Shown: one piece after another, positions 1 to 64,000 of the stretch
How the letters are laid out: the number at the start of each line of letters is the position of its first letter
How positions within the stretch are numbered: position 1 is the first letter of the stretch
DNA from: an uncultured delta proteobacterium
Lineage (GTDB): Bacteria > Desulfobacterota > Binatia > Bin18
DNA length: 64,000 nt
Direction: 5' to 3'
Assembly (NCBI GenBank): GCA_963733195.1
Contig: CAVTCR010000074.1
Location: 64,001-128,000, forward strand
Notes under the pieces: generated by a model
Database searches by the model: none
What the model saw: the letters and a program-made list of their open reading frames with translations, nothing else
What the model was told of the DNA's origin: nothing
Made by a program: the position numbers and the translations under genes

Positions 1-1179
1 CCAGGGCCAGTCTACATCGATCTACCTGGTGACGTTCTGTACCGAGAAGTCGACGAGAATGAAGTCCGCTTCCCCAAGAAACCCCATAGCGTACCGCGTG
101 TTTCGGGTGACCCCGATTTGATTAAGCGCGCCATTGCCCTGCTGAAAGACGCGAAACGTCCAATTGTCATTACCGGCACTGGAATCCTCTGGTCTGGAGC
201 GATGGAAGAGTTGAAACAGTTTGTCGAAATGAGCGGCATTCCGTTCTACACCACCCCACAAGGTCGTGGGGTGATTGAGGAAGATCATAAGTTGAGCTTC
301 CTTGGTGCCCGTAACCAAGCCTGGAAGGAAGCCGACGTTGTGCTGTTTGTTGGCACGCGGCTCAATTTCATCGTTGGGTTCGGTTTGCCACCACGTTTTG
401 CTGAAGGCGTGAAAATCGTCCAGGTTGATATTTCCGATGAAGAGATTGGCCGCAATCGTCCGGTCGATGTGGGTATCGTTGGTGATGCAAAAATGGTGTT
501 ACAACAGTTGACGAAAGAAGGCCGCGATGTGTTCCACGGTCGTAAAGAGCTGGCGTGGATTGATACCTTACGCGGGTATGACAAACGCGCGACAGAGAAA
601 TCCCAAGCATTGTTGAATACCGATCAGACGCCGATTCATCCGTTACGGCTCTGCAAAGAAGTGCGAGATTTCATGGATCGTGATGCCATCATCGTCGTTG
701 ACGGTCATGAGATTTTGAATTTTGCTCGACAATCGATCCCGACCAATGCTCCGGGACATCGTGTCAATGCTGGTCCGAACGGGTGTATGGGGGTGGCAGT
801 TCCGTTTGGTCTCGGGGCGAAGGTGGCCAAGCCGAACACGCAAGTGATCGTGCTGAGTGGCGATGGTTCGTTCGGTATGAACGGGATGGAAATCGACACG
901 ATGATACGCCACAATATCCCGGCGATCATCGTCATCAGTAACAACGGCGGTTGGGCTGGTGCTGGCGTGATGACGGCTGGACGTGACCTCGGCTATAGCC
1001 GATATGACAAGATGGCGGAAGTTTTCGGTGCCTATGGCGAGTACGTCGAACGGGCGCAAGATATTCGTCCCGCATTAGAGCGGGCGGTGAAGTCCGGCAA
1101 ACCGGCAGTGGTGAACGTGGTCACTGACCCGAGCGCGCGGTCTTCGACTGTGTCATTTGCGGCATATCGAGCTATCTAG
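1..1179 (+). CDS. Thiamine-diphosphate-dependent enzyme (oxalyl-CoA decarboxylase / 2-hydroxyacyl-CoA lyase / AHAS-like family), 5'-truncated by the window edge
   Basis: Frame is open from base 1 (PGPVYIDLPGD). Central KRPIVITG...ADVVLFVGTR segment; ThDP motif GDGSFG...NN; GCMGVAVPFG. Confidence 0.85.
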   Translation, partial: PGPVYIDLPGDVLYREVDENEVRFPKKPHSVPRVSGDPDLIKRAIALLKDAKRPIVITGTGILWSGAMEELKQFVEMSGIPFYTTPQGRGVIEEDHKLSFLGARNQAWKEADVVLFVGTRLNFIVGFGLPPRFAEGVKIVQVDISDEEIGRNRPVDVGIVGDAKMVLQQLTKEGRDVFHGRKELAWIDTLRGYDKRATEKSQALLNTDQTPIHPLRLCKEVRDFMDRDAIIVVDGHEILNFARQSIPTNAPGHRVNAGPNGCMGVAVPFGLGAKVAKPNTQVIVLSGDGSFGMNGMEIDTMIRHNIPAIIVISNNGGWAGAGVMTAGRDLGYSRYDKMAEVFGAYGEYVERAQDIRPALERAVKSGKPAVVNVVTDPSARSSTVSFAAYRAI

Positions 1180-1202
1180 ACTGACCGAAGGGAACACTAT
1201 TT

Positions 1203-1227
1203 GTCGGGTGGGTATTGCCCACCCGAC
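1203..1227. repeat. REP-like palindrome
   Basis: GTCGGGTGGG-TATTG-CCCACCCGAC: perfect 10-bp stem, resembling the GTAG-family REPs at 58111-58181. Confidence 0.55.
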
Positions 1228-1248
1228 AGTAGTGAAACGCAACGAACG

Positions 1249-2217
1249 ATGTCTGACGTAACCCCCACGCAGAAGGTTTCTCCCGTTGTCCTACGGGAAT
1301 TGTATCAACACACCTGGTACCACAACCTCAAAATCCCGCTGTTCTACGCGATGATTGTTGGCGCGGGGTATGTTGCCTGGAATACTGAGCAGACATGGGT
1401 GCGATGGCTCATGTATGGCGGTATCGGGTACCTGTGGATGAGCATCGTCACCTTCATGCACGACTGCACTCATAGTGTACTCTTCAAGAAAAAGTGGAAA
1501 AATTGGGCTTTTGGTATTTTCTCTACGTTGCCGATCATCGTCACGTTTATCTCATTCAAAGAAGATCATTTGGAACATCACCGCTATAACCGAACCTTCA
1601 AGGACCCTGATGCGTTTACGATGGGAAAGCGAGGCTTTGGCGATTTCGTGCTCTTTTACGCCTACATCGTGATCGGTGGGATTCTGACGATCTTGCAATT
1701 CAACTTCATCTATCCAGCGCAACGGTTTCGCGGGGCGCGACTCTGGATTCACCTTTTTGAGTTATCGCTCCGTGTCGTTGTGTACACCAGCCTGATCATG
1801 TGGACTTCACAACACGGCATGCTGGGAAAGTTTCTTAGTCTGTGGCTGATTCCTGGTTACATTTTTTCGCTGTTGAACAGTGTACGATTCATCGCTGAAC
1901 ATTATGAAACTCCGTGGGAGGCGGGACAACTGGCCGGCACACGCACGATTATCAGCAACCAGGTCAACAGTTTCTTCTGGAATAACATCAACTATCACAT
2001 TGGTCACCACATTTACCCAGCCGTGCCGTGGTACAATCTGCAGAAGTTGCACAAAGAGTTAGTACCAGAGATTACCAGGCAACAAGCCATCGTTGACCGC
2101 AGCTATTTTGCGGTTTTCTTTAAGGCATGTGGTAGAGGACCAGAGTCGGTGGAAAGAAACGCGGAGATGCTCGTCAGACGCAATAAACGAATTGCACTTC
2201 GCGTTGGCATGTCGTAA
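1249..2217 (+). CDS. Membrane fatty acid desaturase family protein
   Basis: Three His boxes (HDCTH, HLEHH, HIGHH) and hydrophobic segments; ATG at 1249 preferred as start. Confidence 0.85.
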   Translation: MSDVTPTQKVSPVVLRELYQHTWYHNLKIPLFYAMIVGAGYVAWNTEQTWVRWLMYGGIGYLWMSIVTFMHDCTHSVLFKKKWKNWAFGIFSTLPIIVTFISFKEDHLEHHRYNRTFKDPDAFTMGKRGFGDFVLFYAYIVIGGILTILQFNFIYPAQRFRGARLWIHLFELSLRVVVYTSLIMWTSQHGMLGKFLSLWLIPGYIFSLLNSVRFIAEHYETPWEAGQLAGTRTIISNQVNSFFWNNINYHIGHHIYPAVPWYNLQKLHKELVPEITRQQAIVDRSYFAVFFKACGRGPESVERNAEMLVRRNKRIALRVGMS

Positions 2218-2249
2218 TGGTGCCACTTCTGTTTCTCTGTCTCTCATCT

Positions 2250-3227
2250 TTAAGACCACAGGCCGACACGTCGCCGCACCTCGCGCACGGTTTGCTGGGC
2301 GATTGCGCGCGCTTTGCGAGCCCCTTGGCGGAGAATTTCCTCTACTTCTTTCGGGTTTGCTTGCAATTGCGCGCGACGCTCACGAATGGGCTGTAAGTGG
2401 GCGATAAGATTGTCGGCGAGCGCTTTTTTGCAGTCGAAGCAGCCAATTCCCGCGGTCGTACAGCCTAAACGTACCCATTGAATGCGCTCCGCGTCTGAGA
2501 AGAACGTATGCAAGGTGTGGATATTACATACGTCAGGGTTCCCTGGGTCTTTTCGCCGTACCCTGGCGGGGTCTGTTGCAGCGGTGGCGAGCTTTTGACG
2601 GATACTGTCATCATCCTCACCGAGCGCAATCGTATTGCCGATCGACTTTGACATCTTTGCTTGGCCATCGAGGCCAAGAATCTTCGGGGTGCTCGACAGT
2701 AACGCTTTGGGTTCGGTAAAGTATTCTCCCCATCGTCCGTTGAACCGACGGACAATTTCTCGCGCCAGTTCGAGATGCTGTAATTGATCAGCACCAACGG
2801 GAACGATTGTTGCCTTGTATAAGATGATATCTGCTGTCTGCAGCACAGGATAATCGAACAATCCCGCGTTGATGTTATCGATTTGTTTCTCGGATTTGTC
2901 TTTGAACTGGGTCATCCGTCCAAGATCGCCGAAAGGCGTTACTGTGTTTAAGATCCAACATAACTCGGTGTGTTCTGGGACGCTGGACTGGACGAACAGC
3001 ACTGTCCGTTCAGGATCAATCCCGCAGGCGAGCAAATCGGTTGCCATCTCCAGAGTGCGTTGGGTCAACGTCTCGGGCTCGTAGTTCTGGGTGATGGCAT
3101 GATAGTCAACGATACAGATGAAACAGTGATACTCATCCTGCATCGCTACCCAATTACGTACCGCGCCAAGATAGTTCCCAAGATGGAGTTCCCCTGACGG
3201 TTGAATACCACTGAATACGGTTTCCAT
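2250..3227 (-). CDS. trpS: Tryptophan--tRNA ligase
   Basis: SGIQPSGELHLGNYLGA (HIGH-like), VPVGADQLQH, KMSKS; start taken at METVFSG. Confidence 0.97.
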   Translation of the reverse strand: METVFSGIQPSGELHLGNYLGAVRNWVAMQDEYHCFICIVDYHAITQNYEPETLTQRTLEMATDLLACGIDPERTVLFVQSSVPEHTELCWILNTVTPFGDLGRMTQFKDKSEKQIDNINAGLFDYPVLQTADIILYKATIVPVGADQLQHLELAREIVRRFNGRWGEYFTEPKALLSSTPKILGLDGQAKMSKSIGNTIALGEDDDSIRQKLATAATDPARVRRKDPGNPDVCNIHTLHTFFSDAERIQWVRLGCTTAGIGCFDCKKALADNLIAHLQPIRERRAQLQANPKEVEEILRQGARKARAIAQQTVREVRRRVGLWS

Positions 3228-3266
3228 AGTACCTCGTCTCTCTTTCTGCTTCGATTTCCGCTGGGT

Positions 3267-3356
3267 TGTCATTCTGAGGAGCGACGCGACGAAGAATCTC
3301 GCAAGGGTTGTGAGAGAAGATTCTTTGCCTTCACTTTGCTACGGCTCAGAATGACA
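3267..3356. repeat. Palindromic REP/MITE-like element (TGTCATTCTGAG family)
   Basis: Outer inverted repeat TGTCATTCTGAG (3267-3278) / CTCAGAATGACA (3345-3356); inner inverted repeat AAGAATCT / AGATTCTT; intergenic. Confidence 0.75.
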
Positions 3357-3391
3357 GCATCTTGTAATTTCTTTGTGTCTACACTGAGACT

Positions 3392-4370
3392 TTAAACTTC
3401 TAAGATAATCTTCCCGAAGTTGCGATTCTCCTCCATATATCGATGTGCATCGGCGGCCTGAGCCAAAGGAAAGACGCGATCGACAATCGGCTTGATACGC
3501 CTAGATGCTAAGAGTGGCAACCACCTTTCACGAAAACGCTGAGTGATGTCGATCTTGTCAGTAAGCGGACGCGCACGTAGCACTGAACCGAAGATCTGCA
3601 ACCGCTTCGCCATGATCAGTTGCAAGTTGGCTTCAACTTTCACTCCGCCCATCAACCCAACCAGCACAAGTCGTCCGCCAATCTTTAGGCTCCGTAAGTT
3701 TTTGTCCCAATAGCCTGCACCAATGAAGTCTTCGATCAAATCAACACCTTGATCGTTCGTCACTTCTTTGACCCAATCGGCAAAGTCACGCTCTTTATAA
3801 TTGCATCCCGCAGTTGCCCCGAGTTCGAGGCAGCGCTGAATCTTGTCTGCTGAACCAGCAGTGACGAGAATACGTGCGCCAATCTCGTGTGCCATTTGGA
3901 TACCCGCAGTACCGACACCGCTGGCCGCGGCATGAATCAGCACCGTTTCTCCAGCTTTGAGATTGCCTAGGGTGAACATGGTCTCCTGCGCGGTAAAAAA
4001 GACTTCCGGCACTGCCGCAGCCTGTACGAAGCTCCAACCCGGAGGAATTGGAATCGCCATCCGTGCATCAAACACTGCCTTTCTCAGCGTAGCCACCACT
4101 GCCGACTAACGCGCATACACGGTCACCTGGCTTGATCTCTTTGACCGCTGAGCCAACAGCTTCGACTTCACCAGCGAGCTCGAGGCCGAGAATATCGGTC
4201 TCACCAGGTGGGGGCGGGTAATTCCCGGTACGCTGTAACGTATCAGCACGATTGAGTGCCGTTGCACGAACACGAACCAATAGCTGTTCGGCGGTCGGCA
4301 CCGGATCGGGCACGGTCGTCAGTTGCAGAACCTCCGGGCCACCAGGCGTCGTTACACGAATTGCTTGCAT
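3392..4370 (-). CDS. NAD(P)H-quinone oxidoreductase (zeta-crystallin/PIG3 MDR family), split by one +1 frameshift near 4080
   Basis: N-part MQAIRVTTPGGPEVL...GGYAEK joins C-part AVFDARM...AAASGVG...NFGKIIL when one base is removed from GAGAAAGGCA. Confidence 0.88.
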
Positions 4371-4563
4371 GAAACCTCCGTTTACGGCGTTCAGTGTTCA
4401 GTAGTCAGCTATCAGCTTTTGGTCTGCATGGCTAGAAATTGGCGAAGGAAAGGTGTCATTGACTCGGGGGTGAACCAGCAGTAGAGGCAGAAGCGTGAAT
4501 CGGATCACGTCTTACGTTTTACGTTTACATCTGACGTGTCCTTGAGAAAGGAAGGAGAAACAA

Positions 4564-5010
4564 ATGGCCGTCAAACAACTCACACCGCAACAAGCCCATG
4601 ACCTCATGCAGCAGGATGCAAAGATTGTGTATCTTGATGTCCGCACAGTGCCGGAATTCTCGGCTGGCCATCCACAACGAGGGATCAACATTCCAGCGTT
4701 TTTCTTTCAGCAGCCGGGGCAACCGACGCCGAATGCGGATTTTGTCAAAGTCGTCGAGGCGAATATTGCCAAGGATGCGACGATCGTTGTTGGCTGCCAG
4801 GCGGGCGGACGATCACAACGTGCTGCTGATATGTTGGACAAAGCTGGTTATACAAATATCTCGAACGTGATGGGTGGTTTTGGTGGCGGTCAAGATCAAA
4901 CCGGAAAAGCGATAGCAGGTTGGCGAGATGCTGGCCTGCCGGTGACTACCGATAACGGAGATGGCGTGAGTTACTCGTCTCTAGCGGCGAAGGCAAGTGT
5001 GAAAGTTTGA
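4564..5010 (+). CDS. Rhodanese-like domain protein
   Basis: YLDVRTVPEF..GHP, active-site loop CQAGGRS, GY...GGF; AGGAG RBS. Confidence 0.9.
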   Translation: MAVKQLTPQQAHDLMQQDAKIVYLDVRTVPEFSAGHPQRGINIPAFFFQQPGQPTPNADFVKVVEANIAKDATIVVGCQAGGRSQRAADMLDKAGYTNISNVMGGFGGGQDQTGKAIAGWRDAGLPVTTDNGDGVSYSSLAAKASVKV

Positions 5011-5013
5011 AGG

Positions 5014-5048
5014 AAGAGCAAGAGTGGGCACTGCCCCCTTGCTCTTTT
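5014..5048 (+). terminator. Probable intrinsic terminator after the rhodanese gene
   Basis: AAGAGCAAG...GGGCA-C-TGCCC...CTTGCTCTT hairpin followed by T residues, between convergent genes. Confidence 0.55.
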
Positions 5049-5186
5049 AGGAAGCCAGACACTCTTTCACTGCTTTATCAATGAAATCGGTATCTACTGG
5101 ATTTATGCCGAAACCGGCGAAGTGCCCCCATATTGAGAGAATAGGTTTCAACACGGCGTTAGGAAGGAACAGGTTGCAATGTGTTC

Positions 5187-5925
5187 CTACGTCGATACAG
5201 GAATGCCGTAGCCCAAGGCTTTCAGGTAAGCATGGACTGCATTGGTGAGTCCCCATATACAGGGCATCACAAATCAGGGCATGGCCAATCGACACTTCCA
5301 ACAGACCAGGAAGATTTTGCGCTAAAAAGGGAAGGTTGTTCAGATCAAGATCGTGTCCGGCATTGAGCCCAAGCTGAACTTCCTGTGCGGTCGCTGCGGC
5401 GCGATGGTAGGTTTCGTACACTCGTCGACCTTCAGGAGTGCCAAACGTTTTGGCGTAGTGTTCGGTGTACAACTCGATACGATCTGTGCCAATGTCCTTT
5501 GCGCGTCGTACTTGCTCAGTGTCTGGTTCAAGAAACAGACTGGTACGGATACCGTTGTCATGCAATTGCTGTAACACATCTTCAAGCCAGTCCACGTCAC
5601 CTTTAAGATTCCAGCCCGCGTTGGAAGTTAGGACGTCAGGTGGATCTGGTACTAATGTGCATTGCGTTGGGCGAATCTGACACACAAGATCGAGAAACTC
5701 CGGTGAAGGATAACCCTCGATGTTGAATTCAACGGCAAGCATCGCGGATAAGTCAAAGACGTCTTGCTGCCGAATGTGGCGCTCATCAGGACGTGGGTGG
5801 ACAGTGATGCCGTGACAACCAGCTTCAATAGCCGTCCGTGCCGCGTGGACAACGCTTGGATTATTGCCTCCGCGCGCATTACGTAGCGTGGCGATTTTGT
5901 TGACGTTCACGCTCAGTTTGATCAT
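5187..5925 (-). CDS. pdxJ: Pyridoxine 5'-phosphate synthase; +1 frameshift near 5252 artificially extends the ORF to 5047
   Basis: LSVNVNKIATLRNAR, GITVHPRPDERHI, NAGHDL, EVSIGH. Removing one G from ATGGGGACTC gives ...YMGLTNAVHAYLKALGYGIPVST-stop at 5187. Confidence 0.95.
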
Positions 5926-5964
5926 AAATGCTACTTTATTGATTACTGATAGCTGACTGCTTCT

Positions 5965-6726
5965 TTACGACGTTGATACCCGCAGGTCGGTTCCTCCACT
6001 GACCGGTAGTGTCACGCCGGTAACGAAGCTTGCTTCATCAGAGCAGAGGAAGACGGCGGCATTACCAATATCCTGAGGCTGACCAAGGCGGCCTAGCGGG
6101 ACTTGTTGCGCATACGATGCTTTTTGCTGAGCTGTGAGAGCGCTATTCATCATCGGGGTCTCGATTGGTCCTGGAGCAATGGCATTCACGCGGATGCCAT
6201 ATCGTGCCACTTCATATGCCAGATCACGCGTCAGGGCGACGACCCCAGCTTTTGAGGCTGCGTAGGGCACATGCGGTACGGTGTAATGAAAGGCCGCAAT
6301 CGAGGCGATGTTCACAATTGCTCCTTGCTTTTGTTTGATCATTTCTCGGACAACGCGATGACAACAAAGGAAGACGCCTTTGAGGTTCACATCGAGCACG
6401 TTATCCCAATCTGCCTCGGTCTGTTTCTCAATCGACTTCACTACGACAACCCCAGCGTTGTTGACGAGAATGTCGACTTTGCCAAAACGGCTCAAGGTTT
6501 CTTGCACGAGGCGATCGACATCAGTCGAACGCGTGACATCTGCTGCCACCCCAAGCGCTTGAACTCCGAGAGCCTGAACCTCAGCGACGGTCCGGGTAAT
6601 ACGTTCCTGGCTGGTGTCGTTTATCACTACGTGTGCCCCTGCACGCGCTAAACACAACGCGACACCTTGTCCAATGCCTTGGCCTCCGCCGGTGACAATC
6701 GCTACACGTTCAGTAAGTCGTGTCAT
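5965..6726 (-). CDS. SDR family oxidoreductase (FabG-like)
   Basis: TGGGQGIG, NNAG, YAASK, RVNAIAPG. Confidence 0.92.
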   Translation of the reverse strand: MTRLTERVAIVTGGGQGIGQGVALCLARAGAHVVINDTSQERITRTVAEVQALGVQALGVAADVTRSTDVDRLVQETLSRFGKVDILVNNAGVVVVKSIEKQTEADWDNVLDVNLKGVFLCCHRVVREMIKQKQGAIVNIASIAAFHYTVPHVPYAASKAGVVALTRDLAYEVARYGIRVNAIAPGPIETPMMNSALTAQQKASYAQQVPLGRLGQPQDIGNAAVFLCSDEASFVTGVTLPVSGGTDLRVSTS

Positions 6727-6901
6727 TGTGCACTCTCCTTTGTGTGAGCGACATTACTCTGTCTGCTTTGTCCGGGTCAAGCAAGAGACTGGTTCCTGGT
6801 GAACACTGCGATTTGAGACCTACCCTAGGCGTTCAGAGGCCAGTTGCGCTATAGTAACGAAATCCTTCGAGCCCTGATCTCGTGCCTGAAAAGAGAGCAT
6901 T

Positions 6902-8098
6902 ATGAGCACCTATCTGCGAGAAGTGGCGAGTCGTCTCGTGTCGTTCGATACTGTGAGCAGCAAGAGCAATGTTGAGGCAATGGAATATCTGGGAGCGCAT
7001 CTGAGTGATCATAAGTTCCATGTCGATTTTCATCGCATGGAAGTTGGTGGAGTCCCCAAGGTTAATCTCATTGCCTATGCTGGTCCACCTGAGCCGAACG
7101 GTCTGATCATTTCCGGCCATGTCGACGTCGTACCGTTTACCGGACAACCAGGGTGGCAGCGCAATCCGTTACGATTAGAAGTGACTGACTCGTGCGTATA
7201 CGGCCGTGGAACCACAGATATGAAAGTGTTTCTTGCGCAGTGTGTCGATGCCGCTGGACGGCTCGATCTTACGACCCTCAAGCAGCCGTTGGTTTTTCTA
7301 TTTACAGCGGATGAAGAAATTGGTTGTCTTGGGGCTGCACGACTTCTCCCCGTGCTTCCCGAGTTTTTCCGCGAGATTCCCCAACCACGACAAGCCTGGA
7401 TTGGTGAGCCGACCTCTTATCAAATCGGCTACACGCACAAGAGTATCATCGTCTTCTCTGTCACCGTCCGGGGGAAAGGTGGGCACAGTAGTATTCCTGA
7501 ACAGGGTGTGAATGCGATTGCTGTTGTAGGTAAAGTGATTGATACAATCGGCCGTTACCAAGCTGAGCTGCGGACCCAGCGTTCAACAACGTTTGCTCGT
7601 GAGTTTCCTGAGTCTCCGTATACGACATTCAACTTTGGCATGATCCGAGGCGGTACGGCGTCGAACATGATCGCCGAAGAATGTATCCTGCAAGTGAGTT
7701 ATCGCTCTTTGCCTGACGTGGATCCGCTCCTTGTGCATCGTGAGATTGCGCGGCAATTGCAAGCTATCGACCTTCATGACTACGGCTCGCCAGAGCACCA
7801 GGCGGCTATTGTGATTGGGGAGCCGTTTGTCGTACCGCCGTTACTCTCGCCGCGGAACACTTCACTCGAAAACACGTTGCTTGTTATCCTCAACCAGCAC
7901 ACCAGCGGAGGTATTCCTTTCACGACCGATGGATGCCAATTTGCGCAGGCAGGGATTGCCTCGATTGTCTGCGGCCCTGGCGATCTGGACCAAGCACACC
8001 AACCGAACGAGAGTATTCGACGAGAAGCATTTGAGCAGGGAACTGATGTGATTCTTTCGGTTGTGCACCGACTGTGTGGTGCGACAGAGCGACATTAG
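6902..8098 (+). CDS. argE: M20 family metallohydrolase, acetylornithine deacetylase-like
   Basis: SGHVDVVP, GRGTTDMK, DEEIGC, GEPT, GHSS, AHQPNE. Confidence 0.82.
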   Translation: MSTYLREVASRLVSFDTVSSKSNVEAMEYLGAHLSDHKFHVDFHRMEVGGVPKVNLIAYAGPPEPNGLIISGHVDVVPFTGQPGWQRNPLRLEVTDSCVYGRGTTDMKVFLAQCVDAAGRLDLTTLKQPLVFLFTADEEIGCLGAARLLPVLPEFFREIPQPRQAWIGEPTSYQIGYTHKSIIVFSVTVRGKGGHSSIPEQGVNAIAVVGKVIDTIGRYQAELRTQRSTTFAREFPESPYTTFNFGMIRGGTASNMIAEECILQVSYRSLPDVDPLLVHREIARQLQAIDLHDYGSPEHQAAIVIGEPFVVPPLLSPRNTSLENTLLVILNQHTSGGIPFTTDGCQFAQAGIASIVCGPGDLDQAHQPNESIRREAFEQGTDVILSVVHRLCGATERH

Positions 8099-8144
8099 TG
8101 GGCAGAGATCTCCGAGGAGAAAGTGCAGTATTGAAAGAGATGCA

Positions 8145-9608
8145 CTACGCCGCGCTAAGAGATTCTGTCGGCCCGGTAGGTAAAGAAAAAAAGATGCGGC
8201 TCCCTTTGCCTGGAGTCCCCTCGACCCAGATACGACCACTGTGCCGCTCAATGAGTGCTTTGCAAAGCGCTAAACTCAAACTCGCTCCCTTCCTTGTCGT
8301 CGGTGATTCACCTTCTTCCTCTATAAGCGGTTTGAAGAGTTGTTCTTGTTGCTCGTGAGAAAGACCGACGCCGTTATCCGTGACACCTACTGTTACTTGT
8401 TTGCCCTCTTTTGCTGCTCCAACCAAGACGTATGCGCCATTCTTTTTCGAATTCTTGATCGCGTAACAGACAAGTGCAGTGAGGACTTGTTGTATGCGGC
8501 CTGCATCAGCATAGATGTCGATCTCTTGCGGAACTGTGTTCAGTAATTTGACGTTATGGACTTGGGCCATAGAACCAAGGGCATCAAAGGTCTTTTGCAC
8601 GAGTGGTCCAAGCAAGAGTTGTTGCGGATACAGAACGATCTGGTCACCGCGTAACACCGAAACATCGAGGAGGTCAGACAGCATCGTCAACAGCGACGCA
8701 CTATTCCGCGCGCACATGTCGAGTAATTGTTTTCCTTCCGGAGGTAAGTGGTCGGGCCATTCCTCGCGAATAATATCGAGTGACCCAATGATGACGCCTA
8801 ACGGATTTCGCAGTTCATGGGACGTCGCGGCCATCAGGCTGTCGCGCATCCGATCGGCTAAAGACAGCCGCTCAATGTCTTCGTACGCTTTCTTCAGTTC
8901 AGCGTCCATCTCTTGTAAGCGCTGCTGGAGTGCGGCATTGGCTTTCGTCAAGTCAGCTGTGCGAAGGCGAACCTCTTGATCAAGCTCAGCCCGTTGGCGC
9001 TGAAGGGCAACTTCCCGCTGCGAACTTTCGAGTGCGAGTGACGTCTGTCCAGCAAGAATGGACAGGAGTTTTAACTCATACGGAGCGATGTCCTGCTCTG
9101 AACGTTCACTGGCGATCAGGGCCATGCCGTGCACTTCCTGCAGGGTGACGAGTGGAACCAGCAGGATCGAGCGCACGCGTGGGTGATAATGATGAACCCG
9201 TTGACTCGCGCAAATCGTCGGACGACTCCGACGAAGGGCAAGTGCGAAATTCCCCTGCGCAATTTGGAGTTGAGTTTCATTCTCAAGATCTGCATGAAGC
9301 CCAGACGGTATACAGCGTTCGAGTGTGAACTCGTACGTGCGTCGATCAACGTGATAGATGGCCGACAGTACGCTGGGCAGTAGTGATTCGACTTCTGCTA
9401 AAAAGTAGGACAGTAAATCCACCGGAAGCCGGTCTGCGCCAGAGCGCTTTTGCAAGTTGACCCACAGCGACTCGACTCGATCGAGATACTTGATCAACGC
9501 TTGCGTTTCCGCTTGGAGGCGACGCAGTTGCGCCTGTGGATCGGGTGCCGCAGGTGCGGTCGTCGATCCGCCAATCAGGCTCTCGATGTTAGTGTCTTCA
9601 TTCCGCAT
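8145..9608 (-). CDS. GAF-domain sensor histidine kinase-like protein with degenerate HATPase
   Basis: GAF-like region (SILLVPL...LLSILAGQ), coiled coil, H-box SHELRNPL, G1 DNGVG; N-box and G2 are altered. Confidence 0.85.
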   Translation of the reverse strand: MRNEDTNIESLIGGSTTAPAAPDPQAQLRRLQAETQALIKYLDRVESLWVNLQKRSGADRLPVDLLSYFLAEVESLLPSVLSAIYHVDRRTYEFTLERCIPSGLHADLENETQLQIAQGNFALALRRSRPTICASQRVHHYHPRVRSILLVPLVTLQEVHGMALIASERSEQDIAPYELKLLSILAGQTSLALESSQREVALQRQRAELDQEVRLRTADLTKANAALQQRLQEMDAELKKAYEDIERLSLADRMRDSLMAATSHELRNPLGVIIGSLDIIREEWPDHLPPEGKQLLDMCARNSASLLTMLSDLLDVSVLRGDQIVLYPQQLLLGPLVQKTFDALGSMAQVHNVKLLNTVPQEIDIYADAGRIQQVLTALVCYAIKNSKKNGAYVLVGAAKEGKQVTVGVTDNGVGLSHEQQEQLFKPLIEEEGESPTTRKGASLSLALCKALIERHSGRIWVEGTPGKGSRIFFSLPTGPTESLSAA

Positions 9609-10476
9609 AGTCGCCAAACAGAATGGTCATAAATTGGGTAGTTTCTCGTTTTGTCGCGAGCAAAACTTCAGCGAGATGCCCAGACGACAGTCGTAGTACT
9701 TCCCAGGAGAGCGGGACAAAGGGAGGGAAGTGACAACTCCCACTCACTCCAAGGCCCAGGCCAATGCTGATCAGGTCAGCGCAATGCACCACATGTTCGT
9801 GCAATGTCGGAGAGAGGATGTCAGGGACCGCAGGAGAATGATGATAGGCAATCGCACGCTGGATCGCAGGAGATAATCCCCATCGATGCACGAGAAAGCC
9901 GCCCGTTTGCGTATGCGAAAATCCCAAAACTCTCCGCTCTGCGGTCTCAAGAGTCAGTCGTTCAGTTGCCGCGAGTATCAAAGCAGCGTGGAACTTATCT
10001 GCGACGTATTGGTTATGAATCAACTTACCGATGTCATGCAACAAGCCGGCAACAAAAAACTCCTCGGGATGTTCTTCCCCGACCCACATGGCAAGCTGTC
10101 GTGCGGCAGCTGCGGTTCCGAGGCAATGCTCCCAGAATGCTGGTTGCGACAAGGGGCCATGCCCTTCTTGCTGGAACATGTCGATGACACTCGTAGTGAG
10201 GATCAATTGTTTCAGTGCATCATATCCAACGGTACGAATTGCGTCTGCGACAGTAGAAACTGGAGCACTCAAACGATACAAGGGCGAATTGACGAAATGC
10301 AGCAATCGTGCGGTGATGACTGGATCTTGTCTGACAATGCGCTCAATCTCCCAGATGGAGGAAAAAGGATTATCGATGGTCGACGCCAGGCGTTGGTAGA
10401 TTTCCGGTAACGTCGGCAACTCATGAATCCGCTCGACGACGAACGGTGGTTCTCCTGTCAGCAGTTCCGGGATCAT
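9598..10476 (-). CDS. HDOD domain signalling protein
   Basis: LPTLP, DPVITARLL..VNSP, FWEH, AGLLHDIGKL, E....G.SH..G...W, HH. Confidence 0.92.
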   Translation of the reverse strand: MIPELLTGEPPFVVERIHELPTLPEIYQRLASTIDNPFSSIWEIERIVRQDPVITARLLHFVNSPLYRLSAPVSTVADAIRTVGYDALKQLILTTSVIDMFQQEGHGPLSQPAFWEHCLGTAAAARQLAMWVGEEHPEEFFVAGLLHDIGKLIHNQYVADKFHAALILAATERLTLETAERRVLGFSHTQTGGFLVHRWGLSPAIQRAIAYHHSPAVPDILSPTLHEHVVHCADLISIGLGLGVSGSCHFPPFVPLSWEVLRLSSGHLAEVLLATKRETTQFMTILFGDYAE

Positions 10477-10823
10477 TGTCCGTGTCTTCCTGAGTATTCC
10501 GCGTCTTTCAGCGCGTCGTATTTGACCAACCGGCGGAGCTCCATCACAAACTGATGAGGGTCTGCGCCATAGAACCGATCATCAATCATCGCCGAAAGTT
10601 GTTGGAGAACCACAGTGGCGGACATCTGCTCTTCCAGTTCTTGGAGGGATGGGTCAGAAACCCCTTGCACCTCAACGTCAATAACACCCCAGGTTTGGAA
10701 TACGCTGATCACACGTTTATCTAGAATCGTCCCAGCATCGGCTAATTGTTGTCGATAGTCATTAAATACTGGTTTACTTAAAACCATTCCTGGCTTGAGG
10801 ATAGATGCTGTCACATGTCCCAT
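10473..10823 (-). CDS. Small hypothetical protein with LKPGMVL beta-domain typical of HD-GYP/HDOD partners
   Basis: MGHVTASILKPGMVLSKPVFND...AGTIL; ATGA overlap with the HDOD gene indicates translational coupling. Confidence 0.65.
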   Translation of the reverse strand: MGHVTASILKPGMVLSKPVFNDYRQQLADAGTILDKRVISVFQTWGVIDVEVQGVSDPSLQELEEQMSATVVLQQLSAMIDDRFYGADPHQFVMELRRLVKYDALKDAEYSGRHGQ

Positions 10824-11454
10824 GGCTGTGCTCGTTATAATAACTATCGGATGGACGCAGAGTTCCTGAAATGAGCACAGCAGCTTTGCGCTACTCCCAT
10901 CCGGAGAGGCGTAAGGCGTATATCTGACAAACTTTAGGTCTGTCAAATAGCGGAATGGGGGATAATCCTCTAGGTATTCCCCGGTGACACAGGGAAGATA
11001 TAGGGGAAGATCCCTAAGCTCCTGTTGAATCTCAGGTTTTTATTGGCACGATGGTAGGCCAGGAAAGGAAAATGAGCAAAGGTAACCTCACTACTAACGT
11101 GCAATCTTCTCTACAGAGAGGAAATAGCGGAACAGGGGATCTCCTATTGCCGATTCAACCGTCCATGGTAAGGCAGAGCGAAATGGCGTCTCTCGTACTA
11201 GGAAATCTGGCCTCTGGCAGCCTCGACAATGGTGCGACGCACACGGGTCGAGGTGGGCGAGCACCTCTCCCTGTCCATCGAAATGTTCGACTATTTATTC
11301 CTCGATTGCAGTCTTGGCAGCTTGACGTTGTTCCAGATTCCAAGCGCGTAAGAGCCAGATGTAAGTCGGTATGATGGCGGATGCCTGAACTCCATGAATG
11401 GAGACAGTGAAGGTCGATCCATGCTGCGACGAGGGGATTACGCGGAGGGAAAAG

Positions 11455-11535
11455 AAGGGAGCTGGGATAAATGGATAAGGGGGAAAACCTTCCCTCCCCC
11501 ATTTACCCACTTATCCTCTTTCCATTTATCCTAAC
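11455..11535. repeat. Imperfect purine/pyrimidine heptamer inverted repeat (GGATAAA / TTTATCC type)
   Basis: GGGATAAATGGATAAGGGG...CCCCATTTACCCACTTATCC...CATTTATCC downstream of the amidohydrolase; similar tracts at ~30235-30345 and ~36757-36785. Confidence 0.5.
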
Positions 11536-11543
11536 TTTAGCCG

Positions 11544-12818
11544 TTACGCCGCTTTCTGCGCGCGTGCCTTACTTGGCGTGAGTTGGCAGGTCACAAACTG
11601 TCCACCTTTCATGACCACATCGAGGTTGTTCCGGTCCTGTAATACCGTGATGTTCTTCGCCGGATTACCGTCAACTACGAGCAGGTCCGCGAGCTTCCCA
11701 GACTCGATCGTCCCCCCTTCGCTGCCTAGACCAAGTAACTCATAGCCATTCTTAGTTGCCCAGGTGATGACTTCCAGTGGCGATATGCCGGGGCCCTTCA
11801 CATAGGCTTCGAGCTCGCGGGTGTAGTCCCCATGCGGCATCGCACCAATACCGAAATCGTCACCGATGACAAATTTGACTCCGGCTTTTTGCGCTTTGGG
11901 GATGATATTGTAGGAATGCTCGAGCCCACGCTCCATCTCTTCGACTCCACCAAAACCGCTCTTGCCAGTGCGTCGCTTTTCTTCGACCATCATCCACGGA
12001 AAGTACAAGCTCGGGGTAACGAACGTGCCTTGTTTAACGAACCCTTCGATGCACTCGTCATCCATCATGTCGCCATGATCGATCACATCGATATCAGCCT
12101 TGAGCCCAGCCAGAATCCCTTTCTTTGAGATAATGTGACCGCGAATTTTCTTGCCGCGCTCGTGCGCTGCTTCCGCTGCGGCGTCCATTTCAGCTTGACT
12201 CATGGTCATCACATCTGCCGGCCACATAAGTCCATGTCCGCCGGTAGGATAGAGTTTAATAATCTCTACCCCAAGCTTAATTTCTTCGCGCACCGCTTTA
12301 CGAAAATCGTCTGGGCCATCACAAATGCGTGCGAGGCCGTCCATGTTCAGTTTCCAGAAGTTCGGATGGCAATCAACGGAATCCCCTGTGGTGACGAGGT
12401 CACGTCCGCAGGCAAGAAAATGCGGTCCGGGGATCATATTACTGTTGATCGCACGTTTGAGCGTCACATCAATATTGTGCATTGTCCCGGCACCGACGGC
12501 GCCAGTATAACCAGAACGCAGGAGTAACTCAGCATTCTTTGCGGCAATGAGTGTAAGGTATGTCGGTGGATGTTTCATGTCGATGTCGTTCATGCTGAAC
12601 ACGTTGTCGTACGCAACATGATAGTGACACATGACCATACCGGGCATGAGTGACTTGCCACCGAGATCATAGACAACATCTTGCGCCGTTGGCTTTGGGA
12701 TGTTGCCATTGGTCCCTACGGCTTTGATACGCTCTCCTTCGACCACGACTGTAGTATTGGGTTGTGGTTTATTGACGCCATCGATGAGATTTGCCCCTCG
12801 GAAGAATACACGTCCCAT
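11544..12818 (-). CDS. Amidohydrolase family protein (prolidase/Xaa-Pro dipeptidase-like)
   Basis: DLGGKSLMPG..CHYH, IIKLY, RGH, IDHG, GDD, GTIESGKLADLLVVDGNP; GGAGG RBS. Confidence 0.88.
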   Translation of the reverse strand: MGRVFFRGANLIDGVNKPQPNTTVVVEGERIKAVGTNGNIPKPTAQDVVYDLGGKSLMPGMVMCHYHVAYDNVFSMNDIDMKHPPTYLTLIAAKNAELLLRSGYTGAVGAGTMHNIDVTLKRAINSNMIPGPHFLACGRDLVTTGDSVDCHPNFWKLNMDGLARICDGPDDFRKAVREEIKLGVEIIKLYPTGGHGLMWPADVMTMSQAEMDAAAEAAHERGKKIRGHIISKKGILAGLKADIDVIDHGDMMDDECIEGFVKQGTFVTPSLYFPWMMVEEKRRTGKSGFGGVEEMERGLEHSYNIIPKAQKAGVKFVIGDDFGIGAMPHGDYTRELEAYVKGPGISPLEVITWATKNGYELLGLGSEGGTIESGKLADLLVVDGNPAKNITVLQDRNNLDVVMKGGQFVTCQLTPSKARAQKAA

Positions 12819-12995
12819 TAGGAAATCCTCCTTATCGCAGTATCGTTACAAGTGACCTCCGCGGCCAGTAAAATTCCTTATCTGCTTCAGGGTTCGGATT
12901 GTCAAGAGAACGCAGTTATCAGTCGTGGAGTGTGGTCTGCATTAAATCTCTCCCCTGGCCGTGATTCGCAGGCATTGGTAATGTAAGAGCATCCA

Positions 12996-13797
12996 ATGCC
13001 TGTGGAAAAGCTCTTCACTGCTCTGGTCCTTGCAGGTCGCCGCGGTCCGACTGATCCAGTTGCCCAGGCTGCAGGGTGTAGTCACAAAGCGCTTGTGCCG
13101 ATTGCGGGTATCCCAATGCTCGTGCGAGTGTTGCGTGAGCTGCGAGCAGTCCCGCACGTCAAACAGATCGCTGTGAGTATCGACGATCCGGCAATTCTCG
13201 ACGGAGTCGGAGAGCTTCGATCGTTAGTTGAAAGTGGTGCGATTCACGTATATCCCAGTGGCCCGTCGCCGGCAGCAAGTGTTTTGGCTTATTTTCAGTC
13301 TCTCACAGCGGGGGAGCCGTTACTGGTAACCACAGCGGACCACCCGCTCTTGACGACAGAGATGCTTACCTACTTTTGTACGGCAGTGGCCGAGAATGAT
13401 GCTGATATCATGGCTGGAGTGATGGCGGCTTCAGTATTTCGTGTACGCTATCCGCACTCGAAACGCAGCTTCATTCCTCTACGAGAGGAAAGCTTCTGCG
13501 GCACCAATCTCTTTGCCCTGTGTACTCCACAGGCGGCAGCCGCGGCGCAATTCTGGGGGTATGCGGGACAGTTTCGCAAACGTCCGTGGCGACTGATCAG
13601 TACCTTTGGTTTGATAAACCTGCTGTTACTCGCACTCAAGCGACTTGATCTGAAAGCTGCGATTCCTCGGGCGTCTCGTGTTCTCGGCGCGCGAGTCGCT
13701 GTGGTACAGATGCCCTTCCCGGAAGTGTGCGATTGATGTCGATAATGTGGAGGATTTCGCGACTGCAACGCGTATTCTTAACGGACGTGAGAAGTGA
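12996..13797 (+). CDS. MobA/IspD-like nucleotidyltransferase, CpgD-like (putative CDP-head-group synthase); +1 frameshift near 13725
   Basis: ALVLAGRRG..DP......KAL, TTADHPLL, GTNLF, RKRPWRL. Removing one base restores the C-terminal AIDVD motif and a stop at 13797. Lies in the sphingolipid cluster. Confidence 0.75.
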
Positions 13798-13801
13798 GAC
13801 G

Positions 13802-14041
13802 ATGGAATCAATTCCTTGGCATTGCCAGGTCTGTGGGTATGATTTTGAAACCTCGCGTGGCGGACTATGCCGACGATGTCAGAAACCTGCCTGTAGGAGT
13901 TGTCTCCATTCTGGAGAAGTAAAAACCCAATCTCGTGAGGAAACTGGCTTTCTGTGGGTATGTACGCAATGCCTGACAGATGAGGAAAAGAAACAGCTTC
14001 CGCTATGGTCAAAACTCTTCCGTTGGCGGCCAAGACGTTGA
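13802..14041 (+). CDS. Small 8-cysteine zinc-finger protein
   Basis: CQVC-x10-CRRC-x3-CRSC-...-CTQC; starts 5 nt after the repaired upstream stop. Confidence 0.6.
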   Translation: MESIPWHCQVCGYDFETSRGGLCRRCQKPACRSCLHSGEVKTQSREETGFLWVCTQCLTDEEKKQLPLWSKLFRWRPRR

Positions 14042-14058
14042 TAGAGTAGCGAAGCTGT

Positions 14059-15015
14059 TCAGCGAAAAATTCCATCTGCTTGTAGTGTTCGTTCTTTTTT
14101 ATTGACGAAGCAATGAGTCGTCGAATCATACGCCCGGACTGCCATACGGATGTCAAAGCGAGGAGCCCGCGGCTCACTGTTACTTCGTTCAATACGATAC
14201 AGATGGTACCGTGCGCGTTTCTTTGGCTGACTGCCGATGGCTGATGCGGAACGCACACCAACGACGGGAATCGGTCCTTTCGGTCCGGGTATGCTCCTGA
14301 GCACGGTCCTATGTAAGTGGCCGTGCAAGACAAGTTCTGCTCCGGTCTTGCGTAACACTTCACAGAAGGCTGCCGTGTCAGTCAAACGGCGACGAGCTCC
14401 AACGTCCTCGTCCGGAGGATGGTGGATGAGCACGACGCGGCAAAGATTGGTCGCAGCAAACTGTTGTAACAACCGTTCGAGCCTTTCCAATTGTTGAGGG
14501 CCGACCGAACCATTGGCTGCAAGCCACGAAGCCGGAGGAAAGGCTGTATTGACCCCGATTAGCACAATCGGTTCACGAACACGCACTGTAGGAAAGACAA
14601 CACCTTCGTGGGGAGTGCCATTCGCGCGCTGTGCTTCATCCGATTGTAGATACGCTTCCCAGTGCTTCCACGAGCGTGCGTAGGGCATTGGAATATATGC
14701 ATCGTGATTGCCGGGAATGATAAACACATTCTTTGCTGACCCGAGTTGTTGGAGCCACGACACTGCGGCGAGAAATTCTTCTTCAAGGCTAATGTTGGCC
14801 AGATCCCCGGTGACGACGACAGCATCATGCGGCTGTTGGTGCAAGTCGGCGATGAGCGTCTGCAAGACCTCCGGACGATACTCTTTCTGTCGCCGCAAGA
14901 TCCATGATAACCAACCAAGGATCCGCTTATTCAGTAAGACGAGAGGATTCGTCACACGGACAGGAGTAGTATGAAGATCAGAGAGGTGGGCGAGTGTATA
15001 CACGTCGTGAGCCAT
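14059..15015 (-). CDS. Calcineurin-like metallophosphoesterase (Icc/CpdA-like)
   Basis: DLH, GD, GNHD, HHPP, GHLH motifs. Confidence 0.9.
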   Translation of the reverse strand: MAHDVYTLAHLSDLHTTPVRVTNPLVLLNKRILGWLSWILRRQKEYRPEVLQTLIADLHQQPHDAVVVTGDLANISLEEEFLAAVSWLQQLGSAKNVFIIPGNHDAYIPMPYARSWKHWEAYLQSDEAQRANGTPHEGVVFPTVRVREPIVLIGVNTAFPPASWLAANGSVGPQQLERLERLLQQFAATNLCRVVLIHHPPDEDVGARRRLTDTAAFCEVLRKTGAELVLHGHLHRTVLRSIPGPKGPIPVVGVRSASAIGSQPKKRARYHLYRIERSNSEPRAPRFDIRMAVRAYDSTTHCFVNKKERTLQADGIFR

Positions 15016-15093
15016 GAGAATGTGTCAGCCTATACCATGTTCCCTCCTTATGATAATACCGTTTCTCTACAGAAAGGGAGAATAGCGAAACTG

Positions 15094-16365
15094 ATGGCGA
15101 AGGAAACGAGGCAAGCGTGGATTGTTACCGAGCCGCAGCAATCTGATATTCGTGTCTGGGGCATTGCGCCGGCAGAACGGTTACGGCGAGCTTTGGATGC
15201 CGTTGGTGTCGCCAGCGAGCGCATCGATAGTGATCCCTCTGTTGATCTCCCATGTGTGACAGGTTCCCTTCTTCTCTTCCGGTCGGATTATGTGTTCGAT
15301 GAACGACTGATTCGGGCGTTGGTAGAATCAGTGGACATAGTGTTAGTCTCTCCATCTTCAGTATTTGATAGTGGAAGAGTGGTTGCGGCGCACGTGACGG
15401 CGTCTCATGCGACTGAGGCCCGGGATCTCTTGAGTGGACGATCTGTATCAAGAGAGTACCGTTCCGCTACCGAGCTGCACGTAGTTACTCCAACAGATTT
15501 GGTTCCTGCGTATACTGCAGCCTTACGCAAAACTGATCCGCCTTATCTTTTTGCTGTACAGCCGGAAAACCTCGCGGAGATCGAGGCGCGGATTTTCGCT
15601 GCGTCGTATAAGGGTATTACTGACCTAGTGACTAAATGGGTATGGCCGCGCCCTGCACGAATTGTGACACGTTGGTGCACGAATGCAGGTGTCACTCCTA
15701 ACATGATTACCTTTCTGAGTTGGGTGTTGGTCGTGCTGGTGACTTGGCTGTTTCTGCGCGGAGACTTTGGCCTGGGGCTCGTCTTTGCCTGGCTCATGAC
15801 TTTTCTCGATACAGTGGATGGGAAGCTCGCTCGGGTGACGCTAAACTCAAGTCGTATTGGTCATGTGCTTGACCACGGACTCGATATTCTTCATCCGCCC
15901 TTCTGGTATCTCGCCTGGTCAATGGGATTGCTCTTGGCCCCAGATGGTGGGAGTTTGAGCGCTAATAGTGACGTTGTTTCCTGGCTCAGACCTGCGGGAA
16001 TGATCACTGTAGTTGGCTATATCGTGGGTCGGTTGATTGAAGGACTCTTCATGCTCTTATTCAAAATGGAGATTCACTGTTGGCAGCCGATTGACGCATT
16101 TTTTCGTACGATTACTGCCCGTCGTAATCCAAACTTATTGTTACTCTCTGCTGCAACCCTTGTCGGTCGACCCGATATTGGGTTAGTACTGGTGGCTCTG
16201 TGGACGCTCTTTTCTATTGGGTTTCATACCGTGCGGGTGTGTCAAGCATCGGTCCATCGCCTCCGTGGTCAGTCGATTACGGTGTGGCAGGATGTGACGG
16301 CACGGCGAGACTCAAGCAACGAAACTGGGAGTGATCTCGAACGCCAGTGGGAGAGCGTGGCGTGA
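15094..16365 (+). CDS. CDP-alcohol phosphatidyltransferase with N-terminal soluble domain, CpgA-like
   Basis: YKGITDLVTKWVWP, TPNMIT, DTVDGKLAR...G..LDHGLD (CDP-AP signature), ARRNPN, several TM helices. Confidence 0.85.
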   Translation: MAKETRQAWIVTEPQQSDIRVWGIAPAERLRRALDAVGVASERIDSDPSVDLPCVTGSLLLFRSDYVFDERLIRALVESVDIVLVSPSSVFDSGRVVAAHVTASHATEARDLLSGRSVSREYRSATELHVVTPTDLVPAYTAALRKTDPPYLFAVQPENLAEIEARIFAASYKGITDLVTKWVWPRPARIVTRWCTNAGVTPNMITFLSWVLVVLVTWLFLRGDFGLGLVFAWLMTFLDTVDGKLARVTLNSSRIGHVLDHGLDILHPPFWYLAWSMGLLLAPDGGSLSANSDVVSWLRPAGMITVVGYIVGRLIEGLFMLLFKMEIHCWQPIDAFFRTITARRNPNLLLLSAATLVGRPDIGLVLVALWTLFSIGFHTVRVCQASVHRLRGQSITVWQDVTARRDSSNETGSDLERQWESVA

Positions 16366-17477
16366 GTGGTGGCAGTTTGTTGCGTGGGCGTCGGGCGAAA
16401 CCTCAGCGATTCTTGTCACCCTTTTTTGCGCTCTGTTTGCTGACGGTGCCTATTGTCAGCATTGCAGCGGAGTCGCGTGGCGACCCAGCTGCACATATCC
16501 TTCCCGGTGAGTTTGCTTCGGAGCACTGGGAGTTTACCGCCCGTTTCGATTCTGGCCACTTGCTGTTTGTTGAGTTCATTCTTACCAATATCGGCCTCGG
16601 CGATCGCAATGCAGCGGTGTTTGGCCATATCATCCCTCCAGGTGGGAAGCCGCATCGCTTTAGCAATGGTCGCACAGAAAGACACTGGACGTTGTCGCCC
16701 GATCGCTTACGGATGGAAGTGGGCACGAGTCTTCTCGATATGCACACGCCAACCTACAAGATGCAAGTGACTAAACGTAGGGTGCGTCTGGAATTGCAGA
16801 TTACTCCTGATGCGCGCCCATTGTGGTCGGGTACACTCGCGCCTCCAGGATATGCGCTTGACCTGTTAGCCGTTGCCGCGCCAATTGAGGGAACATTGTG
16901 GCTCAAAGGAATGACGAACCCAGCTCACGTTCGTGGGATTGTCGCAGCGACGCATAGTTGGACCAATGTCGCTGGTGCTGCATTGGTTTTGCGCAGAGTA
17001 GAGTTTTTCTCGCTGCAAAGAGAGACCCCCCTATATGGACTTGACCTGACCGCGCCTGATGGAACGCGGCGACGATGGATCGTCGTAAAGCAGTCGGATC
17101 GAGCTGATTATGTATCTGAGCATTTTGACCTCTCGTTCAACGGAGAATTGAAGGGGCGTAGTGAACGTGGATATACAGTGCCGAATGCATTGCAACTAAA
17201 AAATGCAGAGCTAGAAGGGCTAGTACGATTGGAGGCGCGGATTTTACAAGCTGATCCCTTTGTCGATCTTCCCCGACCGTTCCGTTACTTTGTCTCGCTT
17301 GTCCTTGACCTCCGCCCGCGACGCATCTGGGCGCAATCACAGTTTGAGATTTCTTGGCCGCTGTCCATGGACTCTGACCCAATACAGAGGCGTGGGTCCG
17401 GGATTACGGCTGTGACGTTCCTGAATCCACTTCCCTCTGTGATGGCAAGCGCTTATCGGGTTACGGCTCCGAGGTGA
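16362..17477 (+). CDS. Secreted beta-rich hypothetical protein, possible AttH/Svf1-like double lipocalin
   Basis: GTGA overlap with the upstream gene; signal peptide ending VSIA-AE; E.WEF...FDSG..LFV...TN.G start of the mature region; alternating beta-strand pattern. Confidence 0.6.
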   Translation: MSGGSLLRGRRAKPQRFLSPFFALCLLTVPIVSIAAESRGDPAAHILPGEFASEHWEFTARFDSGHLLFVEFILTNIGLGDRNAAVFGHIIPPGGKPHRFSNGRTERHWTLSPDRLRMEVGTSLLDMHTPTYKMQVTKRRVRLELQITPDARPLWSGTLAPPGYALDLLAVAAPIEGTLWLKGMTNPAHVRGIVAATHSWTNVAGAALVLRRVEFFSLQRETPLYGLDLTAPDGTRRRWIVVKQSDRADYVSEHFDLSFNGELKGRSERGYTVPNALQLKNAELEGLVRLEARILQADPFVDLPRPFRYFVSLVLDLRPRRIWAQSQFEISWPLSMDSDPIQRRGSGITAVTFLNPLPSVMASAYRVTAPR

Positions 17478-18440
17478 GTGGTGCGCATCGGTGTATTGAA
17501 CAACCTGCGTGCGGGTCGTAACCCGCGCCGAGTTGCACGGATGTTGTCGTTTCTCCGCGATTGTCCGGAGATTCCCCATGTGGAAACCGAAACCGGTGAG
17601 CACGTACAGGAGGCGCTCGTCACATTAGCGAAGCAAGATGTCGACATCCTGGCCGTCAACGGCGGTGATGGGACTATACAACGAGTCCTTACTGAACTCA
17701 TGGGAAACAAGATGTTTGAGCGAGTGCCATCAATCGTGCCGCTCCGTGGTGGTCGTACCAACATGATCGCACTGGACATCGGCAGTCAACGGAACCCAGT
17801 CGCTGCATTGGCTATTCTTCGTGATATCACTCGCACTAACAGTTCTCTCAATGGCAGAATGGTTGAGCGCTCGGTGCTGCGTATGGATCTTGAGCCAGAC
17901 GGTGTAACGCAATACGGCATGTCGTTCAGCGTTGGTCTGCTGCCACGTGCAATCGAGCTGACGCATCGTATGTTTCCAGAGGGGCGAGCGCAGGGAGTAC
18001 TCGGTTCAGGGATTGTTGCTGGGGGGTTGGTTCTGCGTGCTGCGTTTGGGAGGTTAGATGGTATTCTGCAACCGGACCCGATGGAAATCGCGCTCGACGG
18101 GTGCCTTCTGCCAGCGAAGGAATTCTTGGTGATGTTAGTCACCACCCTTGACCGGTTCTTTTTGCGGCTTCGTCCGTTTTGGGGACGTGAAGCTGCGCCC
18201 ATTCGTTTTATGGCGGTTGCGGCTGGAGCTGTACGACCGCCGCTAGCACTCCTCAAGATCCTCTATGGCCGCCCACCAGCGTGGATCACTCCAGAGGTTG
18301 GATATACGAGCCATAACGTCGAGCACATCGAACTGCGTGTCGATTGTGGCTTAGTAATGGACGGAGAGATGTTCGCTCCACGACCGGGCAGGAGAGTTAG
18401 GCTGTCGGCAGAACAGTGCCTGCAGTTTGTCCGCACATGA
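17478..18440 (+). CDS. Diacylglycerol-kinase-family lipid kinase, putative ceramide kinase (CpgB-like)
   Basis: NNLRAG, NGGDGT, PLRGGRTNMIALD, MDGE; adjacent to the spt cluster. Confidence 0.82.
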   Translation: MVRIGVLNNLRAGRNPRRVARMLSFLRDCPEIPHVETETGEHVQEALVTLAKQDVDILAVNGGDGTIQRVLTELMGNKMFERVPSIVPLRGGRTNMIALDIGSQRNPVAALAILRDITRTNSSLNGRMVERSVLRMDLEPDGVTQYGMSFSVGLLPRAIELTHRMFPEGRAQGVLGSGIVAGGLVLRAAFGRLDGILQPDPMEIALDGCLLPAKEFLVMLVTTLDRFFLRLRPFWGREAAPIRFMAVAAGAVRPPLALLKILYGRPPAWITPEVGYTSHNVEHIELRVDCGLVMDGEMFAPRPGRRVRLSAEQCLQFVRT

Positions 18441-18444
18441 AATT

Positions 18445-19416
18445 ATGGATACTGATCACGTGTCGCTTAAACAGATGGTGACTGAGGAGTTGGTGCAATC
18501 GGCGCCTGCCGAAGTGGACGTGTTTGTCGAAGCCATACGGCAACGCTTCGGCACCGCAGTTGCAGCGATTCTCTTCTACGGTTCCTGCTTGCGTAAACGT
18601 ACCCTGGCAAGTGAAGTGGCCGACTTTTATGTCATTGTCGATTCGTATGAGACTGCCTATCCTTCTGCGTTCTTACGATCGCTGAATACACTCCTTCCTC
18701 CGAATGTGTTTTACCTGGAAAGAACACGTGGAGATCTTACACTCCGGGCGAAGTATGCGGTCATCTCGACAAAGGATTTTGCTTATGCTGCGTCACCGCG
18801 GTGCCTCCACTCGATCGTGTGGGGACGCTTCTGCCAACCTGCGCGACTGGTGTATAGCCGTGACGACGCTGCTCGGGATGTGGTTGTTGAAGCAGTGCGA
18901 CAGTCAGTGTTGACAATGGTTTCCCGGATTGCGCCGTTATTGCCAACGTCGGATGAAACCGGGCCGATTGCCTTGGAGGAGCTGTGGCAACGTGGGTTTC
19001 GCGAGAGCTACAGTATGGAGTTGCGACCCGAGATGCCTGGTACTATTCGTGCACTCTACGAGATCATGCCGTCGCGTTATCATCGCATAGCACATGTAGC
19101 ATTACAGGAACTTGCTCAGTATGGTTGGCTCTGGGTGCGGACCAGCGCGTCAGGCGGGTATGTGACCATCCCAAAGGTGCAACTGTGGCAAATTCGCACG
19201 AGTTGGCGATGGCGGCGTCCCCTTGCCAAGGGGTTGTATCTTCTGCGTCTGATCAAATCGGCAGTCACATTTGGTGACTGGTTTCCGTACGTATTATGGA
19301 AAATCGGTCGTCATCGCGGAGAAAAACTTGAAGCTAGCGAGCGCCAACGCCGTCATCCGTTTCTCTTTGGGGTTCCGGTGTTGCTCAAAATTTGGTTGGG
19401 GGGCGGTCTAAGATAA
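18445..19416 (+). CDS. CpgC-like protein with Tam41/Mmp37-type nucleotidyltransferase motifs
   Basis: AILFYGS, DFYVIVD, PPNVFY, KYAVIS, WGRFCQP, SY..ELR.E; sits directly after the kinase as in the Caulobacter cpg locus. Confidence 0.7.
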   Translation: MDTDHVSLKQMVTEELVQSAPAEVDVFVEAIRQRFGTAVAAILFYGSCLRKRTLASEVADFYVIVDSYETAYPSAFLRSLNTLLPPNVFYLERTRGDLTLRAKYAVISTKDFAYAASPRCLHSIVWGRFCQPARLVYSRDDAARDVVVEAVRQSVLTMVSRIAPLLPTSDETGPIALEELWQRGFRESYSMELRPEMPGTIRALYEIMPSRYHRIAHVALQELAQYGWLWVRTSASGGYVTIPKVQLWQIRTSWRWRRPLAKGLYLLRLIKSAVTFGDWFPYVLWKIGRHRGEKLEASERQRRHPFLFGVPVLLKIWLGGGLR

Positions 19417-20479
19417 TTATGGTACTTGCGGATGCATATGTCGGTCTACGTATGAGTGTCCGTACAGCAGAGAGAATCCCTCGTTCTTCTGTGCGATGAT
19501 ACGGTGAGTCGGACGAAAGTTGAGTCAAAAGCTGGCGATGCGCCTTGCCGAGACTGTGATAAGGCAGTGTCGGCAAGAAGTGATGCAGTGCGTGGTAACG
19601 TAAACCGACTGGCGCAGCCAGGACGGTGAGAAACGGTGGCCCGGTTAGGTTCACCGAATCAAGCAGTTGCTCGACTGCGGTCAGTTGCCGTCCATCGTTT
19701 TCATAGCGGTGTGCAGCCAACGTTCGCACCTGATTGACGACAGCAATTCCTACCCCAACAATATACCACTGCCATAACCAAGAGAACGAAAAGGTTCCGT
19801 TCGACAGTGTAACGACTCCGGTCCAGAACAGGAGTGCGGTGGCCAATTCTTGTACGTACCAGCGGATACGTTCGTTTGCCCGTGGTAGTGAGCGTATATA
19901 GTGCAGATTGATCACTAACGATGAGGCATGGGCGATTAGCAGACGACGGAGCGACGGCAGGAAGAAAGAGAGCAGCCCTAGCACTCCCCAACGCAGGGCA
20001 AGTAAGACCGGGACAAAAATCATACTGACAACGAAACGGAGTACTTGAAAACCACTCCATTGCGTAATCGGAGCGTATTCTGGGTCTTGCGTTGTGGCGA
20101 ACGTGGCTTGCCGATGATGGTCACCGTGCGAGTCGTACATGACACTAGGAAGGAGAAACGGAGCGCCGACCAATATATTCCAAGCGAGTTCGAGTCCTGG
20201 TACTGCCTCACGCTTCAAATGCGACAGCTCATGAATAAAAATGGTTGCTCGGAGAAGCGCGACGACGGCAACCAACGTTGCAAGGATATGGATAAGCGAG
20301 AGAAACGAAGCTGTGGCTCCGACAACAAAAGCACCCCAGCCAATGAAGGCAGAAAGCAGGAGATCACACCAGTAAATCCACGGGATAGGAGGAAACGCAG
20401 TAACCAACTGACGGCGTAGATGGGTGAGGACAAGAAGTTCCTCGTCCTCTATAATCTGCTTATTTGAGTTTAGCTCCAT
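19385..20479 (-). CDS. Membrane fatty acid (possibly sphingolipid) desaturase/hydroxylase
   Basis: His boxes HELSH, HGDHH, YHALHH; GAGGAG RBS before MELNSN. Confidence 0.85.
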   Translation of the reverse strand: MELNSNKQIIEDEELLVLTHLRRQLVTAFPPIPWIYWCDLLLSAFIGWGAFVVGATASFLSLIHILATLVAVVALLRATIFIHELSHLKREAVPGLELAWNILVGAPFLLPSVMYDSHGDHHRQATFATTQDPEYAPITQWSGFQVLRFVVSMIFVPVLLALRWGVLGLLSFFLPSLRRLLIAHASSLVINLHYIRSLPRANERIRWYVQELATALLFWTGVVTLSNGTFSFSWLWQWYIVGVGIAVVNQVRTLAAHRYENDGRQLTAVEQLLDSVNLTGPPFLTVLAAPVGLRYHALHHFLPTLPYHSLGKAHRQLLTQLSSDSPYHRTEERGILSAVRTLIRRPTYASASTIIILDRPPTKF

Positions 20480-20600
20480 TCTCCTCAAATAACGGGAAAA
20501 ATCGTTCGAACTCAAGGCCAAGCGTAAAATCATAGTAGGGGCATTTCGCCCCGTGTTAAGGCTAAAATTCCGCTTAGAGGCCTTATGCCCCTTGTAAAAC

Positions 20601-21686
20601 ATGGGAAGTCTGTTATCTACCGGCTTCAGTATTGTTGCAGGAATAATATTACTACGCACTTCTGTGGACACTTCAGAACCGCTTTCTCGTCCTGTAGTAC
20701 AGGGGGACCGTCGTGTTTTGGTGACGGGTGGCACCGGTTTCATTGGATCCCACTTTGTTGCGGCATTGACGGATCAAGGGGTCAAACCTCGAGTCCTTGT
20801 ACGATCTACCAGCGACATCACGCCATTAACCGCACTTGGCGTTGAGTGCATTGTTGGGGGGCTCGACGATCCAGATACGTTGATGCGAGCTGTGAGTGGT
20901 GTGGAGACGGTTGTTCATCTTGCTGCGGTGACTCGTGCGCGATCGGAAAAAGAGTATTTCTATGTGAACGCGGACGGAACAAAAAACTTGGTCAACGTAC
21001 TACGTACCGCACAATCTCGACCTCGGCGACTTGTCTATGTCAGCTCGCTAGCGGCAGGGGGGCCCTCTATAGATGGCATACCGGTTGACGTACAAGATGT
21101 GCCGCGGCCTATCACTTCATATGGACGAAGCAAACTAGCAGGGGAAGAGGCCTGCCTTGCCCTAGCTCATGAAATGGAAATGTTGATCTTGCGACCACCA
21201 GCTGTATATGGACCGGGAGACCGGGATCTATTTCGTTGCTTCCAGATGGCGACGCGTGGGATTCTTCCGGTGCCCACCGGCCCGGCCCGGTGGCTACAGT
21301 TCATCCATGTACATGATCTCATTAATGCTTTACTGTGTGCGGTAACGGCAGAGCAGGCGAGTGGAGTCTATCACGTAGCTGAAGCGCAACCGTATGCCTG
21401 GGGGCAAATTACCGACTGGCTCGCCCAGGCGGTAGGGCGACGAGTGCGAGCTGTGCATGTTCCTCCGTGGGGAATACGCGCTGCGGCGGCAGTGAGTGAA
21501 TTTGGTGCTGCCATGATCGGCCGTGCGACGATTTTTAACCGAGAGAAAGCAGAAGAACTGCTTGCTCCGGGTTGGTTATGTAAAACTGAAGCCGTGACGC
21601 GAGATCTCGGCTTTGAAGTCCGCATTCCACTGCCCCAAGGGTTGGTGGGAACCGCAAGTTGGTACCGGGAGCATGGATGGTTGTAG
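20601..21686 (+). CDS. cerR: Extended SDR / NAD-dependent epimerase-dehydratase, putative ceramide reductase CerR (true start probably ~20710)
   Basis: VTGGTGFIG, HLAA, SSLAA, YGRSK, RPPAVYGPGD; immediately upstream of spt. Symbol assigned from context. Confidence 0.7.
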   Translation: MGSLLSTGFSIVAGIILLRTSVDTSEPLSRPVVQGDRRVLVTGGTGFIGSHFVAALTDQGVKPRVLVRSTSDITPLTALGVECIVGGLDDPDTLMRAVSGVETVVHLAAVTRARSEKEYFYVNADGTKNLVNVLRTAQSRPRRLVYVSSLAAGGPSIDGIPVDVQDVPRPITSYGRSKLAGEEACLALAHEMEMLILRPPAVYGPGDRDLFRCFQMATRGILPVPTGPARWLQFIHVHDLINALLCAVTAEQASGVYHVAEAQPYAWGQITDWLAQAVGRRVRAVHVPPWGIRAAAAVSEFGAAMIGRATIFNREKAEELLAPGWLCKTEAVTRDLGFEVRIPLPQGLVGTASWYREHGWL

Positions 21687-21785
21687 GTGAGGTGTGTGAG
21701 GGGGATGGCTGCATGAGGAAACTGCAGGAGGCTGCTCTGTTTTCCCAACGGACAGCTGCGGATGTTTACGGAGAGGGGGCAAGGA

Positions 21786-22967
21786 ATGAATCTTCTCGAT
21801 AAGTGTGTGCGCTTTACACGGGCTCGAGAGGCGCAGGCGGCGGGATTCTACCCGTTCTTTATTCCGATTGAATCGTCAGATGGTGCTGAAGTTCTCGTTC
21901 GTGGTGAACCCAAGATCATGATGGGTTCAAACAATTATCTTGGACTGACCCACCATCCAAAAGTCATTGCTGCGGCTGACGCGGCGTTAAAAAAATACGG
22001 GACAGGGTGTACTGGTAGTCGCTTCCTCAACGGAACGTTAGATTTGCACGAACAACTCGAAGATCGTCTGGCCCACTTCTTGGGCAAAGAAGCTGCGCTG
22101 GTCTTCAGTACCGGGTATCAAACAAACCTCGGTGTGGTCTCTTCTCTGGTGCATAAGGGAGACTATCTCTTTCTTGATAAGCTCAACCACGCCAGCCTCG
22201 TGGATAGTGCGCGTCTGGCGTATGGTACTGTATGTCGTTACCATCATAACGATATGCGGGCACTCACGCAGCAGTTAGCTCAAGCTCCTACGAACGCGGG
22301 AAAGTTGATCGTCACTGATGGTGTGTTCTCTATGGATGGCGACATTGTCAACCTGCCGGATATGGTTGCCCTGGCAGAGAACTATAATGCCGACATCCTC
22401 GTTGATGATGCACATGCGATCGGTGTCTTGGGAGAGCAGGGTGGAGGAACGGCGCAACACTTTGGCTTAGAAGATAAAGTGTCTCTCATTGTCGCAACCT
22501 TTTCTAAGTCGCTTGCTTCGATCGGTGGTGTCGTCGCTGGAGCGGAACCTGTCATTCATTACTTGAAACATCATGCGCGTGCGCTTATTTACAGTGCCAG
22601 TATGCCGCCGGCTTCGGTGGCAACGGTGTTGGCTGCACTGGATGTAATTGAGGAAGAACCAGAGCGGCGCGAAGCCCTGTGGCGCAACACACGTCGGATG
22701 CAAGATGGCCTCAAGAACCTGGGCTATGATATCGGCGAGAGCGAAACCCCGGTGATCCCGGTGTTGATCGGTGATCTGGCAGAGATGATCATGTTGTGGA
22801 AACGGATGTTCGACTCCGGCATCTTCACCAACCCGGTCATTCCCCCGGCGGTGCCAGAACACTCGTGTCGATTGCGCATTTCAATGATGGCGACACATAC
22901 TGATGAACAAATTGATTATGTGTTGGACGCTTTTGCCCAGCGGGTACGTCAACGCGCGGCAGTCTAG
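21786..22967 (+). CDS. spt: Serine palmitoyltransferase (alpha-oxoamine synthase family)
   Basis: GFYPFF, GSNNYLGL, GTGCTGSRFLNGTLDLH, NHAS, DDAH, PLP-Lys motif TFSKS; flanked by CerR-like and bCerS-like genes. Confidence 0.85.
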   Translation: MNLLDKCVRFTRAREAQAAGFYPFFIPIESSDGAEVLVRGEPKIMMGSNNYLGLTHHPKVIAAADAALKKYGTGCTGSRFLNGTLDLHEQLEDRLAHFLGKEAALVFSTGYQTNLGVVSSLVHKGDYLFLDKLNHASLVDSARLAYGTVCRYHHNDMRALTQQLAQAPTNAGKLIVTDGVFSMDGDIVNLPDMVALAENYNADILVDDAHAIGVLGEQGGGTAQHFGLEDKVSLIVATFSKSLASIGGVVAGAEPVIHYLKHHARALIYSASMPPASVATVLAALDVIEEEPERREALWRNTRRMQDGLKNLGYDIGESETPVIPVLIGDLAEMIMLWKRMFDSGIFTNPVIPPAVPEHSCRLRISMMATHTDEQIDYVLDAFAQRVRQRAAV

Positions 22968-23013
22968 GCGCATCTGGTGGTATGGACTGAACAGCATTCG
23001 ACAGGGATAAAGC

Positions 23014-24157
23014 ATGCTAGCGACCGTGCGTGTTGTTCCTGTCCGAGATCATCGCGAGTTCCACCACTTCCTCAAGCTGCCGTGGCGGGTCTATCGTAAC
23101 GATCCATTCTGGGTCCCCCCACTCCTCTTCGACCAGAAACAACTGCTTAATCGTCGCAAACACCCGTTTCACCAACACGCAGAGGTCGAGTATTTTGTCG
23201 CCTGGCGTGGTGAGGAAGCAGTTGGTCGCATTGCTGCTATCGTCAATCACCAGTATGTGCAGTTTCACGAAGAAGCGACCGGATTTTTCGGTTTCTTTGA
23301 GAGCATCCATGATGTTAAGGTCGCGACCGCATTATTGGCAACGGCAGAACAGTGGGTAGCTGACCGTGGCATGCAGCAGATCCGTGGACCGATGAATTTT
23401 TCCACCAATGAAGAATGTGCCTTGCTCATTGATGGCTTTGATTCAGCACCAGCAGTGATGATGCCGTATAACCCCACGTATTATCCGCAGTTATTGGAGG
23501 GGAGTGGCTACGCCAAGGCAAAAGACCTTCTTGCCTATCTGGTCGACGGCACTGTACCGCCGCCGCCGCGTCTTGTGAACGGCGCAGAGCGACTGCTGCA
23601 ACGGCAGAATATCGTCATTCGTCCATTCAATCTGAAACGCTTCAAGCAAGAGGTCGAAAGTCTCACCGCCATTTATCAAAGCGCATGGGAGCGGAATTGG
23701 GGCTTTGTTCCCATGACACAGGCAGAGGTTGATAACTTTGCTGATCAGATGTGGTGGGTGGCTAATCCGAATCTGTGTTTGCTTGCGGAAATCGATGGTG
23801 AAGCAATTGGTTTCGCGCTCGCATTACCGGATTACAATCAGGTGTTGCGCCATATGAATGGCCGGCTCTTTCCCTTTGGGTTGTTCAAGTTTCTGTGGTA
23901 TAGGACGCAAAATTTCTACCGCACGGATATTGATCTTGGGGCTCAAGCCAGGCTTTCGTCGCCGAGGAATCGACGCGATGCTATACTTGCGCCTCTGGCA
24001 AGAAGCACCACGCAACGGCTATCCTGTTGTTGAGTGCTCATGGATTCTGGAAGACAACTGGGATATGCGTCGGGCACTCGAACGTATGGGGGGACGGCTG
24101 TACAAAACCTATCGCGTGTATGAGAAGGAACTGACAAGCAATGAGAATCGCGTGTGA
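23014..24157 (+). CDS. bcerS: GNAT-fold protein, putative bacterial ceramide synthase; +1 frameshift near 23905
   Basis: WVPPL, GRIAA, GFFGFFE, RGP.NFSTNEEC, MPYNP.YY, W..NWGFVP, ALPD.N; the C-part LG...RRRG...SWILEDN..M...Y follows when one base is removed. Confidence 0.8.
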
Positions 24158-25737
24158 GTAGAACTCCGCTCCTTGCCGTTCTCCGCCAAGCGGCAGCTGT
24201 TGCGTTGCTTTGTGAGGAACACCAAGTCTCTCCTAGGGAAGGACTTGAGCGGGTAGCCGAGGCACGGTGGAACCGGCGACAGTTTTTGCGCCTGGCAACT
24301 GGAGCGGTGGTTGGGACGGCTCTTGGCGTGCCCGCGCTTCCCCAGCCTGTATCTGCCGGGAGTACCCCACGGATCATCATCGTTGGCGCTGGTGCTGCGG
24401 GTCTGACCTGTGCCTATCGTTTACAACAAGCCGGAGTGCCCGTGCAGGTGATCGAGAGCAGCAAACGAGTCGGGGGGCGTGTGTATTCGTTACGCGATAC
24501 CTTTCCTGATGGGCAGATCGCCGAGCTTGGCGGAGAATTTATCGATACTGGGCACCGTGCATTGCGACGGTTAGTGCAGGAACTGGGATTGTCGTTGGTC
24601 GATCTGGTTCTGGCCGACAGCAAACGCGAGCCAGTTTTTTTCTTTGGCAACCGCCGAGTTTTAATGCCTGAGGTCGTCGAGGCTTTTCGCCCGGTCGCCC
24701 GACGAATTCGTCAGGATATGACCCCCCTTCGCGGTGTCGTCCCAACCTATCAGCAACCTAATCGAGGGAGAGTGCTCGACCAGATGAGCATTACGGAATG
24801 GCTGGAGACACGGGGGGTAACTGGTGCGCTTCGCTCACTACTAGAGACTGCATATGTTGGTGAATTCGGCCTCGAAGCCGCTGAACAGAGTGCATTGAAT
24901 TTCCTTCTGATGATTAGCGCTCAGCCGGGGTCCTTTGAACTTTTCGGTGAGAGTGACGAGCGGTTCCACATCGTCGAAGGGAATGACAGGGTGCCAACGC
25001 GACTAGCAGAACGACTTGCACAGCCAGTGACACTTGAGACCCGCCTTGAAGCGATCCGCCGTCAGGCCAATGGTACGTATGTGTTGACCGTGAACCAGGC
25101 TGGCACAGTGCGTGATCTTGACGCGCATAAAGTAGTGCTGGCGATTCCGTTTAGCATACTGCGCCAGGTCGACCTTACAGGGGTAGAACTTCCTAAAGTG
25201 AAGCGGTTGGCGATTACGACGTTGGGCTACGGTACGCATACCAAGCTGATGACCGGATTCACGCGACGTGTATGGCACGACACAAACGAAAACGGGAGTT
25301 CGGTAACGGATTTACCGTATCAATCGTCTTGGGACACAAGCCGTGGGCAGCCCGGAACTCATGGCCTTCTGACCAATTTTGCTGGTGGCACTCGCGGTTT
25401 GGTTTTGGGCGAAGGCACCCCTAATGAACGAGCGACAGAATTCGCCGGACAATTGGACTACGTCTTTCCTGGAGTAAAAGAGGCGCATACCAAACTTACT
25501 GTGAGGTTTTCTTGGCCGAAGGCGCGCTCATTCCTTGGCAGTTATGCGTGTTACAAACCTGGACAGTATACGACGATTGCTGGCGTTGAAGGCGAGGCAG
25601 TCGATGGACTCCACTTTGCTGGTGAGCACACCAGCCTGGCCTTCCAAGGTTTTATGAACGGTGCAGTTGAATCCGGCGAACGTGCAGCGCGAGAGATTCT
25701 TGCCGGTCTTGGCAAACAGAAACAGCGAAACCCCTAG
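24154..25737 (+). CDS. Flavin monoamine oxidase family protein with twin-arginine motif
   Basis: NRRQFL plus hydrophobic helix, GAGAAG, RVGGR, ELGGEFI, FAGEHT..GFMNGAVESG; GTGA overlap with bcerS. Confidence 0.88.
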   Translation: MSRTPLLAVLRQAAAVALLCEEHQVSPREGLERVAEARWNRRQFLRLATGAVVGTALGVPALPQPVSAGSTPRIIIVGAGAAGLTCAYRLQQAGVPVQVIESSKRVGGRVYSLRDTFPDGQIAELGGEFIDTGHRALRRLVQELGLSLVDLVLADSKREPVFFFGNRRVLMPEVVEAFRPVARRIRQDMTPLRGVVPTYQQPNRGRVLDQMSITEWLETRGVTGALRSLLETAYVGEFGLEAAEQSALNFLLMISAQPGSFELFGESDERFHIVEGNDRVPTRLAERLAQPVTLETRLEAIRRQANGTYVLTVNQAGTVRDLDAHKVVLAIPFSILRQVDLTGVELPKVKRLAITTLGYGTHTKLMTGFTRRVWHDTNENGSSVTDLPYQSSWDTSRGQPGTHGLLTNFAGGTRGLVLGEGTPNERATEFAGQLDYVFPGVKEAHTKLTVRFSWPKARSFLGSYACYKPGQYTTIAGVEGEAVDGLHFAGEHTSLAFQGFMNGAVESGERAAREILAGLGKQKQRNP

Positions 25738-25793
25738 CGACGACCGTTTGAACCCTGTTCCGATCCGAGAAAATGGTCTCAGTAACGCAATCC

Positions 25794-25824
25794 GAGATTG
25801 AAAATGAGAATGATTTTCAATCTC
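25794..25824. promoter_or_regulatory. Fur-box-like operator upstream of the ferritin-like gene
   Basis: GAGATTGAAAAT-GAGAATG-ATTTTCAATCTC: perfect 12-bp arms, containing TGAGAATGATTTTCA (7-1-7). Confidence 0.75.
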
Positions 25825-25853
25825 ATTTTTCCTAATAAAATCAAATACTTAAC

Positions 25854-25882
25854 TTGACTCTAGTCGTGCCGATGCGTATGGT
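25854..25882 (+). promoter_or_regulatory. Sigma70-type promoter of the ferritin-like gene
   Basis: TTGACT-N17-TATGGT. Confidence 0.55.
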
Positions 25883-25928
25883 ACAGGAACGGCAGCGGTG
25901 AGAACGTTCACCGGAAAGGATGTGAGTT

Positions 25929-26387
25929 ATGGATACCAAGAAAGTGATTGCAGCATTGAACAAAGTTATCGCTCTCGAGCACACCGCGACCCTCCAATAT
26001 CAACAACATGCACTTTTAGTGAATGGCCTCTGGCGGAAAGTCTTCGCTGATTTCTTCGCTTCACAGGCGAAAAGCTCTCTCGAACATGCTGGGAAGTTCG
26101 GCCAGAAAGTCGTCGTGTTAGGAGGCGTTCCGACGGTGGAAGTCGGAACGGTGCATCAATCTATCGATCTCGAAGAAATGCTTCGCCAGAATCTTGATCT
26201 GGAAAAAGAAACAATGCAGGCTTATCACGAAGCCCATGCCTTCACCGAAGGTGACATCGCCCTGCGCACGATGCTGGAAGGTCAGATCGAATCCGAACAG
26301 CACGATATCGAAGAGCTGGAAATGTACCTCGGCATGATCAAAACCAAAGGGGTGGAACGCGAAGTCAGTATCCGACGAGTCAAATAG
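25929..26387 (+). CDS. Bacterioferritin/ferritin-like protein
   Basis: LN..IALE..A..QY..H, EHA, LGGVP, LDLEKE, E.QH; Fur-like box upstream. Confidence 0.85.
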   Translation: MDTKKVIAALNKVIALEHTATLQYQQHALLVNGLWRKVFADFFASQAKSSLEHAGKFGQKVVVLGGVPTVEVGTVHQSIDLEEMLRQNLDLEKETMQAYHEAHAFTEGDIALRTMLEGQIESEQHDIEELEMYLGMIKTKGVEREVSIRRVK

Positions 26388-26784
26388 TTTCTGTTGAACA
26401 GTGACTGGCGATTCTTTGTGTTGGAGTGACGGGCGGGGCCTTTGCGGTCTCGCCCGTTTTCTTTTTACGTGAAGAGCTACTCTTGTGGGCAGGGTGCGCG
26501 CGTGCAAGAGAAGCCCCGATCGGGAACGGAATCACTGTCCCTGATTGCTGAGCGCGCTGCTCCTGCCAGTGGCGCCGAGTTATACGAAGCGAGTCAAGCA
26601 AGGCTTGAGCTTCTTCGGTTGACAGTTGCAGCGACTGTTGCGGACACCACCCTAACCCTTCTCCCCAAGATAGTTGACGCAACTCAATCGTCGTTTTGGC
26701 CGTCGTTGTTTGGTCGAGGACGACCTCCAACAGCGTATCTTTTTTTGTGGAGGTTACAATCGTTGCCAGTACTGCTTTCGCCAT
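26380..26784 (-). CDS. Hypothetical protein
   Basis: GAGGAGG RBS; globular N-part (IELRQLSWGEGLGW..Q), low-complexity tail running across the opposite-strand terminator. Confidence 0.6.
   Translation of the reverse strand: MAKAVLATIVTSTKKDTLLEVVLDQTTTAKTTIELRQLSWGEGLGWCPQQSLQLSTEEAQALLDSLRITRRHWQEQRAQQSGTVIPFPIGASLARAHPAHKSSSSRKKKTGETAKAPPVTPTQRIASHCSTETI
26428..26466 (+). terminator. Intrinsic terminator after the ferritin-like gene
   Basis: GACGGGCGGGGCC-TTTGC-GGTCTCGCCCGTT followed by TTCTTTTT. Confidence 0.7.
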
Positions 26785-26798
26785 AATTCCTCCTCAGA

Positions 26799-27143
26799 TT
26801 ATGACAACGGCGTAAAAGCCGTAGCCCGTTGCCAGCCAGATGTCATCCATTGATGTCCGTCGGCGTCAAGGAGTAAGCCCTCAACGTTCTTCACTTGCTG
26901 TAACAGTGCAATCCCTTTTTTTTCTCCGAGCACGAGTAACGCTTTGCTGAGCGCTTCGGCTTGTGTAGCCGTCGGAGCGAGAATGCACGCCTGCAAATCT
27001 CGTTGGATCGGCTTGCCGCTACGTGGATCGATGATATGTCCGTAATGCTGGCCATTGATGATGAAGGGCTGTCCCATCGTGCCGGAAATCGACAGTGCTT
27101 GGTCACGCAGCGTAATCACCCCCGCAGGTTCTCCGTTTGGTTG
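26799..27143 (-). pseudogene. apbE: C-terminal remnant of FAD:protein FMN transferase
   Basis: ALSISG, YGHIIDPRSG.P, A..A.ALSKA; only ~115 codons, with an in-frame stop at 27144-27146 upstream and no N-terminal region. Confidence 0.75.
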
Positions 27144-27176
27144 TTACCAAGGCAGCAATCTGTATTTTTCTGTCCA

Positions 27177-27383
27177 TTACGTTCCTTCATGCGGCAAGGG
27201 TTGCCACTGGAGGGTGACGCCATGCCATGAGGAGGCATCTCCCCAGGGAATGACGACAACTCGTTTGCAGCGCCGGCATTTCAGCTCCACGCCCTCTGCG
27301 CGTACGCGTGCGAGGAGATTGCCGCATAAACAGCGACTGTCTCGCGTGGATCGTACTGGGGGGGAAGGAGCCTGTTTATTCAT
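27177..27383 (-). CDS. Small Com/Mu-like zinc-ribbon protein
   Basis: RCLCGNLLARV...VELKCRRCKR; directly downstream of a Fur-like box. Confidence 0.7.
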   Translation of the reverse strand: MNKQAPSPPVRSTRDSRCLCGNLLARVRAEGVELKCRRCKRVVVIPWGDASSWHGVTLQWQPLPHEGT

Positions 27384-27389
27384 TTAGGT

Positions 27390-27414
27390 GAAATTGAAAA
27401 TCATTTTCAATTTC
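27390..27414. promoter_or_regulatory. Fur-box-like operator overlapping the promoter of the minus-strand operon
   Basis: Perfect 12-1-12 palindrome GAAATTGAAAAT-C-ATTTTCAATTTC; minus-strand TTGACA at 27418-27423. Confidence 0.8.
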
Positions 27415-27976
27415 AATTGTCAAGTGCCGGCCCACCTTTCAGAAAGGAGCAGGATGCAATATACAAATTTGCCGTAATGTCGGAAATTTTTACACCGTAA
27501 TAGCGTAGAAGTCGTAACAAAAAGTTGTTTTTTTCTCACTATTGCTCACATTGCTGCGATTTGTGTTACTGCGCGCTGCATATGCGTCACGTCTACCCTC
27601 TGTCGAGCGTAGGAAAACTTTACGGTGAAAGTCTGGTCTGTTCTGATGTCTGGACTTGGTTTTTCTACACTTTTTTGCGTGGAAAAGTGCGTCTAGCTCT
27701 GGTCACTGTAGGAAACCTTTACGGTAGAGGTAGCACCACTTCCGGGGGAGGCATCCCTAAGAGATGGAAAGGTGAGTGTTCTCGGGGAGTTTCGTCATAT
27801 CGTGGGAGGCTAGCAAAATTAGGCCATGTTGGTACCTGCTTTGCTCTATCCTCACTATGGGTGATTTACTTTTCCAACCGAAGAATAATGCAGCTGTCTC
27901 TACGGACATAAGCGGAGGATTCAACACTTTTTGTGACTCTAGGATAGCTACGCGCAGAAAGAAAAGCGAAAATTGC

Positions 27977-28612
27977 ATGCGGACCGTTTTTGTCGGTTTG
28001 TTGCTGCTCAGTGCTGCTCCTGCACAGGCGTACACCTACTACTACACCGGTGTGAGTAATACCGCCAAAGTCGCCTATGCCTCGCAAGTGCGCCTGCGCA
28101 TGGATGCTTATCCTAAGTGTCTAAAAGGGAAATGCCATGCGATTGCCTGGACGGCGTTATGGGATGCAGGGGCAGGGAGCAGTAATCAATACGTTGAAGT
28201 CGGTATTGGATACTCTCCGCGGACGTGTCCGAAGAGAGCACCAATCAAGCTGTGGTGGGCCTCACCGCAGGTGCCAGGTGGTGTCACTGTAGGTTGCGTA
28301 CGAAAAGGGACGGAAGTGGAGGTGACCGTACAGCGCGAGGATGGGTACGAAGCGGTATTAGCGACATGGGAATGGGCTGGCGGACGTATCTCACAGTGGG
28401 TGGATACGCCAGGGTGGTTGGTTGGTCCCGGCATCCATCCGACCAAGATCGAAATCTACTCGTACTACGATAGCGTGACGCCTGGGCCGGTATCACTGTC
28501 AGTTTTTGACATCCAGTCCAACCCCCAGTACGCCGCCGGTTATCTCCAGCAGACTGCTCCGTACTATGCGGCTCCCGGCAGCAGCCTCACCTCGTTTGCG
28601 GTCAACTACTAA
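27977..28612 (+). CDS. Secreted hypothetical protein (beta-rich)
   Basis: Signal peptide MRTVFVGLLLLSAAPAQA; Trp/Tyr/Gly-rich mature part with four Cys. Confidence 0.65.
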   Translation: MRTVFVGLLLLSAAPAQAYTYYYTGVSNTAKVAYASQVRLRMDAYPKCLKGKCHAIAWTALWDAGAGSSNQYVEVGIGYSPRTCPKRAPIKLWWASPQVPGGVTVGCVRKGTEVEVTVQREDGYEAVLATWEWAGGRISQWVDTPGWLVGPGIHPTKIEIYSYYDSVTPGPVSLSVFDIQSNPQYAAGYLQQTAPYYAAPGSSLTSFAVNY

Positions 28613-28799
28613 TCTTCGAATTCAGGCCATTGCTTCATGTGAGTCGTTTACTTTACCTTTTTATGAACAAGGGAACGTCTAACGCCACCAGTAAGCTGCT
28701 CCAGGATGCAGCGAAGAGTGGATCAACCACCAACGCTCCCGGCGTCAGATCCCGTGGTGTAGTTCGCCTGCGCTCACCTTGCTATGACGTACTCATCCC

Positions 28800-29369
28800 T
28801 TATTGTTGTTGCTTGAGCGGACTCTGCTCACCGGTTGTGTGAGCGTCATTCCACGGTACCCAATCGCCGAGATCCATAAGTCGGCGCAGTGAAGCTTCAA
28901 CCATCGGCAAAGACCAGTCGTTAAAGCCAATGTGATGATGCACGATGCGGCCCTGGCGGTCGATAATGAACGTCTCTGGGTAGCCCGTGACGCCGTATTT
29001 ACGTCCCACCTCTCCGTTCACATCCAGCACAATAGGAAAGGTGAATCCGCTTTCTTGCATATAGGGAAGGACAGTACTCTTACCATCAACATCTTGACTC
29101 GCGGCAAGCATCACGAAATCGCTCCCCTTAAAGCGGCGATAGAGCGTTTCCATCGTTGGCATTTCTTTCCGGCACGGTGGACACCACGTGGTCCACACGT
29201 TCAGCATGACGATCTTTCCCTTGAGTTGAGACAGACGTACCACTTGTCCTTGCGGGTCAGGCAAAACGAACTCCGGTGCCAGTTTTCTTCCCTGAGACGG
29301 AGAGCGGGCAAACGTTGCCAAGAAGCCAAAGGCAATAACGATCAATCCAAGGAACAACCACTTTCTCAC
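28800..29369 (-). CDS. TlpA/ResA-like thiol-disulfide oxidoreductase
   Basis: N-terminal TM helix, APEF.L, NVWTTWCPPCRKEMP, YPETFIID. Confidence 0.92.
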   Translation of the reverse strand: MRKWLFLGLIVIAFGFLATFARSPSQGRKLAPEFVLPDPQGQVVRLSQLKGKIVMLNVWTTWCPPCRKEMPTMETLYRRFKGSDFVMLAASQDVDGKSTVLPYMQESGFTFPIVLDVNGEVGRKYGVTGYPETFIIDRQGRIVHHHIGFNDWSLPMVEASLRRLMDLGDWVPWNDAHTTGEQSPLKQQQ

Positions 29370-30187
29370 TGCGGTTTCTCCCGTGCCACTCGCGGGATTT
29401 TCGGCAAGGGTTTTGTTTCAACAGCTGGAGGTTCCCGCCGCGTCAGCATCACTGTGCCAATCGTCATGAGGATTAAACTGAGGATCTGCGCTTCGGAAAG
29501 GCCAAATGCCAGTGGAGGGTTGATGCGAACAAACTCGATCGTAAAGCGTGCAATACTCGATAACAACAGATACCCCCAAAACAACGACCCTACAGGTCGT
29601 GGGGTAGCACGCATACTCCATAACACGGCAAAGACGAGGAGGTAGGCAATTGTTTCGTACAATGCCGACGGATGGACACGCACCCCTGGCGGGTAGTCCC
29701 AACCAATGATCGCATTAGTATACGCCACTCCCCAAGGTAACGTCGTGGGCGGTCCCCAGTCTCCATCACCTGCCAGGTGACAACCGATGCGGCCAATCCC
29801 ATGCCCTACCGCAATAGCTGGCGCAACCGCATCCATGATTTCTAACCAGAGGAAACCATAGCGACGGATACAGAGAGTGACGCCGACGACGCCACCGATG
29901 AGTCCGCCATACCACGTAAAGCCTGCACCGGTGAGAATCAGCGAGAGCGGGTTGGCAAGAAACTCATGCCATCGCTCCATAATGAACAAGAGGCGTGCGC
30001 CCAAGAGCCCGCCCACCGCTGCCCAGAGGACCAGCGTTGAAGCGAACGCAGGATCTTTGCCTTGCCGTTCGAGCCCTTTGCTGACTACCCATCCAGCGGC
30101 TAAGAACCCCAATGCCATCATCACACCGTAGCTGTACACAGTTAACGGTCCGAGTTGTAGGAGTACTGGATACATGACGCGGATCAT
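29366..30187 (-). CDS. lgt: Prolipoprotein diacylglyceryl transferase
   Basis: YSYG, GARL, G..WYGG, GRIGC...G..WG, HPSALYE, RF.IEF.R. Confidence 0.93.
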   Translation of the reverse strand: MIRVMYPVLLQLGPLTVYSYGVMMALGFLAAGWVVSKGLERQGKDPAFASTLVLWAAVGGLLGARLLFIMERWHEFLANPLSLILTGAGFTWYGGLIGGVVGVTLCIRRYGFLWLEIMDAVAPAIAVGHGIGRIGCHLAGDGDWGPPTTLPWGVAYTNAIIGWDYPPGVRVHPSALYETIAYLLVFAVLWSMRATPRPVGSLFWGYLLLSSIARFTIEFVRINPPLAFGLSEAQILSLILMTIGTVMLTRREPPAVETKPLPKIPRVAREKPQ

Positions 30188-30374
30188 ACGCTACGAGCGG
30201 GAAAGACGCCAGGGAAGTCTGTGCCAAGTCGAGGAAAAAGGGGAAGAGGAGAAATGGCGAAATGGTAATGAAAAAGACTAAATTTGTCTTCTTCGCCCTG
30301 CCCTTTATCCTTTTCCCCGTTTACCCTTTTCGCCTCTTCCTCTCGTCCTCGGTAACCGGTAACCTATCCCCTCT

Positions 30375-30818
30375 ATGCGTGCCGTCATTCAGCGAGTGAG
30401 TGAAGCCAGTGTCCGCGTCGATGAGCAGGTGGTTGGCCAAATTGGCCGTGGCCTTCTCATTCTTCTGGGTGTATCAACGAGAGATACCCAGACAGAGGCC
30501 GAGTACCTCAGTGACAAGATCGTTGGGCTGCGGATTTTTTCTGATGACGCAGGGAAGTTTGCGTTCTCTGTTCAGGACGTTCAAGGCGAAATACTCGTGG
30601 TATCGCAGTTCACTCTATATGGAGATATTCGTAAAGGTCGCCGCCCGTCGTTTACTGAAGCCGCAGGGATAGACACCGCCTTACCCTTGTATGAGTATTT
30701 TGTCGAATGTGTACAACGACATCAGGTTCCAGTTGCGACTGGACAGTTTCAGGCCACGATGGCCGTACACCTCGTGAATGATGGACCGGTAACGTTAGTG
30801 ATTGATAGCGAACGGTGA
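30375..30818 (+). CDS. dtd: D-aminoacyl-tRNA deacylase
   Basis: [29 protein letters not shown]. Confidence 0.97.
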
Positions 30819-30867
30819 AAAGAGTAACACGCTGGAGAGGCGCACAGCATGCGCCTGGTTCATACCC

Positions 30868-31347
30868 ATGCCAAAAGCAGGATTCTGGGCGATTGATCCC
30901 ACACGGAAGATTAGTTTCGGGAAAGATGGATGGTGGTACGCGAACGATGAGCGTATCCACAATCGACGCATTAACACTTTGTTCAGTCAGTGTCTGCGAC
31001 GAACCTCAGAAGGCATGTACGAAATCGCCATTGGTTGGGACAAAGTCACCGTCGAGATTGAAGATACGCCCTATGTGGTCACGCGCGTGATGGGCGATTC
31101 TGTACAGGGATTCACCCTCCGTCTGAATGACGAAAGTGAAGAGCTGCTTGATCCTACGTCACTCTCTATTGGTCAGGAGAACGTGCTCTATTGCCGGGTC
31201 AAAGGAGGTTCATACTTAGCCCGGTTCCTTCGCCCAGCGTATTACCAACTCACTGCACATGTACAGGAGGATGGGGCACATGGCACCTTCTCCCTACGGG
31301 TTGGCAATACAGCTTTTTCTATTTCACTCGCAACGACAAAGGAGTAG
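30868..31347 (+). CDS. DUF1285-like protein
   Basis: DG.WY...I, VEIEDTPYV, Y..VKGG...ARF.R..YYQL. Confidence 0.7.
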   Translation: MPKAGFWAIDPTRKISFGKDGWWYANDERIHNRRINTLFSQCLRRTSEGMYEIAIGWDKVTVEIEDTPYVVTRVMGDSVQGFTLRLNDESEELLDPTSLSIGQENVLYCRVKGGSYLARFLRPAYYQLTAHVQEDGAHGTFSLRVGNTAFSISLATTKE

Positions 31348-31429
31348 CCAGGAGCCAGCATGTTCTCCTTTTCTTCCTTTATCCATTTTCCCTACTGACA
31401 ACTGAGAACTGACTACTGACGGCTACCGT

Positions 31430-31883
31430 ATGCACATCGTCTTCGTCGAACCCGAAATTCCCCCCAACACTGGCACAACGGCGCGCTTGTGTGCCGCGAC
31501 GAACACCACGTTCCACCTCGTTGGACCGTTGGGGTTCTCGCTTGAAGATCGCTACCTCAAGCGTGCTGGACTCGATTATTGGCCATACGTCGACGTGCAC
31601 TATTATCCCACCTGGAGTGACTTTCTCTCTCATCGTCCATCAGGAAGGTTGGTGGCTTTCTCTGCCAGAGCAACAGCTCTCGTATACTCAGGTGAAGTAC
31701 ACAGAAAGTGACTTTCTCGTCTTTGGCAGCGAGACACGCGGCTTGTCAGACGAAGTTCGCACCATGCTCGCCGATTCACTGTACACAATTCCGATGTCAG
31801 GCACTTATGTGCGGAGCCTGAACTTGTCTAACGCTGCGGCGATTGTCCTCTATGAAGCGCTGAGGCAGCAGGGAAAGGTGTGA
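31430..31883 (+). CDS. trmL: tRNA (cytidine(34)-2'-O)-methyltransferase; +1 frameshift near 31672
   Basis: EPEIPPNTG, RAGLDYW in the first frame; FGSETRGL, IPM, RSLNLSN..A...YEA in the +1 frame. Confidence 0.92.
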
Positions 31884-31954
31884 GAGGTTGTCGTAAATCC
31901 CGGAGAGGCGCATCGTAACAAGTCAGTTTTTCTTTTGGCCCTAGACGCTGGACC

Positions 31955-32467
31955 CTAGGCACTGGACGGTTCTACCAACAACCCCATTTGCTGGAGTTCT
32001 GCTATCACATGCTCTCTGTGCGTCGCACCCCAATACAAGCGACGACAGTCTGGGCACTGACGAAACTCTGCCTGTGTCTGCCACACGTACTCTGGCACCC
32101 GATCGTGCACCTCTTCTTTTTTCACCGCTGCCAAAAGTTCATTGCACTCACCGCAACGAGTGAAGAGTTGGGCAAAAGGATCAAGGTGACATGCCGCAAT
32201 AACCTGTTTGAGCTGGTCGCGAAAGAGATCATGGTGAATGAAAATGACCTGAGGAGCGTCTTTCTGTCGGACAACGCGAGTATCGCGCGTCAAGATGATG
32301 CGTCCCTGTTGGCGTCCCTCGCGTATGAGCCCTTGTGGTGAGAGTTGCGGGAGGTACACTGTATCGTAACCAAGAATACGCAACCATTTGACTAAGCGGC
32401 CTAACATCCGGTCGGCCAGAAAGCGTGGGATGTCAGTCATTGCGGGTGCGAGCATATTCTGCGTCAT
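31955..32467 (-). CDS. Mut7-C (PIN-like RNase with zinc ribbon) domain protein
   Basis: FLADRMLGRL.KWLRILGYD, ILTRD, RC.ECN, CPDC.RLYW.ATH. Confidence 0.88.
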   Translation of the reverse strand: MTQNMLAPAMTDIPRFLADRMLGRLVKWLRILGYDTVYLPQLSPQGLIREGRQQGRIILTRDTRVVRQKDAPQVIFIHHDLFRDQLKQVIAACHLDPFAQLFTRCGECNELLAAVKKEEVHDRVPEYVWQTQAEFRQCPDCRRLYWGATHREHVIAELQQMGLLVEPSSA

Positions 32468-32548
32468 CGCTTGGCCTTTAAAGAAAATCGTGTCATCGGA
32501 CGATGACAGTAGAACAGGGGTCTGGAGGAAACAAGTCACAGGAATTGT

Positions 32549-34039
32549 ATGAAGCGCCTCCTTAGTATTGGCATTGTCCTTTTTTGGCTCGTCATGGTGG
32601 GATTGCTGATCCGTCGGACCACTGTTGATCCACAATCGACAAATACGCCCTCTTCCCCCTCCACCCCCGTCCAGACTAGCGAACCACTTACTGCACACGA
32701 CGGATGGATGGGGATTTATCATCAAGACAGGAAAATCGGCTATTTTCACCGCCACCTCACACCCACGCCGACCGGCTACCAATGGAAAGAACGGTCGCAA
32801 ATGAAACTGCGGGTGATGAACACTGATCAAAACGTTCATACAGAAGTCCACGCCAACATTGATCAACAATATGCGTTGCGGGATTTCTCTTTTCGACTCG
32901 TGAGTGCCGGAGCCGTGTTCCAGGTGGCCGGAGAAGTCCGAGAGAACGGTCCTGCCGGACGAGAGTTACACGGCCAACTCACAACTGGCGGGAATTCGTC
33001 GCCATTCTCGTTTCCGTTACAAGAACCGCTATACCTCCCTACGATCACACAGCTCACTCTACATGGCACTGTCCTACAACCTGGCGAAGAGCGCCGTTAC
33101 AGCATCTTTAACCCGCTCACAGCAAAAACAGAGATGATCCAGGTCACGGCAGTCGGGCACGAACCCCTCACCGTGAAAGGTCGTTCCATACCCACCACGA
33201 AACTCGCAGAGCGCTTCGGTGGAACGACGGTTCATGCTTGGATTGATCACGAAGGAAAGGTGGTCAAGGAAGAGGCTGCCCTTGGGTTGGTTCTGTTACG
33301 AGAGAGTCAAGCCGAGGCAATAAACGACGGGTGGTCCGACAACACCCCGCTTGATCTCGTCACCTCCGCTGCTATCGCCGTACGAAATACACTCCCGAAT
33401 CCGCGTGATGTGACACAACTCCGCTTAACGATTTCTGGTTCCGCTGATGCAGCTCTTTTCGCGTTCCCACCGCGACAACATTATCTCGATGGCACTCTAA
33501 CCGTCACCAATGAATCGATTGATACGCTTGTCTCATACAAGCTTCCAGCAAGTGATCCCACATTCGCGCCCGATCTGATCGCAACGCCATTTCTCCAGAG
33601 CGAACATCCGCGCATCAAAGAACAACTTCAACTGATTCTCAAGGGAGAACAAGATGCACAGCGGGCAGTGCGTAAACTCCTCGATTGGACCTATACCACG
33701 CTCGACAAAGAACCGACTGTTGGTATACCGACTGCACTCGAAGCCTTAAGCAGTAAAAAAGGTGATTGTAACGAACATGCAGTGTTATTCACAGCCTTGG
33801 CCCGCGCCGCCGGTATTCCTGCTCGCGTCACTGCTGGTGTCGTCTATCTCGATGGCGCATTCTACTATCACGCATGGTCCGAGGTCTGGCTCGAATACTG
33901 GGTCGCAGTAGATCCAGTATTCAATCAGTTTCCCGCAGATGCGACTCATATTAAGTTTATTCAAGGTGGACCAGAAGAGCATATGGCGTTGTTGAAAGTG
34001 ATCGGGCAAATACAATTGGAGGTCGTGGAGTATAAGTAG
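32549..34039 (+). CDS. Membrane-anchored transglutaminase-like domain protein
   Basis: N-terminal TM helix; Cys-His-Asp triad GDCNEHA / HAWSEV / VDP. Confidence 0.88.
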   Translation: MKRLLSIGIVLFWLVMVGLLIRRTTVDPQSTNTPSSPSTPVQTSEPLTAHDGWMGIYHQDRKIGYFHRHLTPTPTGYQWKERSQMKLRVMNTDQNVHTEVHANIDQQYALRDFSFRLVSAGAVFQVAGEVRENGPAGRELHGQLTTGGNSSPFSFPLQEPLYLPTITQLTLHGTVLQPGEERRYSIFNPLTAKTEMIQVTAVGHEPLTVKGRSIPTTKLAERFGGTTVHAWIDHEGKVVKEEAALGLVLLRESQAEAINDGWSDNTPLDLVTSAAIAVRNTLPNPRDVTQLRLTISGSADAALFAFPPRQHYLDGTLTVTNESIDTLVSYKLPASDPTFAPDLIATPFLQSEHPRIKEQLQLILKGEQDAQRAVRKLLDWTYTTLDKEPTVGIPTALEALSSKKGDCNEHAVLFTALARAAGIPARVTAGVVYLDGAFYYHAWSEVWLEYWVAVDPVFNQFPADATHIKFIQGGPEEHMALLKVIGQIQLEVVEYK

Positions 34040-34135
34040 TTATCAGTTGGGAAAGTAGCCAGTAGTCAGCATTCAGTAGTCAGTAGAGAAAGCTTCTTCT
34101 TCTCTGACAACTGATAACTGACAACCGACAACTGG
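34040..34135. repeat. Heptamer tandem/inverted repeat (CAGTAGT / ACTGACA type)
   Basis: CAGTAGTCAGCATTCAGTAGTCAG...CTGACAACTGATAACTGACAACCGACAACTG; related tracts at ~4390-4420, ~5940-5960, ~31393-31425, ~34980-35035. Confidence 0.6.
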
Positions 34136-34168
34136 CCCCTGAAAACTCATAACTTTCCCAGAGGCAAT

Positions 34169-34924
34169 ATGATCCAACTCGAACATCTCAGCAAAAAATT
34201 TGGTACCTTTACTGCCGTGAATGATCTTAATCTTAACATTGCCGAAGGCGAGATCTTTGGATTTCTTGGTCCGAACGGCGCAGGGAAAACAACCACGATT
34301 CGCATGATGATGGGGCTCCTCAAGCCTACTGCAGGACGCATTGCGCTGGGCGGTCACGACCTCGCCGTTGATCCACTAGCGGCTAAAGCCATTTCCGCTT
34401 TTGTCCCGGACCGACCGTACGTCTATGAGAAACTCACCGGACGTGAATTCCTCGAATTCGTTGGTGGTCTGTACCAAGTCCCACCTCAACTCTGCCACGA
34501 ACGGACAGAGGAATCGCTCAATTTCTTTAGCCTTGTTGATTGGGGGAACGAACTGATTGAGAGCTATTCACATGGTATGAAGCAACGACTCGTAGTGGCC
34601 TCTGCCCTTCTTCATGACCCACGGATTCTCGTTGTTGATGAACCGATGGTGGGTATGGACCCGATCGGCGCACGCTTGTTCAAATCACTGCTGCGTTCGC
34701 TCACTCTCAAAGGAAAGACGATTTTCATGTCAACCCATAGTCTGGAAGTGGCGGAGGAGCTGTGCGATCGCATCGGCATTATTCTTGGGGGAAAACTAAT
34801 TGCACTGGGCACCCTCGACGAGTTACAGCAACAAGCTGGTACCGAGAATCGTCTGGAAGACATTTTCCTCAAACTCACGGCCGCCCCAGACATGATGGAG
34901 GTGATTGAGGCGTTGCGAGCATGA
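34169..34924 (+). CDS. ABC transporter ATP-binding protein
   Basis: GPNGAGKTT, YSHGMKQR, VVDEP, STH. Confidence 0.95.
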   Translation: MIQLEHLSKKFGTFTAVNDLNLNIAEGEIFGFLGPNGAGKTTTIRMMMGLLKPTAGRIALGGHDLAVDPLAAKAISAFVPDRPYVYEKLTGREFLEFVGGLYQVPPQLCHERTEESLNFFSLVDWGNELIESYSHGMKQRLVVASALLHDPRILVVDEPMVGMDPIGARLFKSLLRSLTLKGKTIFMSTHSLEVAEELCDRIGIILGGKLIALGTLDELQQQAGTENRLEDIFLKLTAAPDMMEVIEALRA

Positions 34925-35037
34925 ATCAGATATCACTTCTCCATGCTCAGTTTCCAGAGGGAAAAAATAATCCTCTTCTCTACTGACTATTGGATGCTGA
35001 CTCCTGACTACTTTTTCAACTGTCTTCTGGTAACTGT

Positions 35038-36759
35038 ATGAATAATCAGCAATTGACAAGGAACAGTGGGTTACTCTTGTTGGTTCCTCGCTTTCTCGCC
35101 CTGCGCAATGGATTACAGCGGCAAGGGAAAGGCGGCTGGACCCGAGCTTTTATCTTACTGGTGCTCATGGCGCTTTTCTGGGGAGGGACGTTTTGGTTCT
35201 TCTCACGCGCCCTCTCCTATTTCCTCACCATTCCTGATCTTGGTCCCGTGCTCAACCAAAAACTGCTCAGCATGGTGTTTCTCACCTTCTTTGCCATTCT
35301 GCTATTCAGCAACGTTATCACTGGACTTTCAACCTTCTTTCTCTCGCGCGACCTCCTCTTGTTAGTTCCAGCCCCCGTTCCGCCTGGGCGACTGTTCGCA
35401 GCGAAGTTTGTCGAAACTCTCGTCGATTCCTCGTGGATGATTCTCTTGTTTAGTGCGCCGGCGTTTCTCGCCTATGGTGTCGTGCATGGTGGCGGCCCCA
35501 TGTATTACGTCATGACCGTGCTCACTTTGATCCCGTTTTTGATCGTTCCAGCGGCTATTGGTGTCATTGTCACCATGGTACTTGCCTACGTTCTTCCGGC
35601 GCAACGTGGCAAAGACATGCTCATCGTATTTTCTGCGTTGTTTCTTGCCCTGCTCTACATGTTCTTCCGTTTGCTGCAACCAGAGAAATTGGTCAATCCT
35701 GAGGCATTCTCTGATTTTGTAGCGTTCCTTGCAGCGATGCAAACTCCAACTTCGCCGTTCCTACCAAGTACCTGGGCGAGCGAAGCATTATTACCCTTCC
35801 TCGGGTTAAAAACCGGAGACCCGATCTTTTACTACCTGTTGTTACTCAGCACCTCACTCGTCCTCGTCGTTGTTGGGGCGTGGGCTGCAACGGCGTTATA
35901 TCCAGTCGGTTGGTCGAAAGCACAAGAAGGACGGCGACGAGGCGGACAAAGTCAGTGGGCAGATACGATCCTTCGTGGGATCGCTCGGTTGTTTCCGGCA
36001 CCATTGCGCGTCTCCGTTGTCAAAGATTTAAAAACCTTCTGTCGCGATACCGGCCAGTGGTCACAGCTCTTTCAACTCCTCGCGCTGATTGTCGTGTATG
36101 TCTATAACTTCAGCGTGCTGCCGCGTGGTACTGGTTTCGTTGGTATGCTTGATCTGCAAAACTTCGTTGCCTTTTTTAACCTGGCTCTGGCGGCGTTTGT
36201 CACTGCCGCAATTGCTATACGGTTTGTGTTTCCGGCACTGAGCCTTGAAGGGAAAACCTTCTGGGTGCTGAAAAGTGCCCCGCTGCATCTGCGCCGCTGG
36301 TGGTGGAGCAAGTTTTGGGTCGCACTCCTCCCGCTGTTGTTCTTCGGCGAGGTCCTGGCAGTTGTTACTAACTATTTCCTCGGCGTCTCGACCTTCATGA
36401 TGATTCTCGCGCCGGTCACTTTAGGTTTTCTGACTTTTGCACTTGTTGCGTTGGGTATGGCATTTGGCATTGCCTATCCTAATTTTACTGCCGAACACGT
36501 CGCCAAAATTCCCGCCAGCTTTGGTGGCGTACTCTACATGGCGTTCAGCATCGTCTTCATCGGACTTATTGTCGTCCTGGAAGCGTGGCCAGTGCATCTA
36601 TTCTTAGTGCGCAATTTCCAACGAATGCCGCTCTCAACTGGAGACTGGAACAGTATCATCCTTTCGTTTGCCACAGCATTATCACTCACGGTCATCCTCT
36701 TCTGGGGCGCCACACGCTGGAGCATCACACGGCTGGAAGAGATGGAGATTTCGCTATAA
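35038..36759 (+). CDS. Putative ABC exporter permease (multi-TM)
   Basis: More than ten hydrophobic segments, DL..L...P, S.EG..FW.L.SAP; follows the ABC ATPase. Confidence 0.8.
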   Translation: MNNQQLTRNSGLLLLVPRFLALRNGLQRQGKGGWTRAFILLVLMALFWGGTFWFFSRALSYFLTIPDLGPVLNQKLLSMVFLTFFAILLFSNVITGLSTFFLSRDLLLLVPAPVPPGRLFAAKFVETLVDSSWMILLFSAPAFLAYGVVHGGGPMYYVMTVLTLIPFLIVPAAIGVIVTMVLAYVLPAQRGKDMLIVFSALFLALLYMFFRLLQPEKLVNPEAFSDFVAFLAAMQTPTSPFLPSTWASEALLPFLGLKTGDPIFYYLLLLSTSLVLVVVGAWAATALYPVGWSKAQEGRRRGGQSQWADTILRGIARLFPAPLRVSVVKDLKTFCRDTGQWSQLFQLLALIVVYVYNFSVLPRGTGFVGMLDLQNFVAFFNLALAAFVTAAIAIRFVFPALSLEGKTFWVLKSAPLHLRRWWWSKFWVALLPLLFFGEVLAVVTNYFLGVSTFMMILAPVTLGFLTFALVALGMAFGIAYPNFTAEHVAKIPASFGGVLYMAFSIVFIGLIVVLEAWPVHLFLVRNFQRMPLSTGDWNSIILSFATALSLTVILFWGATRWSITRLEEMEISL

Positions 36760-36793
36760 AGGGGAAAAAGATAAAGGACAAAAGGAGGAACCT

Positions 36794-37411
36794 GTGGAAG
36801 AACACGTTACATTTCCAGTCGGAGATATTACACTTGAAGGATTGTTATCCATACCATCGCAGACACCGAAGATTGGCGCGGTTATTTGCCATCCTCACCC
36901 GTTGTACGGCGGGGAGATGCATAACAACATCGTCTCCGCACTGGTCGATGCGTTTCAGGCAGTGGGAATCGCAACGCTCCGTTTCAATTTCCGTGGAGTC
37001 GGAAACAGCGAGGGAGAGCATGATGAAGGCAATGCCGAAGTAGACGACGTAAAAGCAGCGGTCACCTATCTATTGAGCCGACAAGCAGTTCCAACCGTTG
37101 TTGTCGCCGGGTATTCGTTCGGCTCGATGGTCGGTTTACGTGCTGGAGCTGACGATCCAAGAGTTCACAAATTGATCGGTGTTGCATTACCTATTGGCAT
37201 GCGAGATGCCTCGTTTTTGCTGAACGCGAATAAACCGAAACTGCTGATCAGCGGTGATCACGATAACTATTCTCCGGTACCCGTTCTCCAAGACCTTGTC
37301 GCCAAACTTTCCGAGCCAAAGGCACTGAAGATCGTCGACGGCGCGGATCATTTTTTCTGGGGGCTAGAGAATAAGGTCGCAGAGGTGGCAGTGGGATTCT
37401 TACAACGATAA
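36794..37411 (+). CDS. Alpha/beta hydrolase
   Basis: HPHP.YGG.M.N, RFNFRGVG.S.G, nucleophile GYSFG, D, ADHFF; GGAGG before GTG. Confidence 0.9.
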   Translation: MEEHVTFPVGDITLEGLLSIPSQTPKIGAVICHPHPLYGGEMHNNIVSALVDAFQAVGIATLRFNFRGVGNSEGEHDEGNAEVDDVKAAVTYLLSRQAVPTVVVAGYSFGSMVGLRAGADDPRVHKLIGVALPIGMRDASFLLNANKPKLLISGDHDNYSPVPVLQDLVAKLSEPKALKIVDGADHFFWGLENKVAEVAVGFLQR

Positions 37412-37677
37412 TTAGAACGCGGAACGCTGGATGATGAACGATGAATAAAGACCACTGAATGCTCAACACAGAGTGGTGAATGGGATAATGCTCTAGTTTT
37501 CAATTCAGCATTTATAGTTTCACTTTCGGCATTGTTGAGGCGGGACGTCCTTGCTCCTGGGTATCCAATAGATCCGAGACTCTGACCTTACCTGAAAGGG
37601 CATAAATTTGCCCCAGGTCTACAAAAAGAGTAATAATTTTATATACACTGCATGATGGATGTGTAAAAGCAATTACT

Positions 37678-38502
37678 ATGCAAAAAAGTCAATACTATCG
37701 CTGGTTAACGCTTACGCTCTGTTCTGTCATTTTTTCCTGTTCAGTACAGCCTCCCCCAGTACCACAACCCGTGGTTTTCTCCCCTCCTCCACCGTCTCTT
37801 CCTGTCGGGTGGTCAGGAGAGCAGGCGCAAGTTGCCGTGGTCGAGTTCGACGATAAGACGAGTGGTCGTGCACCTCGGCGAGGAAACTTATTGGGGCGCG
37901 GGATGGAAGCTCAACTTGTGACTGCTCTACGACAGACCGGCCAATTCTCTGTGTTAGAGCCACAAGAGAAGATCGTCCGAGGAAGAAGAGGTGAGCTAAT
38001 CACCGCCCGGGTAGGGAGTCATGAAGAGCCTGAGTTTTTTGTTTCAGGCTCTGTCATTACCTACCGTTTAAGTTCAGCGAGTGTTGCGGCTGGCGTCGCG
38101 GCGGATCCGCTGCTTGGTACGGCTGAAGTAAGTCAGGGGAGAGCCCCAACGGCAGCCGCCGAGCGGACTTTTATTAATCTCTCAACGAGTGAGCACGATC
38201 AGGTCGAAATGGCATTGTATCTTTTTGATGGAAAAACTGGTTGGCTCATCAGTGAAACTCGCATTGCCGTCTCACCGCAAGATTTTTCCCCTGCCTTGGA
38301 TGGGATGTTCAGTGCCGATTTACTCCGCTCCGCTATTGCCTCAGAGCCACCGACCCAACGAGCAGTGCGGGCCGGTGTGATCAAAGCCGTCAATTGGATC
38401 GCTGATCATTGTCTCGAATATCGCCGACAGCAAGCGCGCAATCCCGATCCGGATGAACCACCGCTCCCGTTGGAAAAGAAGAATCCTCGGGATCGGGGCT
38501 AA
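37678..38502 (+). CDS. CsgG/HfaB-family lipoprotein
   Basis: Lipobox-like IFSC, Pro-rich tether, VAVVEFDDK, LVTAL.QTG.F.VLE, GSV..Y, D.KTG. Confidence 0.65.
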   Translation: MQKSQYYRWLTLTLCSVIFSCSVQPPPVPQPVVFSPPPPSLPVGWSGEQAQVAVVEFDDKTSGRAPRRGNLLGRGMEAQLVTALRQTGQFSVLEPQEKIVRGRRGELITARVGSHEEPEFFVSGSVITYRLSSASVAAGVAADPLLGTAEVSQGRAPTAAAERTFINLSTSEHDQVEMALYLFDGKTGWLISETRIAVSPQDFSPALDGMFSADLLRSAIASEPPTQRAVRAGVIKAVNWIADHCLEYRRQQARNPDPDEPPLPLEKKNPRDRG

Positions 38503-38533
38503 ATCAGACCATTAAAGATTAGCAGACAGGGTC

Positions 38534-38640
38534 TGCCACCCTGAGATCTTCGACAAACTCACCTGTGCCTGCGGCACTGGCGCAGGCAGGATAAATTCCA
38601 CGGAGGGTCTCTCAGAGAGATTCTTCACTCTATTCAGAAA
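38534..38640. repeat. Degenerate REP/MITE-like element with a nested CCTG..GCAGGCAGG palindrome
   Basis: TGCCACCCTGAG-ATCTTCGACAAACTC-[CCTGTGCCTGCG..CGCAGGCAGG]-ATAAATTCC..GGTCTC..GAGATTCTTC..TTCAGAA, between convergent genes. Confidence 0.5.
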
Positions 38641-39760
38641 ACGACGGCGCCACCAACGCTCGCGTCGTAACAAAGGGATCATCGCCGTTGCGCGCTGCCT
38701 TGGTTATTTTCTCCAATGTGTTACGCAAATTCTGTCCATTCTCTTGGTAAGCACGTTCAAAGAGGGCAAGCTCTTGCAGGTAGACCAGATACTGGAGAAT
38801 CACCGCATTATTGAGCTTGATCGTGGCTAGGTCAGCACCACGTCGCACCGTAACAGGTAAGCGACGAAATTCTTCTTGTACCTCTGTGAACACCTGCTCG
38901 CGTTGCTGAAGTTTCTCTCTTTCTGATAACGATGAGTTATACAATGCCTTGAGCCGTTCAGCCGCACTGGCAAGAAAATTGGCGACCGCAAGTTCACTTT
39001 CCCACACCGTCACAGCCTGGCGCGTGACCGCGGATTCACTCCCCTGTTCCTTGGTCAGAAAGGCGATAACCCCACGATGACCGGCAAAGTTCGCTAGCGA
39101 TTCGTTAAAAGCTGACTGCCCCTTCAGATAGAAAGTGGTATGAAACAGTTCGTGAATAATAATGTTCGCGAGCGTCCCTCCATCATACTTAAGGAGATGC
39201 GGCAGCAGTGGATCGGAGAACCATCCCAACGTACTAAAAGCTAAAGCTGGCCGGATATAAGTATCGTATCCTAGCGCTTCCAGCTTCTGGGCTTCCTGCT
39301 TAGCCTCATCCTGATTAAAGTAGCCCTTGTAAGCTACACGCCCAATGATCGGAAACCACCAGGTGTAGGGTTCCAATTTGGTGTGCGGAGCGGCAGTCAC
39401 GACGTAAACGATGGGAGGCTGCGCAATCTCAGTGAGTGTCTGATAGCTGCCGCCTGTTTTGAAGTCTAGTTCTTGCTCGACAAACTGTCGCACCCGTAGG
39501 ACCATTTCAAGTTTCTCGCGTGTCGTATTATCAAGACCTGGACGTGCAAGAACCTCGACTATAGGTCGACGGTACCAGAGGATTTTGGCCTCCTCGTAAC
39601 CAGCACGCAGGACATACGTGGGGGAACAAGCTGAGAGGAAAAGGAAAAAAGTAGCCAGTAGCCAGTAGGGTGAACCGTCCAGGATCCGAAGTCCGGCGTC
39701 CGCGGTCTCAGGCCCACAGGCATTCTTGTCGGTTAATTTTTGCCGCCTTCTAATCGCCAA
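38630..39760 (-). CDS. Putative zinc aminopeptidase lipoprotein (start uncertain)
   Basis: LSAC lipobox, WWFPI.G.V.Y.GYF, STLGWF.DP, HELFH, FNES.A.F. Confidence 0.85.
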   Translation of the reverse strand: MAIRRRQKLTDKNACGPETADAGLRILDGSPYWLLATFFLFLSACSPTYVLRAGYEEAKILWYRRPIVEVLARPGLDNTTREKLEMVLRVRQFVEQELDFKTGGSYQTLTEIAQPPIVYVVTAAPHTKLEPYTWWFPIIGRVAYKGYFNQDEAKQEAQKLEALGYDTYIRPALAFSTLGWFSDPLLPHLLKYDGGTLANIIIHELFHTTFYLKGQSAFNESLANFAGHRGVIAFLTKEQGSESAVTRQAVTVWESELAVANFLASAAERLKALYNSSLSEREKLQQREQVFTEVQEEFRRLPVTVRRGADLATIKLNNAVILQYLVYLQELALFERAYQENGQNLRNTLEKITKAARNGDDPFVTTRALVAPSFSE

Positions 39761-41561
39761 CCTCCGAAGGCTGAGGGCTTACTGCCGATAGCTGCTGACC
39801 ATACTGGAGTTGATATAAGCGCCAGTAAATGCCGCGTTGGTTGATGAGTTCTTGGTGGGTACCAATTTCACGCACTTGTCCTTTGTGGAGCACGATGATG
39901 CAATCAGCATATTGAATCGTAGAAAACCGATGAGCGATCACGACCGTAGTACGACCAGCCATTAACTTGGCCATAGCATCTTGAATCAACAACTCGGTCT
40001 CTGGATCAACACTTGACGTGGCTTCGTCAAGCACAAGAATCGCTGGATTATAGGCGAGCGCCCGGGCGAACGAGAGCAACTGGCGTTGTCCACCAGAAAG
40101 GTTCGATCCACGTTCGCGTATAGGTTCTTTATACCCACGTGGAAGTTGGTCAATAAACCGGTTCGCGTTGACATAGCTCGCCGCGCGTTCCACGTCTGCT
40201 TGTGTGATACCACTCCGCCCAAGAGTAATGTTTGTTGTTACATCACCGGCAAAGAGAAAGACATCTTGTAACACGACCCCGATTTGGCGACGGAGAGTTT
40301 TCAAGTCCCAATCGCGGACATCAACCCCGTCGATCAGAATTCGCCCATGCTGTACATCGGCAAAGCGATTAAGCAACTTACTGATCGTGCTCTTCCCCGC
40401 ACCAGTCGCGCCGACCAGTGCGATCTTTTGGCCAGGTTTAAGGGAGAACGAAACGTCACGCAGTACCCAGTCGTCTCCTTTGTACGCAAACCACACGTGG
40501 TCAAACACAATGTACCCCCGTACCTGCTCTGGCTCGCGCGGTTGCGATGGAGAGGCAATCGTTACCGGGGTGTCGAGCAATTGAAACACGCGCTCGACTG
40601 CGGTCATCGCCGATTGCATGGTGGTGTACTTGGTCCCAAACTCACGAATAGGTACGAAGAATTTCTGCAGATACTCGATGAACGCGACCAACGTTCCGAG
40701 CGCGACGACTCCCATACCAATTTGTACGGCCCCATACCACAACATCAGCGCAATCGAGATCGACCCCACGGCTTCGACAAGAGAGAATAGGGTCGCCTCA
40801 TACATGTTGGAAAGATGATTCGCATCACGGAACTCACGATTCCGCTCGTCGAATTCGGCGAACAGTTTCTTCTCTTGCGCGAAGAGTTGCACGACAGCAA
40901 TTCCCGAAAGAGTTTCCTGCAAGAACGCATTGATGCGTGCCAGACGTTCACGAATGACACGATAGGTGTCTCGTGAACGCACGCGGAAAAAGTTCATCGC
41001 GATCATCAGTGGTGGCAACAATGCAAGTGTTACAAGAGTGAGCTTCACATCGATCGTTAACATAATCACGACGATGCCAATTAAGGTCAGCACATCCATG
41101 AAGATCGTGAGCGTCCCTGCGGTAAACGCTTCGTTGATGGCATCGACGTCGGTCGTTAGACGCGTCACGAGACGACCGACTGGATTACGATCGAAGAAAC
41201 TAGCGGGTAACGTCTGGAGATGCGTAAACAATTCAATCCGGAGATCCGACAAACTGCGTTGGGCAACCGTCATCGTCGCCTGGTACTGAAGATAGAAAAA
41301 CACGAACTCACCGATGAGCGCAACGACAAACCACAGGCCAGCCCTCGCCAACCCCGCAGCGTCGTTGTGAGCAATGTAGTTATCGACGGCTAGTTTCAGA
41401 ATGTAAGGCTGGGCGAGCAGAAATGCCGAAGTCAGCGGGAGGCAGATGATCGAGAGGATAAACTGCCCACGATACGGACGGACGTAACGCCACAATCGTC
41501 GCAGCAGTGCGACATCATACGTTTTCCCTAGTGCCTCCTCGCGTTGTCCGTCGTGCGTCAT
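39750..41561 (-). CDS. ABC exporter, fused TMD-NBD (MdlB-like half)
   Basis: GATGAGKST, LSGGQ, LDEATS, AHR. Confidence 0.93.
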   Translation of the reverse strand: MTHDGQREEALGKTYDVALLRRLWRYVRPYRGQFILSIICLPLTSAFLLAQPYILKLAVDNYIAHNDAAGLARAGLWFVVALIGEFVFFYLQYQATMTVAQRSLSDLRIELFTHLQTLPASFFDRNPVGRLVTRLTTDVDAINEAFTAGTLTIFMDVLTLIGIVVIMLTIDVKLTLVTLALLPPLMIAMNFFRVRSRDTYRVIRERLARINAFLQETLSGIAVVQLFAQEKKLFAEFDERNREFRDANHLSNMYEATLFSLVEAVGSISIALMLWYGAVQIGMGVVALGTLVAFIEYLQKFFVPIREFGTKYTTMQSAMTAVERVFQLLDTPVTIASPSQPREPEQVRGYIVFDHVWFAYKGDDWVLRDVSFSLKPGQKIALVGATGAGKSTISKLLNRFADVQHGRILIDGVDVRDWDLKTLRRQIGVVLQDVFLFAGDVTTNITLGRSGITQADVERAASYVNANRFIDQLPRGYKEPIRERGSNLSGGQRQLLSFARALAYNPAILVLDEATSSVDPETELLIQDAMAKLMAGRTTVVIAHRFSTIQYADCIIVLHKGQVREIGTHQELINQRGIYWRLYQLQYGQQLSAVSPQPSEVGD

Positions 41562-43297
41562 AGCTCAGCTAATTCTTCTTCCAATGCCTGTTGCTGAAAG
41601 ATATCTGCATAAATCCCACTGCGTTCAACGAGCTGCGTATGGGTGCCAGTTTCGACGACACGACCATCCTCAAGAACGATAATCATATCCGCATCACGGA
41701 CCGCAGATATGCGATGGGAAATCACCACCACAGTCTTATCGCGGGTCGCCGCACGCAACCCACGGAGAATTTCCCGTTCAGTCTGCACGTCAACACTCGA
41801 CAACGCATCGTCCAACACCAGAATCGGTGGATCAGCGAGCAGTGCGCGTGCCAAGGTCATCCGCTGTTTTTGTCCACCAGACAGGGTAACCCCCCGTTCG
41901 CCGACAACGGTGTCGTAACCGCGAGGAAAATCCGTAATCTCCTGGTCGAGATGGGCAACACGTGCAGCCCATCGCACCCGCTCCATATCGACTGCGGGCA
42001 AGGAGAACGCAATGTTATCTTTGATCCGGGTCGAAAACAGAAACGGGTCTTGCGGCACGAAGCCGACCCAACGCCGCAATGCCGCCAAAGAACAGGTACG
42101 AATATCTTGGCCATCAATCCTGATTGTTCCATTTTGGATATCAAACAAACGCGGGAGTAATTGCACCAAGGTACTTTTTCCTGACCCCATGCGTCCGACG
42201 ATCGCGACGGTCGCTCCGGCGGGAATCGTAAAGTTGATGTCGCGTAACACTAAGTGACCATTGAGTTGCGCACGATAGCCAAAGTCGACGTGTTGAAAGT
42301 CAATCTCTCCACGAATCTGTCGTGCCAAACCGTCCCCTTGGCCATCAACGATCTCAGGTTGCGCCTGAAAGATCGCCTCCAAGCGTTTCAACGCCGCTTG
42401 TCCACGTTGAAAGATAGAGATCAGCCAGCCCAGGGCCATGGTCGGCCAAGCTAACAGATGGAGATATCCCATGAAGGCAACAAGGTCGCCCAAACTGAGG
42501 CGACCAGCGATCACGTGCGAACCACCGTACCAGAGCACGATCAAGAGACCAAGGCCAGACACCGCTTTCATGAGCGGTGGGAACAGGCCACGCACGCGCG
42601 CGAGACTCATACTCTCTTCACGAAAAATATCGTTGAGACGCGTAAACTCTGCAGCTTGCCAGTCTTCGCGAACGTAAGCGCGTATGACGTGCATGCCACT
42701 TACAGATTCTTGCACCCGAGTCGAGAGGTTTGCCAGTCCTTCTTGGACTTTCAGCGTTTTCTCCATCATCTGCCGGCTCATGCGTTTGACGAACAACAAC
42801 ATGAATGGGTATGTCGCCAAGGCAGCCAATGTTAGCTGGGGATCCATCATCACCATCGCAGAGACCGCGTAGACGTAATACAGAGGGGTGTTTAACAGGT
42901 TGAGAATACCGAGTCCTAAGAGCAGGCGCACTGCGGTCACGTCGTTCACCAAGCGTGACATCAAATCGCCAATCGCCTGACGTTGATAATAGCCCAGCGA
43001 GAGTTTTTGCAGGTGGGCAAAGAGATCATTGCGCAATTGGTATTCGATATCGCGTCCGACGTTGAAGATCATAAAGCGTGAGATCGACCGCACAATGCCT
43101 TGGACACAAGCGATGCCAATGATTACCAGCACATAAAACAGCACGTCATGAAACGAACGGTGCTGTTGAATTGCTTCGATAGTCCACTTGAGCAACAGGG
43201 GAATCGACATCGCCAGGGTCGCGGAGGCGATCAGGCAGAGAATCCCGCGCGCATAGCGGGCACGGTAGCGGACGATGTAACCCCACAGACGGTGCAT
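41558..43297 (-). CDS. ABC exporter, fused TMD-NBD (MdlA-like half, degenerate Walker B)
   Basis: GRMGSGKST, LSGGQ, LDDALS; ATGA overlap with its partner. Confidence 0.93.
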   Translation of the reverse strand: MHRLWGYIVRYRARYARGILCLIASATLAMSIPLLLKWTIEAIQQHRSFHDVLFYVLVIIGIACVQGIVRSISRFMIFNVGRDIEYQLRNDLFAHLQKLSLGYYQRQAIGDLMSRLVNDVTAVRLLLGLGILNLLNTPLYYVYAVSAMVMMDPQLTLAALATYPFMLLFVKRMSRQMMEKTLKVQEGLANLSTRVQESVSGMHVIRAYVREDWQAAEFTRLNDIFREESMSLARVRGLFPPLMKAVSGLGLLIVLWYGGSHVIAGRLSLGDLVAFMGYLHLLAWPTMALGWLISIFQRGQAALKRLEAIFQAQPEIVDGQGDGLARQIRGEIDFQHVDFGYRAQLNGHLVLRDINFTIPAGATVAIVGRMGSGKSTLVQLLPRLFDIQNGTIRIDGQDIRTCSLAALRRWVGFVPQDPFLFSTRIKDNIAFSLPAVDMERVRWAARVAHLDQEITDFPRGYDTVVGERGVTLSGGQKQRMTLARALLADPPILVLDDALSSVDVQTEREILRGLRAATRDKTVVVISHRISAVRDADMIIVLEDGRVVETGTHTQLVERSGIYADIFQQQALEEELAEL

Positions 43298-43398
43298 GTT
43301 GTGTAGTTTTCACCATATCGACGAGACCAAGGAGCAGCAAGGGCTTTAGGAAATGAAGAGTGAAGAATGACTGATTTTCTCATCTTAATTCTCAACTC

Positions 43399-44653
43399 TT
43401 AACTCTTCATTCTTAACTCTTCTCTTTCCTGTCCCATCCGCGCCATAAGCCCAGCAATAGCCCACATGACAATAACGACTTCGGCGTCGCCGAAATTGTG
43501 CTGCGTCAGACCACCAATCAGAAAGCCGATGATACTGAGAAAGGCGCCTAGAATCATGCTGCGGAACGGTTCATCCCCGGGAGGTATACATTGATAGGTT
43601 TCCCATCCCAGACGAAGCAACGACCAGAAGAAAAACAGAAAGGCTGCCAATCCAAGTAGACCGATATCGACTCCCACTTGGAGAAAAGTGTTGTGCGCAT
43701 GGCCAGTGTGATCCGCCTGCGGATGCTGTTCGTAGAAGGGATCGCGGAATTTGCGATAATTCCCATAGCCCCACCCTAGCAATGGTCGCTCCTTGATCAT
43801 CTCGATATTTGCTTGCCAGATATGACTCCGTGGGAGGTTCTGAACAAAATCGAAGGTTGACTGGAAACGCTCCTGGACGCCTGCTCCGGCAGTGATGAGA
43901 AAAAGACCAAAGACGAGCACCCCACCCGTCACCCCGGCCAACGTTTTGCCACCACGGATAACTCCGAGAAGAAACAACACGACAAGGTAGGCCAACCACA
44001 CCCCACGAGTCAGAGAAAATAACAGGGCAAACACCATCAAGCTCCATCCTACCGTAAGCAACAGTCGTTGGCGGAGTGCAAGCCCTGCACCTGACAACCA
44101 AACCGTCATAAACGTTAGAGGAAACAACAGATTGTGAGCAAAAGTAATCCCGGAAGGGTGAAAGCCTTTTGTACGCCATCCCTCGTCCTGCCCAAACCAG
44201 AAGGGGTCGAGTGAGGGCGGTTTCCCACGTAACTGTTTGTTGAGATCGATTCCCGTGTAGTGCTGTACGATGCCATACGCAGCGACCACACTTGCCACTA
44301 TCGCCAACAGCGAGATAAGGCGTTCAACGTCTTTGGGCTTCTGGATCAGTGTTGCCGTGACAAAGAATGCACCGACCAACCACAGCTTCCGATACCCAAG
44401 CAGTGAGTTTCCTACCGCAGGACAGAACACCGTCGAAAGCAGGAACGCACTAAACAGTAGAAGGAGTGGACGATCAAGCGCTGTTGTCGGCCACCGCCGT
44501 TCTCGCCAACAAAGTATCGCACTCACCACAAGCACAAAGGGCAAGTGATCCTTGCTGAAAAGCAACCGGTAACGAGAACGTAGCAAAGAACAATGACAGG
44601 AATACAAAGGGCGTCAACTTGGAACTGAGAGTTATCCCAGTAACACGCGGCAC
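43399..44653 (-). CDS. waaL: O-antigen ligase / Wzy_C family protein; +1 frameshift near 44539
   Basis: Many TM helices, SLTRG.W, R..IW, P.LG.G.G, HAHN..LQ...G. N-terminus from GTG 44653 (PRVTGITL...FQQGSLA) joins FVLVVS after removing one C. Confidence 0.8.
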
Positions 44654-44657
44654 TCGT

Positions 44658-46103
44658 TCACACTCCCTTGCGTGTTAACATCACCTTCACGGTTTCGGCC
44701 ATTATCCGCATGTCTAACCACAAGGAGTAATTGTAAATATACGCAAGATCATATTTGAGTTTGTATTCTGCTGTCGTGTGGTATTCACCATTCACTTGCG
44801 CGAGTCCAGTGAGTCCAGGTTTGACTTGCAAACGTTCGGCGTATCCTGGAATCGTCCGCAAGAATCCCTCGACGAATTCTGGGCGCTCGGGTCGTGGACC
44901 GACCAAACTCATTGTGCCATTCAATACGTTAAAGAGTTGTGGAAGCTCGTCAATACGCATGGCCCGCAAGAAACGACCTACAGGCGTGATTCGTTCGTCA
45001 TCCGCTCCTGCAAGTACCGGCCCAGTTGTGGCCTCTGCTCGATCGACCATCGTACGCAGCTTGTACATCACAAACTCTTTACTGTCGCGCCCAACCCGGC
45101 GTTGACGATAGAACGTCGGCCCAGCCGATGTGAGTTTGATACAACACACGGCGACACATAACACAGGCAGGCTGAGCAGCAAAAGCACCGCCGCAATCCC
45201 AACATCCACCACTTCCTTGATAAGGAACGCGAGGTCCTCCTGTGGGTCTTTCAGGACTTCCACCAACGGCACATCGTGCAACCGTAACGTTGATACGCGA
45301 CCGACTAAAATGTCATATACTGACGGTACCACTAACACCCGAGGACGGTCCTCATTCTCTCGCCATCCGCCCGAAGAGCGTACCAAACTATCGATAAACG
45401 AATCTTTCCAGGTCGGCTGTGAAAGAAGAATCACCTCCTCGATACTATGTTGACGCATGAGTTGAGGAAGATCCTCCACACTACCGAGCCATGGCACAGA
45501 TGGGTGCGCGGCGACCGGTGTCGGTCCATCAACGGTCACCAATCCGACCAGTATCAGCCCCGGCGTATGGAAAACTTCTGGGAGTCCAGCTAAGAAGGTA
45601 CGGAGTTCCTCTGTCGCACCAACCAACAGCACACGAAGTGGTCGCACGCGCGCGAGCCAACGCACTACCCATATGCGAAGGATCGTCACTCCCACGGTAT
45701 TGAGTATCCATAACAAGACAAGCACAGAGCGGGGAAAGAACAGATCGCCCCGGAAAAAATACCACGCGGATGTCGCGAGCAACTGCACGCCTAACGCTGC
45801 TGCAACATTGGTCACTAATCGTGTTCGATGCACCAAAGCGTGAAGGTCGTAAAAACCAAAAAAGTACAGCAGAATGATTTGTGACGCTGCAAGGATGAAC
45901 AACGGATGATTGACTTCGGTAAAACGAACCGATGGTAGGAGATCTGCGGTAAAAGGGAACGACACATGAATACGCAGCGCAAAAGCGAGGAGGTAGACCA
46001 AGAGGACGCAGAGAATATCTGCCAGCATCAAGACCAGCAGCGTGGTCTGGTACCGTAGTGTCGGTCGTCGTACTGTTGTCCCTGCTAGGGCAGTGTCTGC
46101 CAT
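44658..46103 (-). CDS. Undecaprenyl-phosphate glycosylphosphotransferase (WcaJ/WbaP family)
   Basis: FYRQ.RVG, K.RTM, D.RIT.VG.FLR..RIDELPQL.NVL.G.MSLVGPRPE, KPGLTG.AQ. Confidence 0.95.
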   Translation of the reverse strand: MADTALAGTTVRRPTLRYQTTLLVLMLADILCVLLVYLLAFALRIHVSFPFTADLLPSVRFTEVNHPLFILAASQIILLYFFGFYDLHALVHRTRLVTNVAAALGVQLLATSAWYFFRGDLFFPRSVLVLLWILNTVGVTILRIWVVRWLARVRPLRVLLVGATEELRTFLAGLPEVFHTPGLILVGLVTVDGPTPVAAHPSVPWLGSVEDLPQLMRQHSIEEVILLSQPTWKDSFIDSLVRSSGGWRENEDRPRVLVVPSVYDILVGRVSTLRLHDVPLVEVLKDPQEDLAFLIKEVVDVGIAAVLLLLSLPVLCVAVCCIKLTSAGPTFYRQRRVGRDSKEFVMYKLRTMVDRAEATTGPVLAGADDERITPVGRFLRAMRIDELPQLFNVLNGTMSLVGPRPERPEFVEGFLRTIPGYAERLQVKPGLTGLAQVNGEYHTTAEYKLKYDLAYIYNYSLWLDMRIMAETVKVMLTRKGV

Positions 46104-46113
46104 ACTGTGTTGT

Positions 46114-46944
46114 TTACAAAGGGGAAGGTGTATGAAGAGGCTGAACGTCTTCTAAACGACGATAGAGCCGCTGCCGAGAAAACAGGTACCGATGTTTCCA
46201 GAAGTAGTAGCTTATTCCCCACAGATGTTTCCAACTCAGCCCGGAAAATAATGAGCGCGCCACTCGGCGCTCCTTATGAATGACCACCGCCTCCGGGTTG
46301 TAGATCACCTGCCACCCAGCTTGTCGTAGACGCAAACAGAAGTCGACATCTTCTGGTCCATAAAAAATCTTCTCATCCAGCAGCCCTACGGTCATCAGTG
46401 CTTCACGACGAATGACTTGGCACGCACCAATCACATAGTCAACTGCACGGATGGAACTATGATCCCATTCGGCCATCTCGGTCTCGCGTCGAAGTTGCTG
46501 GACCTTCGCGACTGGCATCTGTCGTGCAAGCTTATCGAGCAGTGTCGGATAAAAACGACAAGTGAGATGGAGTTGCCCTTCAAGGTCAGTAAGTTTCGGC
46601 GCACACAGCCCCACTCGGGGATGAGTATTCATATAGGCAATGAGACGATCGAACGCGCTGGGTTCCACAGCAGTGTCGTCATCAAGCAGGATAATATATT
46701 CCCCTTGTGCAACTCTGATGCCTTGATTCCGTCCGGGAGCAACGCCACGATTGTCTCTGTTCACCATGAGTTGCATCCACGGAAACTCAAAACGTAAAGA
46801 AGCAGGAGTATATCCACGCGAGCCGTTATCGACGACAAGGACTTCATACGGACAGGTAGTGATAGCCTGCGGAAGAGACAGCAAACATCCACGCAAGAGG
46901 TCCGTCGAGTTCCACGTCAGAATTACAATCGAAGCTTTGATCAC
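46114..46944 (-). CDS. GT2 glycosyltransferase (WbbL/rhamnosyltransferase-like)
   Basis: VDNGS, N.G, LLDDD, GAC, GLLDE..F...EDVD.C.R. Confidence 0.88.
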   Translation of the reverse strand: MIKASIVILTWNSTDLLRGCLLSLPQAITTCPYEVLVVDNGSRGYTPASLRFEFPWMQLMVNRDNRGVAPGRNQGIRVAQGEYIILLDDDTAVEPSAFDRLIAYMNTHPRVGLCAPKLTDLEGQLHLTCRFYPTLLDKLARQMPVAKVQQLRRETEMAEWDHSSIRAVDYVIGACQVIRREALMTVGLLDEKIFYGPEDVDFCLRLRQAGWQVIYNPEAVVIHKERRVARSLFSGLSWKHLWGISYYFWKHRYLFSRQRLYRRLEDVQPLHTPSPL

Positions 46945-46949
46945 TACTG

Positions 46950-47961
46950 TTACCCCCTCCACCCTTTCGTCGATGAGAACGGACGATACAAAGAGTAAAA
47001 ATCTTTGCGAGTTAACGCCAGTCGTGCCCACAGACGCGCGACACCCTTGATCCCCAAAGACAGCAGCACCAATGGATATTCACGGATAGAGAGTGCGCGC
47101 CAGAAATGCGGCCAGTGGTACTGAGCAATCGGCCCCGCAACGAGCAGCTTCCTATGCTCTCGCAGAATCTGCAGCTTCCCACCCTCTGTTCGTACTCGTT
47201 CGGCAAAATAATCGCGCCATGTCATTGGAGGTACGAAAAAAACCTGCGCATGCAGTTCTTTAGTCATATGCGACCGACCGACCGCCACTGTTAGCCATGC
47301 GTCTTCGAGCAAGAGATTGTCTGGAATTCCATTCGGAAGCACAGTTTTACGCAGCAAGAGCAGTCGTCCTCCAGCATTGCCAAAATTAAAGCGGTAGGGA
47401 ATCGCGCCCATCCGACCCCACAGGGTACCACCATCGGGCAGAAATGGGACTTCCTGTGCGGCAACCAAGTTCAGCGTAGGCTCTTGCTGCATTCGTGTAT
47501 AGAGCGCGTACACAGAGTTACGGTCAATTCGCACATCCGCATCAGAAAAAAGCACCATGGTCCCCTGTGCCCATCGCCAGAGGGTGTTCCAGGCTGGAGG
47601 TTTGCCCTTACGTTCGGTCAGTAAGATAGTGCAACGAGGAAAGGTTCTCGGTCCCCTCTCCTCTAGTGGGAAAGGGACAGGGCGAGGGGACCTATACTCG
47701 TCCCCTGCCCCTTCCTCATACTCTACCCACATTTCCTCACACTTCACCTGGTGCCGCTGACAAAACTCACGCATCGCCGTTAATGGGACGCATTCTTCTC
47801 CTAAGCGAATGCCATTGATGCAAATCAGTAGCTCAGTAATGAGCCCTGCGGGCAACCGCTGATGCAGGCATGCTTCGTGCACGCTTTCTAAGTGTTGTTC
47901 TGAGTCCAGGCTCACTCCCACGACAGGGAATAGCAATTGATAAGGAGTCTTGTATAAGCAT
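46950..47961 (-). CDS. GT2-like glycosyltransferase; +1 frameshift near 47890
   Basis: ATG 47961 with GAGGA RBS gives SIAIPCRGSE..LRTTL; continues ESVHEAC...GK..AWN...FSDAD...ED in the +1 frame. Confidence 0.75.
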
Positions 47962-48006
47962 CGTCCTCAGCCGAAACCCCTGACATTGGCACACACTACA
48001 CGAATA

Positions 48007-48102
48007 CCGCTCGTGCTGAGCGTAGCCCGAAGGGCGGAGTCGAAGCATGCGTTGTTAACCAATACCTTCATCCTTCGACTTCGCTTCGCTCAGGACGAAC
48101 GG
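48007..48102. repeat. Palindromic REP-like element (CTTCGAC...GCTCAG family)
   Basis: CCGCTCGTGCTGAGCG / CGCTCAGGACGAACGG outer arms; AGTCGAAG / CTTCGACT inner arms; intergenic. Confidence 0.7.
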
Positions 48103-48133
48103 AGCAACTATCCATCAGCGTAGTGTACGAATA

Positions 48134-49480
48134 TTATGAGATTTGATCGATAAGCTTACGATAGTATCCTTCGATTGCTTCAGCATCGGCTGCAATAGAC
48201 TGAACCGGAGGAAAGTGCTGCGATAGTTTCCCCACCAACGAGGGATCGGTGATGAACCGCTCCAAAGTCCGACGCAAATCCCCAACATCGCGCGGGCGGA
48301 AGAGCAAGCCATTCACACCATCCTGTATCCACTCCGGCATGCCACCGAAGGCAGCTGTCACAACAGGTTTTTTCGCTAGAAACGCCTCACGGATAACCAG
48401 TGGGGCGTTCTCGTACCAGATCGACGGAACTACCACGACATCGACCTCTCCGAGAATGCGCCCAACCTCATGATGCTCGTAGCGTCCCATCATACGGATG
48501 TGGGGGGAACTACGAAGCTGAGCAAGGAACTGTGCTCGGTCCGGATAAGGAGCGTAGTCAGCTTCGCCACCGTAAATACGCAGCTCTGCTCCTGTTAACG
48601 GGACAGCAGCCTCAACTAGGTGATGAACGCCTTTCACCGGGTCAACAACTCCAATATAGCCAAAGATCACAGGATCATGGGGCTGCCGTTTTCTGCCATT
48701 CTGGAGCATCATCGGTGGTAGCCCACACTCCGCAAAGAGAATCTTTTCCGATGGAATACCGAACGCCAAGAACTGTTCTCGGAGGAATTGCGACGGCGCC
48801 AGAAAGAGTGATACAGCTTTACAGATCTCACGGATATGCGCCATACGTTGAGCAATCTGCAAGCATGCCTCAGCCGAAGGTCGGCGATGAGTAACGTACT
48901 TTGCATATACCCAACGGAGCCGATCTCTCAACCAACGATGTTTTCCCGGGGCGAGCCTCAGTTTTTGATATATTGGGATCAGTTGCCTAGACAGCAGATA
49001 TCCAAAACAGCGCGCGCATCCCTCATCCGTTTGACCTGAACACACCGAAAGATCAGGCTTGAGAAATCGACCACGCTGGCAGATGAGCCAGTAATCGTGC
49101 AGGGTCATCACAACTGGGATTCTTCGTCGTGCAGTCTCCTCAACGCAAGTGGTCGAAAGATACATCAAGTGATGGAAGTGTACGACCTCTGGGGTGACAG
49201 CATCCAGGAAAGCGCTAAATTGCTCAGCAATGTCTGGATTGAGATAACTCCGGGTAAAGGTATTGAGGCGGGTGAAGGTGTTATTGACTCTCGTCACTGG
49301 CAAACCGTCGTAGCTAACCGTATCTACTGCACCCTCAGGTCGGTGGGGGTCATTCACGCGGGTGAAGACCTGGACCTCGTGCCTACGACGACGCAGTGCA
49401 GTAGCCAAGTGCGCTGCATACATCTCCGTCCCACCTAAACTTTCTGGTGGCATGCCTTGGACAACATGGAGGATCTGCAC
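48134..49480 (-). CDS. GT4 glycosyltransferase
   Basis: GGTE.Y, VHFHH, LHDYWLIC, KG, PS.WYEN.PLVI.EA, NGLLF. Confidence 0.9.
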   Translation of the reverse strand: MQILHVVQGMPPESLGGTEMYAAHLATALRRRRHEVQVFTRVNDPHRPEGAVDTVSYDGLPVTRVNNTFTRLNTFTRSYLNPDIAEQFSAFLDAVTPEVVHFHHLMYLSTTCVEETARRRIPVVMTLHDYWLICQRGRFLKPDLSVCSGQTDEGCARCFGYLLSRQLIPIYQKLRLAPGKHRWLRDRLRWVYAKYVTHRRPSAEACLQIAQRMAHIREICKAVSLFLAPSQFLREQFLAFGIPSEKILFAECGLPPMMLQNGRKRQPHDPVIFGYIGVVDPVKGVHHLVEAAVPLTGAELRIYGGEADYAPYPDRAQFLAQLRSSPHIRMMGRYEHHEVGRILGEVDVVVVPSIWYENAPLVIREAFLAKKPVVTAAFGGMPEWIQDGVNGLLFRPRDVGDLRRTLERFITDPSLVGKLSQHFPPVQSIAADAEAIEGYYRKLIDQIS

Positions 49481-49572
49481 GAGTGATATCCTTTTCCTTC
49501 TCTTCTATACCCAAACGGCACGGACAGCAGAAGAAGTGCCTTCCGGAAACATTGTTGTCCGTGGTTATCACC

Positions 49573-50481
49573 TCAGAGTGCCGTTCCCTTTGTTGGAGAA
49601 GGGTGGGTGCGAGAGGGTCCGTACAACTGTTCCCCGTCGCGGTGCCCTTTCTTATACCAGTAGATTCGGTTCAGAGCGAACAGGGGGTAACGACACAGCG
49701 CCACAAACTCGCGCTTTTGCCATAACTCACGTATGGTTTTATGGCTGCGTCCAATCATCGCGGCAAGTGAGGACTGCGATGGCGAGGATGCGGCTTGTGG
49801 ATCAGGTACCTTGTGTCGTAAGGCGAGATATTGCCCCATCAGTCCCTCCTCATACCAGCGTCTCCGCCAGTAACGAAGCAATGGCGGGTGGCTATGGAAC
49901 ACGCTCGCATCGTGGACGTACCGAATAATGTACGGTGCCGGAAGCGTATAGGCCCACAGAAAATCTTCTCCTGAAGATGTTTCTTCATCGAACGGGACAT
50001 CCTGCCACACACTTTTCCGCACCGCACTATTGGCATTGGAGAACGACGCCCGGACGGTGTTGTCAGCTTGGAGCGTATACGACTGCTCCAATTCTCGCTC
50101 TTCGAGCGGATTTACTCCTGGTATGGGCTTCTGTCGGCCATAGGTCGCCACTACCAGTGCGTTATTCGTGAATGGGGTTACCAATTCTCGCAACCAGGAA
50201 CGAGAACACGGCACACAGTGGGCCGAGAGAAACACAACATATTCACCATGAGCTAATGAGGCTCCGTGATTGAGCGCAAAACCGAATGTGAACTCGCCCG
50301 TAGGGATTTCCTCCAGTCGTACCGGAAAGCCACGCACAATCTCCACTGTCCGGTCTTTCGACCCTGAGTCTAGTACGATCACCTCATACTGTTCAGTAAA
50401 CTCCTGCTCCAAAACCCTTTGTAGCACTGAGCCGATGAAGTGCTCTTCATTTTTGCTGCGAATGACAATCGATACCCTCAT
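49573..50481 (-). CDS. GT2 glycosyltransferase (rhamnosyltransferase-like)
   Basis: SIVIRSKNE, DSGS.D.T, F.FG..LN.G, YGRQ, F.E...GED..W, V.HSH. Confidence 0.88.
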   Translation of the reverse strand: MRVSIVIRSKNEEHFIGSVLQRVLEQEFTEQYEVIVLDSGSKDRTVEIVRGFPVRLEEIPTGEFTFGFALNHGASLAHGEYVVFLSAHCVPCSRSWLRELVTPFTNNALVVATYGRQKPIPGVNPLEERELEQSYTLQADNTVRASFSNANSAVRKSVWQDVPFDEETSSGEDFLWAYTLPAPYIIRYVHDASVFHSHPPLLRYWRRRWYEEGLMGQYLALRHKVPDPQAASSPSQSSLAAMIGRSHKTIRELWQKREFVALCRYPLFALNRIYWYKKGHRDGEQLYGPSRTHPSPTKGTAL

Positions 50482-50518
50482 GGCCAACATCCGCAGAACA
50501 GGAAACATGCGACTCGCT

Positions 50519-51250
50519 TCACAGCGGTTTCTTAAACAAAGTCACGCAATCCTGATTTGGGGTATCCCAATCAATAATTTGGGATTTGACAACTTCAAGT
50601 CCTTCTTTGGCGCAGTAGTGGTGAAAAAGGTTTTGTGACATAAAGTTTCTCCACCCAGGATTGTCATGAATATTCCCTGTGGGATTCTTGTCGTAGTTCG
50701 AGTAGTGGCAAAACCCGTATCCACCAGGCTTCAGAACACGGTAGAAGTCGTGCAAATACGAACGAACAACATCACTGTCAAAATGGCCCATCGCATCGAA
50801 ACAATAGACCAGAGAGACTTCACCACTCGGAATACCGCTCAACGTAAAGCCGTCATTCTGGATGTAAGTGATTTTCTTCTCTGTGGCAAAGCGTTGCTGG
50901 CAAAAGCGAATGTTATCTGCATTGATGTCAACCAGGTAGAGTTTCTTAGCTAACTCTAAAAGCTTTCTTGTGTTGCGACCATGACCGGCCGCCAAATCAA
51001 CCACACAGGAAAAGTCACACCCCTGAATAAACGGCCAGACCGTTTGGCTCCACGCCTGCTCGATCCACTGCTCCGCAGACTCGTAATAGTCTAAAGCAAC
51101 ACGAGAGTGTCCCTTCCAGTCTTCTCCGACTTCCCCTGCCCATTTCGTCAGACGTTCTCGATCTGGAAGAAAACTCGTGAGAGAATGCTCAACAGTAGAG
51201 GTTTTGAGCTTTTGCTTGCTTCTACTCCACAAACCACGTAAACGTCTCAT
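50519..51250 (-). CDS. Class I SAM-dependent methyltransferase
   Basis: VVDLAAGHGR, LVDI, RVLKPGG. Confidence 0.88.
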   Translation of the reverse strand: MRRLRGLWSRSKQKLKTSTVEHSLTSFLPDRERLTKWAGEVGEDWKGHSRVALDYYESAEQWIEQAWSQTVWPFIQGCDFSCVVDLAAGHGRNTRKLLELAKKLYLVDINADNIRFCQQRFATEKKITYIQNDGFTLSGIPSGEVSLVYCFDAMGHFDSDVVRSYLHDFYRVLKPGGYGFCHYSNYDKNPTGNIHDNPGWRNFMSQNLFHHYCAKEGLEVVKSQIIDWDTPNQDCVTLFKKPL

Positions 51251-51966
51251 GCAGATTTTTCCCTATCCTCGATCATCCCCCGACCCTGCCAACCAGAAAG
51301 GCCATTGATGTGCTCCCTGTTTCGCACGAGCGGCGTGTCCAGTTCGGCAGGGTGAGACAAGGTATGGTGGTCTCTCTCGGTTCCGCTCTGTGACGAAGGA
51401 GCGAACCGTAAGAGCCGTAAGCCACCCCACACGACCGGCTTTCCCATGTGAATGTCCTCTGTTCTCGTCGCATCTAACGAGAGCAGGCCACAGTCTATGA
51501 ATGGGAGGTGTTTGCACGCTTCATCGATCGCCTCTTGGACTTCAAAGTAGTGGACATCATGAAAAAGCACATAACTGCCTTCATGCACGAAAGGGCTCAC
51601 CGCCTCGATATCGCGTAGCACCCCACTATAGGTGTGATCTCCGTCTACAAAGATGAAATCAAAAGGCGACCCAAGCAATTCATGAGCCTTCGTAACTGCC
51701 TCCGGAGAAGCGGCGCTGAGGAAAGAAACTCGATGTGAGAGGTGTGCGAAGTGGTCCGGGGTAACCTGCGGAGCCGGATCAACACAGACGAGTCGTCCAC
51801 TTCCCACAGCATCCATAGCCGCACAGATGATCATCGCCGCGCCTCCTTGAGCTGTACCAATTTCCAAGACGGAGGCAGGCCGCAACCCATAGATAAGGGA
51901 GTACAAGAGAAATCGCTCTGGCATCGTTAAGTGTGCAGGGGCATCATAAATGATCTGGACTGACAT
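51247..51966 (-). CDS. Class I SAM-dependent O-methyltransferase (Methyltransf_24-like)
   Basis: LEIGT..GG, VDP, FVDGDHTY, FHD. Confidence 0.88.
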   Translation of the reverse strand: MSVQIIYDAPAHLTMPERFLLYSLIYGLRPASVLEIGTAQGGAAMIICAAMDAVGSGRLVCVDPAPQVTPDHFAHLSHRVSFLSAASPEAVTKAHELLGSPFDFIFVDGDHTYSGVLRDIEAVSPFVHEGSYVLFHDVHYFEVQEAIDEACKHLPFIDCGLLSLDATRTEDIHMGKPVVWGGLRLLRFAPSSQSGTERDHHTLSHPAELDTPLVRNREHINGLSGWQGRGMIEDREKSA

Positions 51967-52006
51967 CTCACTTTCCTTTTGCTGGTAGGACGATTCTCCT
52001 CATGGC

Positions 52007-54475
52007 CTACGCAGTGAATCGTGCCCCGATCCGCAGAGCCTTTTTGAATGCCTGTTTAAGAACCGGAGAGCGCAAGACTTGCCGAGCAACCCAGGTGCTC
52101 CGCACCCGATTCACGAACCGCCCACCAATTTCATAGTCGCGCCAGGAGATTCCATTGCCATTCGAGAGGAAATGGGCGGCGTTCGCTTGGGATGTCACGA
52201 CCAGCTCGTTGCAGCGCCGCTCTAAGTTCTCGATATAGTCCCGTTGCGAAGTGATATAGCGATACTGATCCTCCCATGCCTCCCCTAATGTACGGATCTC
52301 TGCCTGTAATTGATCTCGATGCCGTTCCAAGGCCGCAACATATTCTTGCGACGGTTCACCCACTAGTTGTGCGGGTTGAAACCAGTTCCGCCCCGGTCCA
52401 TTAGCATTCTGGAGGTTGAAAAGTTCGACGCCCCATTCTCGGTAACGCTCCGGATGATGCTGAGTCAGCAAATCATATAGATAAAGAAATTGGTCACGAT
52501 TAGCACTGCGGAACATCGAGCCAGCGCGAATACGATACCGGACCAACGGATAGGGCAAGCTCACCGTCACGCCCCCCATGTCAAGCATCGCCAGCCAAGC
52601 TTCATAGTCCTCGAAATTGTACTCAAAGTTTGCGGCATTACGCGCCGCCCGCAAAAACGCAGTCCGCCGGACAACCGCGATAATCGCAATCATATTATGA
52701 CCAAGCTGATAGGGAAATTCCCCGTTCCACGTCGGCCACAAGTCATTTGCTTCGCCAAAGAAACGCAACCAGGAACACACGATGGAGACGTTCGCGTAGC
52801 GTTGCATGACCTCAACGGACCGCTGAAAAAAATCGGGGCCGACGATATCATCGGCATCAACGAGTGCCACGAATTCCCCACGTGCAGACTCTGCGCCAAC
52901 TTGACGGGCGGAAGCTAACCCTTGATTCTCAGTATGAATGACCCGAAGGTGTGGCAGGCGTCGACTTTCGAGTTCGTGGAGAACCGCTAGACTCTTCGGC
53001 TCTGTGCTGCCATCATCAATAATAAGAATTTCACAGGGAGTATAGGTTGATGCGAGAACGCTCTCGACCGTTTCTGGCAAGTAGTCACCGAGGTTATAAA
53101 AGGGGATGATAACGGACAGCAACCCAGCTTGCTCAGGGTCGCCCGCCGGAGCTGCCGCACTCGTAGGCTGGGCACTCGCCGAGAGTGTGTCTGGAACCAC
53201 ATTCACCGCCGGAAACATGCGCCGAGGGGCATGCTGAGCAATGACCGCCTCATAATGCCGCAGCCGCTGGGAGAGGATGACCTCAGGATCGCAGAGGGAA
53301 CGAATGCGAGCTTGGGCATTCTGCGCAATGGCGTGATGCTCTTCCTCACTCAGCGCCAGGACTCTCTTTAACTGTTGTTCGAAGTGCCCAGGCGTATCCC
53401 AGTCGAACAGAAAACCGTTTACACCATCGCGTTCGATCAGTTCGGCTTGCCCACCAAACTGCGAAGCGAGCACGACTTGGCCCATCCCCATCGCTTCCAT
53501 TGTGACATAGGAACAGCTTTCCCATAATGACGCGACCACCAGTGCCCATGACTGTTGAACCTGGTTCCACATTTCCTCGTCGCTCTCAATTTTTCCCGTA
53601 AACCGCAGACGACCGGCGTCAACCCATCGTGCATAACGCTCGCGCAAATACGCTCCAACCGTGGTTCCTTTGGGCCAAAAATCCGCATCGCTACCGATAA
53701 AGGTCAGAACAAAATCTTCTCCGGCTGCCCACAGACGGCTACACGCCTTGACCAGCGGGAGAACACCTTTGAGTACCTGTACGCGCCCGACCGCAACCAA
53801 ATGACGTGGTTGCACTTTTTGTGGAGCAACAGTCCGCCACGATAGCATTGGATGGGGCAGGATGTTCACATCAAGAGAACGACCAAGAGCGTGCTCAATT
53901 CGTTGCACGGCAAAGCGGGTCGGCGCATGCAAAGCGTCGGCAGCCGCGATGCAGAACTTTTCCATCTGCCCCTCCCAATATTCCGGGAAGCGATAGCGTG
54001 GTACTTGATTGACCCGTGACAGTTCAAACGAGGGGCTGTGGAGGTGCACAAGAATCGGAATATTTTTGAGCGGCGTATTCTCGGTCAACTTGCGCTGCAA
54101 CAGAAAATACGGAATCGCCACGTACTCTTGTGATTCAATGATATCGGGCGGTGGCAGGTGCTGCAAGAGTTTCACCACTTCCTCAGCTAATTGATAACTG
54201 AAGGCTGGCCAGTGTGCGAAGATGTTGTAGGGATACGCCGGGTGTGTATCTGGTTGCCCTCCTGGGTTCAGTTCATTCAACAGGGAGTCTCGTGGAACGA
54301 CACCAATCAATCGTACTCCGGGGGCAAGCATGGTGTCACACGGCTTCCGCATGTGAGCTAGAATCACGACTTCGTGTCCCGCAGCCCCAAGAACGCGCGC
54401 CCAGGTATCAACGTACCGTGCGATTCCCGCTGAAATTTCTTGAGGGATTTCTGAAGTCAACAACCAAATCCGCAT
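52007..54475 (-). CDS. GT4-GT2 fusion glycosyltransferase with C-terminal coiled coil
   Basis: GT-B part (GIARY, WES..YV.MEAM), GT-A part (SVIIPFYN, DDGS, DADD, EDY), heptad tail. Confidence 0.88.
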   Translation of the reverse strand: MRIWLLTSEIPQEISAGIARYVDTWARVLGAAGHEVVILAHMRKPCDTMLAPGVRLIGVVPRDSLLNELNPGGQPDTHPAYPYNIFAHWPAFSYQLAEEVVKLLQHLPPPDIIESQEYVAIPYFLLQRKLTENTPLKNIPILVHLHSPSFELSRVNQVPRYRFPEYWEGQMEKFCIAAADALHAPTRFAVQRIEHALGRSLDVNILPHPMLSWRTVAPQKVQPRHLVAVGRVQVLKGVLPLVKACSRLWAAGEDFVLTFIGSDADFWPKGTTVGAYLRERYARWVDAGRLRFTGKIESDEEMWNQVQQSWALVVASLWESCSYVTMEAMGMGQVVLASQFGGQAELIERDGVNGFLFDWDTPGHFEQQLKRVLALSEEEHHAIAQNAQARIRSLCDPEVILSQRLRHYEAVIAQHAPRRMFPAVNVVPDTLSASAQPTSAAAPAGDPEQAGLLSVIIPFYNLGDYLPETVESVLASTYTPCEILIIDDGSTEPKSLAVLHELESRRLPHLRVIHTENQGLASARQVGAESARGEFVALVDADDIVGPDFFQRSVEVMQRYANVSIVCSWLRFFGEANDLWPTWNGEFPYQLGHNMIAIIAVVRRTAFLRAARNAANFEYNFEDYEAWLAMLDMGGVTVSLPYPLVRYRIRAGSMFRSANRDQFLYLYDLLTQHHPERYREWGVELFNLQNANGPGRNWFQPAQLVGEPSQEYVAALERHRDQLQAEIRTLGEAWEDQYRYITSQRDYIENLERRCNELVVTSQANAAHFLSNGNGISWRDYEIGGRFVNRVRSTWVARQVLRSPVLKQAFKKALRIGARFTA

Positions 54476-54477
54476 GC

Positions 54478-57148
54478 CTATTCCTTTGCTTGATGAAGTA
54501 TGAGTCGGGATCGTATACGTAACCCGATCCGACGGGCAAGTCGCCCGAGTCGTTCTGGGAGTCGTCGCTGAAGTTCAACTCTCAACGCGTCACCCTCAGT
54601 AGCAAGCCGCTCCGTCTCTACCACGAGCCGTGCGCGTTCTTGTTCGAGATCCGTAATGTAACGTTGCTGATTCTCAATATGACGTTGCTGATTCTCAATA
54701 TGACGTTGCTGATTCTCAATGTGGGCTTTTTGCTCTTCCCACGATTTCCCTACCCGTTGTGAATCTGCCCATATTTGATCCTTCATCTGCTCCAGCTCTT
54801 GAATATACCGATATTGGTCCTCCCACGCCTTTCCCACCCGTTGCGCATCTGCCCATATTTGATCCTTCATTTGCTCTACCTCACGAATATAGGCAAGCTG
54901 GCGTTCGCTCTGCGCGTCAAGCGCAACGACACGGCGATGCCATTCAGCAAGGGCGTCAAGCGCATACTGCAGAGCTTTGGGTTCCTGTTTGCTCGCCGGT
55001 CGCTCGGCATAATGGTGGAGGGCATCCTGCCGCGCAAGCAGTGTCTCATCCACCTCGCGCTTAAATCGAAAGGCATGAGAGGCATTTTGTTGATGCCATC
55101 GATACAACAACAGCGGTTGGCTAATGAAACCAACATTTCCTTCCGCACATAGTTTCATCCACATGACATAATCACAAGCAAATCCCAACCGTTCATCAAA
55201 TTGTCCGATTTTTAACAAGTGTGCACGCCGTACCACTACCGCAGGCGCACAAATGCGATTGCGAAAGAGAAGCTGGTAAAAATAAGCCTTCCCAGCAATG
55301 ACACAATCGTCCACGGCATTGTCGATCCAGTCGATAGGTGGGTTCGGTGCCGCCGCCTCGATAAGAAACTCAACTGGAGGAGTGGACGAAAGCAATCGTT
55401 GGATCGGCGGCCAGCATCTCCACCTTTCTCGCTAGGTTTTCCGGTAACATGATATCATCCTGATGAAAGATACAAATATACTCGCCACGAGCTAAAGAGA
55501 GGCAGCGATTCCAGTTTCCAGGAATCCCGAGCTGTGTCTCGTTCTGGTAGATAGCAATACGGGGGTCGGTAAATGAACGAGCGATATCGAGCGTTGTGTC
55601 GGTCGATCCGTCATCGACAATCAATAATTCAAAATCCCTGAAGCTTTGCGAGAGAACACTCTCGATCGCCTCGGTCAAGAATGCTGCGCCGTTATAGGTA
55701 GGAATGCAGACACTCACAGAGATAGACTTCATCTCTTCGATCTGACGGCAGACAACGCTTTCTTTCCCTTCAGGAAGCGTCTGGAAAGTCTCGACACCTT
55801 GCTTACCTTCCTCTTTTGCAAAGGGGGGTTGAGAGGGGTCTTCGCATTGCGACGACAGAATCCCCTCACGCTGCGCATTTCCCTCTTTTTCCAAAGGAGG
55901 GAAATAAAGCTGCCCTTTCCGCTGTGTAATCACCTCTCCATAGATGTCCTCTATCTCGCTCGCATATTTTTCTATCGTCTTCACCGGCGGGACGGCCCTC
56001 CGTAAGCGCTCCAGGAATCCGGTATCCTTAATGCAGCGGGTGAGACAGCGTTGCAGATCTGCTGCATTCTCCGGCTCGAAGAGCAAACCATTAACACCAT
56101 CTTGGATGGCCTCAGTCAGCGCTCCCCGTCGTGCGGCAATCACCGGCATCCCAGCAAAAAAGGCTTCACGGACCAGAATTGAGAAGGTCTCCTCCCAGAT
56201 CATTGGCATGACTAAGACATCATGCCGCATCAAGATGTCACCAAGTTGGTCATGAGTATACGTTCCGCAGAATTTCACCGGGAGTTCTTTCGCGGTCTCG
56301 TGGAGTTGCGCGATGTATGTCGCCCACTGTGACCATTCGAGACCGTAGAGAGACACTTCCACAGCCTCGCTCGGCAGCCCCTTGAGTGCTTCGAGCAACA
56401 CGTGTGCACCTTTATGCGGGGCGAGGACTCCAACGTAGAGAATCCGTAATGGGGTACCAGATGGACGCGGAGAGCGTTCCTGTGTGACCCCTGGCACCGC
56501 CTTCACTCCAAGTGGGACCGCCCGCAACCGATCGGTCAAGAACGGGAAATATCCTCGCATCTTGTCAGCAAGAAAGACTGACGGCGTTATCACGACATCC
56601 GGGGCGTGCACTACCCTTTCCATGTCCGTAAACCGCTGACGGGCTTCCTCAGCCGAAGCCGACTCTTGCAGACACGCCACACACCGCTCACCCCGCTCCG
56701 GACCAGGACAAAGCCTCTGCTGCGCGTCCAGTAAATGCACGCGATGACAGGCAAAGAAAAAATCGTGCAAGCTCAGGACGGTCGGATAGCCAAGGGCTGG
56801 GGTAAGGCGGAGCAGACTTACAGAAAGATGTTGGGTGTGTTGGAAATGAACAATTTCGGGACGGACACGTTCCAACAGTTGGAGGAACGGACGATTGAGC
56901 CAAGGATTGTCATACAGCAGGCGAAACGAACCACTCCGCGTGTAGTTGTTCACTATACGGACTACTGGAAGGCCGCCAAACGTCTCGTCATGGACGGTTC
57001 CTTCCTCGGCGGTCGCGTCATACACCCGCGTTATGATACTCACCTCGTGTCCACGCTGTTGTAAAGCTTGCGACAGATGAAGCGTGACTAATTCCGTTCC
57101 CGTCCACTCATTCGGCGGGAAGCCGTGCACAACTTGTAAAATGCGCAT
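54478..57148 (-). CDS. GT4-GT2 fusion glycosyltransferase with repeat-built coiled-coil tail; +1 frameshift near 55378
   Basis: GT4 domain, linker, GT2 (SVCIPTYN, DDGS, HQDD); FVHS joins SVEFLI...FDERL..D...LYR.H after removing one C. Confidence 0.85.
54661..54888. repeat. In-frame tandem repeats: 3 x 21 nt and 2 x 84 nt
   Basis: ACGTTGCTGATTCTCAATATG three times, one mismatch in the third copy (54661-54723; HIENQQR); ATCTGCCCATATTTGATCCTTCAT at 54763 and 54847 (28-aa repeat). Confidence 0.92.
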
Positions 57149-57155
57149 AGAGTGC

Positions 57156-59453
57156 TTATCTCCGTTTCACCTGCTCTTGAAAGGACAGACGCCGTACGAG
57201 CCACCGTGGCAATCGTTCGACTTGCTCACCTAACCAATAGCCTATATTTCCCGCAAGATGCCAGTTCACTGCCGGTCCCGCCCACTGCTTTAGCACCTCA
57301 GCCTTACTGTACCCCTTCTGCCGCCGCCAAAATAGCAAATCCAACTTGGCGACCCGTAACGCGCCAGTCAGACACTCTTGCAACGATCGCTGTGGAGGGT
57401 CACCAAACAATTTGTGCATCGCTACCGCGTGCTCGAAGTGACGACAGAAGTTCGTCCACGGCCCGTAGCTGTGGGAATGTATCACAATCGAATCTGCCGC
57501 ATAGGCCGTCTTGCACCCTGCTTTCAGTACTTGATCAGCCCAGGCTTGATCCTCAGCAAAGTCCACCTCAGGGAACGGAGAATGTTCCCAGAAAGAGCGA
57601 CGGAGCACCGCACTCGTATTAGCAAAGAACCGATACAGATATCGATTCCGTTCGTAATCAGGGTTATCGATCATCGCGTGTACGCGCGACTCGAGTTTGC
57701 CGTGGAACTCGTACTCAACAATCCGGTGCCATTCCATCGGATGACAATCGGGCCGTGGTATATGACGGCTGTAAACCCCAACAATACTTGGGTCGTGGCG
57801 TAACGGAGCGAGCAGATTGTGCAACCAGCGTTCATTCGCCGGAGTCGCATCTTGCGTGAGAAATACCAGCGTATCGCCGTGCGCATGTGAAGCTAACAAG
57901 TTGCGCGTTCGCCCATGTCCAAATTCCTGGGCAGGTATCTGCACAACAGTGACTCCGTATTGTTTCAAGATCTGCACCGTCTCGTCGCACGATCCAGAAT
58001 CTATGGCAATGATCTCTTGGAGTCGAAAGTCTCCTTGCTGCTTGCGAACGCCATCGAGAACTTCAGCAAGGTAACGTGCGCCATTTTTCGTGGGGATGAG
58101 GACGGATACAGCAGGCACAGCCTGCCCTACTCTGTCATTGGCCGACAGTGGCGCGATTGTGTAGGGCGGGCTATGCCCGCCAAACAGTTGCCGCGAAACC
58201 TCTGTGATGTCCCCCTGGCCCCGCTGCGAGTGAACTTCACGATAAATCTCTTCCATCTCTTCCGCATACTCATTCACCGTTTTAAACTGTGACTTGACAG
58301 AACGCAGTCTCTCGATGAGACCGGGCTCGTTTAAGAGTCGCAGTAAGCACCGTCGCAAATCCGCTACATTTTCGGGTTCGAATAACAGTCCATTCACGCC
58401 ATCTTTTATCACAGCTGGTAATGCACCACGTCGCGCAGCGATAACTGGAAGTCCGGCCGCAAGAGCCTCGCGCGCAACCAACGAGAAAGTCTCCTCGCAA
58501 ATCATAGGCATGACAAGCACATCATGAGCAGCCAGGATCTCGGCAAATTGCTCGTGCTGGTAACCCCCACAGAAGTGCACCGGAAGACCCGTGGCCTGCA
58601 TGCGCAGTTGATCAGCATATGGCTGCCAATAAGGTAAGACTGCACCATACAGGGAAGCTTCAACGGTACCAGCCGGAAGTTCTTTGAGGGCATCAACAAG
58701 AATATGTGCGCCTTTGGGAGGAAAGAGCAGTCCGCTATAGAGGAGACGCAGGGGTTTTCCCAATTGCCGTGGGCGAGGGTGAACCGAGGCGGGTTTGAGT
58801 CCCAAAGGGACAGCACGTATCTTGGGGTGCAATGCCGGGAAGTACTCAGCGATCTTCTCACTCAGAAATGTGGAAGGGGTGATGACTACCTGTGCAGCGT
58901 GCATCGACTGTTCCATTGTCGTAAAGCGATGATAGATGTCTTCTTGTGACGCAATCCCCTTGAGACAGGGAACACAGCGCTCACCACGTTCGGGTCCGGT
59001 ACACAACTTCCCTTGAGCATCAACCAGATGAATCCGCTGGCAAGGAAAAAAGAAGTCGTGCAAACTCAGGACAGTCTGATACCCCTGCGCGGCAGCAAGA
59101 GAAATGAGGCTCGCGGAAAAATGTGCAATATGCTGAAAATGAACAATATCTGGACGAACGCGCACTAAGAGCTTACGGAATAGTTCATCATAGAAAGGAT
59201 TATCGTAGAACAAACGAAAGGTTGTTGTCTGGGTATGGTTATTAACCACTCGCCACACTGCGACACCGCTATACTGCTCTTCGCGCATGGAAAATTCGTC
59301 AGCCGTCCGGTCTTCGGTGCGCGTGAGTACAGTGACATTATGTCCACGTTCCTGTAGCGCTTGAGATAGATGAAGCGTGACCAATTCGGTCCCAGCCCAG
59401 GCATCAGGAGGGAATCCGTGGACGATCTGGAGGATGCGCATTGGTTTGGTCAC
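57156..59453 (-). CDS. GT4-GT2 fusion glycosyltransferase
   Basis: GT4 domain closely paralogous to that of the downstream gene; GT2 (SVLIPTKN, DSGS.D, FGHG.TRN, TQDA, AED..W, HSH). Confidence 0.9.
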   Translation of the reverse strand: MTKPMRILQIVHGFPPDAWAGTELVTLHLSQALQERGHNVTVLTRTEDRTADEFSMREEQYSGVAVWRVVNNHTQTTTFRLFYDNPFYDELFRKLLVRVRPDIVHFQHIAHFSASLISLAAAQGYQTVLSLHDFFFPCQRIHLVDAQGKLCTGPERGERCVPCLKGIASQEDIYHRFTTMEQSMHAAQVVITPSTFLSEKIAEYFPALHPKIRAVPLGLKPASVHPRPRQLGKPLRLLYSGLLFPPKGAHILVDALKELPAGTVEASLYGAVLPYWQPYADQLRMQATGLPVHFCGGYQHEQFAEILAAHDVLVMPMICEETFSLVAREALAAGLPVIAARRGALPAVIKDGVNGLLFEPENVADLRRCLLRLLNEPGLIERLRSVKSQFKTVNEYAEEMEEIYREVHSQRGQGDITEVSRQLFGGHSPPYTIAPLSANDRVGQAVPAVSVLIPTKNGARYLAEVLDGVRKQQGDFRLQEIIAIDSGSCDETVQILKQYGVTVVQIPAQEFGHGRTRNLLASHAHGDTLVFLTQDATPANERWLHNLLAPLRHDPSIVGVYSRHIPRPDCHPMEWHRIVEYEFHGKLESRVHAMIDNPDYERNRYLYRFFANTSAVLRRSFWEHSPFPEVDFAEDQAWADQVLKAGCKTAYAADSIVIHSHSYGPWTNFCRHFEHAVAMHKLFGDPPQRSLQECLTGALRVAKLDLLFWRRQKGYSKAEVLKQWAGPAVNWHLAGNIGYWLGEQVERLPRWLVRRLSFQEQVKRR
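58111..58181. repeat. Inverted pair of GTAG-type REP sequences inside a coding linker
   Basis: GCAGGCACAGCCTGCCCTAC (58111-58130, reverse GTAG REP) and GTAGGGCGGGCTATGCCCGCC (58161-58181). Confidence 0.7.
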
Positions 59454-59549
59454 GCAGTCGGCATGAACTTCTCAGCGGCAGTGTCACGTGGACGAGTATT
59501 TGACTTTGCGGTAGTGACGTGCCGAGCTATGTTTTATACGAAAGTCGCT

Positions 59550-60716
59550 ATGAGGAAAAGGTGTGCCATTCTGACCTCGTTCGATCCCTATGTTTTCAAA
59601 GGGGGAATCGAGACCTATACTCGGCAGATGCTCGACGCGCTCCGAGGTTATGGTTGCGCTGTTGATATCTATCACACGCAGTTTCTTCCTGAAGGTGCTG
59701 ACACTCACTCTTCCCCTTCCTCTTTCCACAGCCTTTTCTTAAACAACCTTTCCCAAGTCGGGAGAGCATTCTATCGCGTCGATCATTTGTACGACTTCGT
59801 GATCGCCCATGCGTTCTTCGGTTTCGCCTACTCTCCTCCACGTATCCCAGCATTCACGATTTTTCATTCGACCCATGCACAGTATGCAGAAGCAAATCGC
59901 GAACTGTTCTCAGCCGAGTGGTACTTTGAAGTCAAACACCTCTTTGGCCTCGGTGCCGAACGATTATCTACGGTTGGGAAAAAAGTGATCGCGGTAAGTG
60001 ACGCAGTTGCGCACGAGGTGACCACCCATTACGGGGCTACGGATATCACCACTGTTTTGACAGGAGTGGACCAGACGGTTTTCTTTCCGCGGCCATATAA
60101 GAAAGAGCTACGCGACCAGTTTGCTATTCCACGGGACGCGTTCGTAGGAGTGTTCCTTGCACGTTGGGGCGTCGACAAAGCCGTCGATGTTTTGCAGGAG
60201 ATCATGGAGGCAACCCCAGGCGTTTTCTGGGTACTGATCCTCGGCACTGGAGCACCGTGTCCTTTGCAAGGAAGGCCAAATACCAGGATTATTGAAAATA
60301 TCGAACGCAGTGAAGTCGCGGCGATTCTTTCGTGTGCGGATTTCCTTCTCCATCCCTCACGATACGAAGGTTTTGGCTTAGCCATTGCGGAAGCACTCGC
60401 CTGTGGCCTCCCTGTTATTGCCGCACCTGTTGGGGTTGCACAGTCGGTTCTCCAGAATCCACCGTTACAGTCGTTGTTGCTCCCTCCTTACAACGAAGGA
60501 AAACAACGCGTGATGACTACAGCAATTGAGGCGATTTCACGGTTGCGGAAAGACGCAGGCTTACATAACGCCTGTGCTGCAGCAGGCCTGGAGGTTGCGA
60601 GCCAGTCACTGACTCTGACGCAGTGGGAGCACGCGCTCCTCACTACTCTCGGCCTCACTGCAGAAAAAAGCGCTGAGGTACAACCTCCCTTGCCAAAAGA
60701 AGGATACGCATCGTGA
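59550..60716 (+). CDS. GT4 glycosyltransferase
   Basis: GGIETY, IAVS, GVD...F, K, PSRYEGFGL..AEA.ACG.PVI; start could be 59529. Confidence 0.9.
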   Translation: MRKRCAILTSFDPYVFKGGIETYTRQMLDALRGYGCAVDIYHTQFLPEGADTHSSPSSFHSLFLNNLSQVGRAFYRVDHLYDFVIAHAFFGFAYSPPRIPAFTIFHSTHAQYAEANRELFSAEWYFEVKHLFGLGAERLSTVGKKVIAVSDAVAHEVTTHYGATDITTVLTGVDQTVFFPRPYKKELRDQFAIPRDAFVGVFLARWGVDKAVDVLQEIMEATPGVFWVLILGTGAPCPLQGRPNTRIIENIERSEVAAILSCADFLLHPSRYEGFGLAIAEALACGLPVIAAPVGVAQSVLQNPPLQSLLLPPYNEGKQRVMTTAIEAISRLRKDAGLHNACAAAGLEVASQSLTLTQWEHALLTTLGLTAEKSAEVQPPLPKEGYAS

Positions 60717-61771
60717 ACACTGGGTTGCCACCGGCACAGCGGATCTTGGTTCTTGCCCCACACCCGGACGATGAAAGTCTGAGTTGCGGAGGTACGATTG
60801 TTCGCTATGTCAGGGATGGTGCAGTCGTCAGCCTCTTAGTAGTCTCGGACGGAGCAGCGATTGAAGAACCAGATGGGTACCACGAAGATGTGGTCGCTAT
60901 CCGTAGGCAAGAACTGACAGCCGCAGCAGCGATCCTCGGCATCTCACAGCTTCACGAAGTGGAACTTCCAGATGGCCAGCTCGTTCATCACCCAGGAAGA
61001 ATCCGAGAAGCTATTCACGCGCAGCTCGCCGATTTTCGGCCTGACCTTGTCCTGGCTCCGTCTCCCATCGATGGACATAGCGATCACGTTACTGTTGGTC
61101 GCATTACGCTCCAGCTTTTTCGTGAAACTCCGGGATGGACGTTGGCTTTCTATGAGGGGCTTGCCCCTCTCCGTTTCAATTGGCTGGTAGAAATTACCGA
61201 GGTCGCTCCTCTAAAAGAAAAAGCTATTCACTGCTATCAACGTAGCCTTTTCCAACAGCCAACGCTCTTCTGGGAGGCATTTCATGCACTCAATGTAGCG
61301 AAATCAGCTTTTGTCCATCGTCCTGGTCTTTTTGAAGCCCTCTGGGTGTTACATACTCCGCCCACAGATTACGAGATTATCGAGTGGGCAACCTATGGTT
61401 TTCAGCCGCACGATAACGGACAGCCTACATTACGAACAGTCCAGCAGATTGATGAACTACTGTTTGCCCTACAAGAGAAGGCAACAACCCTTGCTGATGT
61501 GCAGAAACGACACGACGCACTTCAGCGTGAGAATACTGAGCTTCAGCGTCAATTGCACGAACAAGTGGCCGTAGACACTGCCTTGCGACAAACTGTTGAA
61601 TCACGCACTCAAGGATTCCAGCAAGAGCGCAGCCAATTTTCCTTAAAGTTTCCGCCGTTCCTTCGTCACCACGTCGAGCGTGCGTTTCCTCCCGGTTCAC
61701 CCCGGCGTGCAGTGCTGGATGCTGTGAAGCGCCGTATCATTCAATACACGTCAAAATCACCAAGTGAGTAG
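60713..61771 (+). CDS. PIG-L/LmbE family N-deacetylase with C-terminal coiled coil
   Basis: APHPDDE..CGG, RRQE, D.H.DH, K..A..CY.S; heptad tail. Confidence 0.9.
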   Translation: MNTGLPPAQRILVLAPHPDDESLSCGGTIVRYVRDGAVVSLLVVSDGAAIEEPDGYHEDVVAIRRQELTAAAAILGISQLHEVELPDGQLVHHPGRIREAIHAQLADFRPDLVLAPSPIDGHSDHVTVGRITLQLFRETPGWTLAFYEGLAPLRFNWLVEITEVAPLKEKAIHCYQRSLFQQPTLFWEAFHALNVAKSAFVHRPGLFEALWVLHTPPTDYEIIEWATYGFQPHDNGQPTLRTVQQIDELLFALQEKATTLADVQKRHDALQRENTELQRQLHEQVAVDTALRQTVESRTQGFQQERSQFSLKFPPFLRHHVERAFPPGSPRRAVLDAVKRRIIQYTSKSPSE

Positions 61772-62670
61772 TAGAAATGCTTAGCGAGCCAAGCCGCATT
61801 GAGCCGTTGGTCAAACAAGCGACATTCCAGCCAATGTTCGGTATCTTCGTCGCGGTAACATGCTGAACCGCACAGAAAGTGGCGTTCCCACGAAAACGGT
61901 GGAAACCATCCTTCTAACACCGCCGCGCCTTCGTCCTGTGCGACGTTTTCCACTCCGGCCAGTAACTGTTGCGGAAGGGTTTCGTCATCACGGGCAACTA
62001 AGAACTCCATAAGTCGCGCCGTTTCCTTCTGAACTCCAACCACAGCTAACGCCGGCGCTGCAGGAATGGTCACTAGACGATAGTGGCGGTCCGGCCGCGC
62101 AAGATATCGCCACGAGAGATATGCCTGATCACGACAGGTCCCTATACTCACATGCTGTCTCAGATGGTGCCACTGACTGTCCCAATTCAGCGGCAGTACA
62201 TCATACACCGCGTCAGCAGGGGGACTTCCAGAGGGAAGGGAAGAGAGAGCTTTGAACACTTTGTGAACACGGGTAACAGGTTCATAGCCAACGAGCAGCT
62301 CACCGAGGCGTTTATGGCGTTCGGTCGGAAAACCATAGAGAAAAAGCCCCTGCCCCTCGCACAGCTCTCGCATAAACGCGAGCACGGTCTGCCGGAACAG
62401 CCCTCGACCTTGCTTGTGTGGATGAGCCATCACATCAATCGCATCCCACGCGTAGTGCTCCACCCCGTGCCAATGGACGCGCTGGCGGATTGTGCCGTAG
62501 TGACAGACAATTTCCCCATCCTCTTCAGCCACGAACGCAGGGGGGGCATTACTATCACGGAGGTATTTCCAGCGCCACACTGCCGGTGACATTTCGCTCT
62601 GGAAGACAAGCGAGAACAGCCGTAAAATTCCGGCTTCATCTTCAGCGGTGGCGGGGCGAATAACTGCCAT
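61741..62670 (-). CDS. GNAT family N-acyltransferase
   Basis: IRPA, W.WKY, D.M.HP..QGRGLF, YGFP, R...YL.WRY, GD.D. Confidence 0.85.
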   Translation of the reverse strand: MAVIRPATAEDEAGILRLFSLVFQSEMSPAVWRWKYLRDSNAPPAFVAEEDGEIVCHYGTIRQRVHWHGVEHYAWDAIDVMAHPHKQGRGLFRQTVLAFMRELCEGQGLFLYGFPTERHKRLGELLVGYEPVTRVHKVFKALSSLPSGSPPADAVYDVLPLNWDSQWHHLRQHVSIGTCRDQAYLSWRYLARPDRHYRLVTIPAAPALAVVGVQKETARLMEFLVARDDETLPQQLLAGVENVAQDEGAAVLEGWFPPFSWERHFLCGSACYRDEDTEHWLECRLFDQRLNAAWLAKHFYYSLGDFDVY

Positions 62671-62732
62671 GAAGGCATCAGCGGCTATGGGCGACTGCTA
62701 CACGCTTCATCACCTACACTTTGCAATCTGTC

Positions 62733-63863
62733 TCATCTTTGTCGGTTATCACTGTCTTTCACCGGCTTCTGCAAGAGAAACACGTCCTGATTGGCATCTT
62801 TGGCCCCACCAGGAACAAAATCGATGACAATCAATTCTCTCGCTAACACGTCACGAACATACGCTTCTGGATGATAGGCCGTACAATGATTGCTGCCGGA
62901 GAGTTCAGGGCTATACACCACCATTTCTCCCGCCGCAAACCGTTGTTGTTGGGCAAGCGGCAACGAGGAAATATGGGTTGCGCCGTGGACAGTCAAAAAC
63001 AGAATTCCCCCAGGTTTCAATACCCGTGACAATTCGGCCATCCAGGCAAACTGCAATGACGCTTCTAGGTGCGTAAAAATGGAAATGGTATACACCAAAT
63101 CGAATTGAGCATCGGCATAGGAAAGTGGCGGCGATAATTCGTTGGTAGAAAACTGCGCAAAGGGAAACGCATTTCGACACCAGCCGATGAGATACGGATT
63201 GTAGTCGGTGCCAAAAAGCTTTGGGCCGTTAAGGGTCTGCCAGTGACGTATCACGCGCCCACAACCACAACCAAAGTCGAGAATAGTGTCGAACCGATTG
63301 ATATCGAAACCATTCTTGTTGAGCAGCCCTCTGATGCAGCGTGCACCGAGCAACCCACTCCAGTAAAATGGCTGGACCTGTGGCATTCCTGTCACCAACG
63401 CTACCAACTCAGGAGGCGGCAGGGGAAGACCGTCCGGTGCACCTTGCGCTCTCCATTCAACATCTGGTGGTTCTTGCAAAGCGAATACAACGCCGATGTT
63501 CTCCTCATGACACGTCATTCGATACTGTTGCTCAATGTACTGCTTGAATTGCACATGCAAGGCGAACCATTCCCAGGCAGACGCTGCAACTAGGAGAAAC
63601 GCGGCCCCCTTGTTACGTAACGCCTCTATCTGGGCAATTATCGTACGATCGTCGGAAGGTATAGCGCTACTGCTCGCCAACACCAACGGCCATACGGTAT
63701 GCTCTTCGCAGCGCAAGAGATTTGGAGTTTCCTGGGTAAGGAGGATGACTGTGGCATTATGAGGAAGCGAAAAGCGGAGGAGCCGTCGCAATCCTTCCCC
63801 ACGAGACAGATCCTCACCCTCTCGTGTATGGTCCGCAAGACCGGGTGCCAGCAGATCTTCCAT
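62733..63863 (-). CDS. Class I SAM-dependent methyltransferase with N-terminal accessory domain
   Basis: PLPP..L, ILDFGCGCGR, D.N, FDLV..ISIFTHL, EL.RVLKPGG; AGGAG RBS. Confidence 0.88.
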   Translation of the reverse strand: MEDLLAPGLADHTREGEDLSRGEGLRRLLRFSLPHNATVILLTQETPNLLRCEEHTVWPLVLASSSAIPSDDRTIIAQIEALRNKGAAFLLVAASAWEWFALHVQFKQYIEQQYRMTCHEENIGVVFALQEPPDVEWRAQGAPDGLPLPPPELVALVTGMPQVQPFYWSGLLGARCIRGLLNKNGFDINRFDTILDFGCGCGRVIRHWQTLNGPKLFGTDYNPYLIGWCRNAFPFAQFSTNELSPPLSYADAQFDLVYTISIFTHLEASLQFAWMAELSRVLKPGGILFLTVHGATHISSLPLAQQQRFAAGEMVVYSPELSGSNHCTAYHPEAYVRDVLARELIVIDFVPGGAKDANQDVFLLQKPVKDSDNRQR

Positions 63864-64000
63864 ATCTCCTTCCTGTGACATCAGGGTGCTCTCTCTTTTA
63901 CACCGGAGAGGAGGCTTTCCGCCATCGCCACTGTTGCACGAGTCGCAAGTCCGGCAACGAAAAGAGTCGAGCAAAAAATTCTCCGTCTCTGAGTTGCGCC

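What the first reader, a model, noticed from the sequence alone, without database searches (positions are those of the whole stretch)
12996..25737. Apparent sphingolipid plus phospho-head-group (ceramide-phosphoglycerate-like) cluster with extra genes, in a genome that does not look alphaproteobacterial
Seen: contiguous genes for an NTP-transferase, CDP-alcohol phosphotransferase, DAGK-family kinase, CpgC-like protein, extended SDR, alpha-oxoamine synthase and GNAT protein. Established: Spt, bCerS and CerR make ceramide in Caulobacter crescentus, and CpgABCD add phosphoglycerate head groups; these anionic sphingolipids let Caulobacter survive loss of lipid A. Inference: this organism makes anionic phosphosphingolipids. 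The phosphotransferase-kinase-CpgC order recalls Caulobacter, but the cluster adds a secreted lipocalin candidate, desaturase, phosphoesterase, zinc finger and amine oxidase. No ACP, acyl-ACP synthetase or LptFG-like gene is present in this window.
Basis: partly seen in the sequence, partly recalled or inferred. Interest (0 to 1): 0.88.

Follow-up and report, generated by a model that had tools for sequence, protein, structure and literature searches.

The report
Binatia sphingolipid and phospho-head-group gene island
This is a real gene cluster for making ceramide and giving it a charged phosphate head group, of the kind known from Caulobacter, here in an uncultured soil Binatia bacterium in a rearranged variant.

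Summary
Window 12996-24157 carries ten conserved genes. They are a CC_1153-like nucleotidyltransferase, a CC_1158-like metallophosphoesterase, a CpgA-like CDP-alcohol phosphotransferase and an AttH-like secreted double-barrel protein. Then come a CpgB-like lipid kinase, a Tam41-like CpgC homologue, a membrane desaturase/hydroxylase, a CerR-like SDR, an Spt-like synthase and a bCerS-like GNAT. Closest homologues are labelled Candidatus Binatia.

The genes are reciprocal or unique best hits of the sphingolipid-cluster genes of alphaproteobacteria. The same order recurs in Binatia relatives. The synthase is nearest Bacteroidota-type Spt, which fits the absence of an ACP or acyl-ACP synthetase.

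A CpgD-like cytidylyltransferase and a second LptFG pair lie on another contig. In 4 of 4 relatives examined they sit in the same island.

The zinc-finger ORF and the amine oxidase are not conserved parts. The phosphoesterase is not an addition, because Caulobacter has one.

Two genes carry one-base frameshifts. Related metagenome contigs lack both, and other genes of this assembly are split too, so these are probably assembly errors.

Verdict: a new variant of a known system, of moderate interest. The head-group chemistry is not determined.

The parts
12996..13797 (+). MobA-like nucleotidyltransferase. It is the counterpart of the NTase beside bCerS in proteobacterial clusters (CC_1153 type). 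It is broken by a +1 frameshift near 13723 in this assembly.
   Evidence: Pfam NTP_transf_3, E 5.4e-15. It is 33-48% identical to the NTase adjacent to the GNAT in alpha, beta and gamma loci. It has a unique or best hit in 3 alphaproteobacterial genomes. The conserved C-terminus 'AIDVD...' lies in another frame. Contigs of 3 of 3 covering runs lack one base at 13723. The best PDB sequence match of the profile is TTHA0179 (2dpw), E 1.7e-36.
13802..14041 (+). Small ORF with four CxxC pairs (zinc-ribbon-like). It is not a conserved member of the cluster.
   Evidence: Weak FYVE hits below cut-off. There is no tblastn hit at E<=1e-8 in 0 of 80 related loci. The closest relative, L003, has no room for it between the NTase and the phosphoesterase.
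14059..15015 (-). Calcineurin-like metallophosphoesterase, of the CC_1158 type.
   Evidence: Pfam Metallophos, E 1.1e-14. It is found at the same position and orientation in 44 of 80 loci, including alphaproteobacterial ones. CC_1158 is described as a phosphoesterase in PMC11324152 (Conclusions section).
15094..16365 (+). CpgA-like CDP-alcohol phosphotransferase with a conserved N-terminal cytoplasmic domain of about 170 aa. The ORF is open from 14971.
   Evidence: Pfam CDP-OH_P_transf. The full motif D-x2-DG-x2-AR-x8-G-x3-D-x3-D is invariant in 25 aligned homologues, and the N-domain is shared with Nitrosospira, Nitrosomonas and Virgifigura proteins. The best PDB sequence match is AF2299 (4o6m), E 3e-11, with a weak match of the N-domain as well.
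16347..17477 (+). Secreted or anchored AttH-like double beta-barrel protein. It is an accessory gene of the Binatia/Myxococcota form of the cluster.
   Evidence: No Pfam, NCBIfam or PDB sequence match. AlphaFold model pLDDT 87.0. The Foldseek top hit is AttH NE1406 (2ich), E 2e-12, TM 0.60/0.69, followed by kievitone hydratase, Diels-Alderases and 25-phosphosteroid lyase. It is present in 29 of 80 loci and in 0 of 30 alpha/beta/gamma loci. It is present in 10 of 21 genomes of the family. A hydrophobic N-terminal stretch is seen in the sequence.
17478..18440 (+). CpgB-like lipid (ceramide) kinase.
   Evidence: Pfam DAGK_cat. A GGDG motif is present in the sequence. It is a reciprocal best hit with the cluster kinase of a Sphingomonadales genome. 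It lies next to the CpgC-like gene in 77 of 80 loci.
18427..19416 (+). CpgC-like, Tam41-like nucleotidyltransferase. It is a candidate CTP:ceramide-1-phosphate cytidylyltransferase.
   Evidence: The family has 1141 representative clusters at E<=0.001. The profile hits Tam41 (6ig2), E 3.1e-5. 7 of 24 members hit PF09139. Model pLDDT is 89.2 and the Foldseek top hit is Tam41 (6ig4), E 9.1e-8. In alphaproteobacterial loci the homologue lies between the kinase and spt, which is the position of CC_1161.
19385..20479 (-). Membrane fatty-acid desaturase/hydroxylase with three histidine boxes. The ORF is open to 20743.
   Evidence: Pfam FA_desaturase, E 1.3e-22. HELSH, HGDHH and HALHH are seen in the sequence. 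It is present at the same position in 21 of 80 loci, 11 of 13 among Binatia-labelled ones.
20601..21686 (+). CerR-like extended SDR (ketoreductase of ceramide synthesis).
   Evidence: Pfam Epimerase, E 7e-34. Its best genome-wide hit in 3 alphaproteobacterial genomes is the SDR inside their sphingolipid cluster. The reverse search returns this gene.
21786..22967 (+). Serine palmitoyltransferase-like alpha-oxoamine synthase, Bacteroidota-type branch. The ORF is open from 21762.
   Evidence: The best NCBIfam match is SerpalmtaseCFB at 544.3 bits (cut-off 640), above bioF at 421 and Kbl at 388. The best PDB match is Sphingobacterium SPT at 434 bits, against KBL at 265 or less and BioF at 230 or less. 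The genome's other paralogue is a true BioF over cut-off. Most homologues are 393 aa long and start at M9.
23014..24157 (+). bCerS-like GNAT acyltransferase. It is broken by a +1 frameshift near 23902 in this assembly.
   Evidence: Pfam Acetyltransf_1. It has a single strong hit in each of 3 alphaproteobacterial genomes, inside the cluster next to the NTase. The C-terminal GNAT core continues in frame +1. The gene is intact and in one frame in L003. Contigs of 2 of 2 covering runs lack one base at 23902/23903.
24154..25737 (+). Flavin amine oxidase with a twin-arginine-like leader. It is a neighbour, not a conserved part.
   Evidence: Pfam Amino_oxidase, E 1.9e-60. The motif 'NRRQFLRL' is seen in the sequence. 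It has a hit in 0 of 80 related loci, although several loci extend 4-5 kb past the GNAT.

Best explanation
The region is the core of a sphingolipid island of a Binatia bacterium.

Inferred by homology with the Caulobacter pathway:
- Spt condenses serine with an acyl-CoA.
- The GNAT (bCerS) N-acylates the product and the SDR (CerR) reduces it, which gives dihydroceramide.
- The DAGK-family kinase (CpgB-like) makes ceramide-1-phosphate.
- The Tam41-like CpgC homologue activates or extends it, most simply as CDP-ceramide.
- The AF2299-type CDP-alcohol phosphotransferase (CpgA-like), the two nucleotidyltransferases (CC_1153-like here, CpgD-like on contig C62) and the metallophosphoesterase (CC_1158-like) build an anionic phospho-head group. 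A phosphoglycerate type is the default guess.
- The histidine-box desaturase/hydroxylase modifies a chain.
- A second LptFG pair, elsewhere in this genome but inside the island in relatives, would export the lipid.

Shown here: gene content, homology, synteny, folds and phyletic spread. Inferred: every enzymatic step and the identity of the head group.
For: Organism. The closest homologues of the Spt and of the CpgC-like gene are titled Candidatus Binatia.

Spt. It is closer to characterised Spt than to BioF or Kbl. PDB matches: Sphingobacterium SPT 434 bits, KBL 265, BioF 230. NCBIfam: CFB-type Spt is the best model at 544 bits. A separate BioF paralogue passes its own cut-off at 491.5 bits.

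Orthology with proteobacterial clusters. In 3 alphaproteobacterial genomes (a Sphingomonadales MAG, Kordiimonas lipolytica and Virgifigura deserti) the window's proteins find the genes inside the sphingolipid cluster:
- SDR: best hit in each.
- Kinase: only strong hit in each.
- GNAT: sole hit in each.
- NTase: sole hit in the Sphingomonadales MAG and best hit in Kordiimonas; the third genome searched for this gene was Nitrosospira multiformis, a betaproteobacterium, where it was also the sole hit.
Reverse searches with the Sphingomonadales SDR and kinase return the window genes. Those loci have the published Caulobacter order:
- GNAT, NTase, LptF/G, [phosphoesterase], CDP-OH transferase, kinase, CpgC-like, spt, ACP-like ORF, SDR, AMP-binding (PMC11324152, sections 8, 9 and 13).

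Motifs and folds:
- The CDP-alcohol motif is intact and GGDG is present in the kinase.
- The CpgC-like protein is Tam41-like by profile and by fold.

Conservation:
- The gene order is conserved in Binatia loci.
- CpgC-like is found in 18 of 18 other genomes of the family and in 46 of 151 genomes of the class.

The rest of the island:
- A CpgD-like NTase has 4jd0 as its top PDB match, the same entry reported as the top structural hit for CpgD in PMC12275187.
- It lies beside a second LptFG pair on C62.
- In 4 of 4 relatives examined, both lie 3-11 kb from the Cpg genes.
Against: - No direct comparison with Caulobacter proteins was possible, because no tool gave their sequences. The link runs through other alpha- and betaproteobacteria and through published gene order.
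- The Spt scores below the NCBIfam equivalog cut-off (544 against 640). Its amino-acid substrate is not shown.
- Two genes, the NTase and the bCerS-like GNAT, are frameshifted in this assembly, and the second LptF is also split.
- The island is split in this genome. The second CDP-OH transferase paralogue seen beside an ABC transporter in relatives was not found here.
- The head group is unknown. In Caulobacter, CpgA is needed only for the second phosphoglycerate (PMC12275187 and PMC9393093, passages). The simple route of CDP-ceramide plus a transferase therefore does not match the genetics there.
- Pfam Tam41 itself does not match the window protein, and it does not ring in the Caulobacter control genome.
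Confidence: 0.8

Rival explanations
1. The pathway makes a phosphosphingolipid with a different head group, not phosphoglycerate. Candidates are phosphoinositol, phosphoglycerol, or another alcohol carried by a CDP-alcohol.
For: - The CDP-OH transferase's nearest named models are inositol-phosphate-type synthases, with weak scores of 39-46 bits, and AF2299.
- The substrates of the CC_1153-like NTase and of the CpgD-like NTase are not known for this lineage.
- This form of the cluster has extra genes (AttH-like, desaturase) that the Caulobacter locus lacks.
Against: - The transferase is 42-46% identical over its full length, N-domain included, to the one in Nitrosospira and Virgifigura Cpg-type loci. 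That is far closer than to any inositol enzyme.
- No myo-inositol-1-phosphate synthase domain was found in the genome, which is 93% complete. The control search rang in Bacteroides and five others.
- A CpgD-like gene is present.
Confidence: 0.25
2. The synthase is not a serine palmitoyltransferase. The cluster makes another N-acylated amino-lipid, for example a sulfonolipid-like or 1-deoxy type, which then receives the phospho-head group.
For: - The Spt is below the equivalog cut-off.
- Related alpha-oxoamine synthases with other substrates score fairly well. Cysteate-C-fatty acyltransferase (28eh) scores 254.7 bits.
Against: - The score gap to true Spt is large, 434 bits against 255-265 bits.
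- The gene is flanked by bCerS-like and CerR-like genes that are best hits of sphingolipid-cluster genes.
- A kinase of the ceramide-kinase clade needs the C1 hydroxyl, which only serine gives. This point rests on established chemistry.
Confidence: 0.07
3. In this particular genome the island is decaying. The frameshifts are real and the organism no longer makes these lipids.
For: - There are frameshifts in the NTase, the GNAT and the second LptF.
- The island is split between two contigs, and the second transferase paralogue found in relatives is missing.
Against: - Apart from one base each, the broken genes keep conserved sequence in both frames.
- Near-identical metagenome contigs lack the extra base, in 3 of 3 covering runs at the first site and 2 of 2 at the second.
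- Unrelated genes are split as well. Of 11 AMP-binding matches in this genome, two pairs are halves of one gene each. The genus-mate G215 has one such pair among 20 matches. This points to indel errors across the assembly.
Confidence: 0.1

Closest known systems
Caulobacter crescentus sphingolipid locus CC_1152-CC_1168 (spt, bCerS, CerR, CpgA-D, CC_1153, CC_1158, LptF2/G2)
   Same: It has counterparts of spt, the bCerS GNAT, the CerR SDR, the CpgA CDP-OH transferase, the CpgB kinase, CpgC, the CC_1153-type NTase and the CC_1158-type phosphoesterase. The sub-order transferase, kinase, CpgC is the same. A CpgD-like NTase and a second LptFG pair lie elsewhere in the genome and in the same island in relatives (PMC11324152 sections 8, 9 and 13; PMC12275187 first part).
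   Different: - There is no ACP and no acyl-ACP synthetase.
- The Spt is of the Bacteroidota-type branch, about 40% identical to the proteobacterial type.
- spt, SDR and GNAT follow CpgC on the same strand.
- An AttH-like gene and a desaturase are inserted.
- Relatives add a second CDP-OH transferase paralogue and an MsbA-like ABC transporter.
- Caulobacter sequences themselves were not compared.
Sphingobacterium multivorum serine palmitoyltransferase (PDB 3a2b, 8guh)
   Same: It is the best solved relative of the synthase, at 434 bits, aligned nearly end to end, 12-395 against 7-390.
   Different: The score is below the NCBIfam CFB-type equivalog cut-off. The genomic context is of the Caulobacter type, not the Bacteroidota type.
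Tam41, mitochondrial CDP-diacylglycerol synthase (PDB 6ig2, 6ig4; PF09139)
   Same: It is the best sequence-profile and fold match of the CpgC-like protein. This suggests a lipid-phosphate cytidylyltransferase.
   Different: The relation is remote, at 13-15% identity and TM 0.47/0.55. The window protein itself does not reach Pfam's model. The substrate would be ceramide-1-phosphate, which is untested.
AF2299 / IPCT-DIPPS-type CDP-alcohol phosphotransferases (PDB 4o6m, 4mnd)
   Same: It has the same two-part build, a cytoplasmic N-domain plus a membrane domain with the CDP-alcohol motif.
   Different: Similarity is low outside the motif. The N-domain shows no glycine-rich loop of the kind typical of active nucleotidyltransferases. 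That reading comes from the alignment, and the motif itself is recalled.
AttH / CrtC-like double-barrel proteins (NE1406, PDB 2ich; kievitone hydratase 7a0q; 25-phosphosteroid lyase 9g4c)
   Same: The fold matches that of the 376-aa protein.
   Different: No sequence-level match was found. This is a new genomic context, between a CDP-OH transferase and a ceramide-kinase-like gene.

Membership tests
Bacterial serine palmitoyltransferase (Spt) | PLP-dependent alpha-oxoamine synthase fold with the active-site lysine motif | tested here: met
   Pfam Aminotran_1_2, E 1.4e-62. 'TFSKS' is present in the sequence. The name of the motif is recalled.
Bacterial serine palmitoyltransferase (Spt) | Closer to characterised Spt than to BioF, Kbl or ALAS | tested here: met
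   PDB: SPT 434 bits, KBL 265 or less, BioF 230 or less. NCBIfam: the best model is SerpalmtaseCFB. The genome's other paralogue is BioF.
Bacterial serine palmitoyltransferase (Spt) | Score over a curated Spt equivalog cut-off | tested here: not met
   544.3 bits against a cut-off of 640 (CFB). 407.9 against 500 (beta type). 342.8 against 670 (alpha type). The relatives L003 and L008 behave likewise.
Bacterial serine palmitoyltransferase (Spt) | Makes 3-ketosphinganine from serine and acyl-CoA or acyl-ACP | not testable with these tools
   Needs an enzyme assay.
Bacterial ceramide synthase bCerS (GNAT) | Orthologue of the GNAT in proteobacterial sphingolipid clusters | tested here: met
   It has a single hit per genome in 3 alphaproteobacterial genomes, E 6e-65 to 2e-69, inside the cluster. 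It is 36-42% identical in alpha, beta and gamma loci.
Bacterial ceramide synthase bCerS (GNAT) | Intact reading frame | tested here: not met
   There is a +1 frameshift near 23902 in this assembly. Relatives are intact. It is probably an assembly error.
Ceramide reductase CerR (extended SDR) | Reciprocal best hit with the SDR next to spt and ACP in proteobacterial clusters | tested here: met
   Forward search. Reverse search.
Ceramide kinase CpgB | DAGK/LCB5 catalytic domain with GGDG, and reciprocal best hit with the cluster kinase | tested here: met
   Pfam DAGK_cat. GGDG is in the sequence. The motif is named in PMC10331486 (passages). Reciprocal hits.
Ceramide kinase CpgB | Phosphorylates ceramide | not testable with these tools
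   Needs an assay. CpgB also takes diacylglycerol in vitro (PMC10331486, passages).
CpgC (CC_1161 / CCNA_01219) | Homologue of the gene between cpgB and spt in alphaproteobacteria | tested here: met
   It is 35-41% identical to that gene in Sphingomonadales, Kordiimonas and Virgifigura loci.
CpgC (CC_1161 / CCNA_01219) | Direct similarity to the Caulobacter protein | not tested
   No tool gave the Caulobacter sequence. The Tam41 family search did not ring in the Caulobacter control.
CpgA (CDP-alcohol phosphotransferase) | Complete CDP-alcohol motif, and the family's N-terminal domain | tested here: met
CpgD (CTP:phosphoglycerate cytidylyltransferase) | Present in the window | tested here: not met
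   The window NTase is of the CC_1153 type. A CpgD-like gene lies at G000:C62:100054-100815, with 4jd0 as its top PDB match.
Sphingolipid-associated LptF2/LptG2 | A second LptFG pair linked to the sphingolipid genes | tested here: inconclusive
   The genome has two pairs. The C62 pair sits beside the CpgD-like gene, and its orthologues (58-72% identical) lie in the island in 4 of 4 relatives. Similarity to proteobacterial cluster LptFG does not separate the two pairs.

The most novel reading that the evidence does not exclude
Binatia and many Myxococcota-labelled MAGs share a distinct form of the Cpg module. It runs CpgD-like NTase, CC_1153-like NTase, phosphoesterase, AF2299-type transferase, AttH-like protein, kinase, Tam41-like protein and desaturase. 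This module could build a phosphosphingolipid not yet described, through a CDP-ceramide intermediate. That route would be a sphingolipid mirror of the CDP-diacylglycerol, PgsA and phosphatase route. The secreted AttH-like double barrel would be a new sphingolipid-specific modifying enzyme (hydratase or lyase) or a periplasmic carrier.
Probability: 0.2. Interest if true: 0.65.

Novelty: new variant of a known kind. Interest (0 to 1): 0.45.

Why it matters
Anionic sphingolipids let Caulobacter live without lipid A, and the enzymology of CpgA and CpgC is still open.

The full gene set turns up in a different candidate phylum, with a Bacteroidota-type Spt and no ACP system. This suggests the head-group module moves and recombines independently of the ceramide module. 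It also gives natural variants for working out which genes are needed for which step: forms with and without the AttH-like gene, with a second transferase, or with the CpgD-like gene unlinked.

The CpgC family was first reported only from Caulobacterales and Sphingomonadales (PMC9393093, passage). It is far wider than that, with 1141 representative clusters. It is Tam41-like by fold, which supports a cytidylyltransferase role.

For soil ecology, it predicts sphingolipids in an abundant uncultured lineage.

Tried and rejected
- The protein-atlas search could not take the new sequence.
- The fold library pdb_via was not on the machine.
- Pfam and NCBIfam gave nothing for the 329-aa and 376-aa proteins, apart from DUF1997 at E 0.098. 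A sequence profile of the 376-aa family found no PDB chain.
- A genome search with Pfam Tam41 found nothing in the own genome and did not ring in the Caulobacter control. The relation is too remote for that model, so this says nothing either way.
- I tried to assign the C62 LptFG pair to the sphingolipid type by similarity to the cluster LptFG of Nitrosomonas, Nitrosospira, Sphingomonadales and Virgifigura. Both pairs are equally distant, at 21-26% identity.
- The inositol head-group idea: no MIPS domain was found in the genome.
- The second CDP-OH transferase paralogue of relatives was not found in the own genome with that query.
- No RNA holder was listed among the sequencing runs.
- All runs held only small shares of the words, 0.18 or less. 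They were used only to read the two frameshift sites.
- The stretch 22771-23620 had almost no contig cover.
- I did not read Stankeviciute et al. 2022 (Nat Chem Biol). It is known to me only from reference lists and recall. Supplements were closed, among them the S2 Table of PMC11324152 with its orthologue lists. Either may already list Binatia-like 'Deltaproteobacteria' MAGs.
- Literature searches behind the statement that Binatia sphingolipids are not in print: 'Binatota' with 'sphingolipid' returned 0 papers. 'sphingolipid', 'Myxococcota', 'serine palmitoyltransferase' and 'Binatia' returned no listed paper holding 'Binatia'. 'CpgC', 'CpgA' and 'sphingolipid' returned only the Caulobacter papers.

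Full report
**What is there.**
The window is G000:C74:64001-128000 of a 6.95-Mb assembly in 87 contigs, 93% complete. G+C is even at 0.50-0.55, with no compositional break at the cluster.

- NTP_transf_3, 12996-13736.
- Metallophos, 14059-15015, minus strand.
- CDP-OH_P_transf, 14971-16365.
- A 376-aa protein with no family match, 16347-17477.
- DAGK_cat, 17478-18440.
- A 329-aa protein with no family match, 18427-19416.
- FA_desaturase, 19385-20743, minus strand.
- Epimerase-type SDR, 20601-21686.
- Aminotran_1_2, 21762-22967.
- GNAT, 23014-24033.
- Amino_oxidase, 24154-25737.

The transferase, the 376-aa gene, the kinase and the 329-aa gene overlap or abut one another. That is the layout of an operon.

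**Whose genome.**
The closest homologues of the synthase are 89-100% identical. Where they carry a name, it is 'Candidatus Binatia' or 'Deltaproteobacteria' MAGs. The best loci found with the 329-aa protein are titled Candidatus Binatia. NCBI taxonomy places Binatia in the candidate phylum Binatota.

**The synthase is Spt-like.**
- NCBIfam ranks the Bacteroidota-type serine palmitoyltransferase model first, at 544 bits against a cut-off of 640. BioF scores 421, Kbl 388 and the alphaproteobacterial Spt model 343.
- Among solved structures, Sphingobacterium SPT scores 434 bits and Sphingomonas SPT about 297-317. KBL scores 265 or less, a cysteate acyltransferase 255, and BioF 230 or less.
- As controls, the genome's only other paralogue passes the BioF cut-off. 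The synthases in proteobacterial loci pass the beta-type Spt cut-off. Two Binatia relatives behave like the window.
- The gene is therefore on the Spt side of the family, though outside every curated equivalog.

**Link to the Caulobacter system.**
I could not obtain Caulobacter sequences. The link therefore goes through other proteobacteria and through published gene order.

*The family of the 329-aa protein.* It has 1141 representative clusters at E<=0.001. The best 80 were kept. They include named isolates: Nitrosospira multiformis, N. briensis, Nitrosomonas marina, Kordiimonas lipolytica and Virgifigura deserti.

*Proteobacterial loci.* tblastn of all window proteins against the 80 loci shows one recurring order in alpha-, beta- and gammaproteobacteria:
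- GNAT, NTase, two LptF/LptG genes (Pfam), sometimes a phosphoesterase, CDP-OH transferase, kinase, the 329-aa homologue.
- Then, on the opposite strand: spt, an ACP-like small ORF, the SDR and an AMP-binding enzyme.

This matches the order CC_1153/1154 ... CC_1158-CC_1165 described for Caulobacter. It also matches the functions given there (PMC11324152, sections 8, 9 and 13, read in full):
- CC_1158, phosphoesterase.
- CC_1159, CDP-alcohol transferase.
- CC_1160, ceramide kinase.
- CC_1161, with a CDP-DAG-synthase-like domain.
- CC_1153, CofC-like nucleotidyltransferase.
- CC_1152 (CpgD), nucleotidyltransferase.

*Best-hit tests.* In three alphaproteobacterial genomes the results were as follows.
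- The window SDR's best hit is the cluster SDR.
- The kinase's only strong hit is the cluster kinase.
- The GNAT's only hit is the cluster GNAT.
- The NTase search used Kordiimonas, the Sphingomonadales MAG and Nitrosospira multiformis, a betaproteobacterium, as the third genome. The hit was sole in the Sphingomonadales MAG and in Nitrosospira, and the best of three in Kordiimonas.
- Reverse searches with the Sphingomonadales SDR and kinase return the window genes.

**Individual proteins.**
- *CpgC-like, 329 aa.* A profile of 24 members hits Tam41, the mitochondrial CDP-DAG synthase, at E 3.1e-5. 7 of 24 members hit Pfam Tam41_Mmp37. An AlphaFold model with pLDDT 89.2 has Tam41 as its best Foldseek match, E 9.1e-8, TM 0.47/0.55.
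- *Transferase.* It carries the complete CDP-alcohol motif. Its N-terminal domain of about 170 residues is conserved in all 25 aligned homologues, proteobacterial ones included. Its best solved relative is AF2299, whose N-domain also aligns weakly. The real start is probably M42, at 15094.
- *Kinase.* It has the GGDG motif. The motif is named in PMC10331486 (passages).
- *Desaturase.* It has three histidine boxes.
- *376-aa protein.* It has a hydrophobic leader and a confident model, pLDDT 87.0. Its best matches are the AttH-like NE1406 structure (E 2e-12, TM 0.60/0.69), kievitone hydratase, fungal Diels-Alderases and 25-phosphosteroid lyase.

**What is core and what is not** (the groups are my labels, taken from record titles).

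Counts over the 80 loci:

| Gene | Loci with a hit, of 80 |
|---|---|
| Kinase | 77 |
| NTase | 55 |
| Transferase | 47 |
| Phosphoesterase | 44 |
| AttH-like | 29 |
| Desaturase | 21 |
| Zinc-finger ORF | 0 |
| Amine oxidase | 0 |
| Upstream amidohydrolase | 0 |
| Downstream ferritin | 0 |

- The AttH-like gene is in 0 of 30 alpha/beta/gamma loci, 18 of 24 Myxococcota- or Deltaproteobacteria-labelled loci, and 5 of 13 Binatia-labelled loci.
- The desaturase is in 11 of 13 Binatia-labelled loci.
- The Spt of the window's type, 72-89% identical and on the same strand, occurs only in the Binatia-type loci.
- The Myxococcota-labelled loci share the head-group module but have no spt, SDR or GNAT within 10 kb (0, 0 and 1 of 24).
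- Two Binatia-labelled loci, L075 and L076, carry the proteobacterial form instead.
- Within the window's taxonomic family the CpgC-like gene is in 18 of 18 other genomes. In the class it is in 46 of 151 genomes, and in the phylum sample in 17 of 201.
- The AttH-like gene is in 10 of 21 family genomes.

**The rest of the island.**
- The window has no LptF/G and no PP-binding gene. It has no AMP-binding hit by tblastn.
- The genome has two LptFG pairs. Beside the pair on contig C62 lies a nucleotidyltransferase.
- That NTase's best PDB sequence match is 4jd0, followed by a CTP:phosphocholine cytidylyltransferase. The entry 4jd0 is the one reported as the top structural hit for CpgD (PMC12275187, first part read).
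- Homologues of this gene, 46-58% identical, lie inside 15 of the 80 Cpg loci. They occur in 18 of 21 family genomes.
- I fetched four relatives: G233, G114, G355 and G251. In all 4 of 4, the CpgD-like gene and the orthologue of the C62 LptF lie 3-11 kb from the Cpg genes. The orthologue is 58-72% identical to the C62 pair and about 30% to the other pair.
- In 3 of the 4, a second CDP-OH transferase paralogue lies between them, next to an MsbA-like ABC transporter. In the fourth (G251) the transporter is there but the paralogue gave no separate hit.
- In the studied genome this island is split, and the second transferase was not found.
- A 2026 preprint reports that the LptF/G paralogues of the Caulobacter locus are needed for sphingolipid transport, and that Myxococci and Bacteroidetes have only one pair (10.64898/2026.04.12.717747, passages). 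The Binatia island therefore resembles Caulobacter in this respect.

**Frameshifts.**
- The NTase's conserved C-terminus ('AIDVD...') and the GNAT's core continue one base out of frame, near 13723 and 23902.
- I laid soil-metagenome contigs, mostly 95% identical or more, on the region. One base is left out at 13723 in 3 of 3 covering runs, and at 23902/23903 in 2 of 2. Relatives are therefore intact at both sites.
- The second LptF is also split.
- Of 11 AMP-binding matches in this genome, two pairs are halves of single genes. The genus-mate G215 has one such pair among 20 matches.
- I read this as indel error across the assembly, not as decay of this pathway. Only the source reads can settle it.

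**Mechanism.**
*Shown:* gene content, orthology to cluster genes, motifs and folds.

*Inferred:*
1. Spt, the GNAT and the SDR make dihydroceramide.
2. The kinase makes ceramide-1-phosphate.
3. The Tam41-like enzyme most simply makes CDP-ceramide.
4. The transferase, the two nucleotidyltransferases and the phosphoesterase add and trim an acidic phospho-head group.
5. The desaturase/hydroxylase modifies a chain.
6. The second LptFG exports the lipid.

Phosphoglycerate is the default head group by homology. No inositol-phosphate synthase was found. The Caulobacter genetics do not fit a simple CDP-ceramide-plus-transferase scheme, because CpgA is needed only for the second phosphoglycerate. I therefore hold the order of steps loosely.

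**Novelty.**
Already in print:
- Bacterial sphingolipid genes are widespread (PMC11087976, passages).
- CpgB is broadly conserved across bacterial classes (PMC10331486, passages).
- The Cpg genes occur in some beta- and gammaproteobacteria (PMC11324152, section 9).
- CC_1161 has a CDP-DAG-synthase-like domain (PMC11324152, section 13).

Not found in print with my searches:
- The pathway in Binatia.
- The Binatia/Myxococcota form of the module, with an AttH-like gene.
- The combination of a Bacteroidota-type Spt with Caulobacter-type partners.
- The true breadth of the CpgC family. Zik et al. reported homologues only in Caulobacterales and Sphingomonadales (PMC9393093, passage).

This is a new variant of a known kind, of moderate interest.

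Noticed in passing
G000:C62:100054-103151 (locus L085 5052-8164): A CpgD-like nucleotidyltransferase (top PDB match 4jd0) lies divergently beside a second LptF/LptG pair. The LptF is split, and its C-terminal part shares one open frame with LptG. In 4 of 4 relatives this block lies in the sphingolipid island.
   Followed up: yes
L003 1005-4242; also L008, L009, L087, L088, L089: Relatives carry a second, divergent CDP-alcohol phosphotransferase paralogue, 31-33% identical to the first, next to an MsbA-like ABC transporter just upstream of the NTase. The paralogue was not found in the studied genome.
   Followed up: partly
window 13802-14041: A small ORF with four CxxC pairs sits in about 300 bp of DNA that the closest relative lacks, between the NTase and the phosphoesterase. 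No homologue appears in the 80 loci.
   Followed up: partly
window 24154-25737: A flavin amine oxidase with a twin-arginine-like leader. Its start overlaps the GNAT stop. It is absent from all related clusters.
   Followed up: partly
proteins P0139 (594 aa) and P0200 (662 aa); locus L044 239-2278: Some homologues of the CpgC-like protein are the C-terminal half of proteins about twice as long. One Nitrosospira-labelled contig shows a single 679-aa frame spanning the kinase and the CpgC-like part. These may be kinase-CpgC fusions.
   Followed up: no
L075, L076: Two Binatia-labelled contigs carry the proteobacterial form of the cluster, with a beta-type Spt on the opposite strand. Both forms therefore occur under that label.
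   Followed up: partly
L004, L015, L054: Record titles disagree with gene content. A contig titled 'uncultured Enterobacteriaceae' has the Binatia-type cluster. One titled 'Gammaproteobacteria' has the Myxococcota-type module. One titled 'Terriglobia' has the same hit order as a Dongiaceae contig. These look like binning or labelling errors.
   Followed up: no
G000:C62:245050-246149 and G000:C73:69490-70561: Two AMP-binding genes of this genome are each split into two pieces. Together with the three breaks in the sphingolipid genes, this suggests about one indel per several kb in the assembly.
   Followed up: partly
window 8145-10946: Upstream lie a GAF histidine kinase, an HDOD/HD-domain protein and a 157-aa ORF on the minus strand. 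No link to the cluster was seen.
   Followed up: no
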